From: an uncultured bacterium | GTDB taxonomy: Bacteria; CSSED10-310; CAZUFC01 | Direction: 5' to 3' | Assembly: GCA_964619725.1 (NCBI GenBank) | Contig: CAZUFC010000032.1 | Span: 1-64,000 of the forward strand | DNA: 64,000 nucleotides | In this document: in pieces, positions 1-64,000 of the stretch | Numbering within the stretch: the stretch's first letter is position 1 | Layout: every line of letters begins with the position of its first letter | The notes under the pieces: generated by a model | What the model was told of the DNA's origin: nothing | Seen by the model: the letters and a program-made list of their open reading frames with translations, nothing else | Database searches by the model: none | Position numbers and translations under genes: made by a program

Positions 1-25
1 AATTTAATGCTGGACAGCCACTTGG

Positions 26-791
26 GTTTTTGATCCATAAACGGGCGAATTTTTCGGAACTGATCAAACAGGGGTTACACTTTTTTCAAGACTTGTGACA
101 GTTTTTTGATTAATCGGGGTCGGTATCAGGATCGAAATCGTTATTACGGGATATCCGGAAGAATTTTAACCTTAAAAGAGCATTTTTGATCAATGCCAAA
201 AAAGATTATTCAACCATGTAGAGCATGAAGAGCCTGAAGAAGATTGGGACTGAACAAACCAGGACTGCGCTTTTTCATAAAACCTTTGACTGATTGAAAT
301 CCCCATTAAATAAACTGAATCTTGCCCAAAATTATCTGGTTGACGACTTCGGAGCCGGCTTTTCATCAATGGCTGTTTATTTCTAGAGACGGTTATTGTT
401 CAGATGCCTGTTTTTACTTATACAAGTGATTCATATTCCATCCGTCCCTTCTGTCCCTTAGGTCCCTTAGGTCCCTTTGTCCCTTTGTCCCTTTGTCCCT
501 TTGTCCTTTAATCAATAGAACCCGTATATAAATTCAACCACGGCATAATCGTCCCTGATGTCGTTCATTTCAACGTTTAATTCGTATCGGAGTCGGTACC
601 GCAATCGAAACAAAATGATGGGATATTCTGTAGAATTGTAACCTCAAAAGACGCATTTTTGATCAATGCCAATTTATCTTAAAGCAATTAAGACAAGGAT
701 TTGCGAGGCAGGGGTAATGCATATACGTTGACTGAGCAAATCCGCATCCTGACGAAGTATGGGGGAAAATTCGCCGTTTATGGACAAAAAC
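26..791. repeat. Composite intergenic repeat mosaic bounded by ~30 bp imperfect inverted repeats (MITE/REPIN-like, non-autonomous)
   Basis: gtttttgatccataaacgggcgaatttt (from 26) is the near reverse complement of aaaattcgccgtttatggacaaaaac (ending 791). Contains module B (61-193), a second B right half (586-666) and module A (667-791), all recurring elsewhere in the window. Confidence 0.7.
444..509. repeat. Tandem 8-9 bp repeat, GTCCCTT(T/AG/CT), 8 units
   Basis: Units start at 444, 453, 462, 471, 479, 487, 495 and 503. Confidence 0.9.
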
Positions 792-851
792 TAAATAATC
801 GGATATCAAAATGATTTTGACAAGCTCAAGCGTATAATGGCCAGGGTATAG

Positions 852-893
852 AAAAATTCCCGCAAATTTCGCACGAAATTTGCGGGAATTTTT
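852..893. terminator. Intrinsic (probably bidirectional) terminator downstream of clpC
   Basis: Perfect 20 bp inverted repeat aaaaattcccgcaaatttcg / cgaaatttgcgggaattttt next to the clpC stop codon, with T tracts on both strands. Confidence 0.9.
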
Positions 894-894
894 T

Positions 895-3351
895 TTATGC
901 GGGAACAGCTACCAGTTCCTTTGTCTTCTGAAACGCTATTTCGCTGTCCAGAAACTCTATTTCGATCGTCTCTCCGGGTTTGAAATCTTGAGTGATTATC
1001 TTCTGCGCCAGAGGATTCTCAATTTTCTTTTCTATAAGCCTTCTCAGAGGTCGCGCCCCATAAACCGGGCTGTATCCTTCTTCGGCCAGCAGTTTTTTCA
1101 CATTATCCGAGACGTGAATTTTCAGTTCTTTTTCTGCGAGGCGATCGTTCAGTTTCTTGAGTTCCAGGTCTACTATGTTTCTCAGGTGATTCCTTTCAAG
1201 GCGGTGAAACACGATGAGATCATCTATCCGATTCAGAAATTCCGGTTTGAAATATTTTTTCACTTCGTTCAGAATGCCTGTTTTAATGTCTTCGTAAGCT
1301 CTGTCGCTGCCGGTCATGAATCCGATATCCGTTCGCTCTTTGGACAATGAAGCTGTTCCGATATTGGAGGTTCCAATAATGATCGTATTCTTGAAGCTGA
1401 CCGTACGTCCCTGGGCATCCGTCAATCTTCCTTCATCCATCACCTGGAGGAGCACGTTGAAAACATCTGGATGAGCTTTTTCCAGTTCGTCCAGCAGAAT
1501 GACGTTATAGGGTTGCCTTCTTACCAGCTCAGTCAGTTGTCCGCCTTCGCCGTATCCTACGTAACCCGGCGGAGAACCGATCATTCTCGAGACGGTATGC
1601 CGTTCCATGTATTCCGACATATCGAGTCTGACGAAGCGGTCCTCATCATCGAACAGAAATTCCGCCAACGCTTTGGCGAGTTCAGTTTTTCCGACTCCTG
1701 TCGGTCCGAGGAACATGAACGTGCCGATGGGACGATTCGGCTGTTTCAATCCTGCACGGTTTCTTCTTATGGCATCGGCCACGGCCATTACGGCATTTTC
1801 CTGACCCACGATTCTCTTATGAATATTGGTTTCCATTTCCATCAGTTTTTCCGCTTCGGTTTCCAACATTCTCGTTACCGGTATACCCGTCCAGGAAGCC
1901 ACAACTGCTGCAATATCCTCAGAATCAACCTCCGTTATGCAATCCCCCTGCTCCATTTTCCAATTTTCCTTCAACTTTTTTAATTCCTCTTCCACCTGTA
2001 TCACGAGCTGCTGAAACTCTGTCGCTTCCTTGAAATTTTCACTTTCATACGCGTTTCTCTGTTTCTGCAACAGGTCGATTCTCTGTTTTTCCAATTCACG
2101 GATATCCGGCGGTACGCAAATGGCCTGAAGGTGTTTCTTGGAGCCGGCTTCGTCAATCAAATCCACAGCTTTATCCGGCAAAAACCGGTCCGTTATGTAT
2201 CTTTCGGCCAACTTTGCGGCCATACCCAGCGCATCATCCTGGTACGTAATCTGGTGATGCTCCTCATACCTCGGTTTTAATCCGTTCAATATGGCTACCG
2301 TCTCCTCCACCGTAGGTTCATCCACCATCACCGTCTGGAAGCGCCTTTCCAGCGCCTTGTCCGGTTCCACATACTTCTTGTATTCATCCAATGTCGTTGC
2401 GCCTATGCATTGCAACTGACCGCGAGCCAGCGCCGGTTTCAACATGCTTGATGCATCCAGACCGCCCGGTTGACCGCCGGCTCCCACGACTGTATGAAGC
2501 TCATCAATAAACAGGATGATTCGGCCGCTTTTCGCTATTATTTCGTCTCTGATCGCTTTCAGCCTTTCCTCAAATTCTCCCCTGAATTTCGCTCCCGCTA
2601 TAATCTCACCCATCTCCAATTGTATGACCTTCTTGTTCAACAGAGTCTCAGGCACTTCAGCAGCCGCTATCCGTTGAGCCAGCCCCTCAATTATGACAGT
2701 CTTGCCTACGCCCGGTTCGCCGATCAATACCGGATTATTTTTCTTGCGCCGCGACAGTATCTGAATCACTCGATTAATGACGTTCTCTCTGCCTATCACA
2801 GGGTCCAAACGATTCTCATACGCCAATTGCGTCAAATCGGTGGTGAACTGAGTCAAAATATCTGTTTCTCCCTCTTCCGGACTGTCTACGGTCTGGTTGC
2901 CTCTCACCGCTTCATAAGCCTTCTTGACTTCCAGATACGTTAATCCGGCCTTATTCAGCAACTCTGAAACCTCTCCTGCAGAATCCTGGAACAACGACAA
3001 AAACATCGTTCCTACGCTGATGAAATTGTCCTTCAAACTGTCCGCTTCCTCCTTAGCGTTTCTGAATACCGCTTCGGTTTCAGGCGTGGAATATATGTCC
3101 TGGCGCTTGTCTGTCTGAGTCTCCGCTTCAATGCTCTCGTATATTATGTCGATTATCCTCTCCTTCATCTCATCCGGATCATGACCCATCTCCTTGAAAA
3201 TCCCGATTAACGTCTCATCATCAAGGAGAAGCAACCCCAGAAGAACGAACTCCGTCGAAAAACGCGTCTTGTTGAATCTCAACAGCTCCGCAGTCGCCAG
3301 ATTCAGAGCTCTTATCACGGAATGCGTGCATATTCTTAAATATTGATGCAT
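895..3351 (-). CDS. clpC: ATP-dependent Clp protease ATP-binding subunit, ClpC type
   Basis: Clp N-domain; two AAA+ modules (GEPGVGKT / LFIDELH and GPTGVGKT / LLDELEKAH); short UVR-like coiled-coil middle domain; IGF ClpP-docking loop (DIGF); GARPLRR sensor 2. Confidence 0.93.
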   Translation of the reverse strand: MHQYLRICTHSVIRALNLATAELLRFNKTRFSTEFVLLGLLLLDDETLIGIFKEMGHDPDEMKERIIDIIYESIEAETQTDKRQDIYSTPETEAVFRNAKEEADSLKDNFISVGTMFLSLFQDSAGEVSELLNKAGLTYLEVKKAYEAVRGNQTVDSPEEGETDILTQFTTDLTQLAYENRLDPVIGRENVINRVIQILSRRKKNNPVLIGEPGVGKTVIIEGLAQRIAAAEVPETLLNKKVIQLEMGEIIAGAKFRGEFEERLKAIRDEIIAKSGRIILFIDELHTVVGAGGQPGGLDASSMLKPALARGQLQCIGATTLDEYKKYVEPDKALERRFQTVMVDEPTVEETVAILNGLKPRYEEHHQITYQDDALGMAAKLAERYITDRFLPDKAVDLIDEAGSKKHLQAICVPPDIRELEKQRIDLLQKQRNAYESENFKEATEFQQLVIQVEEELKKLKENWKMEQGDCITEVDSEDIAAVVASWTGIPVTRMLETEAEKLMEMETNIHKRIVGQENAVMAVADAIRRNRAGLKQPNRPIGTFMFLGPTGVGKTELAKALAEFLFDDEDRFVRLDMSEYMERHTVSRMIGSPPGYVGYGEGGQLTELVRRQPYNVILLDELEKAHPDVFNVLLQVMDEGRLTDAQGRTVSFKNTIIIGTSNIGTASLSKERTDIGFMTGSDRAYEDIKTGILNEVKKYFKPEFLNRIDDLIVFHRLERNHLRNIVDLELKKLNDRLAEKELKIHVSDNVKKLLAEEGYSPVYGARPLRRLIEKKIENPLAQKIITQDFKPGETIEIEFLDSEIAFQKTKELVAVPA

Positions 3352-3514
3352 GTGTTTTTCCTCTCTTTTTCATCTTTATCGGCAAAGTTCAGACCTTTCA
3401 TTTTAATCCTGTTAACTTGCCTTACTTTTTTTGATCTTTTTTCTTCTTTGGTCTTCCAACCCCGCCATGTAATTAGATGTAAATTTCCGGAAAAAGTTTC
3501 ACTTCTTTCGACAA

Positions 3515-3744
3515 TGATCAAACAACCTGAAATAACGCTTGAATGATTGAAATCCCCTGTTTTTTAATCGAGGACCGTTTTTTTCGGAGTCGGGATCGGG
3601 ATCGGGGTCGGGGTCTGGGTCGCTACAAATAATTATGAAAAGATAGGTGTTGGCCTGATCATATTTCCAAATTTCAGAGCTCCACATAACGGGAGTTCTG
3701 AAATTCGGAAGAATTGTAACCTCAAAAGAACCGTTTTTGATCAA
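3515..3744 (+). repeat. Module B repeat copy with RTCGGG hexamer array
   Basis: tgatcaaaca at 3515, hexamers at ~3584-3622, aattgtaacctcaaaagaaccgtttttgatcaa ending 3744; matches copies at 61-193, 586-666 and 9676-9820. Confidence 0.75.
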
Positions 3745-3756
3745 TACCCTTCTTCT

Positions 3757-6207
3757 CTAACGCCAAAGCTCCAAAGCCAGTACGTCAATCTGCTTCTCAA
3801 TCCTGTCCAGCTCCACGCCGGCGGATATTTGCCGTCTTTTGCTTTTCTCAGAATGTGCTTTTTCTGAGAGAGCGGCCATTCGAGCATGAACAGGGTCCGA
3901 TTCGTTAAAACGGGGAATTTTAATATATTTCAATATATACATAGAGCCCATGCTTTTTCCGCCTTTCTGAGAAAAAGCGGACGCAGCGAATTGAAAAATG
4001 GCGGAATTGACGACGGCTGCCAGGTAATAGGCTTCAGCCTTACTTTTGCAATCAACGAAAGCCAGGGTCTCCTGCGGAATGATGACTCTTCCGTTCTTCA
4101 TAAAAACGGCGGCGGCTTCGATCCTGGCCATTCTGGTCCATACGGCCTTGCAGGAACTGAAAGTGTATTCCCCCACATTGAACATGGAGTAAAAAGGAGC
4201 GGCATCCTTTAATAGCCCCGTCTTTTTGTCCTTTTTCTTAAAATATCGTCGAAACAGAGCCCTTCCGCGCAGAAAGTCCTCGTAATAGCTCAGGTAATCA
4301 TATATGCCGGGACAGCGCTCCTTCAGCTCCTTTTCAGGCATGCCTTTCTTCTTCACGGGGTCCTGGACCATAATGACGTTTGCCGACGGCTGGGCATGCC
4401 ATCGTGAAATATCCCTGGGCCGCAGAAGAGGAAACAGCCTTTCTCTTTCAACGATGGATGTGCTTTGCTCGACTTTTCTTTTCGCGCCTTCGATGATGTT
4501 TCTGATTTTAGCTTTTCCTTCGGAAACGGTTTCCACGATCTCGGCCCAGTAAACCGCGTTGGCGCCGCCTGAGTTGCATCCCTCGTGAGCCTTATAGAAT
4601 GATTGTCCCAGCATGTTTTTCAAGGTCTTTAAATCGCGGGGCGATGCGGTAAGCCAGGCGGATGTCCGGTCCGCAGAATCGACCGGTTCTGCGCTCAATT
4701 TTACGCGCTCAGTTTCTTCCAGTATTTTGTTCAGGGTGAAAGAGGCGTTCAGAGCGCTTTTTTTGTCCTTCTTTTTCCACACGTAATATTCAGTAAGGGG
4801 ATAAACCGTTTCCGATCCTTTTTTCAGGTAAATAACGCTCGTCCTGTTGGCCGTGCCGGGGAACGGCTGAACTGCGGCCATATCGTCCGCTTTGAGTACT
4901 TCCAGGGGATAGCCGTCAGGCAGGACGAAACGCCTGAAACCCTGTCCGGCCCCTGAAGTTTTAAACACGGACTGAGTGAGGATGAAAGCCAGACATCCGC
5001 CTTTTTTCAAGTATTTATCAGCCGCAACGCAAGTCATCAGCATGGCCAGGTCCTTTTTTCCCTTTCCGAGGATGGAATCCATGCCCTTATGGGGAAACAA
5101 ACCATATTTCAGCCATAATTCCCTGGTCTTCTTTTTATAAACCTTCGGCAAACCCTCCCAATTGATCCAGGGAGGATTGCCCGCGACATAATCAAAGGTT
5201 CCCCAATCCTTCGGGAGGGATTGCCGGAGGATTGAGTCGAAATTGTGCACCGGAACGGATATTTCGCCTGTTTTATTTGAAATTAAGTCTGCCGTAAATA
5301 AAAGATAGTTGAACCTGGAAGTTAGAGCTGCCTGCGGATTAAGATCGATGCCGACCACTCTGTTAAATATGCTTCTCAGGAGCTGAAAATCATCAATATC
5401 CTCGCGATTCTCATCAGCCCGTATGCGACGGATGACGCTCAACAGAAAAGCCCCCGATCCGCAGGCCGGGTCCAGAAATCGCCCGTCTCTCCGGGTTCCG
5501 TGTTCCAGCGCCTGTCCGACTACCCAATCGGCCAGCCAGTCCGGCGTGTAGTACTCCCCCAGCTTATGCCGCAACCTCCTAGGAACCAGGTCCATGTAAT
5601 AACCTTTTAAATAATCGATCCGGCCTGCCTCATAGTTTAATCCCGGAAACGTAACTATCCTCTCCTTGATCAGATCGATCAATCCCTTTAAATCAATGAA
5701 AACCGAATCGTCAGGAATCTCCGTATACCAACTCAAAAAATCCCTCTCATGAAACCCGGCTAACCCGTATTTCAAAAATTCCTCCCCTGATTCGATCCGA
5801 TGGAAGAATCGTCTAACCTCCTTCGCGGAACTGCCTGTTGACGGAAAGAATCCGAATAATGAATTTTCCCCTCGAATTTCGCAGATAAGCCGGATCGTCA
5901 GCAGCTTGACAAGGCAGGCATAAAAAGTCTGAAGACTGAAAAAGAAACAGAAAGGTTCAGGAGTGGTTTGAAACGTTTTGAATTTAGGCGGAATAAAAGA
6001 AAGATCACCGGAGGAAACGCGATCAAGACAGGTCAATCGGAGATACCGGTCTTTCCATTCATCAAAGGCATTACGGATATCTGCATTTTGAGGATCATGC
6101 GCCTGCGAATAAAAATCATGAATCAGTTTCCCGGCAGGCACAGAATTTATACCGAACTCAGCAATAAATCGCAAGGAATCATATGGATCGTGTCGATTAC
6201 GTTTCAT
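3757..6207 (-). CDS. N6-adenine DNA methyltransferase (gamma class, type IIG/Eco57I-TaqI-like) with C-terminal target recognition region
   Basis: GEYYTP (motif X), FLDPACGSGAF (motif I) and FDYVAGNPPW (motif IV) in gamma order; long C-terminal TRD-like region. Confidence 0.88.
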   Translation of the reverse strand: MKRNRHDPYDSLRFIAEFGINSVPAGKLIHDFYSQAHDPQNADIRNAFDEWKDRYLRLTCLDRVSSGDLSFIPPKFKTFQTTPEPFCFFFSLQTFYACLVKLLTIRLICEIRGENSLFGFFPSTGSSAKEVRRFFHRIESGEEFLKYGLAGFHERDFLSWYTEIPDDSVFIDLKGLIDLIKERIVTFPGLNYEAGRIDYLKGYYMDLVPRRLRHKLGEYYTPDWLADWVVGQALEHGTRRDGRFLDPACGSGAFLLSVIRRIRADENREDIDDFQLLRSIFNRVVGIDLNPQAALTSRFNYLLFTADLISNKTGEISVPVHNFDSILRQSLPKDWGTFDYVAGNPPWINWEGLPKVYKKKTRELWLKYGLFPHKGMDSILGKGKKDLAMLMTCVAADKYLKKGGCLAFILTQSVFKTSGAGQGFRRFVLPDGYPLEVLKADDMAAVQPFPGTANRTSVIYLKKGSETVYPLTEYYVWKKKDKKSALNASFTLNKILEETERVKLSAEPVDSADRTSAWLTASPRDLKTLKNMLGQSFYKAHEGCNSGGANAVYWAEIVETVSEGKAKIRNIIEGAKRKVEQSTSIVERERLFPLLRPRDISRWHAQPSANVIMVQDPVKKKGMPEKELKERCPGIYDYLSYYEDFLRGRALFRRYFKKKDKKTGLLKDAAPFYSMFNVGEYTFSSCKAVWTRMARIEAAAVFMKNGRVIIPQETLAFVDCKSKAEAYYLAAVVNSAIFQFAASAFSQKGGKSMGSMYILKYIKIPRFNESDPVHARMAALSEKAHSEKSKRRQISAGVELDRIEKQIDVLALELWR

Positions 6208-6266
6208 CCCGTCGCTTTCATCTTGAGACTTTTATTATTACACAGATTGCGTTCATGAGCCAATAA

Positions 6267-7751
6267 TCATAATGTAACGCTTTTTGATGAAGAGAAATTC
6301 TTATGACCCCTGCGTATCCTGTTCCAGCAATCGACAACTATCGATCTCTTCAAATGCCATATTTTGACGGATTTCGGATTTTTTACGGCTATTTCCAGAG
6401 GGACGGGGTGCAGTCCTTTAAAATTAAGGCGACAGGCGAGAGTTATGACAATGATGATCGCCAGGTTGAATGGGAGACTCAGCAGTGGTATGCCCAGGTT
6501 GACCGACAAATCGTTCAGCGGCGTCCAGATAAAATGCATAAGGGTGATGCAACCTGCCGACATCAATGCAGCTCGCATGTTCCACACCAGGTAATGTCCT
6601 CCCAAGGCAACGGCGAGGGCTGCCAGATTGTAATAAAAATTTATTCCGAATTTCCAGTTCAGCGGCGTTCCCAGGTAATGGTTCAGACTTGAACTGTACA
6701 GTAATACTGCAACTGCAAGCAATCCTGAAATCCTGGAATGCAGTAAGATGCCGAGTATAAAGCAGCCCCAGCACAGTAATTGAAAAATGCTGATAAAGCG
6801 GAACTTCGGCGGTAATATGCGTTTCAACCTGGCATACATATAGCTATAAAAGTCTGCTTTTTCTGTCATCTTCAGCTTTCGGAAGGCGAAACTCATGCCG
6901 TAATACGGATCATCGAAAAGGGGCGCGGTTATCATCGCTTTTTTGAAGTAACCGGCCGCTTCTTCAAAGCGCTGATCGATATAAGCCGTCCAACCGAGTC
7001 CATCCCAGGAATCCGCCAACCTGCAATCGAGTTCTACCGCTTCACGGAAATGGCGGGCTGCTGCTTCATATTGATTCAGTTTAAAATGCGTCCATCCCAG
7101 GCCGTCATACGCATCGGCAAACCGGGGATACTCTTTAACCGCCTTGTTGAAAAATTCAAGCGCTTCCCGATATTTCCCCCGCTTGAATTCTATCCATCCT
7201 GAAGCATCGTATTTATAAGCTCGCCCCCTTTGATTTGCATATTCGGTCTCCCGGAAGCTTTTTTCGGCCTTCTCCCATTCGCTGTGATAGAATTGATGCC
7301 ACCCCTTGAAAGAGTTCATATCGTAATGACCTGTAAAATTCAGAACGAGAAGACTTAACCACATAAGAATCACGTAAGGCAGACTGAACGGACTGAACGG
7401 CGATTCTTTCTTCTGCAGAATGCGCATCGCCGGCATCATCAGAATCGCAGACAGGACCCCGGCGATCAGGACGATCATAACTTTAATCAGGAAAGGCGGC
7501 TCCGGAAAAAGTATCCATGAATACCCTATCAGAGCTCCGTTTACTCCGTAGAATCCGGTTTTCAAAAGAGATTTCCTTTCAGATAATTTGAAAGCGGTCA
7601 AAGTCGCAGATAACGCTCCCAGAAAACTCAACAAACCGTTCGCCGGCGAGGCGATGATCATGCCGACCAGGAACAAGAGTCCCGAACGGACATTGCAGCA
7701 GAGGAAAAACTGACCGTAACCTCTTAAGATGTACTCCCCAATTCTCTTCAT
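6267..7751 (-). CDS. Urea-transporter (UT) fold membrane protein with central TPR domain
   Basis: N-half RGYGQFFLCCN..SGLLFLVG, GFYGVNGALIG, PFSLPY; C-half FYYNLAALAVALGG, IPLLSLPFN; between them 4-5 TPRs (AYKYDASGW, ADAYDGLGW, ADSWDGLGW, DDPYYGMS). Confidence 0.8.
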   Translation of the reverse strand: MKRIGEYILRGYGQFFLCCNVRSGLLFLVGMIIASPANGLLSFLGALSATLTAFKLSERKSLLKTGFYGVNGALIGYSWILFPEPPFLIKVMIVLIAGVLSAILMMPAMRILQKKESPFSPFSLPYVILMWLSLLVLNFTGHYDMNSFKGWHQFYHSEWEKAEKSFRETEYANQRGRAYKYDASGWIEFKRGKYREALEFFNKAVKEYPRFADAYDGLGWTHFKLNQYEAAARHFREAVELDCRLADSWDGLGWTAYIDQRFEEAAGYFKKAMITAPLFDDPYYGMSFAFRKLKMTEKADFYSYMYARLKRILPPKFRFISIFQLLCWGCFILGILLHSRISGLLAVAVLLYSSSLNHYLGTPLNWKFGINFYYNLAALAVALGGHYLVWNMRAALMSAGCITLMHFIWTPLNDLSVNLGIPLLSLPFNLAIIIVITLACRLNFKGLHPVPLEIAVKNPKSVKIWHLKRSIVVDCWNRIRRGHKNFSSSKSVTL

Positions 7752-7968
7752 TTTTTCTCTGAAAGCTTTGATTGAATGAAAATATCAGATTACGACTTCG
7801 TCAACAGGACATAGGAACTCGAAAAAAAAATTAACGTTTAAGACTTGCCTGATTGCTATGCCGTACCCCCTGAATACCCCCGCAAGCGGGGCAAACTTTT
7901 TTATATTCCAATTGCTTGATCGCTTGTTGGGTTTCTTTAAGAAATACATGATTATTTCTCAAGCCATA

Positions 7969-9321
7969 TCAGAATCTGATAACCCTGGAAACCACCAGGG
8001 GTATTTTATGCCCGGGTTTATGCGATTTGATGTCATTAGCGAATTCGACCCGGCAATCCGCGGGATATGCCAGTAATTTTTTGAATCCTTCGCATATCGT
8101 TTCCCGGATTCTTTCTTTTTTTGCCGTATTTTTATCGTCGAGAACGATCAGTATCTGAAAATCATCAACTTCGTGCTGGATTATCTGGTATTTCAGGACA
8201 TCGGGAATATCGGCGATTATATTGGTGACCGTGTAAGGCGAAAGAGCGGTCCCGTCTTTCAGAAGGATTGAGTCCACATATCGGCCTTCCAGGTTTTTAA
8301 TTCGCTTTAGAACCGACCCGCATTCGCACCGGCTTTTCCCGTCGAATTCAACCAGGTCTCCCAGGCCTGAGTAGCGTATGACGGGCGTCGCCCAGTTCGT
8401 CAGATCGGTGACGACCAGTCGTCCTCTGTTTATGGCCAGTTCATTATCGGCATCAATCAACTCATAAATTGCGCTGTCTTCCGCCAGATGGAAACCTCCC
8501 TCTTTTTCGCATTCGAAACCGAGCATTCCGGCTTCTGTCGTCGTGTATGTTTCTACGATACGGGCATAGGGGAAGACCTTTTTCAGAAGTTTCCTGGTTC
8601 TTTCATCGAGCATTTCCGAGGTCAGATGGAGCAATTTCAGGTTTCCTCGTTTCTGATTCCTGTCCGCCAGATAAGCAGCCAGGTTTCTCATGGTCGCCGG
8701 ATAGGATGAAAGATATTCCGGCTCAAATTCATCGAATTTCTCCATTATTTCTGCAGATTTTTCAAACGTGGAAACGATTCTTTCTTCCATAACGATCGTC
8801 CGTAACTGATCGGCCAGGGCATAATCGATATTATGAGGCGTCGAATCGAGCAAATACATGACTTTTTTTATGGGTTTTCCGCAACACCATTGATAATACA
8901 AAGTCATCGCATAAGCCGTAAAATGCCAGATGGAGGTTTCACTCTTGTATAATCCCACCGGCGTTCCTGTGGAACCGGATGTGGTTAAAAATCTTTTGTC
9001 TTGATTAAAAACCGGCGAGAGCATCTCCTCCTTTTTCAATTTCCTCAGCTCCGATTTCGTCAGCCAAGGAATGCGTTTGATGTCATCCAGCTCCTTTACC
9101 ATTGACGGTTGAAAACCATATTCATCATATTTCCTGCGGTAAAACGGAATATGTTCATAGGCATAAGCGACGATTTCCCGGAGGCTTTCAAGTTGAAATT
9201 CGTTTATCCGGGAACGGTCCCATTTCCGTTTTTCAAGCACGATATCCAATGCCGAATTCAATCGTTCTTTCCGCAACAGTATTTTCTTTTTCGACAGCGG
9301 TTCAGCAAAAAATGAGTTCAT
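7969..9321 (-). CDS. Phenylacetate-CoA ligase / CapK-like adenylate-forming enzyme
   Basis: HIPFYRRKY, TTSGSTGTP P-loop, ETYTTTEAG, VTDLTNWATPVIRY..GD, LEGR. ATG at 9321 preferred over the ORF-track start at 9369. Confidence 0.85.
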   Translation of the reverse strand: MNSFFAEPLSKKKILLRKERLNSALDIVLEKRKWDRSRINEFQLESLREIVAYAYEHIPFYRRKYDEYGFQPSMVKELDDIKRIPWLTKSELRKLKKEEMLSPVFNQDKRFLTTSGSTGTPVGLYKSETSIWHFTAYAMTLYYQWCCGKPIKKVMYLLDSTPHNIDYALADQLRTIVMEERIVSTFEKSAEIMEKFDEFEPEYLSSYPATMRNLAAYLADRNQKRGNLKLLHLTSEMLDERTRKLLKKVFPYARIVETYTTTEAGMLGFECEKEGGFHLAEDSAIYELIDADNELAINRGRLVVTDLTNWATPVIRYSGLGDLVEFDGKSRCECGSVLKRIKNLEGRYVDSILLKDGTALSPYTVTNIIADIPDVLKYQIIQHEVDDFQILIVLDDKNTAKKERIRETICEGFKKLLAYPADCRVEFANDIKSHKPGHKIPLVVSRVIRF

Positions 9322-9547
9322 GCATCCGTCACCGTATAACTTCAGAACTCCCGATAGACAACCTAACATATTGAAATAAATTGTTCCGTTTCATCAAATT
9401 GGCCGTTTTCGAGACGTTAAAACCGACGCCCACCTGCTGAAGCGTCTCTTTCTAACGATGCTCCGGCTATCGACTCCAGTTATATTAATAATTCAATCGG
9501 CTTGACGGGTCAAACGCCCGGCAGCGATTACAGAATCGCTTTTATGA

Positions 9548-9820
9548 ATTTCTGTCAATAAACGGCTCTTTTCCATTAATGCCGCGTCAGGCTGCGAATT
9601 TCTCCAGACAACGTACGTCCGATTACGCCTCCTTCCTAAATCCCTGCTTTCCTTGCTTAAAAAAAATATCAGGTCTGATCAAACAGGAGTTACGCTTCTT
9701 TCAAAACTTTCGAGAGTTCGTTTCAGTGATCGGGACCGGTATCGGGGTCGCAATCGCAATCGAAACCAAAGGAGGGGTATTCTGCAGGATTGTAACCCCA
9801 AAGGATGCAATTTTGATCAA
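9548..9820 (+). repeat. Module A (degenerate, reverse of 667-791) followed by module B
   Basis: tttctgtcaataaacggc...cgtcaggctgcgaattt...caacgta...aaatcc resembles the reverse complement of 667-791; then tgatcaaacaggagttac (9676), a hexamer array and ttgtaacccc...ttttgatcaa (9820). Confidence 0.8.
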
Positions 9821-9934
9821 TGCCGAAAAATCGCTCCCTTATGGAACAGAAAATCGCCACGCCTGTCCTGCATTAAATTTTTACCGATAAATGCACTTTG
9901 GGACAGACGCTTATTAATTCTCGCAACGCGAAAA

Positions 9935-10228
9935 TTAATAAATGAGATGATGGCATTGTTTTATTTTTTCTCTGAACTGCGGCGCCGGTCTAAACTCGAC
10001 ATCAAGAAATGCAGGACGCGTTTCAATTTTATTCGTTTTCATATTGCGGTATTTTTTGGGCGGTCTGAGCGTGCAATGGAAAGCGCCGAAACCTCTGAAA
10101 TAAACCCTCTCCCCCACTGCTATATCGCTTGCGATTTCTTCCAGCATAAAGTTGATTATTTCCACACATTCTTCCCTCGGTAAATTAAACTCATCCGACA
10201 ACAACCCTGCAAGACGCTTTATGTTCAT
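9935..10228 (-). CDS. HU/IHF-family DNA-binding protein (97 aa, atypical arm)
   Basis: GERVYFRGFGAF, RNxKT arm, VEFRPAPQFREKI; ATG at 10228 preceded by GGAGGAGA. Confidence 0.88.
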   Translation of the reverse strand: MNIKRLAGLLSDEFNLPREECVEIINFMLEEIASDIAVGERVYFRGFGAFHCTLRPPKKYRNMKTNKIETRPAFLDVEFRPAPQFREKIKQCHHLIY

Positions 10229-10603
10229 TCTCTCCTCCGTCGTATATCGAATCCTTCGTTCACCTTCACACCTGTGTTCCTGTACTCGCGGCTTCTTCAT
10301 TTCGTTTTGAGTCGGAACTCGTTTTATTTTACCACATAACTGCAACGCCTGCACAATCGGAAAACGTTTTTTTTCGTTTTTTTTTTCTGTTTTGCGCTAA
10401 AAAAATGAAAAAATGGAGAAGAGTGGAAAATTGGAAGATTGGAAGAATTGATAGTCTGACGGAAGAGCCGGCAGGCGGATGGTCGTTAGATCGGAATGAT
10501 TGAACGGCGGATGTTTGTATGGTTGCTTTTCGTTGACGGATTGGTCTTTTTGCCTTCCCGGCGCCAGTGCGTCATAACATCTTGTCTGCTGGAAATAATG
10601 GCA

Positions 10604-10754
10604 TTGATCAAAAAATCGGCTTTTGAGGTTACAATTCTTTAGAAACCTGCATCATTTTATTTCGATTTTGCTCCCGATTGCGACCCCGAGCCCGACCCCG
10701 ATTACTGAAACAACTGTCAAAAGTTTTAGAAAAAGTGTAACCACGGTTTGATCA
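10604..10754 (-). repeat. Module B repeat copy, reverse orientation
   Basis: ttgatcaaaaaatcggcttttgaggttacaatt...cgaccccgagcccgaccccgat...aaaaagtgtaaccacggtttgatca is the reverse complement of the 61-193 and 9676-9820 architecture. Confidence 0.85.
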
Positions 10755-10783
10755 GTCCCGAAATAATAAACCCGGGAATTCTT

Positions 10784-11314
10784 TCAGTCGCTGTTTCTGA
10801 AGGAGTAGAAATAAAAAGCGGATATAACCAGGGAATGATCGATTTGTCCTGCTCGTATCATTTCGGGTATGGACTGTAAGGGGATGAGTTCGACTCCGGT
10901 AAGGGCTTCCCAGGGATCGGGAACAGGTTCGGAAACTTTACGAACGTCCTTCGCCAAAAAAGTGTAGACTCTGTTATCGAAAAGAGCGGGATTCGGATTG
11001 ACGGAGCCAATTTGAATAATCTCCTTTTCGGTATCATAACCTGTCTCTTCCATCATTTCTCTTCTGGCGGCGGCTGCGGGACTCTTATCGTCATCATCCA
11101 TCATTCCCCCCGGAATTTCAAGCGTCTCCACATCGGCGCCGTGCCTGTACTGTCTGACCATAACGGCTTCATCGGCCGAAGTAACAGGAATGATGTTGAT
11201 CCAGACGCCGCTGGAAATTCTATAGAAGGGTCTCAGTGGGGCATCCGAACCGGGAGCCCACATTTCTTCGTATAAAGAGAAAATATGATTTTGATGAATT
11301 AATTTTTCGTTCAT
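10784..11314 (-). CDS. NUDIX hydrolase, ADP-ribose pyrophosphatase-like
   Basis: VRQYRHG..LEIPGG and Nudix box GMMDDDDKSPAAAARREMMEETGY; NPA loop. Confidence 0.9.
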   Translation of the reverse strand: MNEKLIHQNHIFSLYEEMWAPGSDAPLRPFYRISSGVWINIIPVTSADEAVMVRQYRHGADVETLEIPGGMMDDDDKSPAAAARREMMEETGYDTEKEIIQIGSVNPNPALFDNRVYTFLAKDVRKVSEPVPDPWEALTGVELIPLQSIPEMIRAGQIDHSLVISAFYFYSFRNSD

Positions 11315-11321
11315 TGATAAG

Positions 11322-11364
11322 GACTATCCTTTCTTCCCGTTCAAACCGGAAAGAAAGGATAGTC
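11322..11364. terminator. Strong hairpin between the surface-protein gene and the NUDIX gene (terminator or processing stem)
   Basis: gactatcctttctt / aagaaaggatagtc perfect 14 bp stem; weak U tract on the minus strand. Confidence 0.6.
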
Positions 11365-11389
11365 GTTTATTATGATGCCGTCAATTGCT

Positions 11390-14300
11390 CTAATTCATTT
11401 TTCGCGTAAACTGGGCGACGAGCAGCAGGCCCATGGCGATGAGAAGGATAAAACCACCCAGGGGATTGACAGTCGGTATGTCGGTGGGAGTGGGAGTATA
11501 GGCCGTACCAGTTCCGGTGGGCGTAACGGTTGGAGTTCTCGTCGGGGTAGCCGTGGTGACTGAACCTTCACAGTTGACCAGCAGGGTATAAGAGCCGGCA
11601 TCTCCGTTGACGCCGTCTACTACGATGTAATAGGTTGAAGGCGGCGCATTTGGAATGACCAGCTCGTCGATTCCCCAGTAAATGCAGTGCCATTCGCTGC
11701 AGGAAGAAAGGACCAGGAAGGCGAGGTTATCATCTGTATCCAGGCTTATTTCCATATCTCCGACGCCGAGAGTTACTACCTGGTGGACGATTTCCGGCCC
11801 GGAGAAATTGATGGAATTACAGTCAGGATACGACGACACGTTGCTTTCGCCGGGCATGGTATTGCCTGTATAGGGCACATTGCAGCTTAAACTGATGATC
11901 TGCGAGCAATCCAGGTTCGGCTGAGGCGTAGGAGTGGCTTCAGGAGTAGGCGTATTAGTGGGAGTGAAGGTCGGAGCTCCGCAAAGGACCGTGAGGTCAT
12001 AGTATGCGGGTTCGGTTGAAGAGCTGTCGACGACGATATAGTAAGTTCCAGCATCTGCGGTTTCCAAAATGGCATCGAAATCGCCGTGCGCCAGGCAATT
12101 TTCTTCTGTGCAGGAGCCGAGAATGAAAACGTCCGGGTCGGTATCGAACCAGGGTTCAAGATGGACCTGCAAGCTTTGGGAGGTCGTCATAGTCACCACA
12201 TATACTTTTTCCATCCCGTTTTCATTCAAATCAGGATCGCAGGAATAACTGTCCACGATCATAGTACCGTCATCATTGCTTTCAAAACTCAACGTATCGC
12301 CGCATTGAACGTCCACTGCGTCCGAACAGTCCAGCAAGCCTATCGGCAATTCCTCATCACTCCATAGAGTACACTCGACATATTCGCTGATCTCATCTCC
12401 CGAACCGGCATTAGTACCGTCGCATTCTCCTGCTCCCGTTTCTTCATCCAGGGGACCGTCGGCGGCTCCCCACCAGTTATTATCAGCGACTACGCAGGGC
12501 GCCTGACCGACCCTTACGCCGTACCCGCTGTTGCCGACTATATTGTTATTTGCTATTTCGAATGCTCCGTGAGCCCCATCGACGTAAACTCCATGCTGAT
12601 TGTCGCGTATATGGTTATTATTGACTGTTGATGCGGCGCTGACGTTTTTCAGGAAAATACCGCGGCCGCCGCCGCCGCCGAGCTGCACGCGGTTGAACGT
12701 TATCTTAGCCTTGGTGTCGAAATTCGGTGAACCGTTGAAGTAGATGCCGGTAGAGGAATCGTAAAACTCATTATGATAGATGACGCCGGTGCTGTCGTCC
12801 GAAGGATAAGCCACGTAATACAACGCTATGTTGTAGGCGTGCTCGAAAACGCAATGACGAATCGTAGTAGACTGATTATTGGCCCAGACCATGTATGTGT
12901 TCTGGGGAGAATATTCAAAGTATTTTTCGATTCCGCCGTATCGGATCACAGAATGCTGCAACGTATTTCCGGAAGAATCAAACCGTATGTATCCCCAGTT
13001 TCCCGCGCCCGGGCTGGTGGCCGTTCCGTCGCCGTTGGAATCGCCGCCGACGGAATCGTCGCGTTCGGAAGTAAAGTATATCTTATTCCACGCTTCTCCC
13101 TGACAATTCAACAGGCCATCGACGATCATGGATCGACATGTCGCGTATCGACCGGCCATCCGTTCGAATTTAATTACGACTCCCGGCTTTACCGACAACG
13201 TTGCGCCGCTTGCTATCGTTATGCTGCCGTCTTCCACATGATAGGGTAAACCCATTCCCTGTATCACCTTCCAGGTTCCGTCTGAAGAAATGGTACCATA
13301 AACGCGAATCGCCTGCTTTTCGTTGCCTGATATGTTATTGCCGGCATAAACCGGAAAGGCCGAGTTTATGTGCGACATCGGAAATTCATAATTGTCTATG
13401 ATAGTATTTTCGTACACCTGCGGCGAACCGTCTTCAATCAAAAGTCCCTGCAGATTGTCGTGAATGTTGTTCCCCTCAATTACTGAGGATGAGTCCGGAT
13501 AGGACAAGTATACGCCGTTCGATGTGCCTCCGGGACTCGACACATTGTTGCCGTACATGTGAAGGATCGGCCGAGCCCCCGATGCTCCCGCCACGTTTAT
13601 CCCGTAAGTCGACGCAATCACCGTATTATAATTGATGTTGGCATCGGTAATGAAATTCGTACTCGATTCAAACCTTATTCCCCGGGGACAACCTTCGATC
13701 TGGCTGTTGTTTATCGAAACATCCGAGGCTTCGCCCTGTATCGCATCATAATAAATCGCAACATCATAGGCGTTTTTAAGTATCAAATTGTCCAGGTCGT
13801 TCACCGTGCCGTTATTCCAAATCATGAACTTGTTCTGCGGAGAATGCTCGAAATATTTCTCTATGCCGCCGTAACGGATTTCCGCATTGCGGAGGTGGTT
13901 GCCGGAAGAATTCAACCGGATATAACCCCAATTTCCCGCCTCTGGAGACGTGCCGGCCCCGTCGCCGTTGGAGTCGCCCCCAACCGTATCGTCTCTTTCC
14001 GAAGTGAACGTTATTCTGTCGCCTGTTGCTGGAAGTTCCAGCATGCCGTTCACGATCAGGGAACGACAAGTATCATAACGGCCTTTTTTCCGTTCGAATT
14101 TTACGACTACGCCCGGATCGATGCTTAAGGTCGCACTGCCCCCCACCGTTATGCTTCCGTCTTCCACATGATACGGCAGACTCTGAACGTCGACCCAGGT
14201 TCCGCCGGTTCCTCCAATCGTACCATTGACTCGAATCGCCTGTTTGGCATTGCCCGTTATCGTATTGCCTGAATAGAGGGGAAAGGCCGCATCGATTTGA

Positions 14301-15235
14301 GTCAGCGGAAATTCGGCGCAATCGAGAATATCATTGCCGGTTATGGATGGAGAACCGCCCGTGACGACGATTCCCTGCAATACGTCCTGGATTGTGTTAT
14401 TCGATATCACTGATGTTTCAGAAGGATAATTCAGGTTGATACCGTTTCCTTCCTGGCTGGAGCTGCTTACGGTATTGTTCGTAATGGTCAATTCGGGCGG
14501 TGCGCCTGATGATCCGTTTATGTAAATGGCGTTCGACTCTCCGGAAACATCGCATCCCGTTATTGTCACGTCGGTGACGAATGCTGATGCGGGAACTACG
14601 TATACTGAATTAGAACTTCCGTAAAATTCGCTGTCTGTTATCGATACAGTTGATGCCGCCGACTGATCGGCATTGTAATATAACGCGTTCTGATAGGCAT
14701 TGCTTATCACGCAGTTGTCTATAACGGGGTTCGTCTGATTGCACCATACCATGTACCGGTTCTGGGGAGAATATTCAAAAAAATGACTGATGCCGCCGTA
14801 TCTCACCACCGCATTCTCAAATGTATTACCGTCAGAATTGAATTTTATAAAACCCCAATCACCGTTGCTCGGCGACGTCGCCGTACCGTCTCCGTTCGTA
14901 TCGCCGCCTACCGTGTCATCCCGTTCCGACGTGAAAATAACCGGGTCCCCCGAAGACGGCAATTCCAATTGACCGTTTACCGTTATAGAAACCATCGTCG
15001 TGTAACGTCCGTAACGACGCTGCAGCTTTACTATCACTCCAGGCTCAATCGTCAATGTTGACGATGACGAAATTGATATCGGCTGCTGAATCCAATACAC
15101 GCTTCCCGCTAAATCCCACGTCGTGTCCGCCGTGATGTCGTTCGTGATCACGGTCGTCCCCCTCGCTTCACTGACCAAAACTGCGCTGAAAAACAAAATA
15201 ATTACAATTGAGAACAAATAATTTCGTTTCACCAT
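11390..15235 (-). CDS. Large secreted/surface protein: three parallel beta-helix modules, two Cys-containing PPC-like domains, Thr/Pro linkers, IPTL-CTERM-like sorting tail
   Basis: Signal peptide (VSEARG); three repeats of FTSERDDxVGGDxNGDG...WGxI; PbH1-like IxNNxI repeats; C-terminal DIPTVNPLG + hydrophobic helix + RK. Confidence 0.85.
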   Translation of the reverse strand: MVKRNYLFSIVIILFFSAVLVSEARGTTVITNDITADTTWDLAGSVYWIQQPISISSSSTLTIEPGVIVKLQRRYGRYTTMVSITVNGQLELPSSGDPVIFTSERDDTVGGDTNGDGTATSPSNGDWGFIKFNSDGNTFENAVVRYGGISHFFEYSPQNRYMVWCNQTNPVIDNCVISNAYQNALYYNADQSAASTVSITDSEFYGSSNSVYVVPASAFVTDVTITGCDVSGESNAIYINGSSGAPPELTITNNTVSSSSQEGNGINLNYPSETSVISNNTIQDVLQGIVVTGGSPSITGNDILDCAEFPLTQIDAAFPLYSGNTITGNAKQAIRVNGTIGGTGGTWVDVQSLPYHVEDGSITVGGSATLSIDPGVVVKFERKKGRYDTCRSLIVNGMLELPATGDRITFTSERDDTVGGDSNGDGAGTSPEAGNWGYIRLNSSGNHLRNAEIRYGGIEKYFEHSPQNKFMIWNNGTVNDLDNLILKNAYDVAIYYDAIQGEASDVSINNSQIEGCPRGIRFESSTNFITDANINYNTVIASTYGINVAGASGARPILHMYGNNVSSPGGTSNGVYLSYPDSSSVIEGNNIHDNLQGLLIEDGSPQVYENTIIDNYEFPMSHINSAFPVYAGNNISGNEKQAIRVYGTISSDGTWKVIQGMGLPYHVEDGSITIASGATLSVKPGVVIKFERMAGRYATCRSMIVDGLLNCQGEAWNKIYFTSERDDSVGGDSNGDGTATSPGAGNWGYIRFDSSGNTLQHSVIRYGGIEKYFEYSPQNTYMVWANNQSTTIRHCVFEHAYNIALYYVAYPSDDSTGVIYHNEFYDSSTGIYFNGSPNFDTKAKITFNRVQLGGGGGRGIFLKNVSAASTVNNNHIRDNQHGVYVDGAHGAFEIANNNIVGNSGYGVRVGQAPCVVADNNWWGAADGPLDEETGAGECDGTNAGSGDEISEYVECTLWSDEELPIGLLDCSDAVDVQCGDTLSFESNDDGTMIVDSYSCDPDLNENGMEKVYVVTMTTSQSLQVHLEPWFDTDPDVFILGSCTEENCLAHGDFDAILETADAGTYYIVVDSSSTEPAYYDLTVLCGAPTFTPTNTPTPEATPTPQPNLDCSQIISLSCNVPYTGNTMPGESNVSSYPDCNSINFSGPEIVHQVVTLGVGDMEISLDTDDNLAFLVLSSCSEWHCIYWGIDELVIPNAPPSTYYIVVDGVNGDAGSYTLLVNCEGSVTTATPTRTPTVTPTGTGTAYTPTPTDIPTVNPLGGFILLIAMGLLLVAQFTRKMN

Positions 15236-15691
15236 GACTCCCTCTCATAAATTGAAAATTAATAAAACAACCGCTGATTTCCAGCATCTCAGCCAATAAA
15301 AAACGTAAGCAACCTTTTCCCCTCCTTTCCCTTTCATCAAAGAATTCCCGCAGTATAGCGGTCCGACGATTACTCTCTTGAGAAAAAATCGTTTACGTTA
15401 TTGAAATTCGCCTGACGCCTTTCATTTGAATTAAACTTTTGTTACTCACCGCCTTTCGTTTCATTTTTTGGAGAATTGTTCTGCTTCTTTTTACAATTTT
15501 TTGAGGGAATTGTCAAATGCATTTCAGAAAAATCAGGGTTCGTTGAATAGAATTTCCGCGATATGGGACTACCCTCATTTTTCATCTGAATTCCGTCAGC
15601 GCCTTTTCATAAGCTCAATTCCCGTTTCGGCGTCTGTACTAAAGTAATGGGAGGCATAGCCGTTCGGAAATACCCCGTATTAATTCAGCAC

Positions 15692-15851
15692 AAATTGTAA
15701 CCTTGAAATGTGCATTTTCGATCAAGGCCTGTTTTTGCTTAAAGGCGGCAAGTAAAGGATTTGCGAAGAATACACCTTGGCTAGTCGTTAATTGAGCAAA
15801 TCCGCAATCTGACGGAGCAATGGGGGAAATTAACCGTTTATGGGCAAAAAC
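15692..15851 (+). repeat. Module B right end plus module A copy
   Basis: aaattgtaacc...ttttcgatcaa then aaggatttgcga...gagcaaatccgca..ctgacg...atgggggaaatt..ccgtttatgggcaaaaac, closely similar to 634-791. Confidence 0.85.
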
Positions 15852-15931
15852 AAGAAGGATAACTCCCGCATTAATGAACGAACGGCGAAGTGTGAGCCGG
15901 TTTTCAATGAAGTAATTTTGGATTCTATCGT

Positions 15932-17221
15932 TTATTTCGCTTCAGAAGATTTTCTGTAAGTATCTATGCGATATTCAATTTTGTTAAGCGGCAGGAATTC
16001 AGGGGCTTCAATGTCGCAGAAATGAGCGAGAGCGGAAAGTATTCTCAGTGAAGAACGTCCATCTCCATAAGGATTCGGCGCATTAGCCATACTGAGATAC
16101 GAATTGAAGTCGCTGAGCAAATGTTCTGTTTTCTGCACGATAATATCCGGATCGGTATCAACGAGAACCGCAGTTCCCGCTTCCAGCCCTTCCGGTCTTT
16201 CCGTGTTTTTTCTCAGTACGAGCACAGGTTTGTTCAAGGAAGGCGCTTCCTCCTGAATTCCGCCTGAATCTGTGAGAATTATGTCGGCGTGAACCATAAG
16301 TTTAACGAAATCCTCGTAATCCAGGGGTTCGAGGAGCATAATCTGTGATTTTCCATGAAGCATCTTCATAGCTTCGTTTTTCACCTGAGGATTAGGATGA
16401 ACGGGATAAAGCACCGTGTAATCGGGATTCCTTTCGGTCAATTTAAGCATAGCCTTGAAGATGTTCTTTAAGGGAGCGCCGAAACTTTCCCTTCGATGGG
16501 TAGTCAGTAGAATTCTTTTCTTTTTTCGCGTAAGCAGATTCCGATTTTGGAGGCTGGACGCCCCGGAACCTGCGAAGCGGGAGGCTATCTGGAGCAAAGC
16601 ATCGATGACGGTATTACCTGTAATGAAAACATTTTCTTTTCTTACTCCCTCGCATAAGAGGTTATCGCATGCAGCGGCGGTCGGGGTGAAATGAAGGTCG
16701 GCCAATGTCGCTATCATGTGTCTGTTCTTTTCTTCCGGAAAAGGATTGTATTTATCATAAGTTCTTAATCCTGCTTCAACATGACCGACAGTTATTTTAG
16801 AATGATAAGCGCAAACCGCTGCCGCCAGTGCGCTTGTCGTATCTCCCTGAACGATCACTAATTGAGGCGCATACTGATCAATCATCGGCGGTAAATTTTG
16901 CAGTATTTTGGCCATAAGTCCGTTCAGCGTCTGGTTTTTCTCCATTACTCTCAGATTGATATCCGGAGTAATTTCAAAAAATTTCAGAACGCCCTCAACG
17001 AGCTCTTTATGCTGGCCGGTGACAGCAACAATGGGTCGAAAATATTCGCTCTTATCCGTCAGCCGTATCAACGGACCCAGTTTCACCGCTTCAGGCCGCG
17101 TCCCGAATACATACATGATTTTTATGGGCCCCTGCATCCCTTCCGGGACTCGTTCCTTCACATACAATTCAAAAGGGCCTTTTTTGTTTTCCAGGTATTT
17201 TTGATTTTGATTTTTCATCAT
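15932..17221 (-). CDS. wecB: UDP-N-acetylglucosamine 2-epimerase (non-hydrolysing)
   Basis: FGTRPEAVK, TGQH, VQGDTT, HVEAGLR, PFPEE, TDSGGIQEEAPSL, TERPEG, NPYGDG. Confidence 0.95.
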   Translation of the reverse strand: MMKNQNQKYLENKKGPFELYVKERVPEGMQGPIKIMYVFGTRPEAVKLGPLIRLTDKSEYFRPIVAVTGQHKELVEGVLKFFEITPDINLRVMEKNQTLNGLMAKILQNLPPMIDQYAPQLVIVQGDTTSALAAAVCAYHSKITVGHVEAGLRTYDKYNPFPEEKNRHMIATLADLHFTPTAAACDNLLCEGVRKENVFITGNTVIDALLQIASRFAGSGASSLQNRNLLTRKKKRILLTTHRRESFGAPLKNIFKAMLKLTERNPDYTVLYPVHPNPQVKNEAMKMLHGKSQIMLLEPLDYEDFVKLMVHADIILTDSGGIQEEAPSLNKPVLVLRKNTERPEGLEAGTAVLVDTDPDIIVQKTEHLLSDFNSYLSMANAPNPYGDGRSSLRILSALAHFCDIEAPEFLPLNKIEYRIDTYRKSSEAK

Positions 17222-19500
17222 GCCGCTTTCTCCCTGTATTCACGTGTGTCGATCAATCCCTCAGTCTTTTTACCGTATCTCAAGGTATTTTCAACGAGAT
17301 TGAAAATTTCCAGGACATCCTTAAACGGTTTTTCGACTTTGGCCGCGGCGCCGAGTCGGACGGCTTCTTCCATATAGCCGTTAGCGTCGCAGCCCGACAT
17401 AACCACAGCCTGCAGATTCTTTTTAATGGTTTTCATTTCTTTAAAAGCTTCCAGGCCGTTTTTGCGGGGCATATTGATGTCGAGGATTACGACGGCGTAA
17501 TCTTTGTTTTTAACCATTTCAACAGCCTCCTGTCCGTCGGAAGCCACATCCACGTTGTATCCGTTGTGAGACAAAGTGGTGCATATCAGGTCCTGGATAA
17601 TGGCGTCGTCGTCCACGAGCAGAACGTTTTCTTTCTTGTCTGGCCTGTTTTTCCAGGGGTAGTAATCTCGGGCGATCAACACCAGCATTTCTCTCACTGT
17701 TTCATCGATCAATCTTGAAGCTGCTTCGCACAATTTTTCAATGCTTCTTTGCAGTTTTTCAAAGTTCGCTTTCCGGGGTTGAAAGATTTTGATTTTTTGG
17801 TGAGCGGTCGGAATTAGCCACTCGTCATCCAGTTGAAGGTCTTCGAAGAGTTTTTCCCCGGGTCGGAGACCGGTGAATTTGATTTCTATGTCGTTAAGCG
17901 ATAATCCGGCCACCTGGACCATTTCTTTTGCCAGGTCGGCTATTTTGATGGGTTCTCCCATATCAAGCACGAATATGCCCTCCTGATCCAATGAGGCAGC
18001 CTGCAGAATCAATCCTACGGCTTCCGGAATAGTCATAAAATAACGCTTCATTTCAGGATGCGTCACGGTGACTGGTCCTCCCCGGGCTATCTGACGTCTG
18101 AACAGAGGAATAACGCTTCCTTTACTGTTCATCACGTTACCGAACCTTACGGTGACGAAATTGACGTCGCTTTCATCCGACAGCCCCTGAACGTACATCT
18201 CGGCTATCCTTTTCGTAGCGCCCATTATGCTGGTCGGATGCACCGCTTTGTCGGTCGAAATCATAACGAACTGATCGACATTATATTTATGGGCGCAATC
18301 AGCCAGCGTCTTTGTGCCCAGAACATTGTTGAGCACGGCTTCTTCAGGATCGGTCTCCATCAGCGGCACATGCTTGTAAGCCGCAGCATGGAACACGATA
18401 TGAGGACTGCAGGACCGAAAAATATTTTCGATTTTATGGCTGTTTTTGATGTCGCAGACATGACATTCAACTTCAACGTCATTTTGAATTTTAGCTTCGG
18501 TGAGTTCCATTTTTATGTCATAGAGCGCGCTTTCCGAATTATCTATGACCATGAGCGATGCGGGGCGGTAACGAAGGGCCTGTCTGCAGAGTTCCGAGCC
18601 TATCGAACCGCCTCCTCCGCTGATCAGAACCCGCTTTCCTTTCATTTTGTTTTCTATGGCCGAATGGTCCAAAGAAACGCTTTCCCGGCCCAGCAGATCG
18701 CCTATGTCGACATCCCGCAAATGATGCAGATGAACGTCCTCGCCGGACAATTCATAAATCTTCGGCAATGTTTTGTGCCTCACGTTCGCTTCCCGGCACT
18801 TCTTGACGATGCCCCGCATCTGCTCGCTGTTCAAAGAAGGAATCGCTATGAGTATCTCCTCGATATGATGCCTTTTCACCATGGGAAGGATTTTATTGCG
18901 GTCTCCCAATATGGGAATTCCGTGCAACGTTTTCCCCGCTTTTCGCTGGTCATCGTCAATGAATCCTACGACATTTATCCTCATAGAAGGATTTCGCACG
19001 ATCTCCCTGGCCAGCATCTCTCCGGCGCTTCCCGCTCCCACGATCAGGATATTGCGAGGCCGGACATCCTTTTCCCTGGCCGATAACCTCTTGCCCCGCT
19101 TTTCGCTGAAAACCCTGTAGGCGAATCTCACGCCGCCGATCAAAAAGACCGCCATAAGAAAATCCAGGATAATGACTGACCGGGGGAAGCCGTCCAATCC
19201 AAAATAGAACACGAGTCCGGCCACCAGGATCAGCGACGATACGCCGGTTCCTTTCAATATGTTCAAAAGGTCTTCCGAGCTGGTGAAGCGCCAGATTCCC
19301 CTATGCAATCCGAACCAGTGAAGGCACCAGAAACGGACGCCGACCCAGAACAGGAGCGTTTCTGCAAAAATATGCCTGTATTCCGCAGTCATTTCTCCGG
19401 CAAATCTGAGCAGATAAGCAGAATAATAAGCTCCGCAAATCAGCAGAAGATCGGTGATGATGAGCGTAGCGTCCTTCCATCTGTTGAATCTTTTATCCAT
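17218..19500 (-). CDS. CapD/PglF-type UDP-GlcNAc 4,6-dehydratase with C-terminal response-regulator receiver domain
   Basis: Four N-terminal TM helices; IVGAGSAG CoA-binding-like domain; SDR core GGGGSIG, HAAAYKHVP, ISTDKAV, MGATKR, VRFGNV; then VLLVDDD...VILDINMPRKNG...VMSG...VEKPF. Confidence 0.92.
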   Translation of the reverse strand: MDKRFNRWKDATLIITDLLLICGAYYSAYLLRFAGEMTAEYRHIFAETLLFWVGVRFWCLHWFGLHRGIWRFTSSEDLLNILKGTGVSSLILVAGLVFYFGLDGFPRSVIILDFLMAVFLIGGVRFAYRVFSEKRGKRLSAREKDVRPRNILIVGAGSAGEMLAREIVRNPSMRINVVGFIDDDQRKAGKTLHGIPILGDRNKILPMVKRHHIEEILIAIPSLNSEQMRGIVKKCREANVRHKTLPKIYELSGEDVHLHHLRDVDIGDLLGRESVSLDHSAIENKMKGKRVLISGGGGSIGSELCRQALRYRPASLMVIDNSESALYDIKMELTEAKIQNDVEVECHVCDIKNSHKIENIFRSCSPHIVFHAAAYKHVPLMETDPEEAVLNNVLGTKTLADCAHKYNVDQFVMISTDKAVHPTSIMGATKRIAEMYVQGLSDESDVNFVTVRFGNVMNSKGSVIPLFRRQIARGGPVTVTHPEMKRYFMTIPEAVGLILQAASLDQEGIFVLDMGEPIKIADLAKEMVQVAGLSLNDIEIKFTGLRPGEKLFEDLQLDDEWLIPTAHQKIKIFQPRKANFEKLQRSIEKLCEAASRLIDETVREMLVLIARDYYPWKNRPDKKENVLLVDDDAIIQDLICTTLSHNGYNVDVASDGQEAVEMVKNKDYAVVILDINMPRKNGLEAFKEMKTIKKNLQAVVMSGCDANGYMEEAVRLGAAAKVEKPFKDVLEIFNLVENTLRYGKKTEGLIDTREYREKAA

Positions 19501-19703
19501 GTTTTATCTCCGAATAGCGTCAGCAGTTGAATTAAACTTTCAGGAGCCGGAACTTCGATTTTGCATTATTCGATGTAACGTTCCGAATGTCCCGGTTTCA
19601 AGTTTCCTTTTCGGGGTCGAGCGCATCTCCTCCTTTCAAAGAGTCATAGTCAGGTTCAAAGAGAGTTGGATATTTTGAGTTTTCTGATTGCCGTCATGAA
19701 AGA

Positions 19704-20912
19704 TCAGGCAATTTTTCTGTATTGCCGGCAAGCCTCTTTCTCACCTATTTCCTTGCACCAGAAAGCAATAGATTCAAGGGCATCGCAAACTTTGTCCACA
19801 TCGTTTTCACTCATTTCAGTGGATAAAGGAAGCGCCAGCCCCTGCAGCGTGATTTTTTCCGTTTTAGGCAGGTCGAACTTATGTTTCAAATAATATTCCT
19901 TATAAGCCTTCTGCCAGTGAACGGGCGGATAGAAATATTTTTTCGTTTCAATGTTTTCATCTGCCAGCGACTGGTAGACCTGGTCCCTGTCAATGCCGAA
20001 TTTGTCTTTGTGAATGAATACCACCATATAATTGCCGGAAGGTCGCGTGTTGTCCATAAACTTCTGGAATATAATACCCCGATGGAACTTCAGTCTTCTT
20101 TTGTATTGATGGATAAGTTTTAGCCGGTATCTGACGTTTTCATCCACTTTTTTCATATTTTTCAACGCCATCATGGCATGCAGCTCAGACATCCTGGCAT
20201 TCATTCCCGGAAAAATCGAATCATAGCCGTCTGTAATCCCGTAATTTCTGCCCAGCTTTATCTTTTCGTATAATTCTGTTCTGTTCGTCGTGACCATTCC
20301 GCCTTCGCAACCGGTAACCACCTTCGAAGGACTCAGACTGAAAACTTCCACATCCCCGAAACCGCCGGCTCTTCTTGAGTTATAAACCGCGCCGAAAGCC
20401 TGGGCTGAATCGAAAATGAGTGGCAGCTTATATTTCCAGGCCAGATATTCAAGATTCTGGATATCAGGCGGAACGCCGAAGATGTAAACCGCGATTATGG
20501 CGGAGGTGTTCGAATTAATCCTTCGTTCAACCTCGGAAACATCAATATTGAAAGTTCCCATACTGCAATCTGCGAACTGCGGATTCAGGCCGTTCCAGGT
20601 CAAGGCATGAACGGTGGCGGGAAAAGTGAAACTGGGAACGATCACCTCGCTTCCCTTGGGCAGACCGAGCGCTTTCAACGTCAGCATTAGGCCGCAGGTG
20701 CACGAGGACACGGCGACGGCATGGTTGACGTTTACGTATTCGCAGACTTTACTTTCTAATTTTTCTACGTATTCGCCGGCGGTGAGCTTCCCGGTTTCCA
20801 CGATTTTCATGAAATCGTTCCAGTAAGTAATCGGTTCTTCTAACGTAGGACGCACGATGGGAAGTTTTTGCTGAAAAATTGGTTTACCCCCTAAAATAGC
20901 CGGTTTTCTCAA
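19704..20912 (-). CDS. DegT/DnrJ/EryC1/StrS PLP-dependent sugar aminotransferase
   Basis: VPSFTFPAT, IFDSAQAFG, FSLSPSKVVTGCEGG (catalytic Lys), GMNARMSE; TTG start. Confidence 0.93.
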   Translation of the reverse strand: MRKPAILGGKPIFQQKLPIVRPTLEEPITYWNDFMKIVETGKLTAGEYVEKLESKVCEYVNVNHAVAVSSCTCGLMLTLKALGLPKGSEVIVPSFTFPATVHALTWNGLNPQFADCSMGTFNIDVSEVERRINSNTSAIIAVYIFGVPPDIQNLEYLAWKYKLPLIFDSAQAFGAVYNSRRAGGFGDVEVFSLSPSKVVTGCEGGMVTTNRTELYEKIKLGRNYGITDGYDSIFPGMNARMSELHAMMALKNMKKVDENVRYRLKLIHQYKRRLKFHRGIIFQKFMDNTRPSGNYMVVFIHKDKFGIDRDQVYQSLADENIETKKYFYPPVHWQKAYKEYYLKHKFDLPKTEKITLQGLALPLSTEMSENDVDKVCDALESIAFWCKEIGEKEACRQYRKIA

Positions 20913-21525
20913 GATAAGCCTCCTTCTTGAATCCGAAAAGTAAAAACAGAGTCCTGAAAATAACGAAATAATCGGACATTAAATTTGTTTTCAAAGAATA
21001 CTGTTCATAAAGTTTAAGTTTTTGCGGCAAGATAATTTTGGTATAGCATGATTCGCCGTCGTAATCATCGAAGAGAGAGCCTTCTTCGAAGAAGATGAGT
21101 GAGACGGGATCGGTAATGCCCGGCTTGCAGCGATTCATGAGTTCTTTGAATTGTTGCGGGTAACAGGCGGCAAAACGGGGCACTTCGGGACGAGGGCCGA
21201 CGAGCCGCATATCGCCTTTAATGACGTTGATCAATTGGGGAAGTTCATCGAGTTTTGTTTTTCGCAGCATCCTGCCGATTCTGGTGATTCTGCGGTCTTG
21301 TTCGGATGCGCAGAGAGGACCGTCGCAATCATAAGCCATGCTTCTGAATTTATATATATCGAATATTCGCCGTTTATACCCTACTCTCATTTGTTTAAAG
21401 AAGATGGGACCTTTTGAATCAATCTTGATCAAAACGGCGATAACGAAAAACAAGGGCCAGGTCAACGCCAGTCCGACCAGTGCGATGAAGCGGTCGATGA
21501 CTTCCCTGATGAAGTAATTTTTCAT
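20884..21525 (-). CDS. Initiating phosphoglycosyl transferase (PglC/WcfS-like small monotopic)
   Basis: KFRSM, RITRIGRMLRKTKLDELPQLINVIKGDMRLVGPRPE, KPGIT. Confidence 0.93.
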   Translation of the reverse strand: MKNYFIREVIDRFIALVGLALTWPLFFVIAVLIKIDSKGPIFFKQMRVGYKRRIFDIYKFRSMAYDCDGPLCASEQDRRITRIGRMLRKTKLDELPQLINVIKGDMRLVGPRPEVPRFAACYPQQFKELMNRCKPGITDPVSLIFFEEGSLFDDYDGESCYTKIILPQKLKLYEQYSLKTNLMSDYFVIFRTLFLLFGFKKEAYLEKTGYFRG

Positions 21526-21568
21526 TGAGCCTCCTGTTCGTTTTTGCAGATACTACATTTTAAGTTAA

Positions 21569-22801
21569 TCAAGCAGCATCGGCTGCAGCCTGTTTCTTCA
21601 AGCGAAAAGCAATGCGATCGCTGTATTTTTTTGAGAGCCTTTTCTGCTGGATACTCAGCATTTCGTTGGACAGAGTTCTGGTGGCGGTCATGCTGTTGAA
21701 ATATTCATCCACCTGCGACCAGTCCACGTTTTTATGCCTTTCCGGATCATAAAACTCTGTTCCGGGATAAGGGGCCAGGATGGTGAATCCGACCATATCG
21801 GGTTTAATTTCATCGACAAGCTTTTCGGTCATATAAATATCTTCCATTGTTTCTTCAGGCATTCCCAGAAGGATATAAGCGCGTCTGAAGAAACCCATTT
21901 CTCGCGTCAGCTTGAATACGGATTTGATCATGGGAATGCTGATGTTCTTATTCATGTGTTCAAGTATTTTCGGACTGCCGCTTTCGACGCCTATCCAAAG
22001 TTCTCTGCATCCGGCCTCTTTCATGTGGTTGAGCAGGTCGGGTTTCGCCGTATCGACCCTGATATTGCATCCCCAGGAAGCTTGGTCTCCTGATCTAATT
22101 TTCAAGCTGCAGAATTCATGGATATTTTTCGGTTTAAGCGTCAATGTATCATCGGCGAATTTAATAAAATCGATGTTGAGGTCAGAGGTGACCTTCTGGA
22201 ACTCCTCGAAAATATTCTCCGGCGAACGGAAACGAGCTTTCCGGGACCATACGGACCGGCTGGCGCAAAAGGAACATTTAAAAGGGCAGCCGCGACCAGC
22301 CAGTATGCTTGCGATTCTGTATCCGTTGTCTTTAAAGGCCGTGCGAATATTGCGCTCCTGTTTTATCAGAATCCTGTCGGAGAACGGAATATCGTCGGGA
22401 TTCTTAATATAATCGCGCTGCACAATGCCTTTAAGCTTCTTTTCCACGATTTCTATAAAGGCCTTTTCGCCCTCGCCCTTGACGACGGTATCCACGACCG
22501 GATGATTCAACGTCTCTTCGGGAAGGGCCGATGCGTGCACTCCTCCGAAAACGATTAGATTCTTATTTGTTTTTATTTTTTCAGCCAGCTGCAGCGCATG
22601 ACGCATCTGAGGCGAGGTACAGGAAAAGCCGATCACGTCGGCATCTTTACAGCCTTCAATAATCTGCCGGTCGTCATCGTAGAAGCCGCTGAAAAATTCT
22701 ATATCGGAATGACCGTTCTTTTTCAGGGCAGCTCCGAGATAGCCCAGATTAAGCGCTTCCCAGGTATGAAAAGTTTTCGGTTGTATTAATGCTGTTTTCA
22801 T
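21569..22801 (-). CDS. Cobalamin-binding radical SAM protein
   Basis: N-terminal B12-binding domain (LGYLGAAL, VIGFS, FGGVHAS, VKGEGE); GRGCPFKCSFC; GVESGS. Confidence 0.92.
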   Translation of the reverse strand: MKTALIQPKTFHTWEALNLGYLGAALKKNGHSDIEFFSGFYDDDRQIIEGCKDADVIGFSCTSPQMRHALQLAEKIKTNKNLIVFGGVHASALPEETLNHPVVDTVVKGEGEKAFIEIVEKKLKGIVQRDYIKNPDDIPFSDRILIKQERNIRTAFKDNGYRIASILAGRGCPFKCSFCASRSVWSRKARFRSPENIFEEFQKVTSDLNIDFIKFADDTLTLKPKNIHEFCSLKIRSGDQASWGCNIRVDTAKPDLLNHMKEAGCRELWIGVESGSPKILEHMNKNISIPMIKSVFKLTREMGFFRRAYILLGMPEETMEDIYMTEKLVDEIKPDMVGFTILAPYPGTEFYDPERHKNVDWSQVDEYFNSMTATRTLSNEMLSIQQKRLSKKYSDRIAFRLKKQAAADAA

Positions 22802-22822
22802 TCAAAACCACCTTCATTATGA

Positions 22823-23953
22823 TTATCTTACAGGCTCCCAGGTCGGTTTCTTCTGCCCCTGGAGAGCTTTCATCACTCCTAAAGCAGCCCCCAGATTAAC
22901 GACGCAGAAGTAATAGGGAATCTTCAGGAATCTGCTTTTCGTCACCCTTAATTCAGTTATGAGCGCTGCGGTATAAAAGAGAACCTGAAAAGCCATGGTA
23001 AAGTTATAAAAATTCTGACCGATGAGCCTCACGTTGAGCAGAAAAACGGTCGGCAGGAGAAAAGGTATCATCCAGCGCAGCAGTCGATGTGATGCCAGTA
23101 TCCACGAGTGAACCGGATAGCGGAAAGGATTGAGCAGGACGGCGTTGCTGAGAATAGAGGATAATTCCCGCATGGCTCCCCTGGATTTGATTTTTATTTC
23201 GCCCGCAGCCGTTGAAGCTGAACGCTCGTAAGCCGTCGCCTCCTTTTCATATACCACCCGATAACCTTTGCGATTGACTTGAAGCGGTGAAACGCTGTCA
23301 TCGGGTTGATAGGGTTCCACGTACGTCCACAAATTTTTCCTTATGGCGTAAAAAGGACCGCTGACGAAAAGAAGTCTTCCTAACCGCCCTTCCTGCTCCT
23401 TTAAAAACTCCTCGTACTTCCAATAGATCGATTCGTTTTCACTGATCAACGATTCATCGAAATTCGTATACTTGAGTTGTCCGCATACAGCGCCGACCCG
23501 ATCGTCGTTGAAATTACGGATTATCTTTTTAAGAGCATCCGGCTCCAATAAAGTCGTGGCATCGGTCAAAACGATAATTTCACTGTTTTCAGCGGGTATA
23601 AGCTTGTTCAACATAGCGCTCTTGCCTTGTCTGCGTTCCTGGCGAAACAACCTGATGCCTTTGTCCGCATATTTTTCGGCTAATTCATCGGTGCCGTCGT
23701 CGGAAGCATCGGAAGCCACTATGACCTTCATTTTTTCGGAAGGATAATCCAGTCTCAGAGTATTTTTCAGTTTATCCTCGATGATCTTCGCTTCGTTATA
23801 CGCCGGTATGATCATCGTTATTTCCTTCAATTCATCTCCCCGGCGAATTTTAAACGGAAAGAGCTCCGCTAAGATTCTGAGAATCACGGGATAGAAAAAG
23901 TATACGTAGAGCATACAGGCTATGCATAGCCAGAAAAGTGCAACGAATATCAT
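22823..23953 (-). CDS. Glycosyltransferase family 2 with TM helices
   Basis: IIPAYNE, SDASDDGT, GKS, LTDA, SGPFYAIRK. Confidence 0.9.
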   Translation of the reverse strand: MIFVALFWLCIACMLYVYFFYPVILRILAELFPFKIRRGDELKEITMIIPAYNEAKIIEDKLKNTLRLDYPSEKMKVIVASDASDDGTDELAEKYADKGIRLFRQERRQGKSAMLNKLIPAENSEIIVLTDATTLLEPDALKKIIRNFNDDRVGAVCGQLKYTNFDESLISENESIYWKYEEFLKEQEGRLGRLLFVSGPFYAIRKNLWTYVEPYQPDDSVSPLQVNRKGYRVVYEKEATAYERSASTAAGEIKIKSRGAMRELSSILSNAVLLNPFRYPVHSWILASHRLLRWMIPFLLPTVFLLNVRLIGQNFYNFTMAFQVLFYTAALITELRVTKSRFLKIPYYFCVVNLGAALGVMKALQGQKKPTWEPVR

Positions 23954-25785
23954 TTTCCTTCTCCTGTTTCAGTGATGAAGGGCCCCATGGCGAGAGTATC
24001 CACGCTTCCCTGCTGATAGGCTTTAACTGCGTCCTGAGGGGAGCATACGATGGGTTCTTCATGAATATTGAAACTGGTGTTGATGAGCAAGGGCAAGCCG
24101 CTTTTTTTCTTGTATTCCGACAGGACGGCGTGATAAGAGGGGTTCTGATCTTTATTAACGGCCTGGGGTCTTGCGGTGCCGTCGATGTGAGACACCGCGG
24201 GCGCTTTTTCGATGAATTCGGGTTCGACGTCGAAAGTAATGGTCATAAAAGATGCCGTATGCCTGCATTTGTCGAAACCCCGGTAAACCTTATCCGCGTC
24301 TTCTTCCAGTATGGAAGGAGCAAAAGGCATGAATTCAGTCCTCTTCAATCTTTTGTTCAACCAGTCATTGATCCGGGCATCCTGCGGATCGGCCAGAATG
24401 CTTCTGTTTCCGAGCGCTCGCGGCCCATATTCCATTCTTCCTGTGAATCTGCCGACTATTTTGCCCTTCGATACCAGTTCAGCAATATCTTTTTCCGGAT
24501 ACTTCGCCTTCCTGAATTTAATGCCGGCATCCTCCAGGGCTTTAGCCATATCCCTTTCCGTATATTCCGGCCCGAAATATACGTCCTTTAATTTCATCCC
24601 TTTGAAGAGACTTCCTTCTTCCCTGCAGATATGCGCGTGCCATTCCATAGCTCCGCCCAACGCCAGTCCTCCGTCACCCATATCGGGATGCACGAAAACC
24701 GTATCGACTGAATCCAGCTCCGCAATCTTCTGGTTTATCTTGACGTTGGCGAACAGGCCGCCGGCCAGAGCCACCTTTTTTATCCCTGTCGCCCTGGCCA
24801 ATACGCCCACATGACGGGCCGCCAGGTCCTCCATTCTTTTCTGAAGGGCCGCAGAGATATCCTCTCTGGAGTGTCCCTTGAGTCTCTTCTCGAGGTGCTG
24901 GAATAATCTTCCCTGAACAGTTGAAAATATGGGTATGCCCCGCATCATGGTTCGCAGGGAATAGAGATAACGCTGCATGGCGTATTCGGCGCCGAATCCA
25001 TAAGTGAACTCATATCCGTTGTCCGTCAACTGCAAAGCTTCTTCGAAAACATCGTAGCATTCATCAGGGTCACCATAGGCCGCCAGTCCGGTAATTTTTC
25101 CCTCATGCCGATTTCTTTTGAATCCCAGCAGCCAGGTAACCGCGCTGTAAACATAACCCGGGGAATACATCATAGGGGTGGAAGAAATACGTCTCAGCGA
25201 ACCGTTTTCTCCGATCCACGCTGTGGCCGCACACCCGTCGCCGGCTCCGTCAATCGCAACGATCAGACAACGGTCTGAAAACCCGGAGGTATAATAAGCG
25301 CTGGCCGCATGACACAGATGATGGTCGAGATGATAAATGGGAACTCCGCTCAACCCCAGGTATGACAAAGCATCGCCCAGTTTTTCATTCCCGTAACGGG
25401 TAATCTGCTTTTTGTACAGGTCCGAACTCGCCATCATGGGAACAATTTCCAACAGTTTCATCAAACGATAATGAAGCGGCGCCTGAGAAAAATCCACTCC
25501 GCCGCCGTTGCGTTTCATAACGGCCCGCAGAACGGAGGGTCTGACGTATGGAAAACTGCAACTGGGCACAATGATCGCTTCCACCTCTTCAGGTTCCACC
25601 CCACCCAGGGACAGGCATTTTTCAACAGCCTTATATGGGAATCCCGTGTGGAATTTGATCCTGCTTAATCTCTCTTCAGCAATCGCTGCCGCCGGCCGGC
25701 CGTTGATCAGCAGTGCGGCCGTCCCGTCGTGATCTGGATGGATGCCGAGTATTATACGATCCGAATTATTTTTCTTGTTGGTCAA
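23950..25785 (-). CDS. O-carbamoyltransferase (NodU/CmcH/TobZ family)
   Basis: HDGTAALL, EERLSRIK, DHHLCHAASAYY, IDGAGD, HEGKITGLAAYG, MEYGPRALGNRS, INTSFNIHEEPIV. Confidence 0.95.
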   Translation of the reverse strand: MTNKKNNSDRIILGIHPDHDGTAALLINGRPAAAIAEERLSRIKFHTGFPYKAVEKCLSLGGVEPEEVEAIIVPSCSFPYVRPSVLRAVMKRNGGGVDFSQAPLHYRLMKLLEIVPMMASSDLYKKQITRYGNEKLGDALSYLGLSGVPIYHLDHHLCHAASAYYTSGFSDRCLIVAIDGAGDGCAATAWIGENGSLRRISSTPMMYSPGYVYSAVTWLLGFKRNRHEGKITGLAAYGDPDECYDVFEEALQLTDNGYEFTYGFGAEYAMQRYLYSLRTMMRGIPIFSTVQGRLFQHLEKRLKGHSREDISAALQKRMEDLAARHVGVLARATGIKKVALAGGLFANVKINQKIAELDSVDTVFVHPDMGDGGLALGGAMEWHAHICREEGSLFKGMKLKDVYFGPEYTERDMAKALEDAGIKFRKAKYPEKDIAELVSKGKIVGRFTGRMEYGPRALGNRSILADPQDARINDWLNKRLKRTEFMPFAPSILEEDADKVYRGFDKCRHTASFMTITFDVEPEFIEKAPAVSHIDGTARPQAVNKDQNPSYHAVLSEYKKKSGLPLLINTSFNIHEEPIVCSPQDAVKAYQQGSVDTLAMGPFITETGEGK

Positions 25786-25820
25786 TAGCCCCTACCTCCT
25801 TCGTGTTCAGCCGAAATCCT

Positions 25821-27098
25821 TCAAGCCGCCCTGTTCAGCAGAACTCTCGATTCCGGAACTTTATGCAGTTTTTCTATGATGTCGTTATAAGAATTCATCA
25901 ATCTTTTTTCATCATAAACGGAAGCTTTGGCCGCAGCATTTCGCCCCAAATGCAAACGCAGCTTCTTGTTGCGGCACAACTCACCGATAGCCAGATCAAA
26001 CCGCTCCAGGTCATCCTCTATGAATGCATCCTCAGCATGACTGACTTCATAACCGCGGAATCCCATACTCGTGGATACCACCGGCATTCCCGCAGCCATG
26101 GCTTCGATGACTTTCAGCTTGGTTCCGCCTCCGCTGAAACACGGATAAACATAAATGTCTGCAGCCGCATAATATTCGTTTATATCGTCCGTTCTTTCAA
26201 TTAAAGAGACCGATCTCAAAAGATCGTCAGATTGTAATTTCTTGCCTGTCGCCTCAGCCACTCCGCCTACCAGAAATAAATGAACGTCAGGATAATGCGT
26301 CCTCAAACTGGGAAGTATCTTACGTATTATGTCTTCCGCAGCTTGAACGTTGTGGAACATATCGGACCCTGAAAACATCAATGCGATATCAGCATCTTTC
26401 AAAGAATATTTTCTTCTTAAATCATAGTTTTTAGTCCTGGGGTATATTTTCTCGGTATCGACGCCGTTAGGTATGACGGTCAGCTTGCTTTCAGGCGTCC
26501 CGTACCGGATGAACTCCCGCTTGTCCTCTTCGCACATGCATACTACGGCATCGCAATTCAGCAGCGCTTCTTTCTCCATTTTATTGACCGATTCCATAAT
26601 TCTCCCTGTTCTCCGTGCTGATCTGCATGTTTTTTCGAGTTTTTGCCGATATCGGTCCGTAACGACGTCGTGAGCCGTAAATATCGCGGGAATGTCAACT
26701 CCGCTTTTGAGGAAGGGCGGAACCGCCCACATGTTCTCCAGTATAACGACGTCAGTTTTGCGAGCCTCTATTATCCGTTTCAGGCTTTCGGCATACGAAC
26801 GAAACGGAAAATCTTTCGCTTTGATATAATCGTATAATCGCATCCCGCTGAAGACGCGTTTCCAGAGAGTTTCCATCAATACGCGTGAGCTGACGGCGTG
26901 ATTGCTGACATTAATATGCATATCGCTCGGCGCGAAAGCTCTCGATTTTACGTCATATTGAAACAGATCGACCTTGTGGCCGCACCTGATCAATGCATCC
27001 AGCATGGACCTTATGCGCATAACGTTTCCGTTGCCTCGGGCGGGATGTGCAAAAAGGTTATAAGCATTAACAACCAGAATATTCATTTCTAACCTCAC
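25821..27098 (-). CDS. Glycosyltransferase family 4 (start may be 27086)
   Basis: HDV, VIPNGVD, GTKLKVIEAMAAGMPVVST. Confidence 0.9.
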   Translation of the reverse strand: MRLEMNILVVNAYNLFAHPARGNGNVMRIRSMLDALIRCGHKVDLFQYDVKSRAFAPSDMHINVSNHAVSSRVLMETLWKRVFSGMRLYDYIKAKDFPFRSYAESLKRIIEARKTDVVILENMWAVPPFLKSGVDIPAIFTAHDVVTDRYRQKLEKTCRSARRTGRIMESVNKMEKEALLNCDAVVCMCEEDKREFIRYGTPESKLTVIPNGVDTEKIYPRTKNYDLRRKYSLKDADIALMFSGSDMFHNVQAAEDIIRKILPSLRTHYPDVHLFLVGGVAEATGKKLQSDDLLRSVSLIERTDDINEYYAAADIYVYPCFSGGGTKLKVIEAMAAGMPVVSTSMGFRGYEVSHAEDAFIEDDLERFDLAIGELCRNKKLRLHLGRNAAAKASVYDEKRLMNSYNDIIEKLHKVPESRVLLNRAA

Positions 27099-28314
27099 TC
27101 ATTGAGTTTTTTGACAGGATTCCTAATAAAAGATCATGTATTTTTTTAATGATGCTGTCCCAAGTATATTCCCGAAGAGCCTCCAATTTTTCTTCTTTAT
27201 GCTGAACAGCGTCCGAATTTTTATGAACTATACCGCCTATGATTTCCTCAAACCGTTCGGGCGAATCGGCTATATTTATTAATCTCTCAAATGGCTTTGC
27301 TCCTTTCACGGCGGAAGATATCACCGGAATGCCTGAAGCGATGTATTCGAATAATTTCAGAGGGCTTTGAGTTCTGGTGAGTGAATTATCCTTATGAGGG
27401 AGCCATAAAACATCGCAATTTTTCATGTAGCAGGGAATTTCCGCGTGCGATTTCAAACCCAGAAAAACGACATTTTGCAGTTTTTCCAATTTTTTCCGTG
27501 AGCCTGAGCTTAAACCGACCTGTCCTACGAACAGGAAAGACCATTCGGGATGCTTTTCAGCCAGCAGTCGGATCAACCGGATATCCAGTTTATCGGTAAT
27601 GCCGCCGCAGTAACCGATGATGGGACGCGAAATGTTTTTCATATCTTTCGGCATTATCTGATTATGCTTGCCGGCGAATAAATCAAGGTCGACGCCATTG
27701 GGTGCGATCCTTATATTTGAATTCTTCTTGCTCAGTTTTTCGGCCGCGTAAGCTGTCTGAACCAGGGTCAAATCCGACTGTCTGATCCAGAAATCGTCCA
27801 TTCCGGTCACCCATCTTTTTATTCCTTTGCCTTTTCCGTAAAGTTCAGGGAAATCTTCCGTACGATCGTAGATGACGGGGAGATTTAAATCACGCTTCAA
27901 GGCTTGGGGAACGAAAGGATGCGTCACCCAGAGCACTGCCGGCGAAAGCGCTGTTTTTGCGGCGATTTTTCTTGTTGATGCCGCCAGGCATTTTGATTCC
28001 ATCAGGAAATTGAATTTCTGCATTCGATAATCGTTCAATCTCGGCAGTAAAACGACCGGCGTCCAAACATAAACGTCGCCTTTTCGGACCAGTGCGCCCT
28101 GTTCCAAGTATCTCCTCCAGTAACCGCTGATTTTAGGATGCGCTTTTCCCGCCAGGGTTTTGACCAGGGAAACCAATGTAAGCGGATGCTCGACATAGAG
28201 AATTTTCCCGATATCGCTTCTTTCAGCCAATCCTTCCATAATTCTCTGGCGACGTCTTCTCTGAGCATCCCATTGATCGCCGAAGCAGATTATATCGTAT
28301 CTCTTACGGTTCAT
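27067..28314 (-). CDS. GT-B glycosyltransferase (GT4-like, TuaH-like)
   Basis: IYDRTEDF, APNGVD, IIGYCG, SPLKLFEYIASGIPVIS. Confidence 0.88.
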   Translation of the reverse strand: MNRKRYDIICFGDQWDAQRRRRQRIMEGLAERSDIGKILYVEHPLTLVSLVKTLAGKAHPKISGYWRRYLEQGALVRKGDVYVWTPVVLLPRLNDYRMQKFNFLMESKCLAASTRKIAAKTALSPAVLWVTHPFVPQALKRDLNLPVIYDRTEDFPELYGKGKGIKRWVTGMDDFWIRQSDLTLVQTAYAAEKLSKKNSNIRIAPNGVDLDLFAGKHNQIMPKDMKNISRPIIGYCGGITDKLDIRLIRLLAEKHPEWSFLFVGQVGLSSGSRKKLEKLQNVVFLGLKSHAEIPCYMKNCDVLWLPHKDNSLTRTQSPLKLFEYIASGIPVISSAVKGAKPFERLINIADSPERFEEIIGGIVHKNSDAVQHKEEKLEALREYTWDSIIKKIHDLLLGILSKNSMSEVRNEYSGC

Positions 28315-29519
28315 TATGCTGCCTCTCTCACGCAGGAGACCGATTCGTAAATTTCAGTCATTGCCTGCAAGACTTTAACCGTATCAATACCTTTCATGCA
28401 TTCGCCGCTTCCGCAAGATATTCCGTCGAAGGTATAACAGGGCGAACAGGCGAAGTCTGATGCGACGATTTTGAAATGAGCTCCCCAGGGATGATTTTTT
28501 TCCGGCCTGGTCGGTCCGAAAACGGCCGTCACAGGTAAGTTGACTGCAGCGGCCAGGTGCATGAAGCCGCTGTCGTTCGTTAAAGCTAAATCGCATTTTT
28601 CAAGCAGCGCCCCTACAGTCGCAGGCTTCATCCGCTTTATGAAGCGATACGAACGGCTACAGCTGACCTTCTCTAATAGTTCCGGACTCTCTTCATTCCC
28701 GGCGAAAAGCGCTATTTCGCCGCCGAACCTCTCTCTGAAAGCGTCGGCAGTTTCTACAAAACGGTCCAGAGGCCAGATTTTCTGATGCCAGGCGGCCTTT
28801 GCTCCCGTATGAACCGCCAATATCGGACCGCGACCGCTTAAACCCTGCTCCTCCAGAATTCTTGCAGCCCTCTCCCTTTCCTCTTCGGGAACAACAAAAT
28901 CAATATTCTTATCGAGCTGCGCGATGTCGATATCTCTTTTCAGCACATATTTTATTATTTCCAGGTTTTGTATGACTTCATGACGATTCAGAACGCCTTT
29001 TTCGATCCAGGTATCCAGGAAATGAACCGGGCCTGTCCGGCGGCCTATCCGATAAGGGATACCCGTGGCCGCCGCCCAGAATGAATTCTTGGAAGAACGC
29101 TCATACAGAGTTGAGATGCAAAGATCAAAATTCCTCTCTTTGAAATATTCGCGGAAAAATTTAACGCCGGAGAAAAGTCGTAATTCAGGGACCTTCTTCT
29201 CCAGGATGATTTCATCCACGGCTGGACATAAGGATAAAACCTGCTTCACGTTTTCATCCGATGCCAGCAGCGTGAGCGATGCCTGCGGAAGGAATTCTTT
29301 TAACGTCTGAAGCGCGGGGGTGAGCAGGAGAGCGGAACCCATGCCCTGATTGTAAGCCAGGATGAGGATATTTTTTACTTTGCAGGGATCATAGGAGATT
29401 CTTCGGATGCATTTTAACGGATAGCATAGGATTGAAACCGGAATTGAAGCGAGAGTCAAAAGCGAATCTTTATCAAAATATTGAAGCGATTCGGTGATTT
29501 TTTTTCTGATCTTTTTCAT
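28314..29519 (-). CDS. Glycosyltransferase family 9 (heptosyltransferase-like)
   Basis: GMGSALLLTPALQTLK, AVHTGA, KIWP, TNDSGFMHLAAA, VFGPT, CSPC. Confidence 0.9.
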   Translation of the reverse strand: MKKIRKKITESLQYFDKDSLLTLASIPVSILCYPLKCIRRISYDPCKVKNILILAYNQGMGSALLLTPALQTLKEFLPQASLTLLASDENVKQVLSLCPAVDEIILEKKVPELRLFSGVKFFREYFKERNFDLCISTLYERSSKNSFWAAATGIPYRIGRRTGPVHFLDTWIEKGVLNRHEVIQNLEIIKYVLKRDIDIAQLDKNIDFVVPEEERERAARILEEQGLSGRGPILAVHTGAKAAWHQKIWPLDRFVETADAFRERFGGEIALFAGNEESPELLEKVSCSRSYRFIKRMKPATVGALLEKCDLALTNDSGFMHLAAAVNLPVTAVFGPTRPEKNHPWGAHFKIVASDFACSPCYTFDGISCGSGECMKGIDTVKVLQAMTEIYESVSCVREAA

Positions 29520-29535
29520 CTTTTTTTGTTTCAGT

Positions 29536-32508
29536 TCAGGCGATTAACTCCATCTCCTGCAGGCGTGGCGAAAGCATTTCGACTGCGTTATCGAAAACAG
29601 TCCCCACATTGATCGATTCCATGCAGTAATTCAAACCCTGACGGCATATTCTGCTGTCGCATGCCTGACACTCCGAATCGCCCCTCAAGCTTCTGTCCTG
29701 AGGCCGATATGTTTCCCATACGGAGGGCGAGGGACCGCAAAGCGCGAGTATTGGAGTCGGGGTGGCGGCAGCGACGTGCATCAGTCCTGAATTATTGCCT
29801 ATGAAAAGGTCTGCGGCGTCTATGAGGGCGGCCAGATGCGAAACCGAGGGAGTCATCCCCGTCATATCGATTATTCTTTGTTTATGGTTATTGATGTTTT
29901 CCGTATCTAACCTTTCATTTTCAGAACCTACGATGATTATTTCTGCAGGAGTATTCCTCAGCAGCTCCCCGATAAGCAGTTGATATTTTATCGACGGCCA
30001 TTTCTTGTTATTCCATCCTTTTCCCGCGCCGGCATGGATCACCACACGCGGCACCCTCTTGTCCGAACGGTCGAATTTGTCCATGTATCCTTTCGCCCAT
30101 TCCTTCTCTTTTTTTCCGAACTTCACGACCGTGCCTTCCGCTGCCTCTGCCTGCCTGCCGCCTAGAAAACTCATGGCGTCCAGGATCATATGGTGAATCC
30201 GCATACCGGGTAACGGACTGTCGGCACTGCTGTTCAAACAACGGGTAAAATTAGATTCATCTTCTTCGGGAAGATCGCTGAATCCGATTCTGTATCTGAT
30301 TCCCGCGGCTACAGTCATCCATTTACTGGAATCGCAAGGCTCAACGTCCAAACACAAAGAATATCCCTCTTTTCTCAATGTCCTTACAGTTCTCAGTTTG
30401 CTCAGCAGCCCTTTATCGCCGCCCCCTTTCAGTATGCCTTCCGATTCGTTGCGCAAGTCGAATGGGATGAGCTTGTCCACATCATCATTATTCTTGAATA
30501 TTCCGAAACATTCGGACGGAACGGCCAGATGAACTACGATGCCCTGGCTGTTCTTTTTTAAAGAACGCAGAAGGGGCGTCACGGCGAGTTGATTCCCCAG
30601 GCTGTAATTATGATTGCAGATCAAAACTTTCCTTATCTTTCCCAGTTCAGCGGAACGGAGCAGTTTCTCGTAATCCTTATCGGTCTTCAGACTCGCGTAT
30701 TTCCTGATTATAATCCTGCGGACCTCATCAAATATGTCCCATACGGAACTCATCATCGCTTTGATGACATTGAACCGCTTCAGTTTGTTCTCCTTGATGC
30801 CGTAAATTAAAGGAAAAGCCTGAATGTGAAATGATATCTCGAACAATACCTTCTTCATGCGGCGCTTTTCTAAATCATCAGTCATGACGATTATTTCATT
30901 CACGTCATGCCGTTTCACCCATTCGCGTCGCTTGAATCTGTCCATACTGTCGATAGAATAAGGAAAAAATTGCACATCCTTGCATTCCTCTTCAGACAAC
31001 GAAACAGATTCGCCAGCTCCCAGAACGATCAACTTCCTTGAACTCAGCTTCTTCCTTAAACGCCGCATCACATTCACTGCCGGTTCATTGCTGAATCTCC
31101 ATAAAATCAGACTCGTTTTTTTCTCACGGGATGCCTCGCCCCATTCACTGATTTCAGCCTTGCCGTTCCCGGAAAACGCTACAATTCGAGAATCCGCCGT
31201 CTCTCGCTCCTTGATGATGTTTGTCCAGGCCTGCACCATCTTCACTGCGCTTCTCTTCCAGGTGTAATTCTCAATAATCCGATCATATTCGCTGTTCCAG
31301 GCCCTGTTTCTCGTCTTCGCCAGTTCTTCTGCCCATTGGTCCTCGTTGAGAGCTGCCAGGGAAACATTCCCAAGATTCATTATTTTTAATTCTTCAAGAG
31401 GAGACGCTACGATGTATTTACCTGCAGCGGTATACTCCAGAATCTTTATGGGTAAAGCGGCATCTGTCAGTCTATTCTTCTCGAACGGCAGGGTTCCCAC
31501 ATCAATCATGCGGAAATAAAGCGGCATATCTTCCGGGTCTTTCCGTCCCAGGAATCGAATCGAAGGATCATTTCGGTATTTAGGTTCCAGTCGCTCCGCT
31601 TCCTCCCCCGGTCCGATTATCAGCAAAACGGCATCATCCATCCGTTTTTTCAGTTTCTGAAAAGCTGCTGTTAAAAATTCCAGTCCGCTCCACCATTCGT
31701 GATTGCCTATGCAGCCTATTACCCACTTATCCTGGAGACCGAGACTATTCTTCAGTTTTGCTATACGTGTCTCGGAAACCGAACGGTACGCTTCCGGTTC
31801 AACCCCGTTGGGGATATAAAGCGGATTCCCGGCGCCCAGCGTCTTCAAAGAACTTAATAATACCCTGGAACAGGAAGAAGCGATGTCCGCCTTGCTGATT
31901 TCCTCCTTGTAGAATACCTTTAATCTCTCGTAGGCGGCCCGGTCTCCCGAACGGGAAAGCGCGCCCAGATGATCGTCAGCCAGATCGAACAAATAAACCG
32001 CTCCGGTATTCTCCGGAAAAGGATAATGTCCCGTATCCGAATTGACGACTGCCTGAATGTCGTATTCCTTGATGAACCGCTCCAGACGATACTTGTTATA
32101 CTCCCGGGCGCTCTGTCGATCGCTCCTGATGAGTCCCAGTCGGACATAGCTTATTTTTCCTTCGCGCTCCAAAAAAGTATAAGGATTCAGCAATCCCTTA
32201 ATCCTGCCCGGCAAATCGAACCTACTCTCCGAAAGTCTTTCCTCCGGAAGCAAATAGTAGGATCGGCGCTTCTCCGCCGCCGCACGAGCCAGCTCAAGAC
32301 TCCTGATTCTTACTCCTCCCGGATTCGTGGAATGGGGAATGAAGAGAACCCCGGGATATGCGGAATCAAGTTTCAAATCCTTGATTCCCCGTAATTTTTC
32401 CAACCTGTAAGCAGTGCGGAATAAACATTCGCACAACATATCCGATGAACCTCGCACCAAACTTCGATCCCTTTTTCTTCCCGCATCATTAAATGACTTT
32501 TTATTCAT
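29536..32508 (-). CDS. Fused GT4-like + GT9 glycosyltransferase (990 aa)
   Basis: N-part LFDLADDH, IPNGVE, LPIKILEYTAAGK; C-part SLGNQLAVTPLLRSLK, IHAGAG, KKWP, FIGNNSGLMHVAAA. Confidence 0.88.
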   Translation of the reverse strand: MNKKSFNDAGRKRDRSLVRGSSDMLCECLFRTAYRLEKLRGIKDLKLDSAYPGVLFIPHSTNPGGVRIRSLELARAAAEKRRSYYLLPEERLSESRFDLPGRIKGLLNPYTFLEREGKISYVRLGLIRSDRQSAREYNKYRLERFIKEYDIQAVVNSDTGHYPFPENTGAVYLFDLADDHLGALSRSGDRAAYERLKVFYKEEISKADIASSCSRVLLSSLKTLGAGNPLYIPNGVEPEAYRSVSETRIAKLKNSLGLQDKWVIGCIGNHEWWSGLEFLTAAFQKLKKRMDDAVLLIIGPGEEAERLEPKYRNDPSIRFLGRKDPEDMPLYFRMIDVGTLPFEKNRLTDAALPIKILEYTAAGKYIVASPLEELKIMNLGNVSLAALNEDQWAEELAKTRNRAWNSEYDRIIENYTWKRSAVKMVQAWTNIIKERETADSRIVAFSGNGKAEISEWGEASREKKTSLILWRFSNEPAVNVMRRLRKKLSSRKLIVLGAGESVSLSEEECKDVQFFPYSIDSMDRFKRREWVKRHDVNEIIVMTDDLEKRRMKKVLFEISFHIQAFPLIYGIKENKLKRFNVIKAMMSSVWDIFDEVRRIIIRKYASLKTDKDYEKLLRSAELGKIRKVLICNHNYSLGNQLAVTPLLRSLKKNSQGIVVHLAVPSECFGIFKNNDDVDKLIPFDLRNESEGILKGGGDKGLLSKLRTVRTLRKEGYSLCLDVEPCDSSKWMTVAAGIRYRIGFSDLPEEDESNFTRCLNSSADSPLPGMRIHHMILDAMSFLGGRQAEAAEGTVVKFGKKEKEWAKGYMDKFDRSDKRVPRVVIHAGAGKGWNNKKWPSIKYQLLIGELLRNTPAEIIIVGSENERLDTENINNHKQRIIDMTGMTPSVSHLAALIDAADLFIGNNSGLMHVAAATPTPILALCGPSPSVWETYRPQDRSLRGDSECQACDSRICRQGLNYCMESINVGTVFDNAVEMLSPRLQEMELIA

Positions 32509-32529
32509 AATTTACAATTGCCTCATCTT

Positions 32530-33750
32530 CTAGAAAATCATATCCAATAAATCGTCTGCAGACTTTCCTTCCGCCTCCCTGTACATCGACATGGCGGCGG
32601 ATGCGAATAATGTGCACCAGGTATACATTACCGGCGTCCGGCTTCTGAAAAGCCGCGAACGACGGACCTGATAAAAAAAAGCGCCCAGCATGTTGGGGTC
32701 TCTCTCCTCCAGGCACTGCATTCTTTTCAGGAACCCGATGCCCCTTTGAGCCGATTCTCTGTATTTTTCCTCATGGGACTTCACATACATGATCGTCCAC
32801 AGGCGGACAGCCTGGGCAGTCGCATCGCTCGTGCACAAGGAGAATATTCTATCGGCCTTCAAATACCTGGAATATCTCGGGTCCGCCTTGTAATCCCTCA
32901 ACAGAGCTCCGTCAGCAGTCTGCACATCCATCAGCCAGTCGACGCCCCTTTTGAAAGTTTCATAATAAGATTCGTCCTGCGTCTTCATCTGTCCATGCAG
33001 AAAGCCTTCGAGCGCATAGCAATGGGCATGCGTAAACACATACGCCTCCCTGTCGTTAGCCCAGAACGATCCGTCCTCATGCTGCAGCTCCAACGTCCTG
33101 TTCAGAACTCTTCTTGCGCAATCACGGAATTCCGGGGCTTCAGAGCAGTAGTTGTCCCTGAATTTAAGCAAAGCTACAGCCAGTTTCGCATGCAAGCAAC
33201 CGCCGTCTCCCACGAAAGTTATTCCCTCGTGAGACAAGGAGCCGTCCGTTTCATCGAAATAGGCGAAGAAAGAGCCGTCGCTGCGCTGCATCCGTATGAG
33301 CCATCGTGACGCATCGACAGCCGAACGCAAATATTTCCTGTCGCCCAGCGCCAGGTAAAGGTCCATCAGTCCTTGTATGCATATTCCGGCATCGAAGGCG
33401 TAATATAAATTTTTTACGGCATTATCTTTGAGCGAAAGGCTGTGCGGAAAAGCGCCGAACTGAAAAACCGATTCGTTTTTAACCTGGAATTTCAGAAGGT
33501 AATCGGCAGCCTGAACAGCATAATTCAGAAAAGCTTCCTCCCTGAACCACCGGTAAAATTGAACGTAAGCGCTGATGCCGTATCCCGTTATCTCATTGTA
33601 AACATACGGGTAATTCTTATTTTTCCAGTCGTAACCGTTCAACAAGCCCCCGTAAGCCGGGATGTTCGGATCGGAGACCCTGACGCCGGACTCCGACAAC
33701 CAGCACAGAGCCTTCTCCAGAGACTGATTCAGACTTTGTTCCATTATCAT
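32530..33750 (-). CDS. Alpha/alpha-toroid protein (prenyltransferase/squalene-cyclase-repeat or six-hairpin glycosidase-like), function unknown
   Basis: Repeated A..WL..Q..DGS helical hairpins (WLIRMQRSDGSF, LELQHEDGSF, WLMDVQTADG); YNEITGY, THAHCYALEG. Confidence 0.7.
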   Translation of the reverse strand: MIMEQSLNQSLEKALCWLSESGVRVSDPNIPAYGGLLNGYDWKNKNYPYVYNEITGYGISAYVQFYRWFREEAFLNYAVQAADYLLKFQVKNESVFQFGAFPHSLSLKDNAVKNLYYAFDAGICIQGLMDLYLALGDRKYLRSAVDASRWLIRMQRSDGSFFAYFDETDGSLSHEGITFVGDGGCLHAKLAVALLKFRDNYCSEAPEFRDCARRVLNRTLELQHEDGSFWANDREAYVFTHAHCYALEGFLHGQMKTQDESYYETFKRGVDWLMDVQTADGALLRDYKADPRYSRYLKADRIFSLCTSDATAQAVRLWTIMYVKSHEEKYRESAQRGIGFLKRMQCLEERDPNMLGAFFYQVRRSRLFRSRTPVMYTWCTLFASAAMSMYREAEGKSADDLLDMIF

Positions 33751-34460
33751 TTTTTATATCCTTTCCAGGCGATATACGGATTAAAGAAGGGAAAACCTTC
33801 AAATAATTTCTGGAATTTACGTTGCGGCGGTCTGACAAACTGAACCTCGACATGCAGTCCTTTAGATTTCATCAGATTCCTGAATTGATACGGTCGAAAC
33901 CATTTCTCTTTGAATGCAAAGTCTTTAGAATACATCCAGCGATTAGACCGTTCGCGACGTATTTTCCATAAAAGGGCGGGAACGGGAAAATCCGGACCGC
34001 CGTAGGGACAATCAAGCGAATATGTATTTTTATCGAACACCAGGACCTTTCCGTTTTTTTTCAGCACTCTTGCGATCTCCTCCAGGGCCGTATCTATATC
34101 AGGGATATGTTCCAGGACCTCAAAAGCAATAACGGCATCAATGGAGTTTTCAGCGAAGGGTAGCGACGTTCCCGAACCAGTGAGAAAGGCGCCTTTCCTG
34201 TGATGTTCAGCAGCGGCGCAGACCAGTTTTTCAGCCGTATCAATTCCGATGGTCACGGCGCCGCGACGCTGCAGGAATTCAGTAAACCGGCCCTTGGCGC
34301 ACCCGATATCCAGAACTCTGGCGCCGTTTACCGGTTGAAGGAAATCCTTGATGATGAGCCATTGATAATCCTCAGCATGCGTTTCGCACGGGAACATGCG
34401 ATGTTCAGTCAACTCATTGAAGATATTTCTGATTCCGGCTTCGATATTTTGAGCATTCAT
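33747..34460 (-). CDS. Class I SAM-dependent methyltransferase
   Basis: VLDIGCAKG, LPFAENSIDAV, EVLEHI, EIARVLKKNG; ATG at 34460 overlaps the upstream stop (ATGA). Confidence 0.9.
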   Translation of the reverse strand: MNAQNIEAGIRNIFNELTEHRMFPCETHAEDYQWLIIKDFLQPVNGARVLDIGCAKGRFTEFLQRRGAVTIGIDTAEKLVCAAAEHHRKGAFLTGSGTSLPFAENSIDAVIAFEVLEHIPDIDTALEEIARVLKKNGKVLVFDKNTYSLDCPYGGPDFPVPALLWKIRRERSNRWMYSKDFAFKEKWFRPYQFRNLMKSKGLHVEVQFVRPPQRKFQKLFEGFPFFNPYIAWKGYKK

Positions 34461-35368
34461 GATCTGGGCGCTCCGTAATTCTGAAAGAGGAAATCCATAA
34501 AACCTGCCCATATTTGCCTTCCGGCGCCCAATCTTTTCCTGTGAAGATATTTCATTGTGTCGAGCATTACGTATTTCAAGAGGTAATGGATCATGAATCT
34601 GGCGAATTGAATTCCGGTTGCATGGGTACGAACGATGAGAGGCCGGTTGCGGCTGTACATATACAAATTGAAATTATTCAATTCCTTTACGGTCAAAGAG
34701 ACGTCATGCCAGAGTTTGGCATCTCTTGCGGCGACGACTTTCCAACCCGCCTTCCTGGCGCGCAGACAGAACTCGGTTTCTTCAAAATAAAGGAAGAAGC
34801 GATCGTCCAGCAAACCGACAGATTCAAAGACCTCTTTTTTAACGTAAAGGCACGAGCCGGCCACATAGTCGAATTCCCTGCAAAGCGCCGTGTTATCGTC
34901 GGGATAAACGGATTTGACCTCTCCTTTGCACAAATCGAAGTAACCGCCCCAGAACCACTCTTTCCTGGGCTCCTTCAAATAAAAATTCCTGGCTCCTACT
35001 ATACCTATTCCGGGATCGGACTCAGCCGCCTCCGCCAGTCGCGCGATCATCTTTCTGTGAGGAACGGTATCGTTGTTGACGATGACGACAGCGTCGGTAT
35101 CCGTACTCAACGCCTTCTGCAGCCCGGCATTATTGCCTCCCGTATATCCCCGGTTTTCCGGCAGATTCAGAGTCTCCACGCCATCCATCTCCAGCGGCTT
35201 CTCCGAACCGTTATCGACCAACAGCATTCTCATTTTCGGATAATCCTGTCGTTTAAACGCCTGCAGACAGCGGCGGGTGGCTTCAGGCATGTTCCAGTTC
35301 AGGACGATGACCGTAACCGAGGGCAGCACATGTTTCTCCCTTTTCATAATGATCCGTCGTTTACTCAA
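34457..35368 (-). CDS. Glycosyltransferase family 2 (WbbL/rhamnosyltransferase-like)
   Basis: VIVLNWN, VDNGS, NRGYTGGNN, VNND, GLLDDRFFLYFEETEFCLRA. Confidence 0.9.
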   Translation of the reverse strand: MSKRRIIMKREKHVLPSVTVIVLNWNMPEATRRCLQAFKRQDYPKMRMLLVDNGSEKPLEMDGVETLNLPENRGYTGGNNAGLQKALSTDTDAVVIVNNDTVPHRKMIARLAEAAESDPGIGIVGARNFYLKEPRKEWFWGGYFDLCKGEVKSVYPDDNTALCREFDYVAGSCLYVKKEVFESVGLLDDRFFLYFEETEFCLRARKAGWKVVAARDAKLWHDVSLTVKELNNFNLYMYSRNRPLIVRTHATGIQFARFMIHYLLKYVMLDTMKYLHRKRLGAGRQIWAGFMDFLFQNYGAPRS

Positions 35369-36717
35369 CTTCCCGGCTGAGGGACCCGTTTGGGCCCTGA
35401 ATGAAAGGTTAATCTTGCCCGGACGATTAATCTGCGAAGCAGCCGGTAATAATCTTTTATGTCCTCTGCGTTTACCAGGACTAGTTCATGCCAGCCTAAA
35501 CCGGAGCGCCTCTTGAAAAGCCTCATGAAAAGCGCGGCAGTAGCAAAATAGGTCAGAGCAACCGCTGCAGCCGCTCCTGCGGTTTCGAAACGGCCCGCCA
35601 GCAGGATCACCAGAGGAATGTTAATGACCAAACCCAGCAATCCGATGAGGGAACTGGTCAACGGCTTTTGAAGCTGATTCGTGTAGAATACCGCCAGATT
35701 GTTGGCCGCTCCGAACATGATCAGACCCGGAAGCAGTATCTTCAAAGGCATCAACGCCGGAAGATATTCCTGGCCGTAAACCAGAGGAATCAGAATGGGA
35801 CCGGCAAAATACCACGCTACAGTGAACAGGCTCCCCAACATGATAAAATGCCTTAATATCCTCGCCGTCAATATAGTCGCCTTTTTTTCCGAATCGCCGG
35901 TAATTCGAGGCGTTGAAGCTGTGACAACCGGATCGGTCATTAAAAACATCTTCTCGCCCAGTGATTCAGCCAATGAGTAGAATCCCACGCCCGCCGTGTT
36001 CACAAATATGTTTACGAAAAATAAATCAAGACGGTTATATATTCTTGATGCTATCGTTCCGATATGAGCTTTCGCTCCAAATGACAACATCTTACGGAAA
36101 ACGTTGTAGTCCGGTTTTAACCTGAATCCGCCGTATTTGACGGCCAGTGAAAATTGAATGATGAAACCCGCCAGTGTCGTAACCGCCCACAAACCGACCA
36201 GGCCCTTCAGTCCGAGATTAAATGCCAGAAGAACCAGCAAAGCGCCGATCACGCCGATGACATTGGATGCCGTGTTGTATATGGCCGTCGTTTTTATCCT
36301 GTTAAGCCCGATCATCATCGAACCCCAGAAACGCATGTACATGGAAAAAGGTACGATGATTATCGCCACCCAGCAGTATACCTCCGGGACACCCTTCAGG
36401 GCCGTGCGATGAAGTAAAGACTGAAAAAGCAGATATCCCCCTAATAACGGCACTGAAATCAATATCGACCAAGCCAGAGAATTGGCGTTTATTACCGCCA
36501 GACTCACCTTCTTCTTGGCCAGCATGACCGTATTGGTGCAGTCCAATCCCAGGCTTCCGAAATTGATGCTGAGAATGGCGCCGGCTTTCAACAGAAAATA
36601 AGTACCGCGCAACGAAGGACCAAGCACCCGGGAAATAACCACACTCAGGAAAATCGCAGAAATGAAGGCCGCCGCCTGAGCTACAATCAGCATCGATGAG
36701 TTTTTCGCCAGACTCAA
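35365..36717 (-). CDS. wzx: Wzx-type polysaccharide flippase
   Basis: About 12 TM segments; ISRVLGPSLRG, NRLDLFFV, VGFYSLA, LVYGQEY; TTG start. Confidence 0.88.
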   Translation of the reverse strand: MSLAKNSSMLIVAQAAAFISAIFLSVVISRVLGPSLRGTYFLLKAGAILSINFGSLGLDCTNTVMLAKKKVSLAVINANSLAWSILISVPLLGGYLLFQSLLHRTALKGVPEVYCWVAIIIVPFSMYMRFWGSMMIGLNRIKTTAIYNTASNVIGVIGALLVLLAFNLGLKGLVGLWAVTTLAGFIIQFSLAVKYGGFRLKPDYNVFRKMLSFGAKAHIGTIASRIYNRLDLFFVNIFVNTAGVGFYSLAESLGEKMFLMTDPVVTASTPRITGDSEKKATILTARILRHFIMLGSLFTVAWYFAGPILIPLVYGQEYLPALMPLKILLPGLIMFGAANNLAVFYTNQLQKPLTSSLIGLLGLVINIPLVILLAGRFETAGAAAAVALTYFATAALFMRLFKRRSGLGWHELVLVNAEDIKDYYRLLRRLIVRARLTFHSGPKRVPQPGS

Positions 36718-36759
36718 GTATTCAGCTCCTTTTTATTAGATTAAGGCTTGGGAAGGAAT

Positions 36760-39312
36760 TCAGGTTTTGGATGAGGAGTTATCCTCTCCGGGTTTGTTCG
36801 CGCGGGAATAATTCATTTTTTCCCTGCAACGATTAGCCCATATTTTAGCTTCTTTATTGTCGGGTTCTAACCGAACTACTCGCTTGAACTGGCGAATGGC
36901 GGCATCATAGTCATGAAGCCAATAGAACATTTTGCCGTACCAGAAGCGGTAATAGGTGTTACGGGGCTCCAGACTGCAGGCTGTTGCGTTGTTTTCCAAT
37001 GCCGCCTTTTTATCCTGCAGACGGTAAAAGGCCAGGTCGGCCAGCTTGAAATAGGCATCTGCATTTTTGGGATGCTCTTCCAGATAACTTTCTATCAGTT
37101 GGTATGCATCGAGGTATTTACGTTGATGTATGTAAGTTTCCGCCCACCCTTTGATGTAATGCCAATACCTGTCCGGTTCCGCCTGTTCAGCGGCCAGAGC
37201 GTATTGAGTTTTGTTCTGTTCCCATAGTTCGTTTGTAATGAGAAAAACGACCAGGGCATAAATTCCCTGATCATAGTTATCCGGAATCAATTGTACCAGT
37301 TCGCTGAATTGCGTCGTTTGCCGGGCGAAACTCTGCAGAAATTCATTCAGAAATTCCGGACTGTGTGATACGACCTGAGCGGCATTGGATAAAGCGCATT
37401 CCATCAACTCATCTGATTTTCGCTCATCCGCTGCCTCGAAAGCTCTTTCCAGGCAAAAGTAAGCGTAAGCCCTCAAACGATAAATGCTGTTCGGCTCCAG
37501 AATGACAGCATTCTTCATGCTTACCGCGGCAGCGTCCCAGTTCCCGCTGTTTTTCAATTCCCAGGCCAGGCTTTGCCGGTATCTTGCCCTGCAGATATTT
37601 TTGTCCACGGCTTTTTTCAGGTAACTAATGCTGCGCTGCCTGTCCGGGCTGGAGGAAGCGCGGAGATATTCCAGCTTAGCCCAACCGGGGGCCCAGCTTT
37701 TTGCTCTTTCCAGCAATACAGGTGAGTCGACGTCATAGTCATTGAGCACGAAATCCGTCAGCAGGGAAACAGATACGCCCGTCTCCCGCACCTCAAGAAT
37801 CTGCTCTGCAGCGGCGTGTCTGAATGCCGCAACTGCCGGGATAATGCTGAGGACCGTTGCAAGAAGGGCTTTTACCTTTAATGAATTCATCGCGGAATTT
37901 GAAGACCGGGATGACCCCATAAGCCGGAAAGCCGCGGCCCCTCCTGCCAGGCATAAACCGAAAAAAAACAAATTGGCGTTGATCTGAAAGTTGAACTCCG
38001 CCAGGCTGTGCAACAGCATCACCGAGACCGCAGCGATAAAGCCTGTCCAGATACCTTTGACGGGCTGAAGAAACAATTGGAATTTTTCAAGATTTCTGCG
38101 CCGAGGTCCTATAGCGCCGATAAAAACGGCAAAAGCTGCGATAATCAGGATAAAACCGATTAAACCGTTTTCCGCTGCGATTTCCAGATAATCGTTGTGA
38201 GCATGTGACCAGACCTTACCCGGGGTCGCCGGCGCATATCGTCGGAACGCATCGGGAAAAGCGCCCGGTCCGAAACCGAAAAGCGGATAATCCCTGACCG
38301 CGTTCACAGTGCTTTGCCATAAAGAAATGCGCCGGGATAAAGAAGTCCCGGCCTCTTGCGGTCCCTCCGCTGAAATGCTTGCTCCGTTATTCTCCTGAAC
38401 CGCGGAATACCCCACAATCACCATACAGAATAAAAGAAAAAGCACGGCCAGCCCGCGGCCGGTCATGCGACCAGCCCCCGGCTCTTTTCTTCTCAACCAT
38501 AGCAGACACACGGTTAATCCGAAAAAAACGGCGACGAGACCTCCGCTCGAACCGGAAGGCAACAATGCGGCGAATGTCAGTATCATGGAGCCCAGGACAA
38601 AGGGAATTATCCGTGAATAATGGGGATTCTCCCGCTTTTTCGACAGACAGTAAAACAAAAATCCCAGATTCACCGGCAATATCATGGCCGTAAAACAGGC
38701 ATAATGGTTCCTGTTGATGAAAGAACCGTAAAAGTCCCTGAAGTCTCCGCTTATGGGCCTTACCCAGTAAATGCCGGCGGCTCCGGTAATTTTTTGCGCC
38801 AGAGCGATTACAGATGATAATACGCCCAGCACAATTATCCCGGTCGTCAGTTGAACCAGTCTCTTTTCGGAATTCACCGTCAGCAGCGTCAAAAGAAAGA
38901 CATTGACGAATATCGCTATTTTCAGAAGATATAAGCGTCCGGCATAGGGCATCAAAGTCCCCGGCCTCCATAACGGTTTCAGTACGCCGTCTTCGGGAAC
39001 CGGGATATTCGAAGTGTGATGAACGGAAGGAAATGATATCTGGAGAACAACCAGCGCCAGAAATCCAACAGCCGCAATGAAAGCTATCCTTATCGCCGGC
39101 TTTACCGATTCCGGTAAGGTCGATCCGGCGCTCTTCCGGAACAACTCAAAAACCGTCCCCGTCATCAGAAGACCCAGAAGAATCAAGGAAGGCCCTGTCT
39201 CAGTCGAACCGAAAGCTAATGGAGCCCAGAACAGAGCGATAATCAAAAAAACATTGATTGACGGCAGTTTGAGGCTCCTGTTTTCGAGTCTGCAGGAATT
39301 CGCCGCCATCAA
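36760..39312 (-). CDS. O-antigen ligase/Wzy_C-family membrane protein with C-terminal TPR region (candidate polymerase or oligosaccharyltransferase)
   Basis: YGSFINRNHYA, SGSSGG, RRISLW, PLFGFGPGAF, HAHNDYLE, EFNFQI; TPR repeats in the C-terminal ~300 aa. Confidence 0.85.
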   Translation of the reverse strand: MMAANSCRLENRSLKLPSINVFLIIALFWAPLAFGSTETGPSLILLGLLMTGTVFELFRKSAGSTLPESVKPAIRIAFIAAVGFLALVVLQISFPSVHHTSNIPVPEDGVLKPLWRPGTLMPYAGRLYLLKIAIFVNVFLLTLLTVNSEKRLVQLTTGIIVLGVLSSVIALAQKITGAAGIYWVRPISGDFRDFYGSFINRNHYACFTAMILPVNLGFLFYCLSKKRENPHYSRIIPFVLGSMILTFAALLPSGSSGGLVAVFFGLTVCLLWLRRKEPGAGRMTGRGLAVLFLLFCMVIVGYSAVQENNGASISAEGPQEAGTSLSRRISLWQSTVNAVRDYPLFGFGPGAFPDAFRRYAPATPGKVWSHAHNDYLEIAAENGLIGFILIIAAFAVFIGAIGPRRRNLEKFQLFLQPVKGIWTGFIAAVSVMLLHSLAEFNFQINANLFFFGLCLAGGAAAFRLMGSSRSSNSAMNSLKVKALLATVLSIIPAVAAFRHAAAEQILEVRETGVSVSLLTDFVLNDYDVDSPVLLERAKSWAPGWAKLEYLRASSSPDRQRSISYLKKAVDKNICRARYRQSLAWELKNSGNWDAAAVSMKNAVILEPNSIYRLRAYAYFCLERAFEAADERKSDELMECALSNAAQVVSHSPEFLNEFLQSFARQTTQFSELVQLIPDNYDQGIYALVVFLITNELWEQNKTQYALAAEQAEPDRYWHYIKGWAETYIHQRKYLDAYQLIESYLEEHPKNADAYFKLADLAFYRLQDKKAALENNATACSLEPRNTYYRFWYGKMFYWLHDYDAAIRQFKRVVRLEPDNKEAKIWANRCREKMNYSRANKPGEDNSSSKT

Positions 39313-41570
39313 GAACGACCTCCGTTCTTCGTGCTTTTTCCGTGTTCGCCTACCCCGGCGGAACTTCTCGATCTGCGCTTCGATTTTCTTGAACGGCCGT
39401 TTCCTTTGCTGCTGTCATAATAGCTGTAGTAATAATGTGAATAATAATATCCCCTGTTCTCTATGTTCACCTTGTTAAGCACTACGCCTATTATGGGCGC
39501 TCCAAGTCCCTTCAGTCCGCTTTTCACCTTGGATACTATGTTGCGGTCCATCTCCCCGAAACGCACTACCTGCACTACCCCGTCGACTTTTCCTGCCAGA
39601 AGGATCGAATCCGTTACCGGCAATATGGGAGGACTGTCTATTATGAGACATTCATATTCCTTGCCCGCTTCTACCAGAAAATTTTCCATCTTCTGTGAAC
39701 CCAGCAATTCGGCAGGTCCGGAAGAAGCATGACCGCTGGTGAGGACATACAGGTCCTTCTGAGGCGTATGGCGGACGCAGGCTTCCAGCAATAACCCCTT
39801 TTCAAGAATTTCGCTTAATCCCTTATCGTTGGGACAGTTGAATCCTCTGTGAGTGGAAGGCTTCCTCAAATCACAGTCGATCAGAAGCGTCTTTACTCCG
39901 GTTTGAGCTATCGCGATGGCTAAATTGGCCGAGGTGAAAGATTTTCCTTCCTGTGGGCCCGCGCTGGTTATCAGTATCCGCTTGTTTTTCAAGCCGTTTA
40001 TGGAATATTCTATTTGCGTGCGGATAATCCTGAACGCTTCGGCAACAATTGATTTCGGAAAATGATACGTGTAAAGATCGGCAGATATCCCCGACTTCTT
40101 CAATTTCAGTCCCGGCACATGTCCCAGATAGGGCAGCTTTAAATGATGCCGGATGTCCTCTTCGGACTTTATCGAATTGTCCATCTGCTCACGAACAAGC
40201 GCCAAACCGCTTCCGAAAAATAAACCTACCAGCAATCCCAGTATTATATTGAACATTTTCCGGGGCCGTATCGGCCGGCTCGGCGTCTTCGCCGCATCAA
40301 TCACCCGTATGTTGTTCGTCTCCACTCCACCTGATATCGTGGCCTCTTTCATCCTCCTTATCAATATGTCATACAACTGCTTGTTGGATTCAGCCTCTCT
40401 TTTTATTACTCCATAAGTGATAGCCTTCTGATTCAAATCCAGCGCCCGCTGTTCCTGAACCCATAATTCCCTTTGAAACTTCTTCTCCTGGGATAAAGCC
40501 ACCTCATAATCCGTCCTTATACTTTCCAGTATCTTGCTGACTTCCCGGTCGATCCTTTCTTTCAACGTGTTCAATTCGGAACGTAATGAAATTATTTTCG
40601 GATGCTTGTCCTTGTAGCGCTGCAATGATTCAGATAATTCGCCCTCCTTCTGAGAATAATTCCTCTTTAAATCCTGGATCAGCTTATTGTTGATGACGCC
40701 GGGAAGCGTCTCTATCGGTTCGCCTCGCTCCAGCAAATCCTCGACCTGACGATAAATCACCTCAGCATTTATCCGCTTCGCCTTGGCTTCCGTAACTTTC
40801 GTATTTAACTGGGCCAGCTTATCCACGACAATGTTCTGCTTGTCCTCCAAAGATACCATATTGCCTTCTTCTTTGTAGGTCTGAAGCTTCATCTCCGACT
40901 CTTCCACCTTCCCCTTCATTTCTTCGACTTGAGTCGACAGCCACTTTACCGCTTTCAATGAAGCATCCAGCTTGCTTTGAAGATTCTGCTCGATATACTT
41001 CTGGGCCCAAGTATTGGCGATCATCGCAGCAGCCTCCGGTTCCCAGGACTCTACGCTGATGTCAACCAGCCTGCTGTTTCTGACTGGATTGATGCTGACC
41101 GAATTGAGAATATCATAAACAGAATATTTCGATCGATTCCTTAATTCCTCGTTTTGATCCGGCTCGCCTTTGTCTGACAGACTCCTGATTTCATTCACCA
41201 TAGGAAAATCGTAAAACCAGCTTTTTATTTGAGCAGAGAAACCCATCGGCGCTGGGTTTTGATCGAAACTTAATTCTTCCATAACCTGTTCGCCTAAAGA
41301 ACGGCTCTTGAGGATTTTATACTGAGTCTGATAATAATCCCTGTTCGTTGTGTCTATGGCCAGAACTTCCTTGAATGACAGGACGTTTGGATTCTCTTTT
41401 TCGATAAGGATTTTTGTCGTCGCTCTGTAAACCTTCTGCGATTTGAAACTTCCAAAAACGACAACGGTCATTACCACAGCCAAAAAGATTATGATGGTCC
41501 AGATTCGCTTCCTCAAAGTGTTGATGAAAGCCTTCAATTGATGATTCGTATATTTTACTTCGCTTGTCAT
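39309..41570 (-). CDS. wzc: Polysaccharide co-polymerase / tyrosine autokinase
   Basis: Two TMs around a coiled-coil periplasmic domain; Walker A SAGPQEGKS, IDCDLRKP, IIDSPP; Tyr cluster YYYSHYYYSYY. Confidence 0.95.
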   Translation of the reverse strand: MTSEVKYTNHQLKAFINTLRKRIWTIIIFLAVVMTVVVFGSFKSQKVYRATTKILIEKENPNVLSFKEVLAIDTTNRDYYQTQYKILKSRSLGEQVMEELSFDQNPAPMGFSAQIKSWFYDFPMVNEIRSLSDKGEPDQNEELRNRSKYSVYDILNSVSINPVRNSRLVDISVESWEPEAAAMIANTWAQKYIEQNLQSKLDASLKAVKWLSTQVEEMKGKVEESEMKLQTYKEEGNMVSLEDKQNIVVDKLAQLNTKVTEAKAKRINAEVIYRQVEDLLERGEPIETLPGVINNKLIQDLKRNYSQKEGELSESLQRYKDKHPKIISLRSELNTLKERIDREVSKILESIRTDYEVALSQEKKFQRELWVQEQRALDLNQKAITYGVIKREAESNKQLYDILIRRMKEATISGGVETNNIRVIDAAKTPSRPIRPRKMFNIILGLLVGLFFGSGLALVREQMDNSIKSEEDIRHHLKLPYLGHVPGLKLKKSGISADLYTYHFPKSIVAEAFRIIRTQIEYSINGLKNKRILITSAGPQEGKSFTSANLAIAIAQTGVKTLLIDCDLRKPSTHRGFNCPNDKGLSEILEKGLLLEACVRHTPQKDLYVLTSGHASSGPAELLGSQKMENFLVEAGKEYECLIIDSPPILPVTDSILLAGKVDGVVQVVRFGEMDRNIVSKVKSGLKGLGAPIIGVVLNKVNIENRGYYYSHYYYSYYDSSKGNGRSRKSKRRSRSSAGVGEHGKSTKNGGRS

Positions 41571-41688
41571 GCACTCTCCCCCCGGATTTCCAGGAAATAA
41601 AAAACCCGTTTAAATGCCGCCCTTCAGCATCTGACTCCCTTGTTGAGCGTACCCGGTCTGTTTCTTCTCACTATTTTTACAACTTCAA

Positions 41689-42378
41689 CTAAAACCGAAC
41701 TTCGGGCACTACGATTATATCGTTCGGTTCCAGATATATATCTTTGCTCTTCCTGCCGTGTTCCGTCACATCCGAAACGTTTACAGGTATGCTGATCTCC
41801 CGGCCGTTTTCCACTCTTACTATTTTTGTCCGATTCTTGGCCGCCAGTCGATGAAAACCGCCGGCCTGAGCAATCGCCTGCAATACCGTTAACTGCTTCT
41901 CCGGCGTGAATTCATAAGGTCCCGGCTGAGCCACCCTGCCCAGTATATAAACCTTCTTCTTGCTGTATTCGTTGATGAAAACCGTTACCTGAGGATTCAC
42001 CAGGTAGTCACTTCCCAGCAAGTCGGCAATATGTTCCTCAACGTCGCTCACCGTTTTACCCGCAACCTCCAATTTGCCGAGAAGCGGAAAGGATATGCAG
42101 CCGTTTTGAGATACGCGGACCGTTTTTTTGAGGTCCTCCTCTCTGTAAACCGCTATATGCAGTACATCCAATTCAGATATCCTGTACTCCTTGGCATCCT
42201 GCTTGGCTTCCTCAATCTGCTGCTTCAGTTCCGAACCGCTTTGCAGAGAAACCTGTTCCCTCTCTGCAGTCCGCCCCTCAACCATTGACGGCTCCGTATC
42301 CGCCCTCTTGCCTGCACACCCGCTCAGCGCAATTATCGCCGATAAGATAATAATCGTTATTATTTCTTCAGCTTTCAC
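41689..42378 (-). CDS. wza: Short OPX polysaccharide export lipoprotein (Poly_export + SLBB, no C-terminal OM helix)
   Basis: Lipobox LSGC; YRISELDVLHIAV, GCISFPLLG, LVNPQVTV, AIAQAGG, LEPNDIIVVP; GTG start. Confidence 0.9.
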   Translation of the reverse strand: MKAEEIITIIILSAIIALSGCAGKRADTEPSMVEGRTAEREQVSLQSGSELKQQIEEAKQDAKEYRISELDVLHIAVYREEDLKKTVRVSQNGCISFPLLGKLEVAGKTVSDVEEHIADLLGSDYLVNPQVTVFINEYSKKKVYILGRVAQPGPYEFTPEKQLTVLQAIAQAGGFHRLAAKNRTKIVRVENGREISIPVNVSDVTEHGRKSKDIYLEPNDIIVVPEVRF

Positions 42379-42693
42379 ATGCCCCCTCCGTTCTTTGAAT
42401 TAACCTTTCATTGCTGAATTAATGAATAATTAAACTGTTTCAATAAGATGCGCTGATATACCATGATGAAAAAAAAGCGGCTGCAAATCCTGGAAGATTC
42501 TTCGACCGCCTGTTTCGTATTTTTTTCTTTTCATTCTTTGTCCGGCTTCCTTCTGTATCTCCTTAAGTTCTCACTGCTTCGCCGCCGTTTACTCACCGGA
42601 CGCAAGGCTTATATCTCTCTTGCCGTCCCAACGGCGGCAGCAGAAGAACGAGCCCCTTCAAGAAACTCGTTCTCTGCGCCCACTCGCTCAATA

Positions 42694-43890
42694 CTAAAAA
42701 ATGCCTTTTACTCCCAAACGAACAGAATTGGCCGAATAGGTATTGTCGTTGTAAATGCTTTCACCCGTATCATCCGAAGGAATATCAGAATTTGAATCCT
42801 TGTGCTCGTATTCCAGTTCCAGATTCAAAAACCTGCCTAATTCGTAATTCAATCCTGCTCTGAATTTCCAAATGTCGTCTATCCTGTCCTTCTCATACGC
42901 GTCAGCTAAAAAATCGTTCCTCTGGAATCCGCCGCCGAGCTTGCCGCTTAATTTCCGCCATAAAATCTGATTGATCGTTAAATCCGCTGAAGTGCTTACG
43001 AATGTATTGTCATAAGTGATTATCGACTCGTTTATCTGACGCTTCAAATCAAAACTGACCCTGGTCAACGGAGTGAATTCCTCGTTGACCTCAATCCCTG
43101 CAGCCCAATCGACATAATCATCCCTGCCGGATTCGTCGAATTGCCTGACCTCGGCGCCCGCCCGGGCCACAGCCTCCATCTTGGATGTTATCCTCCCGCG
43201 TACGCCCATCATTATCCTGTGATTCGTTATGTCGTATCCCGTTTCGGACGAAGAATCAGGAAATTCGATCCATCCATACGAATATTCGCTGAACAACATC
43301 GTCTCAGGTCTTAAAAAATATGAAAATCGTCCCGCCGCAGAATGCTCGTTGCGCTCAATGTAATCCTTGTCAAAACGGTATATCGAATTTAAATATTCCG
43401 CCTCCAGCAACGTCAGCTTGGAGGTCTGATATCCGAAACGGCCTTTGAACTGATTGCTCCGCCTGTCCAGACGGCTCGATACCTCCGCGCTCTCAGCCCC
43501 GGATGTCTCCTGATATTTGTCGTAAACGTATACCTGCCATCCCGACGGAAAATTCAAATCCATCACCAGTTTCCCGCTGGAATTCCTCGAATTCTCCGTG
43601 TCGTATTCCGCAAAATACAGCATGTCCAACAAATATTCCATCTTAAATGAATAGTCCTCACGCGGTATCTCCAAACGAAGTCCCGGCGCTATCTGCGTTA
43701 TGTAATCATGCTTCTCGTCGCTGCTGTCGATGTATATGTTGTCGTCCGATATCCCGCTCATTGCAAACAACGGATGTATCTCCAGACTTCCTATCCTTAA
43801 ATTACTCTCTGCACCGCACGGCGCAGCAATCAATATAATCACCAATACTAACGGCATTAATCCGATCCTTATGCCCTTTCCGCTCTTCAT
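42694..43890 (-). CDS. Outer-membrane beta-barrel protein associated with polysaccharide export (EpsX/BBP2-like)
   Basis: Signal peptide; DDNIY motif; alternating amphipathic beta-strands; C-terminal Phe; adjacent to the short OPX gene. Confidence 0.8.
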   Translation of the reverse strand: MKSGKGIRIGLMPLVLVIILIAAPCGAESNLRIGSLEIHPLFAMSGISDDNIYIDSSDEKHDYITQIAPGLRLEIPREDYSFKMEYLLDMLYFAEYDTENSRNSSGKLVMDLNFPSGWQVYVYDKYQETSGAESAEVSSRLDRRSNQFKGRFGYQTSKLTLLEAEYLNSIYRFDKDYIERNEHSAAGRFSYFLRPETMLFSEYSYGWIEFPDSSSETGYDITNHRIMMGVRGRITSKMEAVARAGAEVRQFDESGRDDYVDWAAGIEVNEEFTPLTRVSFDLKRQINESIITYDNTFVSTSADLTINQILWRKLSGKLGGGFQRNDFLADAYEKDRIDDIWKFRAGLNYELGRFLNLELEYEHKDSNSDIPSDDTGESIYNDNTYSANSVRLGVKGIF

Positions 43891-43969
43891 TACTTACCTC
43901 CTATTAATTTTCTTATTTTTCCCGTTTCCTTATCATGATTATTTTTTCACGGCTAGCTTTATCCTTAAT

Positions 43970-44530
43970 CTAAGGCTTGAACTTGCTGCCTTCCTCCTCT
44001 GACGGCTCATCAGGCTCCTCCGCTCCGTCAAAGTCCATTCCGCCCTGATCTCCGCCGCCAGGAGGCGCATAATATCCCCCTCCGCCTTCCGTCTGGGCAT
44101 ATTCAACCGCCTTCATTATCTCGTCCCTTATTACAGGTTCATTAGGGTCCCCCTCCTGAAGCAAACCCTCCTTTACCAGCAAATTTATGTAATCCCGCTC
44201 CGTCGGGTTCACAGGCAACTGATCCTCCCAATCCAGGTATCGAACCAGGAAAATCGCCATCCTCCCGCGAGTCAATGTCCTCGCTCCCCTTACATCCGTC
44301 CATAACTCACGGTCTATCTCGTTCTCGATCACCGATAGTATCGCCGCAGCGCTCATTCCCTCTTCTATCCCCGGATACCCCCGCGTCTCCGCAAATAAAT
44401 ATAAAAATTCCTGCTCCGTTACGTATTCCCCTTCTGCATTATTCAATTTTTCCGGCCCCGCATAGACCGCCATTATCGGTATTAACATTAAAAATACCAC
44501 TGTCGTTCCCCATCTGACGATGCTTCTCAT
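43970..44530 (-). CDS. Secreted acidic hypothetical protein (possible degenerate SLH-like repeats)
   Basis: Signal peptide (AVYAG); GGAGG RBS; LTRGRMAIFL and PVIRDE segments resemble SLH repeats; Gly/acidic tail. Confidence 0.7.
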   Translation of the reverse strand: MRSIVRWGTTVVFLMLIPIMAVYAGPEKLNNAEGEYVTEQEFLYLFAETRGYPGIEEGMSAAAILSVIENEIDRELWTDVRGARTLTRGRMAIFLVRYLDWEDQLPVNPTERDYINLLVKEGLLQEGDPNEPVIRDEIMKAVEYAQTEGGGGYYAPPGGGDQGGMDFDGAEEPDEPSEEEGSKFKP

Positions 44531-44638
44531 GCTTCAAACCTCCATAAATAAATTTGTTTTCTGAGTATTTTAATCAACCCGAATTCAATTGTCTCGAAAT
44601 GAGAAAACCCACAAATCGGGATCGCTCCCGACTTCTTC

Positions 44639-44668
44639 TTTATAACCAAATCGCTCTCTTCTTGTCAA
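44639..44668 (-). promoter_or_regulatory. Predicted sigma70 promoter of the polysaccharide export operon
   Basis: TTGACA (44668-44663), 18 nt, TATAAA (44644-44639). Confidence 0.6.
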
Positions 44669-44751
44669 GGATTTTTTGCCATTTTTTCCATTTTTTCTTT
44701 TTTTATTGTTTTTACTATATTTTTTGCGGTTCTCCCTCTGAAAAATGTAAA

Positions 44752-44781
44752 TTGACGCTGCCGGCGATGTTTTGCTATAGT
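44752..44781 (+). promoter_or_regulatory. Predicted sigma70 promoter of mgtE
   Basis: TTGACG, 18 nt, TATAGT with extended -10 TGn; AAGGAGG RBS downstream. Confidence 0.6.
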
Positions 44782-44820
44782 GCGCTGGGGATTCTGAGGT
44801 AAGGAGGAACAGGTGATTTA

Positions 44821-46179
44821 ATGCAAAAAGCGAATTTGAGAATACTTTCTGAAAGCGTAATAAAGCTGATTCGCCGCAATGCCCTTTCCAACGTGAAAAA
44901 GATTGTGCTGAAGACTCATGCGGAGGATCTGGCCCATATATACGAGCGATTAAAGCGTGACGAACAGGAGATTTTTTTAAACATATTATTTGAAACGGAG
45001 AGATTGGGAGAAGTATTATTTGAGCTTGAGCGATCAGAGACGGAGAAGATACTGAACCAGATAGAGACAGGTGAGATAGCGCAGATCATCAGGACATTAT
45101 CTTCTGATGATGCGGCTGATTTACTGGGATTATTGAGTGAAGAGCGCGTTCAGGAGACATTGTCATCGCTGCGAGGTCGTGAACTTTCTGATTTAAAGAG
45201 TTTGCTGAAGTTTGAGGAAGACACGGCCGGGGGCATAATGACGCGGGAATTTTTAGCGATGCAGGAGAGCACGACGGTAAGGGATGCCATCGACATAATT
45301 CACCACGCCCCAAAGGCGGAAGTGGCATTTTACATATACGTGATAAATGAAGAAGAGAAATTAACGGGCGTGTTGTCGCTGAGGCAGTTGCTCATAGCGC
45401 CATATGATTCGCAATTAAAGGAAATAATGGAGAGGGATGTGATCAAGGTGGGAACGGACCTTCACCAGAGCGAGGCGGCGAAGATCACGGCGAAGTATGA
45501 TTTATTAAGCGTCCCAGTGGTTGACAGTGAAGACCGTTTAGTGGGAACGATAACCGTAGACGACATAATAGACGTGATCCAGGATGAGGCGACCGAGGAT
45601 TTTTATTTAATGGCCGGGACGGATAAGCAGGAATTGGTTTACGGAGATCAGATACTAAAAATATCGAGGGTCAGATTGCCCTGGCTGCTGATAAACCTGG
45701 GAGGAACGCTTTTTTCAGGACTGATACTTCTGCTTTTCGACGGCACGTTGAGGGAAGTGATAGCGCTGACGGCGTTCATTCCGGCGATTATGGCGATGGG
45801 CGGCAACATCGGTTCTCAATCTTCAATGATAACCATGCGGGGACTGGCGACGGGGAGAGTTGATCGTAACCGCATAAAGAGCGTTTTATGGCGCGAATTG
45901 CAGATCGGCATTGTAATCGGATCGACGTGCGGCATTCTGGTCGGAATCATAGGAAGCGTATTGAAGATGAACCCCATACTGGGTCTGGTCGTAGGTTTAT
46001 CGATGACGCTGGCCGTTACGACAGCGGCGATTCTCGGGGCCCTGGCGCCGGTCGTTTTTGAAAAAGCGGGAATAGACCCTGCCATTGCATCGGGACCGAT
46101 CGTAACCACGACCAACGATATAACAGGCATTGTCATTTACATGGCATTAGCCACTCTTTTCCTTACCTTTTTAAAATGA
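44821..46179 (+). CDS. mgtE: Magnesium transporter MgtE
   Basis: SSDDAADLL, EDTAGGIMT, CBS pair, RLPWL, GGNIGSQ, DPAIASGPIVTTTNDI. Confidence 0.97.
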   Translation: MQKANLRILSESVIKLIRRNALSNVKKIVLKTHAEDLAHIYERLKRDEQEIFLNILFETERLGEVLFELERSETEKILNQIETGEIAQIIRTLSSDDAADLLGLLSEERVQETLSSLRGRELSDLKSLLKFEEDTAGGIMTREFLAMQESTTVRDAIDIIHHAPKAEVAFYIYVINEEEKLTGVLSLRQLLIAPYDSQLKEIMERDVIKVGTDLHQSEAAKITAKYDLLSVPVVDSEDRLVGTITVDDIIDVIQDEATEDFYLMAGTDKQELVYGDQILKISRVRLPWLLINLGGTLFSGLILLLFDGTLREVIALTAFIPAIMAMGGNIGSQSSMITMRGLATGRVDRNRIKSVLWRELQIGIVIGSTCGILVGIIGSVLKMNPILGLVVGLSMTLAVTTAAILGALAPVVFEKAGIDPAIASGPIVTTTNDITGIVIYMALATLFLTFLK

Positions 46180-47309
46180 AAAAAAACAACTCGAAAAATA
46201 TCTGCTTCATTCTTTTTCATTATCATCCGGAAACTCACAGGCACTGGTTCCATCTGTATAATTTCATCGATCTGCTGGCGCGGGACCATAACGTGCTGCT
46301 GATCATCGAACGATGTGAGGGAAAGCCCAGCTTCAGACATCTGAAGAATATCCGCTGCCTAAAGAGGCGGAATAAGTTTTTCAGAAAATTAGAGATGTTT
46401 TTTACGTTATTGCGGGCGCGTCTGCAGGGATTTCGTATTTTCTATAATCATTATACGTTCGACGCCGCCAGACAGGCGGCTCTCATAACCCGGACGCTAG
46501 GAGGCCGAACCTATTTGTGGCACTGCATCATGGTGAAGGACCTGGATATTTTCACCGATTCCGGAAAATTAGAACAGGCGCTTTTTCGGCTGACCCTCAA
46601 AATGATACACCACCTGGTCACCGGCACTGAATTCATGGCCCGGTATTATCAGAAACAATTCAATCTGAAGCCCGACAAGACCGTGGTGGTACCCAACTAC
46701 ATCAACCTGGAACGTTTCAATCCCGATGCCCTCGATAAGGAAGCCGTTCGCCGGAAACTGGAATTGCCTTCAGACCGTCATATCATCTTGTACCTGCATG
46801 AAATGGAACCTGGCCGCTGCCGGTATCTTCCTCAAGTCATCAAAAAGACGCTTGAACTCAGAAAAAATGTGCTGTTTCTCCTGGTCGGCGACGGAACCTA
46901 TCGGCAGGAACTGCTGAAAAAATTGCAAAAATTCATTGACGACGGCCAGGTGCGCTATGAAGGACCCGTTCCCAATCTGAAGGTCCCCGAATATTTGAAA
47001 GCCGCCGACCTCCTGCTGATTACTTCTGATTTTGAAGCGTTCACCCGCGTGATACTCGAAACCATGGCCATGGGCGTCCCTTTCGTCTCGACCGACGGGG
47101 GAGGAGGAATTCCGTCCTATACGCCGCAGGAACAACACGGCTATATCGTTCCTCTGGATCAGCTCGGCAGAATGGCTGAACTAATCGACCGGCTGCTGGA
47201 GAATCCCGGCGAACGCCGAATACTGGCCGAAGCAGGATTAAATAAAGTCCGGGAATACGATCAGTCGAACGTCCAAAAAATATTCCTCGAAAAAATCAAA
47301 GACCGCTGA
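46176..47309 (+). CDS. Glycosyltransferase family 4
   Basis: VVPNYI, LVGDG, EAFTRVILETMAMGVPFVST; overlaps the mgtE stop (ATGA). Confidence 0.88.
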   Translation: MKKNNSKNICFILFHYHPETHRHWFHLYNFIDLLARDHNVLLIIERCEGKPSFRHLKNIRCLKRRNKFFRKLEMFFTLLRARLQGFRIFYNHYTFDAARQAALITRTLGGRTYLWHCIMVKDLDIFTDSGKLEQALFRLTLKMIHHLVTGTEFMARYYQKQFNLKPDKTVVVPNYINLERFNPDALDKEAVRRKLELPSDRHIILYLHEMEPGRCRYLPQVIKKTLELRKNVLFLLVGDGTYRQELLKKLQKFIDDGQVRYEGPVPNLKVPEYLKAADLLLITSDFEAFTRVILETMAMGVPFVSTDGGGGIPSYTPQEQHGYIVPLDQLGRMAELIDRLLENPGERRILAEAGLNKVREYDQSNVQKIFLEKIKDR

Positions 47310-47314
47310 TATTG

Positions 47315-48610
47315 CTACCGGTTGTAAATCCGCATCCCTTCGCTCGGAATGAATCCCCTTCCCCATGACGCTCTACCAGGGTCAATCTTGACCGGCTCTT
47401 CCGTTATTAGTTCAAGCTTCATAACTTCCTTTTGAAGATTGACCGTGTAAAAACCGAAGTTTTCCTCTTCCCCGCCTTTCGCTATCATCACGATATGCTT
47501 GCCGGTCGGAGAAATGTCCATAGCGCGAATATCTAAATTCTGGGCTTCGGCATCGAGAAAATGTATCAGCTCCGTATTGCCGCTGGGACTGATCAGATAC
47601 AGGCCTTTGTGCGTAATATACAGGATTTTTCTTCCGTCGGAAGACCAGTCGGCTTCCAGAACAGGTTCATTCTTCTTGGACGTCAATGCGTAATACGTTT
47701 CAAAATTGGACTCTAAAACCCATACTTTATAAGGTCCGGAAGTCTTCCCTTTCTGGTAAGCCACCAGCTTGGTTGAGTCCGGCGACCAGGCGCCCAGGCG
47801 ATCGAAACCTGAAACGTTGTAATGCGTTTCCTTGCCTGACCCGTCAGGCCGGATAATCTGGTAATTGGAGCCTTTGGATACCGCTATCAGGTCCCCGTCC
47901 TGAGAAAATACAGGATGAAAAGCAGAAGGATACGTCAGCAACTCATTCTCTCCTGTCCCGTCCAGGTTGATTACCATCAGCTTTCCTCTTTCGGCTCCCT
48001 TTTTCGTCGGACGGATGAACGCAATTTTTTGTCCCACAGCAGAAATATCAGCGTCAAAACCGTTCTCCGTTACTTTCTTCAGGTTCGATCCGTCCGCATT
48101 CACCGCATAAAGATCGCCGTTCGACGAAAAGGTGATCACTCCCAGTTCCTCCAGCTCCTGCCACGCTTCCTGCGCCTGTACGCTCGTCCGAAAACGGCTT
48201 AATACGGTCCTGTAATTCTCTCCTGCACCCGCTATGTCACCGTTGGAAAACAACTTGCGACCGTTTTCCAGATACAATACCGGCAACTGCCGCATCGCAT
48301 CGGCATAATGCTCCGTCTGACGATAATGCTTGATGATCTGCTCCATCGCATGGATTCCCGCATCATATCTCTTTATCTTGAATGATAATCTCCCCCAGTC
48401 ATAATAACACTGGCTTATCTCCTTCTTCACGTCCTCTTTATTACGAGTCTCCGGATTCTTTTCTAAAAATTCCTTATACTTCTCTATCGCATCTTCCCAG
48501 TTCTCTGCATCTCTCAGCGTTCGCGCCTCCCGAAGCAACGTCGAGTCCTCACAGCCCGCTACGAATATTATTAATAACGCCGTCAACAAAATCATCGTTA
48601 CTCTCTTCAT
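47315..48610 (-). CDS. Lipoprotein with N-terminal TPR (BamD/CpoB-like) and C-terminal TolB-like beta-propeller
   Basis: Lipobox FVAGC; TPR helices; PD40-like repeats (VNADGS, FSQDG, WSPDS, WSSDG, ISPTG). Confidence 0.82.
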   Translation of the reverse strand: MKRVTMILLTALLIIFVAGCEDSTLLREARTLRDAENWEDAIEKYKEFLEKNPETRNKEDVKKEISQCYYDWGRLSFKIKRYDAGIHAMEQIIKHYRQTEHYADAMRQLPVLYLENGRKLFSNGDIAGAGENYRTVLSRFRTSVQAQEAWQELEELGVITFSSNGDLYAVNADGSNLKKVTENGFDADISAVGQKIAFIRPTKKGAERGKLMVINLDGTGENELLTYPSAFHPVFSQDGDLIAVSKGSNYQIIRPDGSGKETHYNVSGFDRLGAWSPDSTKLVAYQKGKTSGPYKVWVLESNFETYYALTSKKNEPVLEADWSSDGRKILYITHKGLYLISPSGNTELIHFLDAEAQNLDIRAMDISPTGKHIVMIAKGGEEENFGFYTVNLQKEVMKLELITEEPVKIDPGRASWGRGFIPSEGMRIYNR

Positions 48611-48724
48611 CTCTTTCCTCCATTAGCTCGATGATTAAAATCACTCAAAACTTAAGGAAAATAATCATATCGAAAAATCCAGGATTGTCAATCCTTACTT
48701 CATCCCCCCTCTCAATCACACCAT

Positions 48725-48833
48725 ATATGAAATGACCCGGAAGGATTTCTCCTTCCGGGCTTGTTGGCGGGGATTTTGTGGGACTTTTTGGTGGGGTTAT
48801 TAGAAAGTGTTTACTTAAGGAGTGTCACCGTAC
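48725..48833 (-). ncRNA. Candidate C-rich small RNA A (~105 nt)
   Basis: Upstream TTGACA-17-TATACT; no ORF; 3' hairpin cccggaagga-GAAA-tccttccggg; homologous to 49320-49423. Confidence 0.65.
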
Positions 48834-48838
48834 TAAAA

Positions 48839-48867
48839 AGTATACCTTAATTAGCGCGTCCTGTCAA
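48839..48867 (-). promoter_or_regulatory. sigma70 promoter of sRNA candidate A
   Basis: TTGACA (48867-48862), 17 nt, TATACT (48844-48839). Confidence 0.8.
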
Positions 48868-49151
48868 TTTTTCTCGGTCGTATCTTCGTAACCTCCTGCC
48901 GGCATTATGTTCACACACTGAAAAAGGCGGCGAACCAGCGCTTGCGATTCCCGTGATCAGCTTAAAAAAACCGACTCTCAGAAACCGGCTGTCGAGATTC
49001 CGCTGTCGACGCAGGCGCGCCGAAAACTCGCGCATTCTGATCATCCTCCGAATTTTTTCTCCCGGCTTTCGAAGCGCTGCACTACAGTTTCATTTATTTT
49101 CAATATTTTACAACCAACAAAAAAACTTTTCCGTTTTTTTTCATTTTAGCC

Positions 49152-49180
49152 TTGACATTTGAAATTAGACTACGTATAAT
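49152..49180 (+). promoter_or_regulatory. Perfect-consensus sigma70 promoter of sRNA candidate B
   Basis: TTGACA (49152-49157), 17 nt, TATAAT (49175-49180). Confidence 0.88.
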
Positions 49181-49186
49181 GACTGC

Positions 49187-49432
49187 GATTTTGGATCACG
49201 TTTTTAAAATTTGACTTTTTCAATCGAGGCGTCAAAAAAAAAACGGATCAAAACGGAACTTTTTCAGAGACCGTGTGTTAGAAAGGTTGGATTTGATGAG
49301 GGAATTATTTGGGAAATCGCACTCCTAACATAAAACACTTTCTAATTATTCCCACCAAAGAAGTCCCACACAAAACCTACGGAAAAAAGCCCGAGAGTTA
49401 AAAATTTTAGCTCTCGGGTCATTCCTTTCTTG
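49187..49432 (+). ncRNA. Candidate structured RNA B (~245 nt) sharing its 3' ~105 nt with RNA A
   Basis: Consensus promoter; 5' hairpin 49189-49252; C-rich core 49320-49388; 3' hairpin gcccgagagtta / tagctctcgggt (49389-49419) followed by cattcctttctt. Confidence 0.65.
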
Positions 49433-49580
49433 AGAAAAAAACGGGACTAAAACCGGGGCAACTCTTTTTCCTGCAATATTCGACTGATTGCAATCCCCAT
49501 TAAGAAACGAACACTGCCGCACAACTCACTGTTTGACGAACTCATCGCAGTTTTCTTCATCAAGGGCCGTTTGTTCAGTT

Positions 49581-49682
49581 ATCGGCGTCGGTATCGGTAT
49601 CGTGGTCGTTATCGCAATCGGGATGGCAATCGGAGTCGCAATCGGTATCGCAATCGGGGTCGGTATAGGTATCGCCATCGGA
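49581..49682. repeat. Array of 17 degenerate RTCGNN hexamers
   Basis: atcggc gtcggt atcggt atcgtg gtcgtt atcgca atcggg ... atcgga; same unit and similar left flank (ttcagt) as module B arrays. Confidence 0.9.
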
Positions 49683-49968
49683 ATAAACAATCAGGAGGAG
49701 ATGCGTTTCTCATTATCAGATTTTCATGTCTTCTCAATAATTCAAAGCTGCGAAACCGGACCCTTGAAACACGGAAATTTGATCACCGCCCAAATTTTAC
49801 AGCCTGACAGGCGCTGCCGGGAATGGAATGCTGAATCAGAGGATTGAGCAGGAAGATTAATCGGACTTGAAAGCGAAAGGGAAAAGGGTTAATCTGTGAG
49901 AGGAAGCCGATTTAATTGGTTTATTCAGTAAAAAAGGGTATAGGGAGAAGAGAACGAAGAGAGGGAAA

Positions 49969-50391
49969 TTGATGTCTGAAATGAAGACGAAAGAGATAAG
50001 GTTAAAGACCGGCGGTTGGTCTGACATGATCGATTTATCCAGGGAAATAGATCGATTTTTAACGGAAAGCGATGCGGGCGACGGACTATTGACTGTTTTC
50101 GTACCGGGGTCCACGGCCGGAGTAACGACGATAGAGTACGAATCGGGGGCGCTTGAGGATTTGAAAAGGACGTTTGAGCGACTCGTACCGACGAATATAA
50201 AGTATGAACATGATAAGAGATGGGGCGACGGAAACGGTTTTTCTCACGTGCGGGCGGCCCTTCTGGGGCCTTCCGTCAGCATTCCCGTCCGCCAGGGCAA
50301 GCTGATTATCGGAACCTGGCAACAGGTCATAGTCGTTGATTTCGACAACAGGTCCCGTGATCGAAGAATTATCCTGCAATTAATGCAATGA
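49969..50391 (+). CDS. yjbQ: YjbQ / UPF0047 family protein (secondary thiamine-phosphate synthase-like)
   Basis: VPGSTAGVTTIEYE, YEHD, GNGFSHVRAALLGPS, GTWQQV..DFD. Confidence 0.92.
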   Translation: MMSEMKTKEIRLKTGGWSDMIDLSREIDRFLTESDAGDGLLTVFVPGSTAGVTTIEYESGALEDLKRTFERLVPTNIKYEHDKRWGDGNGFSHVRAALLGPSVSIPVRQGKLIIGTWQQVIVVDFDNRSRDRRIILQLMQ

Positions 50392-50399
50392 AATGAAAG

Positions 50400-50873
50400 A
50401 TGACGAAAAATAAGAAAAAAAACAACGCTCCGAAAAAAAACAAGCAGGCATTCTATACCATCAGCGTAATAGCGGAAATGCTCGATACTCATCCCCAGAC
50501 ATTAAGGAAATATGAACGCGAGGGACTCATTAAGCCGCAACGTTCAGAGGGAAAAACCCGTCTGTATTCGGACGAGGACATAAAGAAGATAAAACGGATA
50601 TTTAATTTAACGCGCAACCTGGGGGTTAATCTGGCAGGAGTTGAGGTGATTCTGGGCATGCGTCGGCAAATTGACGAACTGCACGCTTCATTTGAATCAG
50701 CGGTTAAATCATTGTTCAGAGAATTTACCGGCGAGAATCCGGAATTGAAGAAACGTTTTCGGGACATAATGAAAGACTGCGCAGCATTTAAAATTTTTAA
50801 CATTGAAGATTGGGAAGAAATCCGGTCATCGGGAGGAAGTAAAAAAACGGAAAACGGTCGACAGGAGGATTGA
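50400..50873 (+). CDS. hspR: MerR-family heat-shock repressor, HspR-like
   Basis: YTISVIAEMLDTHPQTLRKYEREGLIKPQRSEGKTRLYS and LGVNLAGVEVIL are HspR hallmarks. Confidence 0.85.
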   Translation: MTKNKKKNNAPKKNKQAFYTISVIAEMLDTHPQTLRKYEREGLIKPQRSEGKTRLYSDEDIKKIKRIFNLTRNLGVNLAGVEVILGMRRQIDELHASFESAVKSLFREFTGENPELKKRFRDIMKDCAAFKIFNIEDWEEIRSSGGSKKTENGRQED

Positions 50874-50964
50874 GAGGTTTGAGGGACCATGTGGGAAGCA
50901 ACATATTCAGACAATGACCGGAGAATTTAACTCATTCATTCAAGCCGGGCACGGATAAAGTGGA

Positions 50965-51831
50965 ATGAACAGAGGCAAATCGGGAAATATAAGCGATCCG
51001 CATGATTCTTTGAGTCTCTATCTTCGGGACATCAGCAGATGTCCTCGTTTTTCGCCGGAAGAGGAAGCTGAACTTGCGCGGACTATCAGGAAGAATGAAC
51101 CCGAGGAATCGGAAGAAGCGCTGAAAAAGCTGGTGCTGTCGAATCTTCGCTTTGTGGTGGACATAGCGAAAAAGTATCACGGCTGGGGAACGACTTTAAG
51201 CGACCTGATTAATGAGGGCAACACGGGGCTGATCGAGGCAGCCCGGAGGTTTGATCCGGATAAGGGCGTTCAGTTCACCACATATGCCGTATGGTGGATT
51301 CGACAGGCGATTCTGAAAGCTCTGGCCGAATATTCCGGGATCGTCCGTCTGCCTCTTCAACAGGCCAACCTTTCCTACCAGATAATCAAAGTCTACCGTG
51401 AGTTATCTCAAAAGTATCAGCGCGATCCCACTCTCCAGGAAATAGCCCATAAAATGGAAATGAAAGAAAAGGACATCATCGACATTCTGAGGGTGGTCAA
51501 AAATGTCGTTTCTCTAGACGTGCCCGACGATTCTGAAAAAAATTACGCGCCTGTCGTCCGTGCTGATGCCGACGATAACAACCCCTTAAAAGAAATAGAG
51601 AAAACGCTTTTCGCTGAAAGCATTGAAGAACTGCTGGCTAATTTGAGTCCCAGAGAAAGGGAAATTATTAAGATGCGCTACGGATTCGATGATCGCGAAC
51701 CGATGAACCTGGAAAACATCGGCAAAAAACTTAATTTGACGAAGGAACGAATAAGACAGATCGAAAATCAGGCAAAAGAAAAATTAAGACGCATGGCCGT
51801 CCGGCGTCACCTGAAAGATTACCTGAATTGA
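50965..51831 (+). CDS. Alternative sigma70-family factor (RpoD/RpoS/RpoH-like, no region 1.1)
   Basis: LYLRDI (1.2), NLRFVVDIAKKY, DLINEGNTGL, FTTYAVWWIRQAI (2.3-2.4), LTKERIRQIE (4.2). Confidence 0.93.
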   Translation: MNRGKSGNISDPHDSLSLYLRDISRCPRFSPEEEAELARTIRKNEPEESEEALKKLVLSNLRFVVDIAKKYHGWGTTLSDLINEGNTGLIEAARRFDPDKGVQFTTYAVWWIRQAILKALAEYSGIVRLPLQQANLSYQIIKVYRELSQKYQRDPTLQEIAHKMEMKEKDIIDILRVVKNVVSLDVPDDSEKNYAPVVRADADDNNPLKEIEKTLFAESIEELLANLSPREREIIKMRYGFDDREPMNLENIGKKLNLTKERIRQIENQAKEKLRRMAVRRHLKDYLN

Positions 51832-51937
51832 ATTTTTCGTTTGCCTTTTCCCTCCTTCTTTCCTATTAATAATATTCGCCGCCGTCGGCATCAAGTATGA
51901 AAACGCGGAACTCCCCATCTCAAAAGAATCCCGGCGA

Positions 51938-52909
51938 ATGAAAACGAATTCATTGCTGAAAAGGGTATTTGTTTTTCTCATCCTGATACTAATTTCGGGG
52001 TCATTTGTATGGTATTATTATGAGAATCAGGAACTTTTCAGTCGTATAACGTTCGTTTCGCCTACCCTTTTGATCGTTATTCTGTTCCTGATAATTTTCC
52101 AGTTATTCCTCATCGGCATGATCAACCGAAGCGTGTTGCAACCTTTCAACGTGCATCTGGGCAAAATCGAAGCATTTGAAATAGCGGTAATCAACCGCTT
52201 CGCCAACTATATCTCACCCTTTAAGAGCGGCATTGCAGCCAAAGCTTTTTATCTGAAAAAACGCCACGGCCTGACATACACCTATTTCATCACCTCCATC
52301 GGCGCCACTCAAATCATCGCCGCTCTGATCGCCGGACTCATCGGAATGCTCGCCGTTTCGGCCATTTACCTCGATACCGGGAAATTCAATTGGATAATCC
52401 TGGGCATCTTTTCGACCGTGTTGATTTTATTGCCTTTGATCATTTTATCCGCGCCTCGTCTGAAAGAACGCAGGAGCAAGTGGATAAACCGCCTGATTCA
52501 GGTAATCAACGGATGGGATATGATCAGATCGAACCGGAAAGCCATGTTTCAGGTCATGTTCTTTTTTCTTCTTCAGAGGATTGCCGCAGCGTACAGCCTT
52601 TTTTTTCTTTTTCGGGTTTTCGGATTATCCCTCGGATTGCACGAAGCCCTTTTTCTATCTTCAATTTCCTATTTCGGATTCATGATCGGAATCACTCCGG
52701 CGGGTTTCGGCGTTCAGGAGTGGATCACTGTCTTTTCTGCACTGACAGTTGGCATAGGGCCGGCGGAAAGTATGAGCGTGGCTTTATTAAGACGAGCGGT
52801 CAATGTTCTGGCGCTTTTCATGCTTGTTCCGCTTTGCGGCGCCGGACTTTTCAAGATCAATAAGAACCCGGTCATTGAAGAACAAGACGCAGATCACCAT
52901 CTGGGATAA
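51938..52909 (+). CDS. UPF0104 / lysylphosphatidylglycerol-synthase TM (flippase-like) membrane protein
   Basis: About 8 TMs; FANYISPFKSG, ITPAGFGVQE, ALLRR. Confidence 0.8.
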   Translation: MKTNSLLKRVFVFLILILISGSFVWYYYENQELFSRITFVSPTLLIVILFLIIFQLFLIGMINRSVLQPFNVHLGKIEAFEIAVINRFANYISPFKSGIAAKAFYLKKRHGLTYTYFITSIGATQIIAALIAGLIGMLAVSAIYLDTGKFNWIILGIFSTVLILLPLIILSAPRLKERRSKWINRLIQVINGWDMIRSNRKAMFQVMFFFLLQRIAAAYSLFFLFRVFGLSLGLHEALFLSSISYFGFMIGITPAGFGVQEWITVFSALTVGIGPAESMSVALLRRAVNVLALFMLVPLCGAGLFKINKNPVIEEQDADHHLG

Positions 52910-52964
52910 TGCAATCGTTTTTTTATCAGAAACTCTCTGCGCCTGTCCGAACCGGCAAGCCAGT

Positions 52965-55220
52965 TTAATACGACCCTGGGGTCCGGCCCTGCTTAAATGA
53001 AGAAACAATGCTGAATTGCTGCCGATACGGCCTGCCGAGCATAGTTTTCATTTCTTTATCGAATACGGCGCTCCATAGGGATAATCGATAAACATCGTTC
53101 AACTGTCCGGGAATATTTATCTTCAGTTCCCTCTTTAAACGTTCGGCGTTTTTGCCGATGCGAACCGGTTTTATGACAGGCTCCGCCGACCAATGGGGAG
53201 CGAATCTCCAGCGACCGTCCCATTGAATCGCCGTAATAAGGCAGTAATCATCCGAAGCAAGCCTGTTAACGACCCTGGTATCAATTTTTAACTCATCGCC
53301 AGGATAGAATACCGTCTTTTCAAGCACAGGAACGGAGAAAACGCCGCAGCCCAGCGTTAACTTTTTTCGGGCTTCCCTGACAATAACGGAACCCGAACGA
53401 TCGAAAATTCTGACCCGCAACCGGTAAACGCCTTCTGCCGGCAAAGCAGCTCTGCTTTTTAACTGATATCGATGTCCTCTTTCTGTGCCTGCAGCATTCA
53501 GGGAAAATTCCAGACCCGTTTCATCCGCCAGATAAAATACGACTCGCGATATTAAACTCGAAGGATCAGAGACATCCACATGCATGTTCATCATCTCCTG
53601 ACCCTCCTCCCCCGGCTCAAATCGCCATACCGGGTCATGAACCTTAACTCTTTCAGCAAATCTTTGCGCATCCGTATACCGGCATGAAAGCTTCTCATCA
53701 TGAAAAGCCGTCGGCCATTCCGAATCAATGAATTTTATCTCCGTTTCCAATTTCCATAATGAAGAAAGCCGATCCTCCTTGTACGACTTACCCAAAAGAA
53801 ATATTTCCCAGCGCCCGTCCTTCTCATTCTTCCAGGCGAATACAGAAGCCGGACGTATTAACCGGGGCGCCGGTTTTTCTTCCGTTGCAGCCGCGCGATC
53901 CACGTTGCTCCAGCTTTCCAGCACAACGCCGGATGAATCCGTTAATACAAATGAACTGCCCAGATATATCAATGCAGCGCTCTTTCCTTGGCCGGTCCTG
54001 ACCGAAATGGGAGGCAGAGTTCCATAATTCAAAGGAAATACTCCCTTTAATCCTCCGGCTTCTCCGTCCCACATGGCCCCGACCTGGTGCAGTTCATTCT
54101 CGATCTCGTCTGTCGAACCATATACAGCAGTTATATCCGGCAAACCGTTTCCTGTTGAATCGGACAAACAGGGATATATGAACGCTCGTTCGCCGAATAT
54201 CTCCATCCTCATATCTGAAAGCCACACCGAATTACCGTCGGCATCCAGCACCTCCACGTATGGACGGCCGTGAGCTTGCCCCGCATGAGAGGTTGAATCG
54301 TCGCCCGTTAATATCAGTTCAGGACTGCCGTCTCCGTTTACGTCCGCTGCAGCCCGCACACATATTGCCGCTCCTTCCCGAACCGCATGATCCTCCCATA
54401 CCGCTTCTCCACGGTGATTGTACAGTTGAACGAACGTCTCATTCCCTTCCTCACTGTAAAATGATACAGCCGCTTCATATCCAGGACAACTTGTATCAAA
54501 ATCCGCTGAACAAAGTCCCGTCAGAATGACCTCTGTTTCCGTCCCAACCTCTTTTACTCCCACTTCACCCCTGCTGGAGATCACCATCAAAACGAATCCT
54601 CCGCTTCCCGCTATCCTCCCTACATTTACCAGCTCCTCAGCTCCGTCACCATCAAAATCAGTCACCGCAAATCTCGACCGAAAATCTATCCCCTGAAATT
54701 TTACCGGCCATCCCTCCGCTTCCTGTCCATCTGCCCTTATACAATGTATCTCCGTTACCATCTCATCCGTCAACCCCTCAGACTGTCCATTACTTAATAC
54801 CGCCAGCGCCTCCTTTCCCCCGAATCGCTTGTCGAAATCCGACGCCGCCAGGTATTCGATACCCATACCAGGCCGTTCTTCCGTATATAATAAAATTGAA
54901 AATGGCTCCTCTCCTCTTAAATCATATCTGAATACTCCCTCACGCTCCTTTGAACCGTCTTCGCCGATACTTACCTCCACTGTCGCCAGCTCGGTATTGC
55001 CGTCGCCGTCTATGTCCGCTGTCAGAGCACACCCAGGACGAAAAACAGGGTCCGCCGCCAAATCCATGCAATGCTCCAAATTGCCGCCGTATACCGCCAC
55101 GCAGCTTGTTAAAAAAATCACTGCCGACAACCACGCCGGCGACCTACCGATTTGACTCACTTTACACTTTCTTCCGCTTACCTTAAAGACGGAGACTGAC
55201 ATAAACGATTCTCCTCTCAT
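52965..55220 (-). CDS. Secreted FG-GAP/VCBS-repeat protein with C-terminal Ig-like domains (start may be 55202)
   Basis: ADIDGDGNTEL, TDFDGDGAEEL, ADVNGDGSPEL, GWPV, SEWPTAFHD; N-terminal hydrophobic segment. Confidence 0.8.
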   Translation of the reverse strand: MRGESFMSVSVFKVSGRKCKVSQIGRSPAWLSAVIFLTSCVAVYGGNLEHCMDLAADPVFRPGCALTADIDGDGNTELATVEVSIGEDGSKEREGVFRYDLRGEEPFSILLYTEERPGMGIEYLAASDFDKRFGGKEALAVLSNGQSEGLTDEMVTEIHCIRADGQEAEGWPVKFQGIDFRSRFAVTDFDGDGAEELVNVGRIAGSGGFVLMVISSRGEVGVKEVGTETEVILTGLCSADFDTSCPGYEAAVSFYSEEGNETFVQLYNHRGEAVWEDHAVREGAAICVRAAADVNGDGSPELILTGDDSTSHAGQAHGRPYVEVLDADGNSVWLSDMRMEIFGERAFIYPCLSDSTGNGLPDITAVYGSTDEIENELHQVGAMWDGEAGGLKGVFPLNYGTLPPISVRTGQGKSAALIYLGSSFVLTDSSGVVLESWSNVDRAAATEEKPAPRLIRPASVFAWKNEKDGRWEIFLLGKSYKEDRLSSLWKLETEIKFIDSEWPTAFHDEKLSCRYTDAQRFAERVKVHDPVWRFEPGEEGQEMMNMHVDVSDPSSLISRVVFYLADETGLEFSLNAAGTERGHRYQLKSRAALPAEGVYRLRVRIFDRSGSVIVREARKKLTLGCGVFSVPVLEKTVFYPGDELKIDTRVVNRLASDDYCLITAIQWDGRWRFAPHWSAEPVIKPVRIGKNAERLKRELKINIPGQLNDVYRLSLWSAVFDKEMKTMLGRPYRQQFSIVSSFKQGRTPGSY

Positions 55221-55315
55221 TAATATTAAAATTTTACTGTTGTTGATCGATTTGAAACCGGGACTCTCGTTAAGTCGAATCTTCCCACCCGGTCTCCCAC
55301 AAAACTCCTTTTTGC

Positions 55316-55344
55316 ATTATATGCCGGTATTACCTGAATTGCAA
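55316..55344 (-). promoter_or_regulatory. Predicted sigma70 promoter of the FG-GAP gene
   Basis: TTGCAA (55344-55339), 17 nt, TATAAT (55321-55316). Confidence 0.7.
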
Positions 55345-55488
55345 GTATTATCTTTTTTGTTTTTCAAAAAAATTTCATTTCACCATAAAAGAATTTGACT
55401 TGTGAAAGGTAAAAGGTTATCAACACAAATAAGAAGCTGAGCTAGCGGCTTCTTGGAGTCAGAAAATTACTTTCAGGGAGAGGAATCC

Positions 55489-56667
55489 ATGAATAAAGAT
55501 AAAGAACCGACGATGGAAGATTGGTTTTCGGGAAAATTTGTAGCTCCGAACGAGGATTTCGAGCGCGGGGAGCTGGTAAGGGGAGAAGTAGTAGAGATAA
55601 ACGAGGATACGGTATTTATAGACATAGGAACGAAAAGCGAAGCGACGGCGGACATATCTGAATTTGCGGATGAAGACGGAGATATTGCGGTATCGGTAGG
55701 AGATGAAGTTGAATTGAGGGTGGCGTCTATTACATCGGAGGGATTGACGTTGAGCCGGGGATTGAAGTTAGAGCCTCAGGAGGCGAAGAGTGCGTTGCAG
55801 GAGGCGTATCGTGATTCGTTCCCTGTGGAGGGAGTAGTGAAGGGGGTAAACAAAGGTGGTTTTGACGTTGAGATATCCGGGATCAGGGTATTTTGTCCGA
55901 TCAGTCAGATAGACTTGAATTATGTTGAGAATCCTGAGTCATTTATCGGATTAAAGAGCATGTTCAAGGTTATGGAATACGGGGAAGGCGGACGCCGTAT
56001 CGTGTTGTCTCGACGAGCTTTTTTAGAGGAAGAGCGTCAGAGGAAGATCGATGAGTTATGGAGTGAGCTTTCGCCGGAAGATGTTGTGAACGGAGTGGTG
56101 ACCCGAATAATGACCTACGGCGCCTTTGTGGACATAGGCGGAATTGAGGGATTATTGCACGTATCTGAAATTTCTTCAGCGAGAGTGGAGAATCCATCCG
56201 AGGTATTGGAACAGGGTCAGAATATTCAGGTTAAGATACTTGACATGAGTCGCGACGAGAAGGGGCGGGAGAAGTTGTCGTTATCGATGAAGGCTCTGGA
56301 GCCTGATCCCTGGGAGAGGGAATTATCGTTTCAGAAGGAGGAGGTAGTAGAGGGCAAGGTAGTGAGCGTGCAATCATTCGGAGTTTTTGTGGAATTGGAG
56401 CCGGGGATACAGGGCCTGGTGCATCTGTCGGAATTGTCCTGGGAGCATGTTCGTCATCCGTCAAGCGTGGTGGATATGGGCGAGGAAGTCAAAGTGAGGG
56501 TATTGGATATAGACAGGGAAAGGCAGCGGATAGCGCTTTCGATCAAGCAGGTGGAGGATTATCATAGACCTCAGGAATCGGATTTCAAGGATGCGGATGA
56601 CAGGCAATCCAGCGGCAAATTAGGCACAATGGCCGATCTGCTCAAAGATTTCAAGCCGAAAGAATAA
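55489..56667 (+). CDS. rpsA: Ribosomal protein S1-like protein with four S1 domains
   Basis: VFIDIGTKSEA, NKGGFDV..RVFCPISQI, YGAFVDIGGIEGLLHVSEIS, FGVFVELEPGIQGLVHLSELSW; ATG at 55489 after GGAGAGGA; possible promoter TTGACT-17-TATCAA at 55395-55423. Confidence 0.85.
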   Translation: MNKDKEPTMEDWFSGKFVAPNEDFERGELVRGEVVEINEDTVFIDIGTKSEATADISEFADEDGDIAVSVGDEVELRVASITSEGLTLSRGLKLEPQEAKSALQEAYRDSFPVEGVVKGVNKGGFDVEISGIRVFCPISQIDLNYVENPESFIGLKSMFKVMEYGEGGRRIVLSRRAFLEEERQRKIDELWSELSPEDVVNGVVTRIMTYGAFVDIGGIEGLLHVSEISSARVENPSEVLEQGQNIQVKILDMSRDEKGREKLSLSMKALEPDPWERELSFQKEEVVEGKVVSVQSFGVFVELEPGIQGLVHLSELSWEHVRHPSSVVDMGEEVKVRVLDIDRERQRIALSIKQVEDYHRPQESDFKDADDRQSSGKLGTMADLLKDFKPKE

Positions 56668-56759
56668 GCGATAAAGATAAATTCGGGATTGAATGAATAG
56701 AGCGCTTGAAGGTTCGGGTATATGGCCGTTCGTACCAGTTTTTGTATGAGAAATGCGGT

Positions 56760-59700
56760 TTAGTCCTGTTCCCTTTTTTTAACTTTCAAGACTGCGGATT
56801 TTTTTATAATCGATCCGTCTTTCAGTTTCGTGGTGACGGTAATAGTGTGTTCTCCGGTTTCCCAATCATGATCGGGGAAGTATCTGGCAGCGTTGGGATT
56901 GTAAACGAGTTTATCCGTAACATCCTGTTCGTCGACGAAAAGGGTCATGCTTTCAGGTTTGCGTTTGAAATAGACGGCTACGGCCTGCCGGACATCCACG
57001 GTTTCGCTTCCGTCCTCTGGTATTATACTTAAATCTTCTTCCTTGATCGTGGGTTTGGGAATATTCCAGGTGAGTTCTTTCGAACCTGATTTTTCACCTT
57101 CGAACCATTTCACCGTCAATTTGTATTTGCCTGGCGCACGGTTTCCAGTCTTCAGAAGCCGGTGAAATGTCGCCGGATATTCTTCAGAGGGCTGCAGGGA
57201 CAATCTCTCATCTTTATCTTCGATTAAAACGACAGCGATCCGTTCGTCAACAGGCTTTTGAAACTGGACGAAAATCTCCGCATCGCCTCTATCCCCGGCG
57301 GGTTTCAATTTCACTTCGGGCTCAATCTTTTCCGGTTCCATATCAGGCGTTACGGGCGGCATTATGGGTTCAGCGGAAAGAAAAAAATCGGCTTTCGCTG
57401 TTCTGGCGGACTTTGATTTTTCACCTTTTCGCAACAGCTCAATTTTCTCACTTCGCTCCAGGCTTTCCTCCCCGTCAGTTCTCTCAGCCAACTCACCGGG
57501 AACGCTCCAGCCCTGACCGTAAATCCAGAAAACCCGGTTTCCCGGATCATTTATGGTTATCTTTTCAGAAGCGGTCGGCGTGGTGGAATCTGCTATTTTT
57601 TCATCCATTCCGTCGATGCTGAGATTACCGTTTTTGTCCTGGAAAAGGAATAGGTCAAGATCGAGTCCTTTTGTTTTCCCGTAGGTTGTGATCTGGAAAA
57701 AGCGTTCGTTCTGCGGGAGGGAAAAAGGACCGAGCATGAAAGATGATTCAGGCAAGGGAGTATCCGGGTCATCCTGTTTAATCTCGTAGTTTTCGTATTT
57801 CATAGCCGGTTGAAGAGTCGAATTTTCCGGTTGCTTCTCAGTTTTTTCTTCGACAGGAAGATCGATTTCGACGACCGCACCTGTTCGACAGCCGCCGGGA
57901 ACCGACAAAACATAATAATCTTCTGCAGAAAAAGGAATGACGCCTTCCCTGCCGACTGCGGTAAATTCATGATCCCTTATTTCCACGAGGGGCAGGGTTC
58001 TCAAATAGTGTTTGTACCATCTGGTTCCGCTGTACCCCGTTTTATCATAAAAGGTCGAATGAACCGAGCCTCTGCGGCATGTATTAAAATTCGGCGGCCT
58101 CAGATGAGCTCTTTTTACCTTGAACTTCATCCTCGGACCGCTGAAGTCGTCCATTTCAAAACTTGTTTCAATCACGTCAGGTTTGACAGGGACCGAACCC
58201 GGGAGTTCGAGCAGCAGTTCCCGGAACTCTCCTTCTTCCAGGTAAAAATCAGTTATACCGGTCATCCCTGCAGATGAGACGACTTCAAAAGTGTAACCTC
58301 CGTTTATCTGTTCTCCCATCTTCAGAAGACATTTACCCTGAACATCCGTATAATCGATCATGGCGATATCACGGCTGTTCCTGTTCTGCGATCTTACGAC
58401 GATCATGGCTGCTTCGACCGGTCTTTTTTCGTTGTCCGTAACGGTTATTTCCACAGTTCCGACGTCGGTGTAACCTTTTCCCGTTTTCGTATAGTCGCTT
58501 CCCGGAGGATTGAGGACCTCATCGGTTGCAGGGAAAAACGCGCCGTCGCCCCTCTGCCTTACCACGATGGAAACAGGCGCCGAATGGTCTATTTTTTCTC
58601 TCCACCCCCAGTTATGACCGACATCAGCCGGCTGAAAATTAATATCGAGATGATGCCATTCGCCGTCCATCCACCATTCATTCCACGCATGGTCTTCACC
58701 TCCGGCATGAACGTATGAGGTGGGAACAAGGATGGACCGAAGCGCTGCAGCGGCCAGAGTGGCCTGCTCTCCGCATGAGCCGTAATGCTTGGCATATATT
58801 ACTAAAGGTTGAAGATCGGCCGTCGTGTACCCGAAATCCATAAATCCGTGCATAGCGTTTCTGTTGGCCCAGTCATTGAAAGAATAGAGCGCCTCCCGCA
58901 AAGTTTTGCAGTTTTCCACAAAATCCAGAAGCGACGATCCGTAACGCCTGTCATAGGGCAGCATGGAACGCCAGAATTCGGCCTCCGCGGACGGGCGATA
59001 CAAATCGAATCCCGGATCGTGCTGCCTCCAGTCTTCAACCTCCATACCGTAATGCTCCGGCTCGCGATCCCAGAATGATATGTTTACTTTCGCCGGTATC
59101 TCATAAAGCGTTATCGGATGAACAACCCACCAGTAGTAGATTGAAGAAGGCATTTCCTGCCATTCTCCATCGTCAGCCGCATACTCCAGCGTCGTCACAG
59201 AATTCTTTTTATCTTCCTTTATTCTTATGTAATCCAGTTTGTCCGCTATGCGGTAAATTTCTCTGGCGTTGTCCAAAAGAATGCCGGCGCTTTCAAGACG
59301 CGCCATTGTTCTGAGCTTTTCGGTAGGAATATTGACCACGGTAAAAACCACTTCATCCAGCAATTCTTCAGGAGCTCGCAAAATAACATCACAGTAGGAT
59401 TCTACGCTTTTTTGATCCGAAGGTATTCTGAATTCTGTCCACTCGCGGTAATACCTTTCGTAATAATCGTCCGGTTTCGCCGCCGCCCTGGTCGGAATGA
59501 ATTCCCACGGTGAAGAGGAAAGCCATAAACCTTCTTTTTCCTCATATTGGCCGATACGGCCGTCGCGGTCTCCGATAATCATGCATTCTTTTCCGTCGAC
59601 AGTGACCCACGCCGGGGCCGCATATTGACGTAAAGGTCTGTATTTTATCGGCTCCATCGTCTCAAGCCATTCCGGTCCTTCAAACACCTTTAATTCGCCC

Positions 59701-60839
59701 GATGCAGTCCCTGCTATCAGATCATCCTCACCGTCCCTGTCGACATCGTAAAATCTCACAGCGACGGACCGACCCGTATAACGATCAGCCTCTTCGTTCT
59801 CTCCTTGAAACGGCGGGTCCCATTGCCGCTGTTCGCCCACCCGCCATCCGTCCTTTTCCTCTATGCCTTGAAACCAAAAAATCTCACCTGTATCAGCGCT
59901 CACAACCAGGTCCTCCGTGCCGTCTCCGTCAACATCATGAAAACACGGGACTGCATAATCCCCCACATCTATTTCCTCAATGCCGCCGCCGGAAACGGCG
60001 TTCTCCCGAATTATCCAGCCTAAAGAACCGTCACGATATCCTGTCAGGACCTCGAACCGTCCGTCGCCGTCAAGATCGGCAGCCGCCGGTGCAGGATTCA
60101 ATCCGCCTGACTTCAAATTCTCGTCTTCCCCTGCTGCAGGCTCCCCTGACTTCAAAATTTGAAATGCACGGATGTCTCCGGTTTGATCTCCCACTATTAC
60201 CGAACCCTCACCATAGCCATAAGGAACGGCACAATAATCAACCCGTAGCGGTTCGGTATCTGTTCTTACCCTGCTGAAATCGACGAATTCTCCGCATAAT
60301 TTCTCGCGATATGATAAACGGCCTTCCCCGTTCAGCTTATACTGACGTCGCCCTTCTTCCAGCGGCTCACGATCCGGCATGTAACGGCGGTTATCAAAAT
60401 TTTCGAAATCTACCGCCTCCGGCAAATCAACCCGCCTTCCGTCAACTTCCCGATACGCCTCTGTTTCGCCGCTTTCCCGCTTTAATATCAAACAAATCTT
60501 ATTTTTTTCCGAAATGCCTGCGAATGCAAAATCCGTATACTTGCCGTCAGGCATCACGTCATAAAGCAAATCAACTAATCTTTCACGCAGTTCGCGCCTC
60601 AACCGCTCAGGACACCGCATCAAAGCGTCTAAAGCCCTGTCAGGCAACAACTCAAGCCTGTCCGGCGGCGACAATATCTCCCAGGCCGTCGCCTCACTAT
60701 TCCACTTCACCATCAATTCTTCTCCGGGAGGTATCTCCAACTCCCGAACCATACTGCCGGCTTCTCCGATATTGAATAAAGTCAAATAAAATAAAAAGAA
60801 AAATTGAAAAATAATCAGCAGACAGCCATTACACCTCAT
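56760..60839 (-). CDS. Large secreted protein with FG-GAP repeats and a transglutaminase-like (Cys-His-Asp) domain
   Basis: Signal-like N-terminus; ADLDGDG, DVDGDG, DVDRDG repeats; YGSCGEQA...EDHAWNEWW...WHHLD; PPC-like (DLDLFL) and Ig-like C-terminal domains. Confidence 0.82.
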   Translation of the reverse strand: MRCNGCLLIIFQFFFLFYLTLFNIGEAGSMVRELEIPPGEELMVKWNSEATAWEILSPPDRLELLPDRALDALMRCPERLRRELRERLVDLLYDVMPDGKYTDFAFAGISEKNKICLILKRESGETEAYREVDGRRVDLPEAVDFENFDNRRYMPDREPLEEGRRQYKLNGEGRLSYREKLCGEFVDFSRVRTDTEPLRVDYCAVPYGYGEGSVIVGDQTGDIRAFQILKSGEPAAGEDENLKSGGLNPAPAAADLDGDGRFEVLTGYRDGSLGWIIRENAVSGGGIEEIDVGDYAVPCFHDVDGDGTEDLVVSADTGEIFWFQGIEEKDGWRVGEQRQWDPPFQGENEEADRYTGRSVAVRFYDVDRDGEDDLIAGTASGELKVFEGPEWLETMEPIKYRPLRQYAAPAWVTVDGKECMIIGDRDGRIGQYEEKEGLWLSSSPWEFIPTRAAAKPDDYYERYYREWTEFRIPSDQKSVESYCDVILRAPEELLDEVVFTVVNIPTEKLRTMARLESAGILLDNAREIYRIADKLDYIRIKEDKKNSVTTLEYAADDGEWQEMPSSIYYWWVVHPITLYEIPAKVNISFWDREPEHYGMEVEDWRQHDPGFDLYRPSAEAEFWRSMLPYDRRYGSSLLDFVENCKTLREALYSFNDWANRNAMHGFMDFGYTTADLQPLVIYAKHYGSCGEQATLAAAALRSILVPTSYVHAGGEDHAWNEWWMDGEWHHLDINFQPADVGHNWGWREKIDHSAPVSIVVRQRGDGAFFPATDEVLNPPGSDYTKTGKGYTDVGTVEITVTDNEKRPVEAAMIVVRSQNRNSRDIAMIDYTDVQGKCLLKMGEQINGGYTFEVVSSAGMTGITDFYLEEGEFRELLLELPGSVPVKPDVIETSFEMDDFSGPRMKFKVKRAHLRPPNFNTCRRGSVHSTFYDKTGYSGTRWYKHYLRTLPLVEIRDHEFTAVGREGVIPFSAEDYYVLSVPGGCRTGAVVEIDLPVEEKTEKQPENSTLQPAMKYENYEIKQDDPDTPLPESSFMLGPFSLPQNERFFQITTYGKTKGLDLDLFLFQDKNGNLSIDGMDEKIADSTTPTASEKITINDPGNRVFWIYGQGWSVPGELAERTDGEESLERSEKIELLRKGEKSKSARTAKADFFLSAEPIMPPVTPDMEPEKIEPEVKLKPAGDRGDAEIFVQFQKPVDERIAVVLIEDKDERLSLQPSEEYPATFHRLLKTGNRAPGKYKLTVKWFEGEKSGSKELTWNIPKPTIKEEDLSIIPEDGSETVDVRQAVAVYFKRKPESMTLFVDEQDVTDKLVYNPNAARYFPDHDWETGEHTITVTTKLKDGSIIKKSAVLKVKKREQD

Positions 60840-60999
60840 AAAAAAGCTCCTTATTATTTTCTCATCAAAATCAGATCAAATCTGTTATGTATCCTTCAAA
60901 AAAAGCCGCACTTCGACCGGCTTCAAAGGCTCCTCATCACAAAACGAAACCTTCCGCCCAAACATTATCCCATCCAATCTTCCCCTCTTACTCCTCCGT

Positions 61000-61704
61000 T
61001 CACTTGAAATCTTTCAGGCGCTTATACAGGGCAAAAAGTTCTTTGAAGGCTTTGACGATGACCTTTGGATCAGCGCCTGTCTGTTTGCCTTCCTGTCGAG
61101 GCAGATGAGTTACCGGAAGCTCCTTGATCCTCATATTCCGGCGATGCGCTTTAACCCAGATTTCATGGTTAATCATGGCTCCTTCCGATTCGATGGTTAT
61201 CGAATCCAGGAATGATTTGCGGAAAAACCGGAATGCGCAGTTCACATCTTTGACTTTTATGCCCAGAACGACTCTTCCTATCAAATTCCATCCGGCGCTG
61301 TTGAGTTTCCGCATGAAAGGGTCCTGACGATTCTCTCTGTATCCTGTGACGATATCGTAATCGTCAAGATAAGGGACCAGTTTTTCCATTTCGTTCATAT
61401 CGAACTGTCGATCGCCGTCGGTAAAGAATATCCATTCGTATCGCCCGGCATTCAATCCCGTCTTCAATGCATGTCCGTACCCTTTATTCGGATACTGATT
61501 GACGACGCGAACGACGTCGGGATATTTCTGAGCATAAGATTCCGCGATTTCTTTGGTTTTGTCCTTGCTGCCGTCATTCGACACGATCACTTCATAACGG
61601 CCGGCTATCTTCTCAAGGACCGACAGGCTGTCTTCGATCATCTTGCCGACATTTTTTTCTTCGTTATAACAGGGAAACGTTACTGAAATATTTGGTTTTT
61701 CCAT
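61000..61704 (-). CDS. GT2 polyprenol-phosphate glycosyltransferase (DPM1-like, soluble)
   Basis: FPCYNEE, NDGSKDKT, NKGYGHAL, FTDGDRQFD, DVNCAFR. Confidence 0.9.
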   Translation of the reverse strand: MEKPNISVTFPCYNEEKNVGKMIEDSLSVLEKIAGRYEVIVSNDGSKDKTKEIAESYAQKYPDVVRVVNQYPNKGYGHALKTGLNAGRYEWIFFTDGDRQFDMNEMEKLVPYLDDYDIVTGYRENRQDPFMRKLNSAGWNLIGRVVLGIKVKDVNCAFRFFRKSFLDSITIESEGAMINHEIWVKAHRRNMRIKELPVTHLPRQEGKQTGADPKVIVKAFKELFALYKRLKDFK

Positions 61705-61992
61705 AGTCCTGAATCTTCTTTAATAGGGTTAATAATAAAACATAAAAAATCGCTCATCTTCCCTCGGTTGTCAGTTTGAATGAGCGAACCTCCGATTCCG
61801 GTCATCGCTGAAAAAGATTCAGCATTCCGAACGAATTACTGATTATAAAAGCAGTCTTTTTAAAAATCAACGTAAGGTCATTCCTGACAGGAGCTGACTG
61901 ACGGCAGTCCGCCTTTGATCTTGACAACAATAACTTGCAACGTTATATTTAAGAGGATCGTTTTTTGTTTTATCATTGTTCGGGAGAATCCA

Positions 61993-62670
61993 ATGAGCGA
62001 AGAAAAGAAATCCCTTGAAGCAAATGAAGAAAAGAAAGCAAAAGAAACAACGGGCGATACGGAAGAAAGAGAAGCAGGAACGCTGGTACGTGTTCTGCCT
62101 TTTTTGATCGGAGCTGTCGTCATCGCATATTTTGTTTTTCGCATTTTAACCTTCGTCAATGAGCCTTCGGGAATAGACGATCAGGACCTGGATGCCTTCT
62201 TTTCCGATACGGGAACGACGGAGGAAAGGCAGAACGCGCCGGAAACGGCAATTAATAATGAACAGGCAACGGATTCTCAGCCTATGGACCAATCGACGAA
62301 TCCTCAGGCCGCAGCGAGAATCAATTACGACGAGCTGGTCGATGATGCTGATTTTCACATTAACATGGGTCTTGCCTATCTCAATCAAGGGCTCTACGAA
62401 CAATCCATCTTTGAAAACAAACAGGCCATTCGAATCGTTCCCGAATACGGTTCGGCCTACAATAACCTGGGTTACGCCAATTACCTGATGGGAAAATATG
62501 ACGAGGCCATAAAATGGTATGAAGACGGATTGAAAGTAGAACCGGATTCGCTGCATTTAAGAGGTAATATCGAGTATTGTCTGCAGGAAGCCCTTAAAAA
62601 AACTGAAGACCCTGAAAAAAGACAGGTTTACCAGGAAAAATTGAACAGCCTTCAAGCAGGCCGGCCCTAA
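61993..62670 (+). CDS. Membrane-anchored TPR protein
   Basis: Single TM (VLPFLIGAVVIAYFVF), acidic linker, TPRs (HINMGLAYL, AYNNLGYA); ATG 61993 after GGAG. Confidence 0.82.
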   Translation: MSEEKKSLEANEEKKAKETTGDTEEREAGTLVRVLPFLIGAVVIAYFVFRILTFVNEPSGIDDQDLDAFFSDTGTTEERQNAPETAINNEQATDSQPMDQSTNPQAAARINYDELVDDADFHINMGLAYLNQGLYEQSIFENKQAIRIVPEYGSAYNNLGYANYLMGKYDEAIKWYEDGLKVEPDSLHLRGNIEYCLQEALKKTEDPEKRQVYQEKLNSLQAGRP

Positions 62671-62742
62671 AACGCCCTGCCTATCGTGCCGCTGATCCGC
62701 TCCGAATCTTCACTTCCCGTCATAATTCGCTACATTAGCCTC

Positions 62743-64000
62743 ATGAAACGGACAAGGTTTCATTTATTCTTACTGGTTTTATCAATATTTTTAAATTTCA
62801 TATTTTTTCATCCTGAAATCGCCTTTTTTTCATACGACCTCAACGATCACGTCCTCCATTACGCTTTAAGCAGCAACGCTTTAAAAGCCCTGAACAGAGG
62901 CGATAATCCCGTTGATTTCTGGATGTCGATCTGGACGATGGGACTGCCGGTTTTCCGTTATTATCAGTTCCTTCCCCATCTTGCCGTTGCGGGAAGCTAT
63001 CTTTTTTTCGGAGGAGCGGTCCCGCTGGTGTGGGTGTTCAAGTCATATCATTATCTGCTTCTCTGTCTCTTCCCCTTGTCTGCTTATATCGGGCTGAAAT
63101 GGACGGGATTTTCCAGGTTCGCGGCCGCTGCGGGAGGAGCGTCCGCTTCATTGATCTCATGCCTTCCTGATGCACTGTTCGGATTTGAATGGGCTAGTTA
63201 TTCCTTCAGCGGTTATGGATTGTACAGTCAATTATTTGCGATGTTTTTCCTGCTCCCGGCCGCCGGGGCGCTCAGTCGTTTCATTCGCAAGGGAGAAATG
63301 CCCCTAGCGACGATATTGCTGAGCATGGCCTGCTTTTTGTCGCAAATAATCTATGGATATATTCTGGGAGTTACCGCCCTGCTTCTGACCCTTTTTACTC
63401 CAGGACCGGGCGGCCTGCTGAAAGCCTTGAAACGCCTGTTGCTCCTGGGCGTCTGCATGGGAATTCTGCTCTCTTTTTTTATCGCTCCTTTCATGACGGA
63501 AAAGCAATTGCTGGCCAGAAGCGTCTGGGAACATCAATGGAAATGGGACTCCTACGGTCACCGTAAAATATTGAACTTACTCATGACCGGACAGCTCCTG
63601 GACGGAGAGCGACTCCCCGTCCTGACGATTGCGGCAACACTGGGGTTCCTGATCGCCCTCATAAGACGCAAATCATATGATCTTATAGCTGTCACATTGT
63701 TTACAGCCTGGTTGCTGATATACTTCGGACGACCAACCTGGGGACCTTTGCTTAAATTATTCCCCCTATCCCACAGCATACCCTGGCATCGCTTCATCGC
63801 AGGCGTTCATATGAGCAGCCTGCTGCTTATAGGTTCATGCATTGCAGGCATCAGTCGTCTGTTTCGATACGAAAAATACTTCCTGACGAGGTTCCTGATG
63901 TTTCTTGCTGTCGTCTGCCTCCTCGCCCCCTGCTGGATCAGTCAATACGAATACATGAAAAAACCGGAAGGGAACCTGATCTCAAACCGGAATTACATTA
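62743..64000 (+). CDS. Polytopic GT-C-like membrane protein (YfhO / PTPS-related family), truncated at window end
   Basis: Not in the ORF track because it has no stop. Translates MKRTRFHLFLLVLSIFLNFIFFHPE...DLNDHVLHY...DFWMSIWTMGLPVFRYYQFLPHL, the D-x3-H and W-x3-W-x2-G-x-P-x-F-x-YY pattern, followed by hydrophobic segments. Confidence 0.75.
   Translation, partial: MKRTRFHLFLLVLSIFLNFIFFHPEIAFFSYDLNDHVLHYALSSNALKALNRGDNPVDFWMSIWTMGLPVFRYYQFLPHLAVAGSYLFFGGAVPLVWVFKSYHYLLLCLFPLSAYIGLKWTGFSRFAAAAGGASASLISCLPDALFGFEWASYSFSGYGLYSQLFAMFFLLPAAGALSRFIRKGEMPLATILLSMACFLSQIIYGYILGVTALLLTLFTPGPGGLLKALKRLLLLGVCMGILLSFFIAPFMTEKQLLARSVWEHQWKWDSYGHRKILNLLMTGQLLDGERLPVLTIAATLGFLIALIRRKSYDLIAVTLFTAWLLIYFGRPTWGPLLKLFPLSHSIPWHRFIAGVHMSSLLLIGSCIAGISRLFRYEKYFLTRFLMFLAVVCLLAPCWISQYEYMKKPEGNLISNRNYI

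What the first reader, a model, noticed from the sequence alone, without database searches (positions are those of the whole stretch)
17218..17640. CapD/PglF sugar-nucleotide dehydratase fused to an intact receiver (REC) domain
Seen: after the normal end of the dehydratase the frame continues ~135 aa into a CheY-like domain with the acidic pocket (VLLVDDD), phospho-acceptor Asp (VILD-INMP, codon 17481-17479), switch Ser (VMSG) and conserved Lys-Pro (EKPF). Its stop overlaps the wecB start, consistent with a real gene end. Established: this family catalyses the first committed step toward the initiating 6-deoxy amino sugar and normally has no REC domain. Inference: direct two-component phosphorylation control of polysaccharide precursor flux, with the enzyme as output or as a phosphate sink. 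No kinase is encoded in this window.
Basis: partly seen in the sequence, partly recalled or inferred. Interest (0 to 1): 0.75.

Follow-up and report, generated by a model that had tools for sequence, protein, structure and literature searches.

The report
Sugar dehydratase with phospho-switch tail
The enzyme that begins making a rare starter sugar for this mat bacterium's slime coat carries an intact phosphorylation-switch domain on its tail, a rare, repeatedly seen but untested design that may let a signal turn sugar supply on or off at the enzyme itself.

Summary
Confirmed. ORF 19500-17218(-) is one 760-aa frame: four N-terminal helices, a PF13727 domain, a PglF/WbpM-type dehydratase (TDK...MxxxK intact) and a C-terminal receiver (626-728, Pfam E 7e-24) with all phospho-site residues. 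It is in a Wzx/Wzy exopolysaccharide cluster, after a small phosphoglycosyl transferase and an aminotransferase.

It is not an assembly artefact: 22 other fusions turned up (36-44% identical; named ones from Omnitrophota, Syntrophales, Binatia). The phospho-Asp is kept in 23 of 23 and the full receiver set in 19 of 23. Trees reject one fused clade (AU p 0.003-0.004). In one clade the receiver is under purifying selection (few changes). No histidine kinase lies on this contig or in four related loci scanned.

Best reading (0.5, inferred): an orphan kinase phosphorylates the receiver, which gates precursor supply, akin to Myxococcus EpsW acting on EpsZ, which shares the N-terminal module. A phosphate sink, action in trans or a passenger are not excluded.

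JGI already auto-names the architecture; this scan earlier found transferase-dehydratase-receiver triple fusions in three other genomes. I found no paper on it, but could not read two key surveys. New variant of a known kind.

The parts
17218..19500 (-). PglF/CapD-type membrane dehydratase fused to a C-terminal receiver, 760 aa
   Evidence: AlphaFold2 mean pLDDT 80.9, pTM 0.54
19075..19497 (-). Four long N-terminal helices (res. 2-142), the membrane bundle shared with large phosphoglycosyl transferases
   Evidence: helices 2-32, 39-62, 75-100, 107-142; TIGR03025 matches res. 16-266 below cut-off; membrane location inferred, no topology predictor run
18691..19068 (-). Cytoplasmic Rossmann-like DUF (PF13727), res. 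~145-270
   Evidence: same domain as in WbaP/EpsZ per PMC10942596
17782..18630 (-). SDR dehydratase core (res. 291-573) with T416-D417-K418 and M426xxxK430
   Evidence: best PDB match C. jejuni PglF 5BJU, E 3e-89; target TM-score 0.92, rmsd 2.3 A
17629..17664 (-). Short linker (res. 613-624); 11-41 residues across the fused family
   Evidence: pLDDT <50 at 617-621
17260..17628 (-). Receiver domain (res. ~625-747): D630/D631/D632, phospho-acceptor D674 (17481-17479), S702, K724-P725
   Evidence: matches T. maritima CheY and Spo0F at E ~1e-13
19704..20912 (-). DegT-family sugar aminotransferase, likely acts on the dehydratase product
   Evidence: PF01041 E 3e-98; role inferred
20884..21525 (-). 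Small monotopic phosphoglycosyl transferase (Bac_transf), likely loads the starter sugar
   Evidence: PF02397 E 1.5e-50; role inferred
15932..17221 (-). wecB UDP-GlcNAc 2-epimerase, start overlapping the fusion's stop
   Evidence: TIGR00236 444.8 bits, cut-off 210
21569..43890 (-). Rest of the co-oriented Wzx/Wzy polysaccharide cluster: beta-barrel, OPX export protein, Wzc, Wzy/ligase-TPR, Wzx, GT4/GT9/GT2, methyltransferase, carbamoyltransferase, B12 radical SAM
   Evidence: co-transcription not tested

Best explanation
SHOWN: one polypeptide joins an intact PglF-type UDP-GlcNAc 4,6-dehydratase to an intact receiver, in a Wzx/Wzy polysaccharide cluster. FROM FAMILY KNOWLEDGE: the enzyme makes UDP-4-keto-6-deoxy-GlcNAc; the neighbouring aminotransferase would aminate C4 and the small transferase would load the sugar on the lipid carrier. 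INFERRED: a histidine kinase encoded elsewhere (or acetyl phosphate) phosphorylates D674. The receiver then changes the enzyme's activity allosterically, most plausibly via the DUF/catalytic-domain arrangement or the oligomer, so that UDP-GlcNAc (also needed by WecB and the cell wall) is committed to this polymer only on signal. The direction of control is unknown; activation is favoured only by analogy with EpsW/EpsZ.
For: All canonical receiver residues are present. 22 further fused proteins were found (Pfam checks). The phospho-Asp is kept in 23 of 23, Lys in 21 of 23, Ser/Thr in 20 of 23 and the full set in 19 of 23, though the other receivers are only 18-37% identical to the query's. A single fused clade is rejected (AU p 0.0027; p 0.0036), and the Syntrophales-type fusions nest among unfused enzymes (SH-aLRT 95-99), so the design arose at least twice or was lost many times. 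In that clade receiver dN/dS is 0.086 (L045 vs L046; 7 synonymous, 2 non-synonymous changes; enzyme core 0.097) and 0.22-0.32 in deeper pairs. In 3 of 4 related loci scanned, a transferase and an aminotransferase lie upstream as here. Precedent: phosphorylated EpsW stimulates EpsZ, and modelling puts it on the DUF and catalytic domain (PMC12802240). PglF-like dehydratases share that N-terminal module (PMC10942596).
Against: No experiment exists. No histidine kinase is on this contig (0 of 50 HisKA) or among 51 ORFs scanned from 4 related loci. The receiver is dispensable for this enzyme class: the closest catalytic relatives are unfused and 0 of 6 long homologues in the 13 other genomes of the phylum are fused. 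Within fused clades it decays: 4 of 23 lack a canonical residue, P0295 is degenerate, and P0391 ends in the linker. Linker length varies from 11 to 41 residues and evolves freely (dN/dS 0.3-1.5). One close pair gave receiver dN/dS 0.59 on only 3 changes (L040 vs L041). The receiver is C-terminal and several of its best matches are hybrid-kinase receivers, a position typical of relay or sink domains (recalled). The selection evidence comes from another clade, not from the query's own lineage.
Confidence: 0.5

Rival explanations
1. The receiver is a membrane-tethered phosphate sink or relay. It drains or passes phosphoryl groups of a two-component pathway, possibly reporting enzyme state or cluster expression, while the enzyme itself is constitutive.
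For: C-terminal position; matches to hybrid-kinase receivers in the genome (C42, C7, C60); freely evolving linker; conservation of phospho-site residues fits this equally well; DifD is a published sink in EPS control (PMC12802240).
Against: A sink need not be fused to this particular enzyme, yet the same enzyme class carries it in more than one lineage.
Confidence: 0.2
2. The receiver acts in trans. The dehydratase only positions it at the membrane, where it recruits or activates the neighbouring small phosphoglycosyl transferase or aminotransferase (a phospho-gated metabolon).
For: EpsW's target is a transferase; small transferases with fused receivers are noted in print (Discussion of PMC12802240 citing O'Toole 2021); transferase-dehydratase fusions exist (P0008, P0050); transferase and aminotransferase are neighbours in 3 of 4 related loci.
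Against: The transferase here is the small type without the DUF that EpsW is modelled to contact. L046 keeps the receiver with no transferase among the ORFs scanned. The interaction was not modelled.
Confidence: 0.15
3. The receiver is a tolerated passenger from an old read-through or recombination with a regulator gene and has no regulatory role now.
For: Patchy, rare distribution; the query has no close fused relative (best 44%); losses and decay in other clades; absent from phylum relatives.
Against: All functional residues are kept although the receiver is at most 38% identical to any other receiver in the genome; composition matches the rest of the gene (GC 0.47, GC3 0.59); dN/dS is well below 1 in another clade.
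Confidence: 0.13
4. Assembly or sequencing artefact joining two genes.
For: Genome is a MAG with 6.5% contamination; no independent contig listed bridges the junction.
Against: 22 independent proteins have the same architecture, one cluster with 25 members; there is no separate start or stop at the junction; no indel or joint was reported.
Confidence: 0.02

Closest known systems
PglF (C. jejuni, PDB 5BJU) / WbpM (P. aeruginosa) / CapD (S. aureus) membrane UDP-GlcNAc 4,6-dehydratases
   Same: N-terminal membrane region plus SDR core with TDK and MxxxK (PMC8987622); 44% identity and TM 0.92 over the PglF structure; aminotransferase and small transferase alongside.
   Different: Extra 135-aa C-terminal receiver. 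No PglD/NeuD-type acetyltransferase over cut-off in the genome (0 of 14 matches), so the final sugar is probably not diNAcBac. S. aureus CapD was not phosphorylated by CapAB (PMC6441080).
EpsW/EpsZ of Myxococcus xanthus (PMC12802240)
   Same: Receiver-based, post-translational control proposed at the start of a Wzx/Wzy pathway; the target shares the 4-helix + PF13727 module; similar small-OPX + beta-barrel export genes in the cluster.
   Different: EpsW is a separate protein, its target is a transferase, and its kinase (DifE) is known. Here the receiver is fused, the enzyme is a dehydratase, and no kinase is identified.
Response regulators with enzymatic output (e.g. REC-glycosyltransferase MTH_548; PMC5847659 section vii)
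   Same: Receiver fused to a metabolic enzyme with narrow, lineage-specific distribution.
   Different: Receiver at the C-terminus; a PglF-type output is not named in the passages read.
Transferase-dehydratase-receiver triple fusions
   Same: PglF-type dehydratase with a receiver tail.
   Different: The transferase is a separate gene here. I did not recover a triple fusion in my own searches and could not read O'Toole 2021.

Membership tests
PglF/WbpM-type UDP-GlcNAc 4,6-dehydratase | TDK...MxxxK active-site signature (Met instead of Tyr) | tested here: met
   T416 D417 K418, M426 K430; signature from PMC8987622
PglF/WbpM-type UDP-GlcNAc 4,6-dehydratase | N-terminal membrane anchor plus PF13727 domain before the SDR core | tested here: met
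   (helices modelled; topology itself not predicted)
[quoted passage not shown]
   SGGGGSIG; Foldseek to 5BJU TM 0.92
PglF/WbpM-type UDP-GlcNAc 4,6-dehydratase | C5-retaining dehydration of UDP-GlcNAc | not testable with these tools
   needs an assay; inverting PseB/FnlA models score far below cut-off (159/408, 138/730)
Campylobacter pgl (diNAcBac) pathway | PglD-type acetyltransferase | tested here: not met
   no TIGR03570 match over cut-off in a 91%-complete genome; none among the cluster ORFs scanned
Canonical phosphorylatable receiver domain | Acidic pair, phospho-Asp, Ser/Thr, Lys | tested here: met
   D630/D631, D674, S702, K724; aligned with CheY
Canonical phosphorylatable receiver domain | (beta/alpha)5 fold | tested here: met
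   five strands and five helices at 625-747, block pLDDT 66-91
Response regulator with enzymatic output | Phosphorylation by a cognate kinase | not testable with these tools
   no linked kinase; 10 of 50 HisKA genes have no receiver within 5 kb and are candidates
Response regulator with enzymatic output | Receiver state changes enzyme activity | not testable with these tools
   needs a bench assay
EpsW/EpsZ-type system | Stand-alone receiver acting on a large monotopic phosphoglycosyl transferase | tested here: not met
   the receiver is fused and the cluster's transferase is the small 213-aa type; it may work like EpsW/EpsZ but is not a member
EpsW/EpsZ-type system | DUF lacks the dimer beta-hairpin when receiver-controlled | tested here: inconclusive
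   crude sequence proxy present in 13 of 20 fused and 149 of 203 unfused proteins, absent in the query

The most novel reading that the evidence does not exclude
The 4-helix + PF13727 module shared by large phosphoglycosyl transferases and PglF-type dehydratases is a general receiver-responsive allosteric switch. Bacteria in several phyla have independently hard-wired it by fusing a receiver to the dehydratase, giving direct two-component control of nucleotide-sugar flux one step upstream of the EpsW/EpsZ checkpoint.
Probability: 0.25. Interest if true: 0.72.

Novelty: new variant of a known kind. Interest (0 to 1): 0.47.

Why it matters
Post-translational control of Wzx/Wzy pathways is poorly understood (PMC12802240), and why PglF-type dehydratases share their N-terminal module with large transferases is called puzzling in print (PMC10942596). 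A natural dehydratase-receiver fusion makes both questions testable in one purified protein with a simple assay and BeF3-. If the receiver gates the enzyme, it would be an Asp-phosphorylation checkpoint on a sugar-nucleotide precursor enzyme, a type I did not find in the papers searched. It ranks mid-range because receiver-enzyme fusions are a known class, the architecture is already auto-annotated, it is rare, and the named members come from metagenome assemblies.

Tried and rejected
- Complex prediction of receiver (620-745) against DUF + core (140-616), 23-row alignment: no verdict, score 0.00; no evidence either way.
- ESM Atlas: no usable hit.
- Genome-contig scan with the query tail: 4 loci, each matching only one part of the query (3 the receiver, 1 the enzyme tail); not examined further. 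Hence no neighbourhoods for the Omnitrophota-, Binatia- or P0170-type fusions.
- No RNA holder listed.
- Sigma-54 promoter motif (recalled): 2 matches against 2.6 expected, none upstream of the cluster.
- Query as sister of transferase-dehydratase fusions: seen in two trees (SH-aLRT 93, 95), lost with more taxa; not claimed.
- Receiver tree: unresolved, and one fused clade is not rejected (p 0.16). A shared origin of the query with the Omnitrophota-type fusions is not rejected; the constrained tree scored 9.9 lnL higher than the free one, which shows the quick searches are imperfect and the AU values approximate.
- Recent capture from a paralogue: best genomic receiver 38% identical.
- Hairpin proxy: first regex was wrong, corrected version inconclusive.
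- L049 left out of the dN/dS reading (core looks frameshifted). 46 of 86 rows were dropped before the first AU test (near-duplicates, long branches and other rows picked by hand to shrink the set).
- Papers not held: a Galperin 2010 review of output domains (DOI recalled) and O'Toole 2021.
Full report
OBSERVATION. The minus-strand frame 19500-17218 encodes 760 aa without a stop. Pfam gives CoA_binding_3 (70-241), Polysacc_synt_2 (291-573, E 6e-112) and Response_reg (626-728, E 7e-24). Unfused relatives stop a median 14 residues after the last conserved motif (n=207, max 71); this protein continues for 147. The AlphaFold2 model on 23 rows has mean pLDDT 80.9, four N-terminal helices, a low-confidence linker (617-621) and a five-strand/five-helix receiver; pTM 0.54 suggests the domain arrangement is not fixed in the model. 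Only contigs could be laid: one from the possible source run spans the gene with no difference, and no listed piece of three other runs of the same study bridges the junction.

THE ENZYME. The core is a PglF/WbpM-type dehydratase: best PDB match C. jejuni PglF (E 3e-89; TM 0.92), with the TDK...MxxxK signature that defines the class (PMC8987622, passages). It is the only such long dehydratase in the 9.17-Mb, 91%-complete genome. It lies near the end of a co-oriented cluster with a beta-barrel, OPX, Wzc, Wzy-like, Wzx and several glycosyltransferases, directly after a small phosphoglycosyl transferase and a DegT aminotransferase and before wecB. No PglD-type acetyltransferase passes the cut-off (0 of 14 matches), so a free or otherwise modified 4-amino-6-deoxy-HexNAc starter is likelier than diNAcBac (inference).

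THE FUSION RECURS. Four searches gave 22 further fused proteins: 1 new of 120 listed, 5 of 150, 11 of 120 and 5 new of 120. Two of these searches scored only the ~8,000 best candidates, so 23 is a lower bound; against thousands of unfused homologues it is rare. Identity to the query is 36-44%. Sources name Ca. Omnitrophota (P0142), Syntrophales (a cluster member of P0288) and Ca. Binatia (P0293); JGI's automatic name for several is 'FlaA1/EpsC-like NDP-sugar epimerase/ActR/RegA family two-component response regulator'. In the query's own phylum, 6 of 13 other genomes have a long homologue and none is fused. Across the 23, the phospho-Asp is invariant, Lys is kept in 21, Ser/Thr in 20 and the full set in 19; catalytic M/K are kept in 23. 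Trees of the catalytic core show four well-supported fused groups plus two singletons, including the query, and reject a single fused clade (p 0.0027, 12 vs 28 rows; p 0.0036, 15 vs 39 rows). The Syntrophales-type group nests among unfused enzymes with an unfused sister. Against over-reading: the receiver tree is unresolved (p 0.16), and a query + Omnitrophota-type clade is not rejected and even scored better than the free tree. The safe statement is at least two origins, or one origin with many losses.

SELECTION AND CONTEXT. A metagenome scan returned 17 loci, 10 of them from the Syntrophales-type clade. Receiver dN/dS is 0.086 for L045 vs L046 (7 synonymous, 2 non-synonymous; core 0.097) and 0.22-0.32 for deeper pairs, while the linker is near neutral; one very close pair gave 0.59 on 3 changes. 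Of 51 ORFs scanned from 4 loci none is a histidine kinase (the one HATPase hit is Hsp90). Three loci have a transferase and an aminotransferase upstream; L046 has lost the membrane helices and has a second, stand-alone receiver gene just upstream. P0391 of the same clade ends in the linker. In the query genome 50 HisKA and 103 receiver domains pass cut-off, no HisKA lies on this contig, and 10 HisKA genes have no receiver within 5 kb.

MECHANISM. The most likely reading (0.5) is an orphan response regulator with enzymatic output: D674 phosphorylation alters dehydratase activity and so decides whether UDP-GlcNAc enters this polymer. The structure and conservation are shown; phosphorylation, the kinase and the allosteric link are inferred. 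The best precedent is EpsW~P stimulating EpsZ, modelled to contact the DUF and catalytic domain and to promote dimerisation (PMC12802240; abstract, Introduction, Discussion and passages read). PglF-like dehydratases share the 4-helix + DUF module, which binds uridine nucleotides in WbaP (PMC10942596; passages and section 10). Tyrosine phosphorylation activates S. aureus CapE and CapM but not CapD (PMC6441080, passages). Rivals: phosphate sink or relay (0.2), action in trans on the transferase or aminotransferase (0.15), passenger (0.13), artefact (0.02).

PRIOR KNOWLEDGE. Receiver-enzyme fusions are a recognised class (PMC5847659, passages and section vii; PMC12471899, passages). Receivers fused to small transferases are mentioned in PMC12802240 citing O'Toole 2021, which I could not read. 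Ten full-text searches showed no paper on a PglF/CapD-receiver fusion; hits other than the papers named here were seen as listings only, PMC10186338 as passages, and no supplements were opened. The library lacks most subscription papers. Earlier notes of this scan report transferase-dehydratase-receiver triple fusions in three other genomes; they are unchecked and are not counted as support.

VERDICT. Real, rare, recurrent and apparently untested; a new variant of a known kind; interest 0.47.

Noticed in passing
L046:7934-8410 and 8450-10438: In one related locus the fused dehydratase lacks its membrane helices and is directly preceded by a separate gene for a receiver with a hydrophobic C-terminal helix, within a sugar-phosphate cluster (GHMP kinase, PFK, transaldolase).
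   Followed up: partly
P0391 (protein): Near-copy of the Syntrophales-type fusion with the same altered N-terminus as L046 but ending in the linker: receiver lost or a sequencing error.
   Followed up: partly
L057:2318-4663 (G000 C210): 782-aa frame fusing a GT2 glycosyltransferase to a large phosphoglycosyl transferase; the genome has 7 Bac_transf genes.
   Followed up: no
window 18769-19050: The dehydratase DUF weakly matches the N-terminal domain of NeuD/PglD acetyltransferases (E 6e-8), hinting at a nucleotide-sugar-binding role.
   Followed up: no
window 28314-32508: GT9 (heptosyltransferase-like) gene and a 990-aa GT4-GT9 fusion inside an exopolysaccharide-type cluster.
   Followed up: no
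window 21569-25785 and 32530-33750: Tailoring candidates in the cluster: B12 radical SAM, NodU-like carbamoyltransferase and an (alpha/alpha)-barrel-like protein with weak pectate-lyase/cyclase matches.
   Followed up: no
window 43970-44530: 186-aa protein with an apparent signal peptide and an acidic Gly-rich tail heading the cluster; no Pfam or NCBIfam match.
   Followed up: partly
window 11390-15235: 1281-aa beta-helix surface protein ending in a Pro/Thr linker, IPT-type motif and hydrophobic tail, resembling an IPTL-CTERM sorting signal (family name recalled; no NCBIfam hit at 1e-8).
   Followed up: no
L035:3018-3824, L024:4956-5789, L022:927-2856, L028:1149-2111: Other unusual receivers in the genome: REC-glycine-cleavage-H, REC-TIR-like, and three related ~310-aa proteins with a receiver plus an unassigned domain.
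   Followed up: no
L040:3836-5605, L041:3616-5646: Split transketolase / E1-type thiamine-enzyme pairs sit between the transferase and the aminotransferase in related loci, suggesting branched or acylated sugar tailoring.
   Followed up: no

What the first reader, a model, noticed from the sequence alone, without database searches (positions are those of the whole stretch)
48725..49432. Divergent pair of homologous C-rich small RNAs (sibling sRNAs) in an ORF-free gap
Seen: two back-to-back promoters, TTGACA-17-TATACT (minus, 48867-48839) and a perfect TTGACA-17-TATAAT (plus, 49152-49180), each followed by a homologous ~105 nt block. A reads cactccttaagtaaacactttctaataaccccaccaaaaagtcccacaaaatcccc; B reads cactcctaacataaaacactttctaattattcccaccaaagaagtcccacacaaaacc. 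Both end in a hairpin with the same base (gcccg...cgggt-catt) but different, still paired, upper stems (gaagga/tccttc versus agagtta/tagctct), so structure is kept while sequence changes. Established: C-rich seed sRNAs such as RsaE/RoxS and the Listeria LhrC siblings pair with G-rich Shine-Dalgarno regions. Inference: an undescribed sibling sRNA family carrying an anti-SD motif (CACUCCU) and two CCCAC seeds. I recognise no known RNA family here.
Basis: partly seen in the sequence, partly recalled or inferred. Interest (0 to 1): 0.82.

Follow-up and report, generated by a model that had tools for sequence, protein, structure and literature searches.

The report
Putative pair of C-rich small RNAs
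Two outward-facing, related ~100-base non-coding units with strong promoters and terminator hairpins look like a lineage-specific pair of small regulatory RNAs of a familiar kind, but no expression data or relatives exist to prove it.

Summary
Two homologous blocks (48826-48727 minus; 49318-49427 plus) share 80 identical positions of 100/110, while their flanks do not align. Each ends in a strong hairpin. Nine aligned stem pairs are all kept, and two changed on both sides, which neutral drift gives about 1 time in 1000.

Three near-consensus sigma-70 promoters lie within 530 bp. One is among only 27 perfect ones in the 9.17 Mb genome, and others of those 27 drive tRNA genes. I found no conserved reading frame on either strand. 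The bodies are G-poor and predicted unpaired.

Rfam has no match. There are only two copies in this genome, none in 13 other genomes of the phylum, and none in the public contig collections. So covariation analysis is impossible, and no RNA data exist.

Best reading (about 0.5): sibling trans-acting sRNAs with a 5' CUCCU anti-Shine-Dalgarno motif and UCCC motifs, like LhrC or RsaE/RoxS in mechanism but not members of those families. The claim that CCCAC acts as an anti-SD seed is not supported. Copy B lies 134 nt from its promoter. This is a new member of a known kind, of modest interest.

The parts
48839..48867 (-). Promoter of copy A: TTGACA-17-TATACT (11/12). Predicted start at 48833-48831, 7-9 nt upstream of the homologous block.
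   Evidence: Genome-wide rarity of such matches.
48725..48833 (-). Copy A, a predicted ~105-nt RNA. Motifs: CACUCCU 48824-48818; AAACACUUUCUAAU 48812-48799; CCCCACC 48796-48790; GUCCCACA 48784-48777. Terminator hairpin 48760-48735 (11 bp, GAAA loop), then UCAUUUCAUAU.
   Evidence: z -4.53; motifs mostly unpaired, P 0.48-0.95. Body has 4 G in 66 nt.
49152..49180 (+). Perfect sigma-70 promoter TTGACA-17-TATAAT. Predicted start at 49187/49188.
   Evidence: One of 27 perfect matches in the genome against 5 expected. Others of the 27 precede tRNA-Met and tRNA-Trp genes.
49187..49319 (+). 5' extension of copy B, about 133 nt, with no homologue in copy A. Function unknown. It may be removed by processing or may partly mask the motifs.
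   Evidence: Complementarity to the motif region is not above shuffles (37 of 200 as good).
49320..49427 (+). Copy B homologous block. Motifs: CACUCCU 49320-49326; AAACACUUUCUAAU 49333-49346; UCCCACC 49350-49356; GUCCCACA 49363-49370. Hairpin 49389-49419 (14 bp including 2 G-U pairs), then UCAUUCCUUUC.
   Evidence: (z -4.75); hairpin -21.0 kcal/mol on this strand against -15.1 on the opposite strand..
48664..48691 (-). Context: a separate promoter-like site TTGACA-16-TATGAT between the hairpin of copy A and the TPR/PD40 lipoprotein gene (47315-48610, minus). That gene therefore need not depend on the promoter of A.

Best explanation
The gap holds two paralogous genes for small non-coding RNAs, transcribed outward from sigma-70 promoters.

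- Copy A would be a ~105-nt primary transcript (about 48833 to 48727, minus strand).
- Copy B would be a ~240-nt transcript (49187 to about 49427, plus strand). Its 3' ~108 nt is the homologous part and may be released by processing.

Each RNA is a G-poor, largely unpaired body followed by a stable 3' hairpin that ends transcription and protects the 3' end. The most likely action is trans base-pairing without a canonical Hfq. The 5'-proximal CACUCCU(U)A, which contains the CUCCU complement of the AGGAG Shine-Dalgarno core, would pair with ribosome-binding sites and block initiation, possibly helped by the UCCC-containing motifs.

Shown: homology, boundaries, promoters, hairpin conservation, absence of a conserved ORF, predicted accessibility.
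Inferred: transcription, termination, trans action, targets.

My odds: real discrete transcripts about 0.65; given that, anti-SD base-pairing about 0.6-0.7.
For: 1. Homology is confined to a unit that in copy A runs from 7-9 nt after the predicted start site to 4 nt past the hairpin. Flanks are not alignable.
2. The promoters are exceptional. There are 342 matches of 11/12 or better (178 expected) and 27 perfect (5 expected) in 9.17 Mb, and three of them lie within 530 bp here. Perfect promoters elsewhere sit directly upstream of tRNA-Met and tRNA-Trp genes (ARAGORN) and of genes I read as HU and ribosomal protein S15 (these two were not run against Pfam). So the consensus is used in this organism.
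3. All 9 aligned hairpin pairs are standard, and 2 changed on both sides. A simple independent-mutation simulation gives about 0.001 for that outcome. G-U pairs make the B hairpin stronger on the proposed strand (-21.0 against -15.1 kcal/mol). Copy A has a GAAA loop on that strand.
4. The bodies have 4 G of 66 nt and 5 G of 70 nt. The conserved motifs are predicted unpaired (P 0.73-0.98 for most).
5. No frame is conserved. On the sense strand the frame that is open in B hits UAA in A. On the opposite strand an indel shifts the frame between the copies (my reading).
6. AGGAG lies upstream of 1721 of 6048 predicted starts. Complementarity of 8 nt or more to ACACUCCUUAAG of copy A is concentrated at start regions rather than in coding controls.
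7. The kind is well documented. LhrC1-5 are G-poor multicopy sRNAs that bind SD regions through UCCC motifs (PMC4132741, passages read). RsaE/RoxS use C-rich regions against SD sequences (PMC4409812, passages read).
Against: - There is no direct evidence of transcription.
- Only two sequences exist, so conservation cannot be separated from recent common descent except in the hairpin.
- A run of 14 identical bases is not unusual at about 78% identity (my arithmetic).
- The U-tails after the hairpins are poor (UCAUUUCAUAU, UCAUUCCUUUC), although they pass the scan rule.
- Copy B lacks a proximal promoter. In the 244-nt form its motifs are predicted to be less accessible (P 0.35-0.62).
- Duplex energies with 6048 start regions are no better than with coding controls, and no single target stands out.
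- GUGGG, the complement of CCCAC, is not enriched at start regions.
- G-poor 60-nt windows are common in this genome (1742), so composition alone is weak.
- My start sites were chosen partly by SD score, so the SD counts are partly circular.
- The B hairpin followed by UUUUUU on the opposite strand is also a good terminator for minus-strand transcription.
Confidence: 0.5

Rival explanations
1. Decaying inverted duplication. A ~105-bp segment that contained a transcription terminator was duplicated in inverted orientation. Only the hairpins are still under selection, as terminators for whatever is transcribed from the strong promoters or, for B, from the minus strand. The C-rich bodies have no function of their own.
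For: There are only two copies and no relatives. Body identity of about 80% with runs of identity is compatible with neutral decay (my arithmetic). The B hairpin is a canonical terminator on the opposite strand, with UUUUUU after it. G-poor windows are common.
Against: The homology boundaries coincide with the predicted transcript of copy A. The promoter of A would then drive a 105-nt RNA for no reason. G-U pairs favour the proposed strand in B. Two of the genome's rare near-consensus promoters point into the two copies.
Confidence: 0.15
2. Cis-acting 5' leaders. The blocks are the first part of longer mRNAs: A for the TPR/PD40 lipoprotein gene, B for genes to the right such as the UPF0047 gene. 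The C-rich, G-poor unpaired stretch serves as a Rho-loading (rut-like) site, or the CUCCU as a cis anti-SD, giving conditional premature termination or translational masking.
For: The tails after the hairpins are poor in U, so read-through is plausible. A Rho gene is present (124 bits). Both blocks point at downstream genes. C-rich, G-poor, unstructured RNA is the textbook property of rut sites (recalled, not tested).
Against: An 11/12 promoter lies between the hairpin of A and the lipoprotein gene. A ~335-bp dispersed repeat sits between B and the next credible gene. The two downstream genes are unrelated. The hairpins are strong (about -21 kcal/mol) and pass the terminator rule.
Confidence: 0.12
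3. Protein-binding or sponge RNAs. The repeated C/A-rich motifs (CCCAC, UCCC) bind and titrate an RNA-binding protein, or soak up a G-rich RNA, rather than targeting mRNAs.
For: The motifs are repeated, unpaired and conserved in both copies. No specific mRNA target was found. GUGGG is not enriched at start regions.
Against: No known bacterial titration system uses such motifs. CsrA, which is present, binds GGA, and GGA is nearly absent from these G-poor bodies. This is purely speculative.
Confidence: 0.08
4. Ends or remnants of a mobile element. The two blocks are the ~100-bp terminal inverted repeats of a ~700-bp MITE-like element.
For: The inverted arrangement. A real dispersed MITE-like repeat lies immediately next door at 49450-49785.
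Against: There are only two copies in 9.17 Mb by BLAST, nhmmer --max and a covariance model. BLAST coverage across 48611-49430 is 0-1, against 25-287 across the neighbouring repeat. I saw no target-site duplication at the outer ends (my reading). Arms 100 bp long at 80% identity are unlike active terminal repeats.
Confidence: 0.04

Closest known systems
LhrC1-5 of Listeria monocytogenes (multicopy 'sibling' sRNAs)
   Same: Several homologous copies in one genome. G-poor RNA with redundant CU-rich / UCCC motifs in unpaired regions that bind the G-rich SD region of targets and block translation. Hfq is not required (PMC4132741, passages read). Both copies here carry UCCC twice (A: GUCCCAC, AUCCCC; B: UUCCCAC, GUCCCAC), plus CUCCU.
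   Different: No sequence or Rfam match. There are two copies in divergent orientation, not five. Here there is one 3' hairpin and a long open body, whereas LhrC has two stem-loops with motifs in the loops. The organism is an uncultivated lineage from a microbial mat. Expression and targets are unknown.
RsaE / RoxS (Firmicutes)
   Same: C-rich regions in single-stranded parts pair with SD sequences. RoxS is also processed at its 5' end, which changes its target range (PMC4409812, passages read). That is a possible parallel to the 133-nt 5' extension of copy B.
   Different: No Rfam match to this or any family at gathering score. None of the three weak matches in E-value mode is RsaE. The motifs here are CUCCU, UCCC and CCCAC rather than CCCC runs. 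RsaE/RoxS is single-copy and widely conserved, whereas this pair was found in one genome only.
SdsR/RyeB (RF00111), the best weak Rfam match to copy A
   Same: About 100 nt, with an open 5' part and a 3' terminator hairpin.
   Different: 17.0 bits against a gathering score of 38, E=5.2. The match rests on the hairpin. Not a member.
Other anti-SD sRNAs recalled from memory and not checked here: cyanobacterial Yfr1 (unpaired ACUCCUCACAC), AbcR1/2 tandem siblings of Rhizobiales, streptococcal csRNAs
   Same: Short RNAs whose unpaired CUCC-type motif pairs with ribosome-binding sites. AbcR and the csRNAs occur as paralogous copies.
   Different: No Rfam match to any family at gathering score. The resemblance is functional only and comes from recall.

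Membership tests
Any Rfam 15 family (including RsaE, LhrC, SdsR/RyeB, Yfr1) | Score at or above the family's gathering threshold in cmscan | tested here: not met
   0 matches in the whole window at gathering scores. In E-value mode on 48500-49700 there were only 3 matches, E 2.2-9.6, all far below gathering: 19.6 against 55, 17 against 38, 12.3 against 49.5.
Trans-acting C-rich anti-SD sRNA (functional class) | Own promoter directly upstream of the RNA | tested here: met
   Copy A has an 11/12 promoter ending 7-9 nt before the block. Copy B has a 12/12 promoter, but 134 nt upstream. This is consensus-level evidence only.
Trans-acting C-rich anti-SD sRNA (functional class) | Intrinsic terminator at the 3' end | tested here: inconclusive
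   Strong hairpins of about -21 kcal/mol pass the scan rule, but the U-tracts are interrupted.
Trans-acting C-rich anti-SD sRNA (functional class) | Non-coding: no conserved reading frame | tested here: met
   Frames open in one copy are closed or shifted in the other, on both strands (my reading).
Trans-acting C-rich anti-SD sRNA (functional class) | Unpaired C-rich motifs complementary to the SD sequence used by the organism | tested here: met
   Met for the CUCCU core of CACUCCU: P(unpaired) is 0.95-0.97, and AGGAG lies upstream of 1721 of 6048 starts. Not met for CCCAC: GUGGG occurs at 52 of 6048 starts against 77 in coding controls.
Trans-acting C-rich anti-SD sRNA (functional class) | Discrete transcript detected | not testable with these tools
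   No RNA run holds the stretch. The four runs laid are DNA contigs.
Trans-acting C-rich anti-SD sRNA (functional class) | Demonstrated pairing with target mRNAs | tested here: inconclusive
   Duplex energies at 6048 start regions are no better than in coding controls. The longest perfect complementarity is 11 nt, in numbers close to the coding controls.
Sibling (multicopy) sRNAs | Two or more homologous copies in one genome, each its own transcription unit | tested here: met
   There are 2 copies, E=1.7e-6, with 80 identical positions, each behind its own promoter. No third copy was found.
MITE / mobile-element terminal repeats | Many dispersed copies; terminal inverted repeats with target-site duplication | tested here: not met
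   Only the 2 copies are present. I saw no direct repeat at the outer ends. The neighbouring element at 49450-49785 does meet the multi-copy criterion.
Structured RNA supported by covariation | Statistically supported covarying pairs across many sequences (R-scape type test) | not testable with these tools
   Only two sequences exist. 2 of 9 stem pairs are compensatory. A simulation gives about 0.001 under drift, which is not a substitute for a phylogenetic test.

The most novel reading that the evidence does not exclude
The pair would be the first small-RNA family of a sparsely sampled, uncultivated phylum (14 species genomes in the searchable set). It would work as a mimic of the 16S rRNA 3' tail. 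The extreme 5' end of copy A, ACACUCCUUAAG, resembles the anti-SD tail (CACCUCCUUA, recalled) minus one C. Expressed from one of the strongest promoters in the genome, it would compete with ribosomes for the subset of mRNAs with UAAGGAGUG-type ribosome-binding sites. That would be a broad, Hfq-independent brake on translation. Copy B would be held inactive by its 133-nt 5' extension until it is processed.
Probability: 0.12. Interest if true: 0.55.

Novelty: new member of a known kind. Interest (0 to 1): 0.3.

Why it matters
If confirmed, this would be an sRNA family with no Rfam counterpart in a little-known bacterial lineage from microbial mats. It would show that the strategy of C-rich, G-poor, multicopy anti-Shine-Dalgarno RNAs, best known from Firmicutes, has arisen there as well.

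It adds no new principle. Its practical value is as a seed for annotating this lineage once more genomes or metatranscriptomes appear. The control analysis also shows that classical sigma-70 consensus promoters mark highly expressed genes in this organism, which helps future annotation.

Tried and rejected
- **Relatives:**
  - BLAST against 40 relatives gave nothing better than E=0.02 outside the own genome.
  - Covariance model R1 against the 13 other phylum genomes gave best E values of 0.38 and 0.91.
  - The pattern CACTCCT-N4-8-AACACTTTCTAAT gave 2 hits in the species-genome collection and 16 in metagenome contigs. By the model, all 18 align only over the pattern itself; the best score is 20.5 bits, with no C-rich motifs and no matching hairpin. 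My arithmetic expects about 5 chance hits per 600 Gb, so I treat them as chance.
  - A synteny search of metagenome contigs with the neighbouring 431-aa lipoprotein found no relative.
- **Extra copies in the own genome:**
  - The C119 hit is a Thr/Pro-rich coding stretch.
  - The exact 16-mer in C83 lies inside a long ORF on the same strand as the RNA sense, so it is neither a copy nor a target.
- **Expression:** no RNA holder is listed. Four DNA runs of one study hold the stretch. Their contigs are identical to the window where they cover it, and no variant is listed within 48725-49432.
- **Targets:**
  - The first duplex script timed out.
  - The re-run showed no difference between start regions and coding controls.
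  - Seed counts gave only generic SD complementarity.
- **G-poor window scan for cousins:** 1742 windows were found, too common to be useful.
- **Self-masking of B by its leader:** not above shuffles, 37 of 200 as good.
- **16S 3' end of this organism:** no SSU rRNA is in the assembly, so the anti-SD sequence is recalled, not read.
- **Hfq:** only a sub-threshold match, 24.4 bits against a cut-off of 27, within a 278-aa frame. The genome is 91% complete.
- **Papers:** two searches for sibling sRNA, C-rich and Shine-Dalgarno found 0 papers and 1 review. I did not search for papers on this lineage, because its name is not known to me. Supplementary files were not consulted.

Full report
**What is there**

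The 1.36-kb gap lies between a TPR/PD40 lipoprotein gene (47315-48610, minus) and a UPF0047 gene (49969-50391, plus).

- Copy A, on the minus strand, runs from about 48833 to 48725.
- The homologous part of copy B, on the plus strand, runs from 49320 to about 49427.
- In a whole-genome BLAST, A finds B at E=1.7e-6.
- A global alignment gives 80 identical positions over 100/110 nt.
- The 60 nt on either side of the blocks reach only 34/60 identities with negative scores, so they are not alignable.

Homology is therefore confined to a unit. In copy A that unit starts 7-9 nt after the predicted transcription start and ends 4 nt past the hairpin.

**Promoters**

The scan finds three sites:

| Site | Strand | Coordinates | Match |
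|---|---|---|---|
| TTGACA-17-TATACT | minus | 48867-48839 | 11/12 |
| TTGACA-17-TATAAT | plus | 49152-49180 | 12/12 |
| TTGACA-16-TATGAT | minus | 48691-48664 | 11/12 |

The third lies in front of the lipoprotein gene.

I counted such sites across the whole 9.17-Mb assembly. There are 342 at 11/12 or better (178 expected from composition) and 27 perfect (5 expected). Three within about 530 bp is far beyond that density; my Poisson arithmetic gives about 1e-6.

As a control for whether this uncultivated organism uses the consensus, I looked at what lies downstream of the 27 perfect sites:

- Two are followed within about 15 nt by tRNA genes, tRNA-Met and tRNA-Trp, confirmed with ARAGORN.
- Two are followed by genes whose products I read as HU and ribosomal protein S15 (not run against Pfam).

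So the consensus marks strongly expressed genes here, and the promoter in front of copy B is among the best in the genome.

One point differs from a simple picture. The B block begins 134 nt downstream of the predicted start, and I could find no acceptable promoter directly in front of it. B would therefore be made as a ~240-nt RNA.

**Hairpins and strand**

Both copies end in a strong hairpin:

- A: 11 pairs with a GAAA loop, -21.7 kcal/mol.
- B: 14 pairs, -21.0 kcal/mol.

Both hairpins have the same base (GCCCG/CGGGU) and tail (CAUU) but different upper stems. Of the 9 alignable pairs all are standard, and 2 changed on both sides. A simulation of independent mutation at 20-30% per site keeps all nine pairs in 1-5% of trials. 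It keeps them with two or more double changes in about 0.1% of trials. The hairpin has therefore been maintained by selection.

G-U pairs make the B hairpin much better on the proposed strand than on the opposite one (-21.0 against -15.1 kcal/mol). The opposite strand of the B hairpin is, however, followed by UUUUUU, so it could also terminate minus-strand transcription.

The tails on the proposed strand are only moderately U-rich (UCAUUUCAUAU, UCAUUCCUUUC). They pass the scan's rule but are not textbook terminators.

**Body**

Upstream of the hairpins the RNAs are G-poor: 4 G of 66 nt and 5 G of 70 nt. They are predicted to be largely unpaired, with mean unpaired probability 0.73-0.98 for most conserved motifs in the short forms.

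The conserved blocks are:

- CACUCCU
- AAACACUUUCUAAU
- (C/U)CCCACC followed by AAA
- GUCCCACA
- the hairpin base

No reading frame is shared. The sense frame that is open for 30 codons in B meets UAA in A. On the opposite strand a 1-nt indel shifts the frame between the copies (my reading). G-poor windows as such are common in this genome (1742 windows), so composition alone proves little.

**Is it known, and is it repeated?**

- Rfam 15 gives no match in the whole window at gathering scores.
- In permissive mode it gives only three chance-level matches, the best to copy A being SdsR/RyeB at 17 bits against 38.
- BLAST, nhmmer with filters off and a covariance model built from the two copies find only these two copies in the assembly.
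- Two short extra hits turned out to be coding sequence.

By contrast, the stretch directly downstream of B (49450-49785) is a dispersed repeat with dozens of copies. It starts about 23 nt after the B unit and does not include it.

**Relatives**

The genome has no close kin in the searchable set. The nearest 13 genomes share only the phylum, and none has a match by BLAST or by the covariance model.

- A 20-base pattern scan of the species-genome collection gave 2 hits, and of the metagenome contigs 16 hits. All align to the model only over the pattern itself. This is about what chance predicts.
- A synteny scan with the neighbouring lipoprotein found nothing.
- Four DNA runs of one microbial-mat study hold the stretch. 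Their contigs are identical to the window, with no listed variant in the finding's range.

Comparative tests such as covariation or R-scape are therefore impossible for now.

**Mechanism**

The genome uses classical Shine-Dalgarno sequences. AGGAG lies within 25 nt upstream of 1721 of 6048 predicted starts, against 154 same-size coding windows. One caveat applies: my start choice used an SD score, so this is partly circular.

The CUCCU core of the 5'-proximal CACUCCU is its complement and is predicted to be unpaired. Perfect complementarity of 8 nt or more to ACACUCCUUAAG of copy A is concentrated at start regions, for example sites reading UUAAGGAGUG 6-9 nt before AUG.

Both copies do carry UCCC twice. 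UCCC is the motif used by LhrC, RsaE and other Gram-positive sRNAs against SD regions (PMC4132741 and PMC4409812, passages read).

- Whole-duplex energies do not separate start regions from coding controls.
- No individual target stands out.
- A canonical Hfq was not found (24.4 bits, below the cut-off; the assembly is 91% complete).
- Rho and CsrA are present.

The most economical reading is an Hfq-independent, anti-SD, base-pairing sRNA pair of the LhrC/RsaE kind. The presence of Rho and the C-rich, G-poor body keep a leader/attenuator reading alive.

In the 244-nt form of B the motifs are predicted to be less accessible (0.35-0.62). The complementarity between leader and motifs is not above shuffles (37 of 200). 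Processing, as described for RoxS, is only a possibility.

**Verdict**

- I put about 0.65 on real discrete transcripts.
- I put about 0.5 on the full statement (sibling trans-acting anti-SD sRNAs).
- The rivals are a decaying inverted duplication in which only the terminators matter (0.15), cis-acting leaders (0.12), a protein-binding or sponge RNA (0.08), and a mobile-element remnant (0.04).

It is not a member of any Rfam family, but it works, if it works, like a well-known class. I rate it a new member of a known kind, with interest about 0.3. The decisive data are stranded RNA end-mapping from this organism and genomes of closer relatives.

Noticed in passing
window 49450-49785 (and e.g. 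G000 C205:8030-8362, C4:25888-26171, C182:3603-3985): A dispersed, MITE-like repeat directly downstream of copy B. It has sharp boundaries, termini of the type ..CTGATCAAACCGGG.. / ..TTTGATCA.., and a central tandem array of hexamers (GGTATC/GCAATC) of variable length. In the genome, 46 loci carry the 5' flank, 29 the 3' flank and 9 both, at about 70-80% identity. 42 of 44 5'-flank hits lie outside predicted ORFs, although 81% of the genome is ORF. Only hexamer-array matches were found in 1 of the 13 other phylum genomes. No Pfam hit for the 119-aa frame across it..
   Followed up: partly
window 49576-49684: The hexamer array gives BLAST hits at 249 loci of the genome. In the four metagenome runs this bin reaches a summed contig depth of up to 290, against about 8 for the flanks, with many variant contigs and joints. 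It is a very abundant simple-repeat family in this community. Its period of 6 would read as GI / IP / YR dipeptide repeats, but no frame has a convincing start.
   Followed up: partly
window 49129-49156 / 49231-49258 and 49237-49253 / 49435-49451: A 28-nt imperfect inverted repeat (71%) brackets the perfect promoter. A 17-nt direct repeat (AAAAAAACGG.., 82%) brackets the B block plus 66 nt of leader. The second copy of that direct repeat overlaps the terminus of the MITE-like element. This may be a trace of how B was separated from a proximal promoter, or a low-complexity chance match.
   Followed up: no
window 48969-48990 (minus): A terminator-like hairpin followed by TTTTT lies in the spacer between the two promoters, with no convincing gene or promoter feeding it. 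Three terminator-like sites were found in the region against 2.0 +/- 1.4 in shuffles, so it may be chance.
   Followed up: no
G000 C1:121473(-), C28:33537(-), C128:15048(-), C172:14793(-), C3:64753(-): Several of the other 26 perfect TTGACA-N16-18-TATAAT promoters have no ORF of 80 aa or more for 150-650 nt downstream. They may drive further unannotated small RNAs or long leaders.
   Followed up: no
G000 whole assembly: No SSU rRNA gene is in the assembly. Only a sub-threshold Hfq-like match was found. Rho and CsrA are present. The lineage is isolated: the nearest genomes in the searchable set share only the phylum, 13 of them.
   Followed up: partly
L048 315-417, L049 3807-3909, L063 4113-4151, L059 1837-1889, L055 10741-10834: The 20-base pattern CACTCCT-N4-8-AACACTTTCTAAT recurs in unrelated, low-GC contigs; two of them are titled Chitinophagales and Paludibacteraceae MAGs. 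In several, the match extends a few bases further (..TAATWAT). I judged this to be chance. The surrounding genes were not examined.
   Followed up: partly
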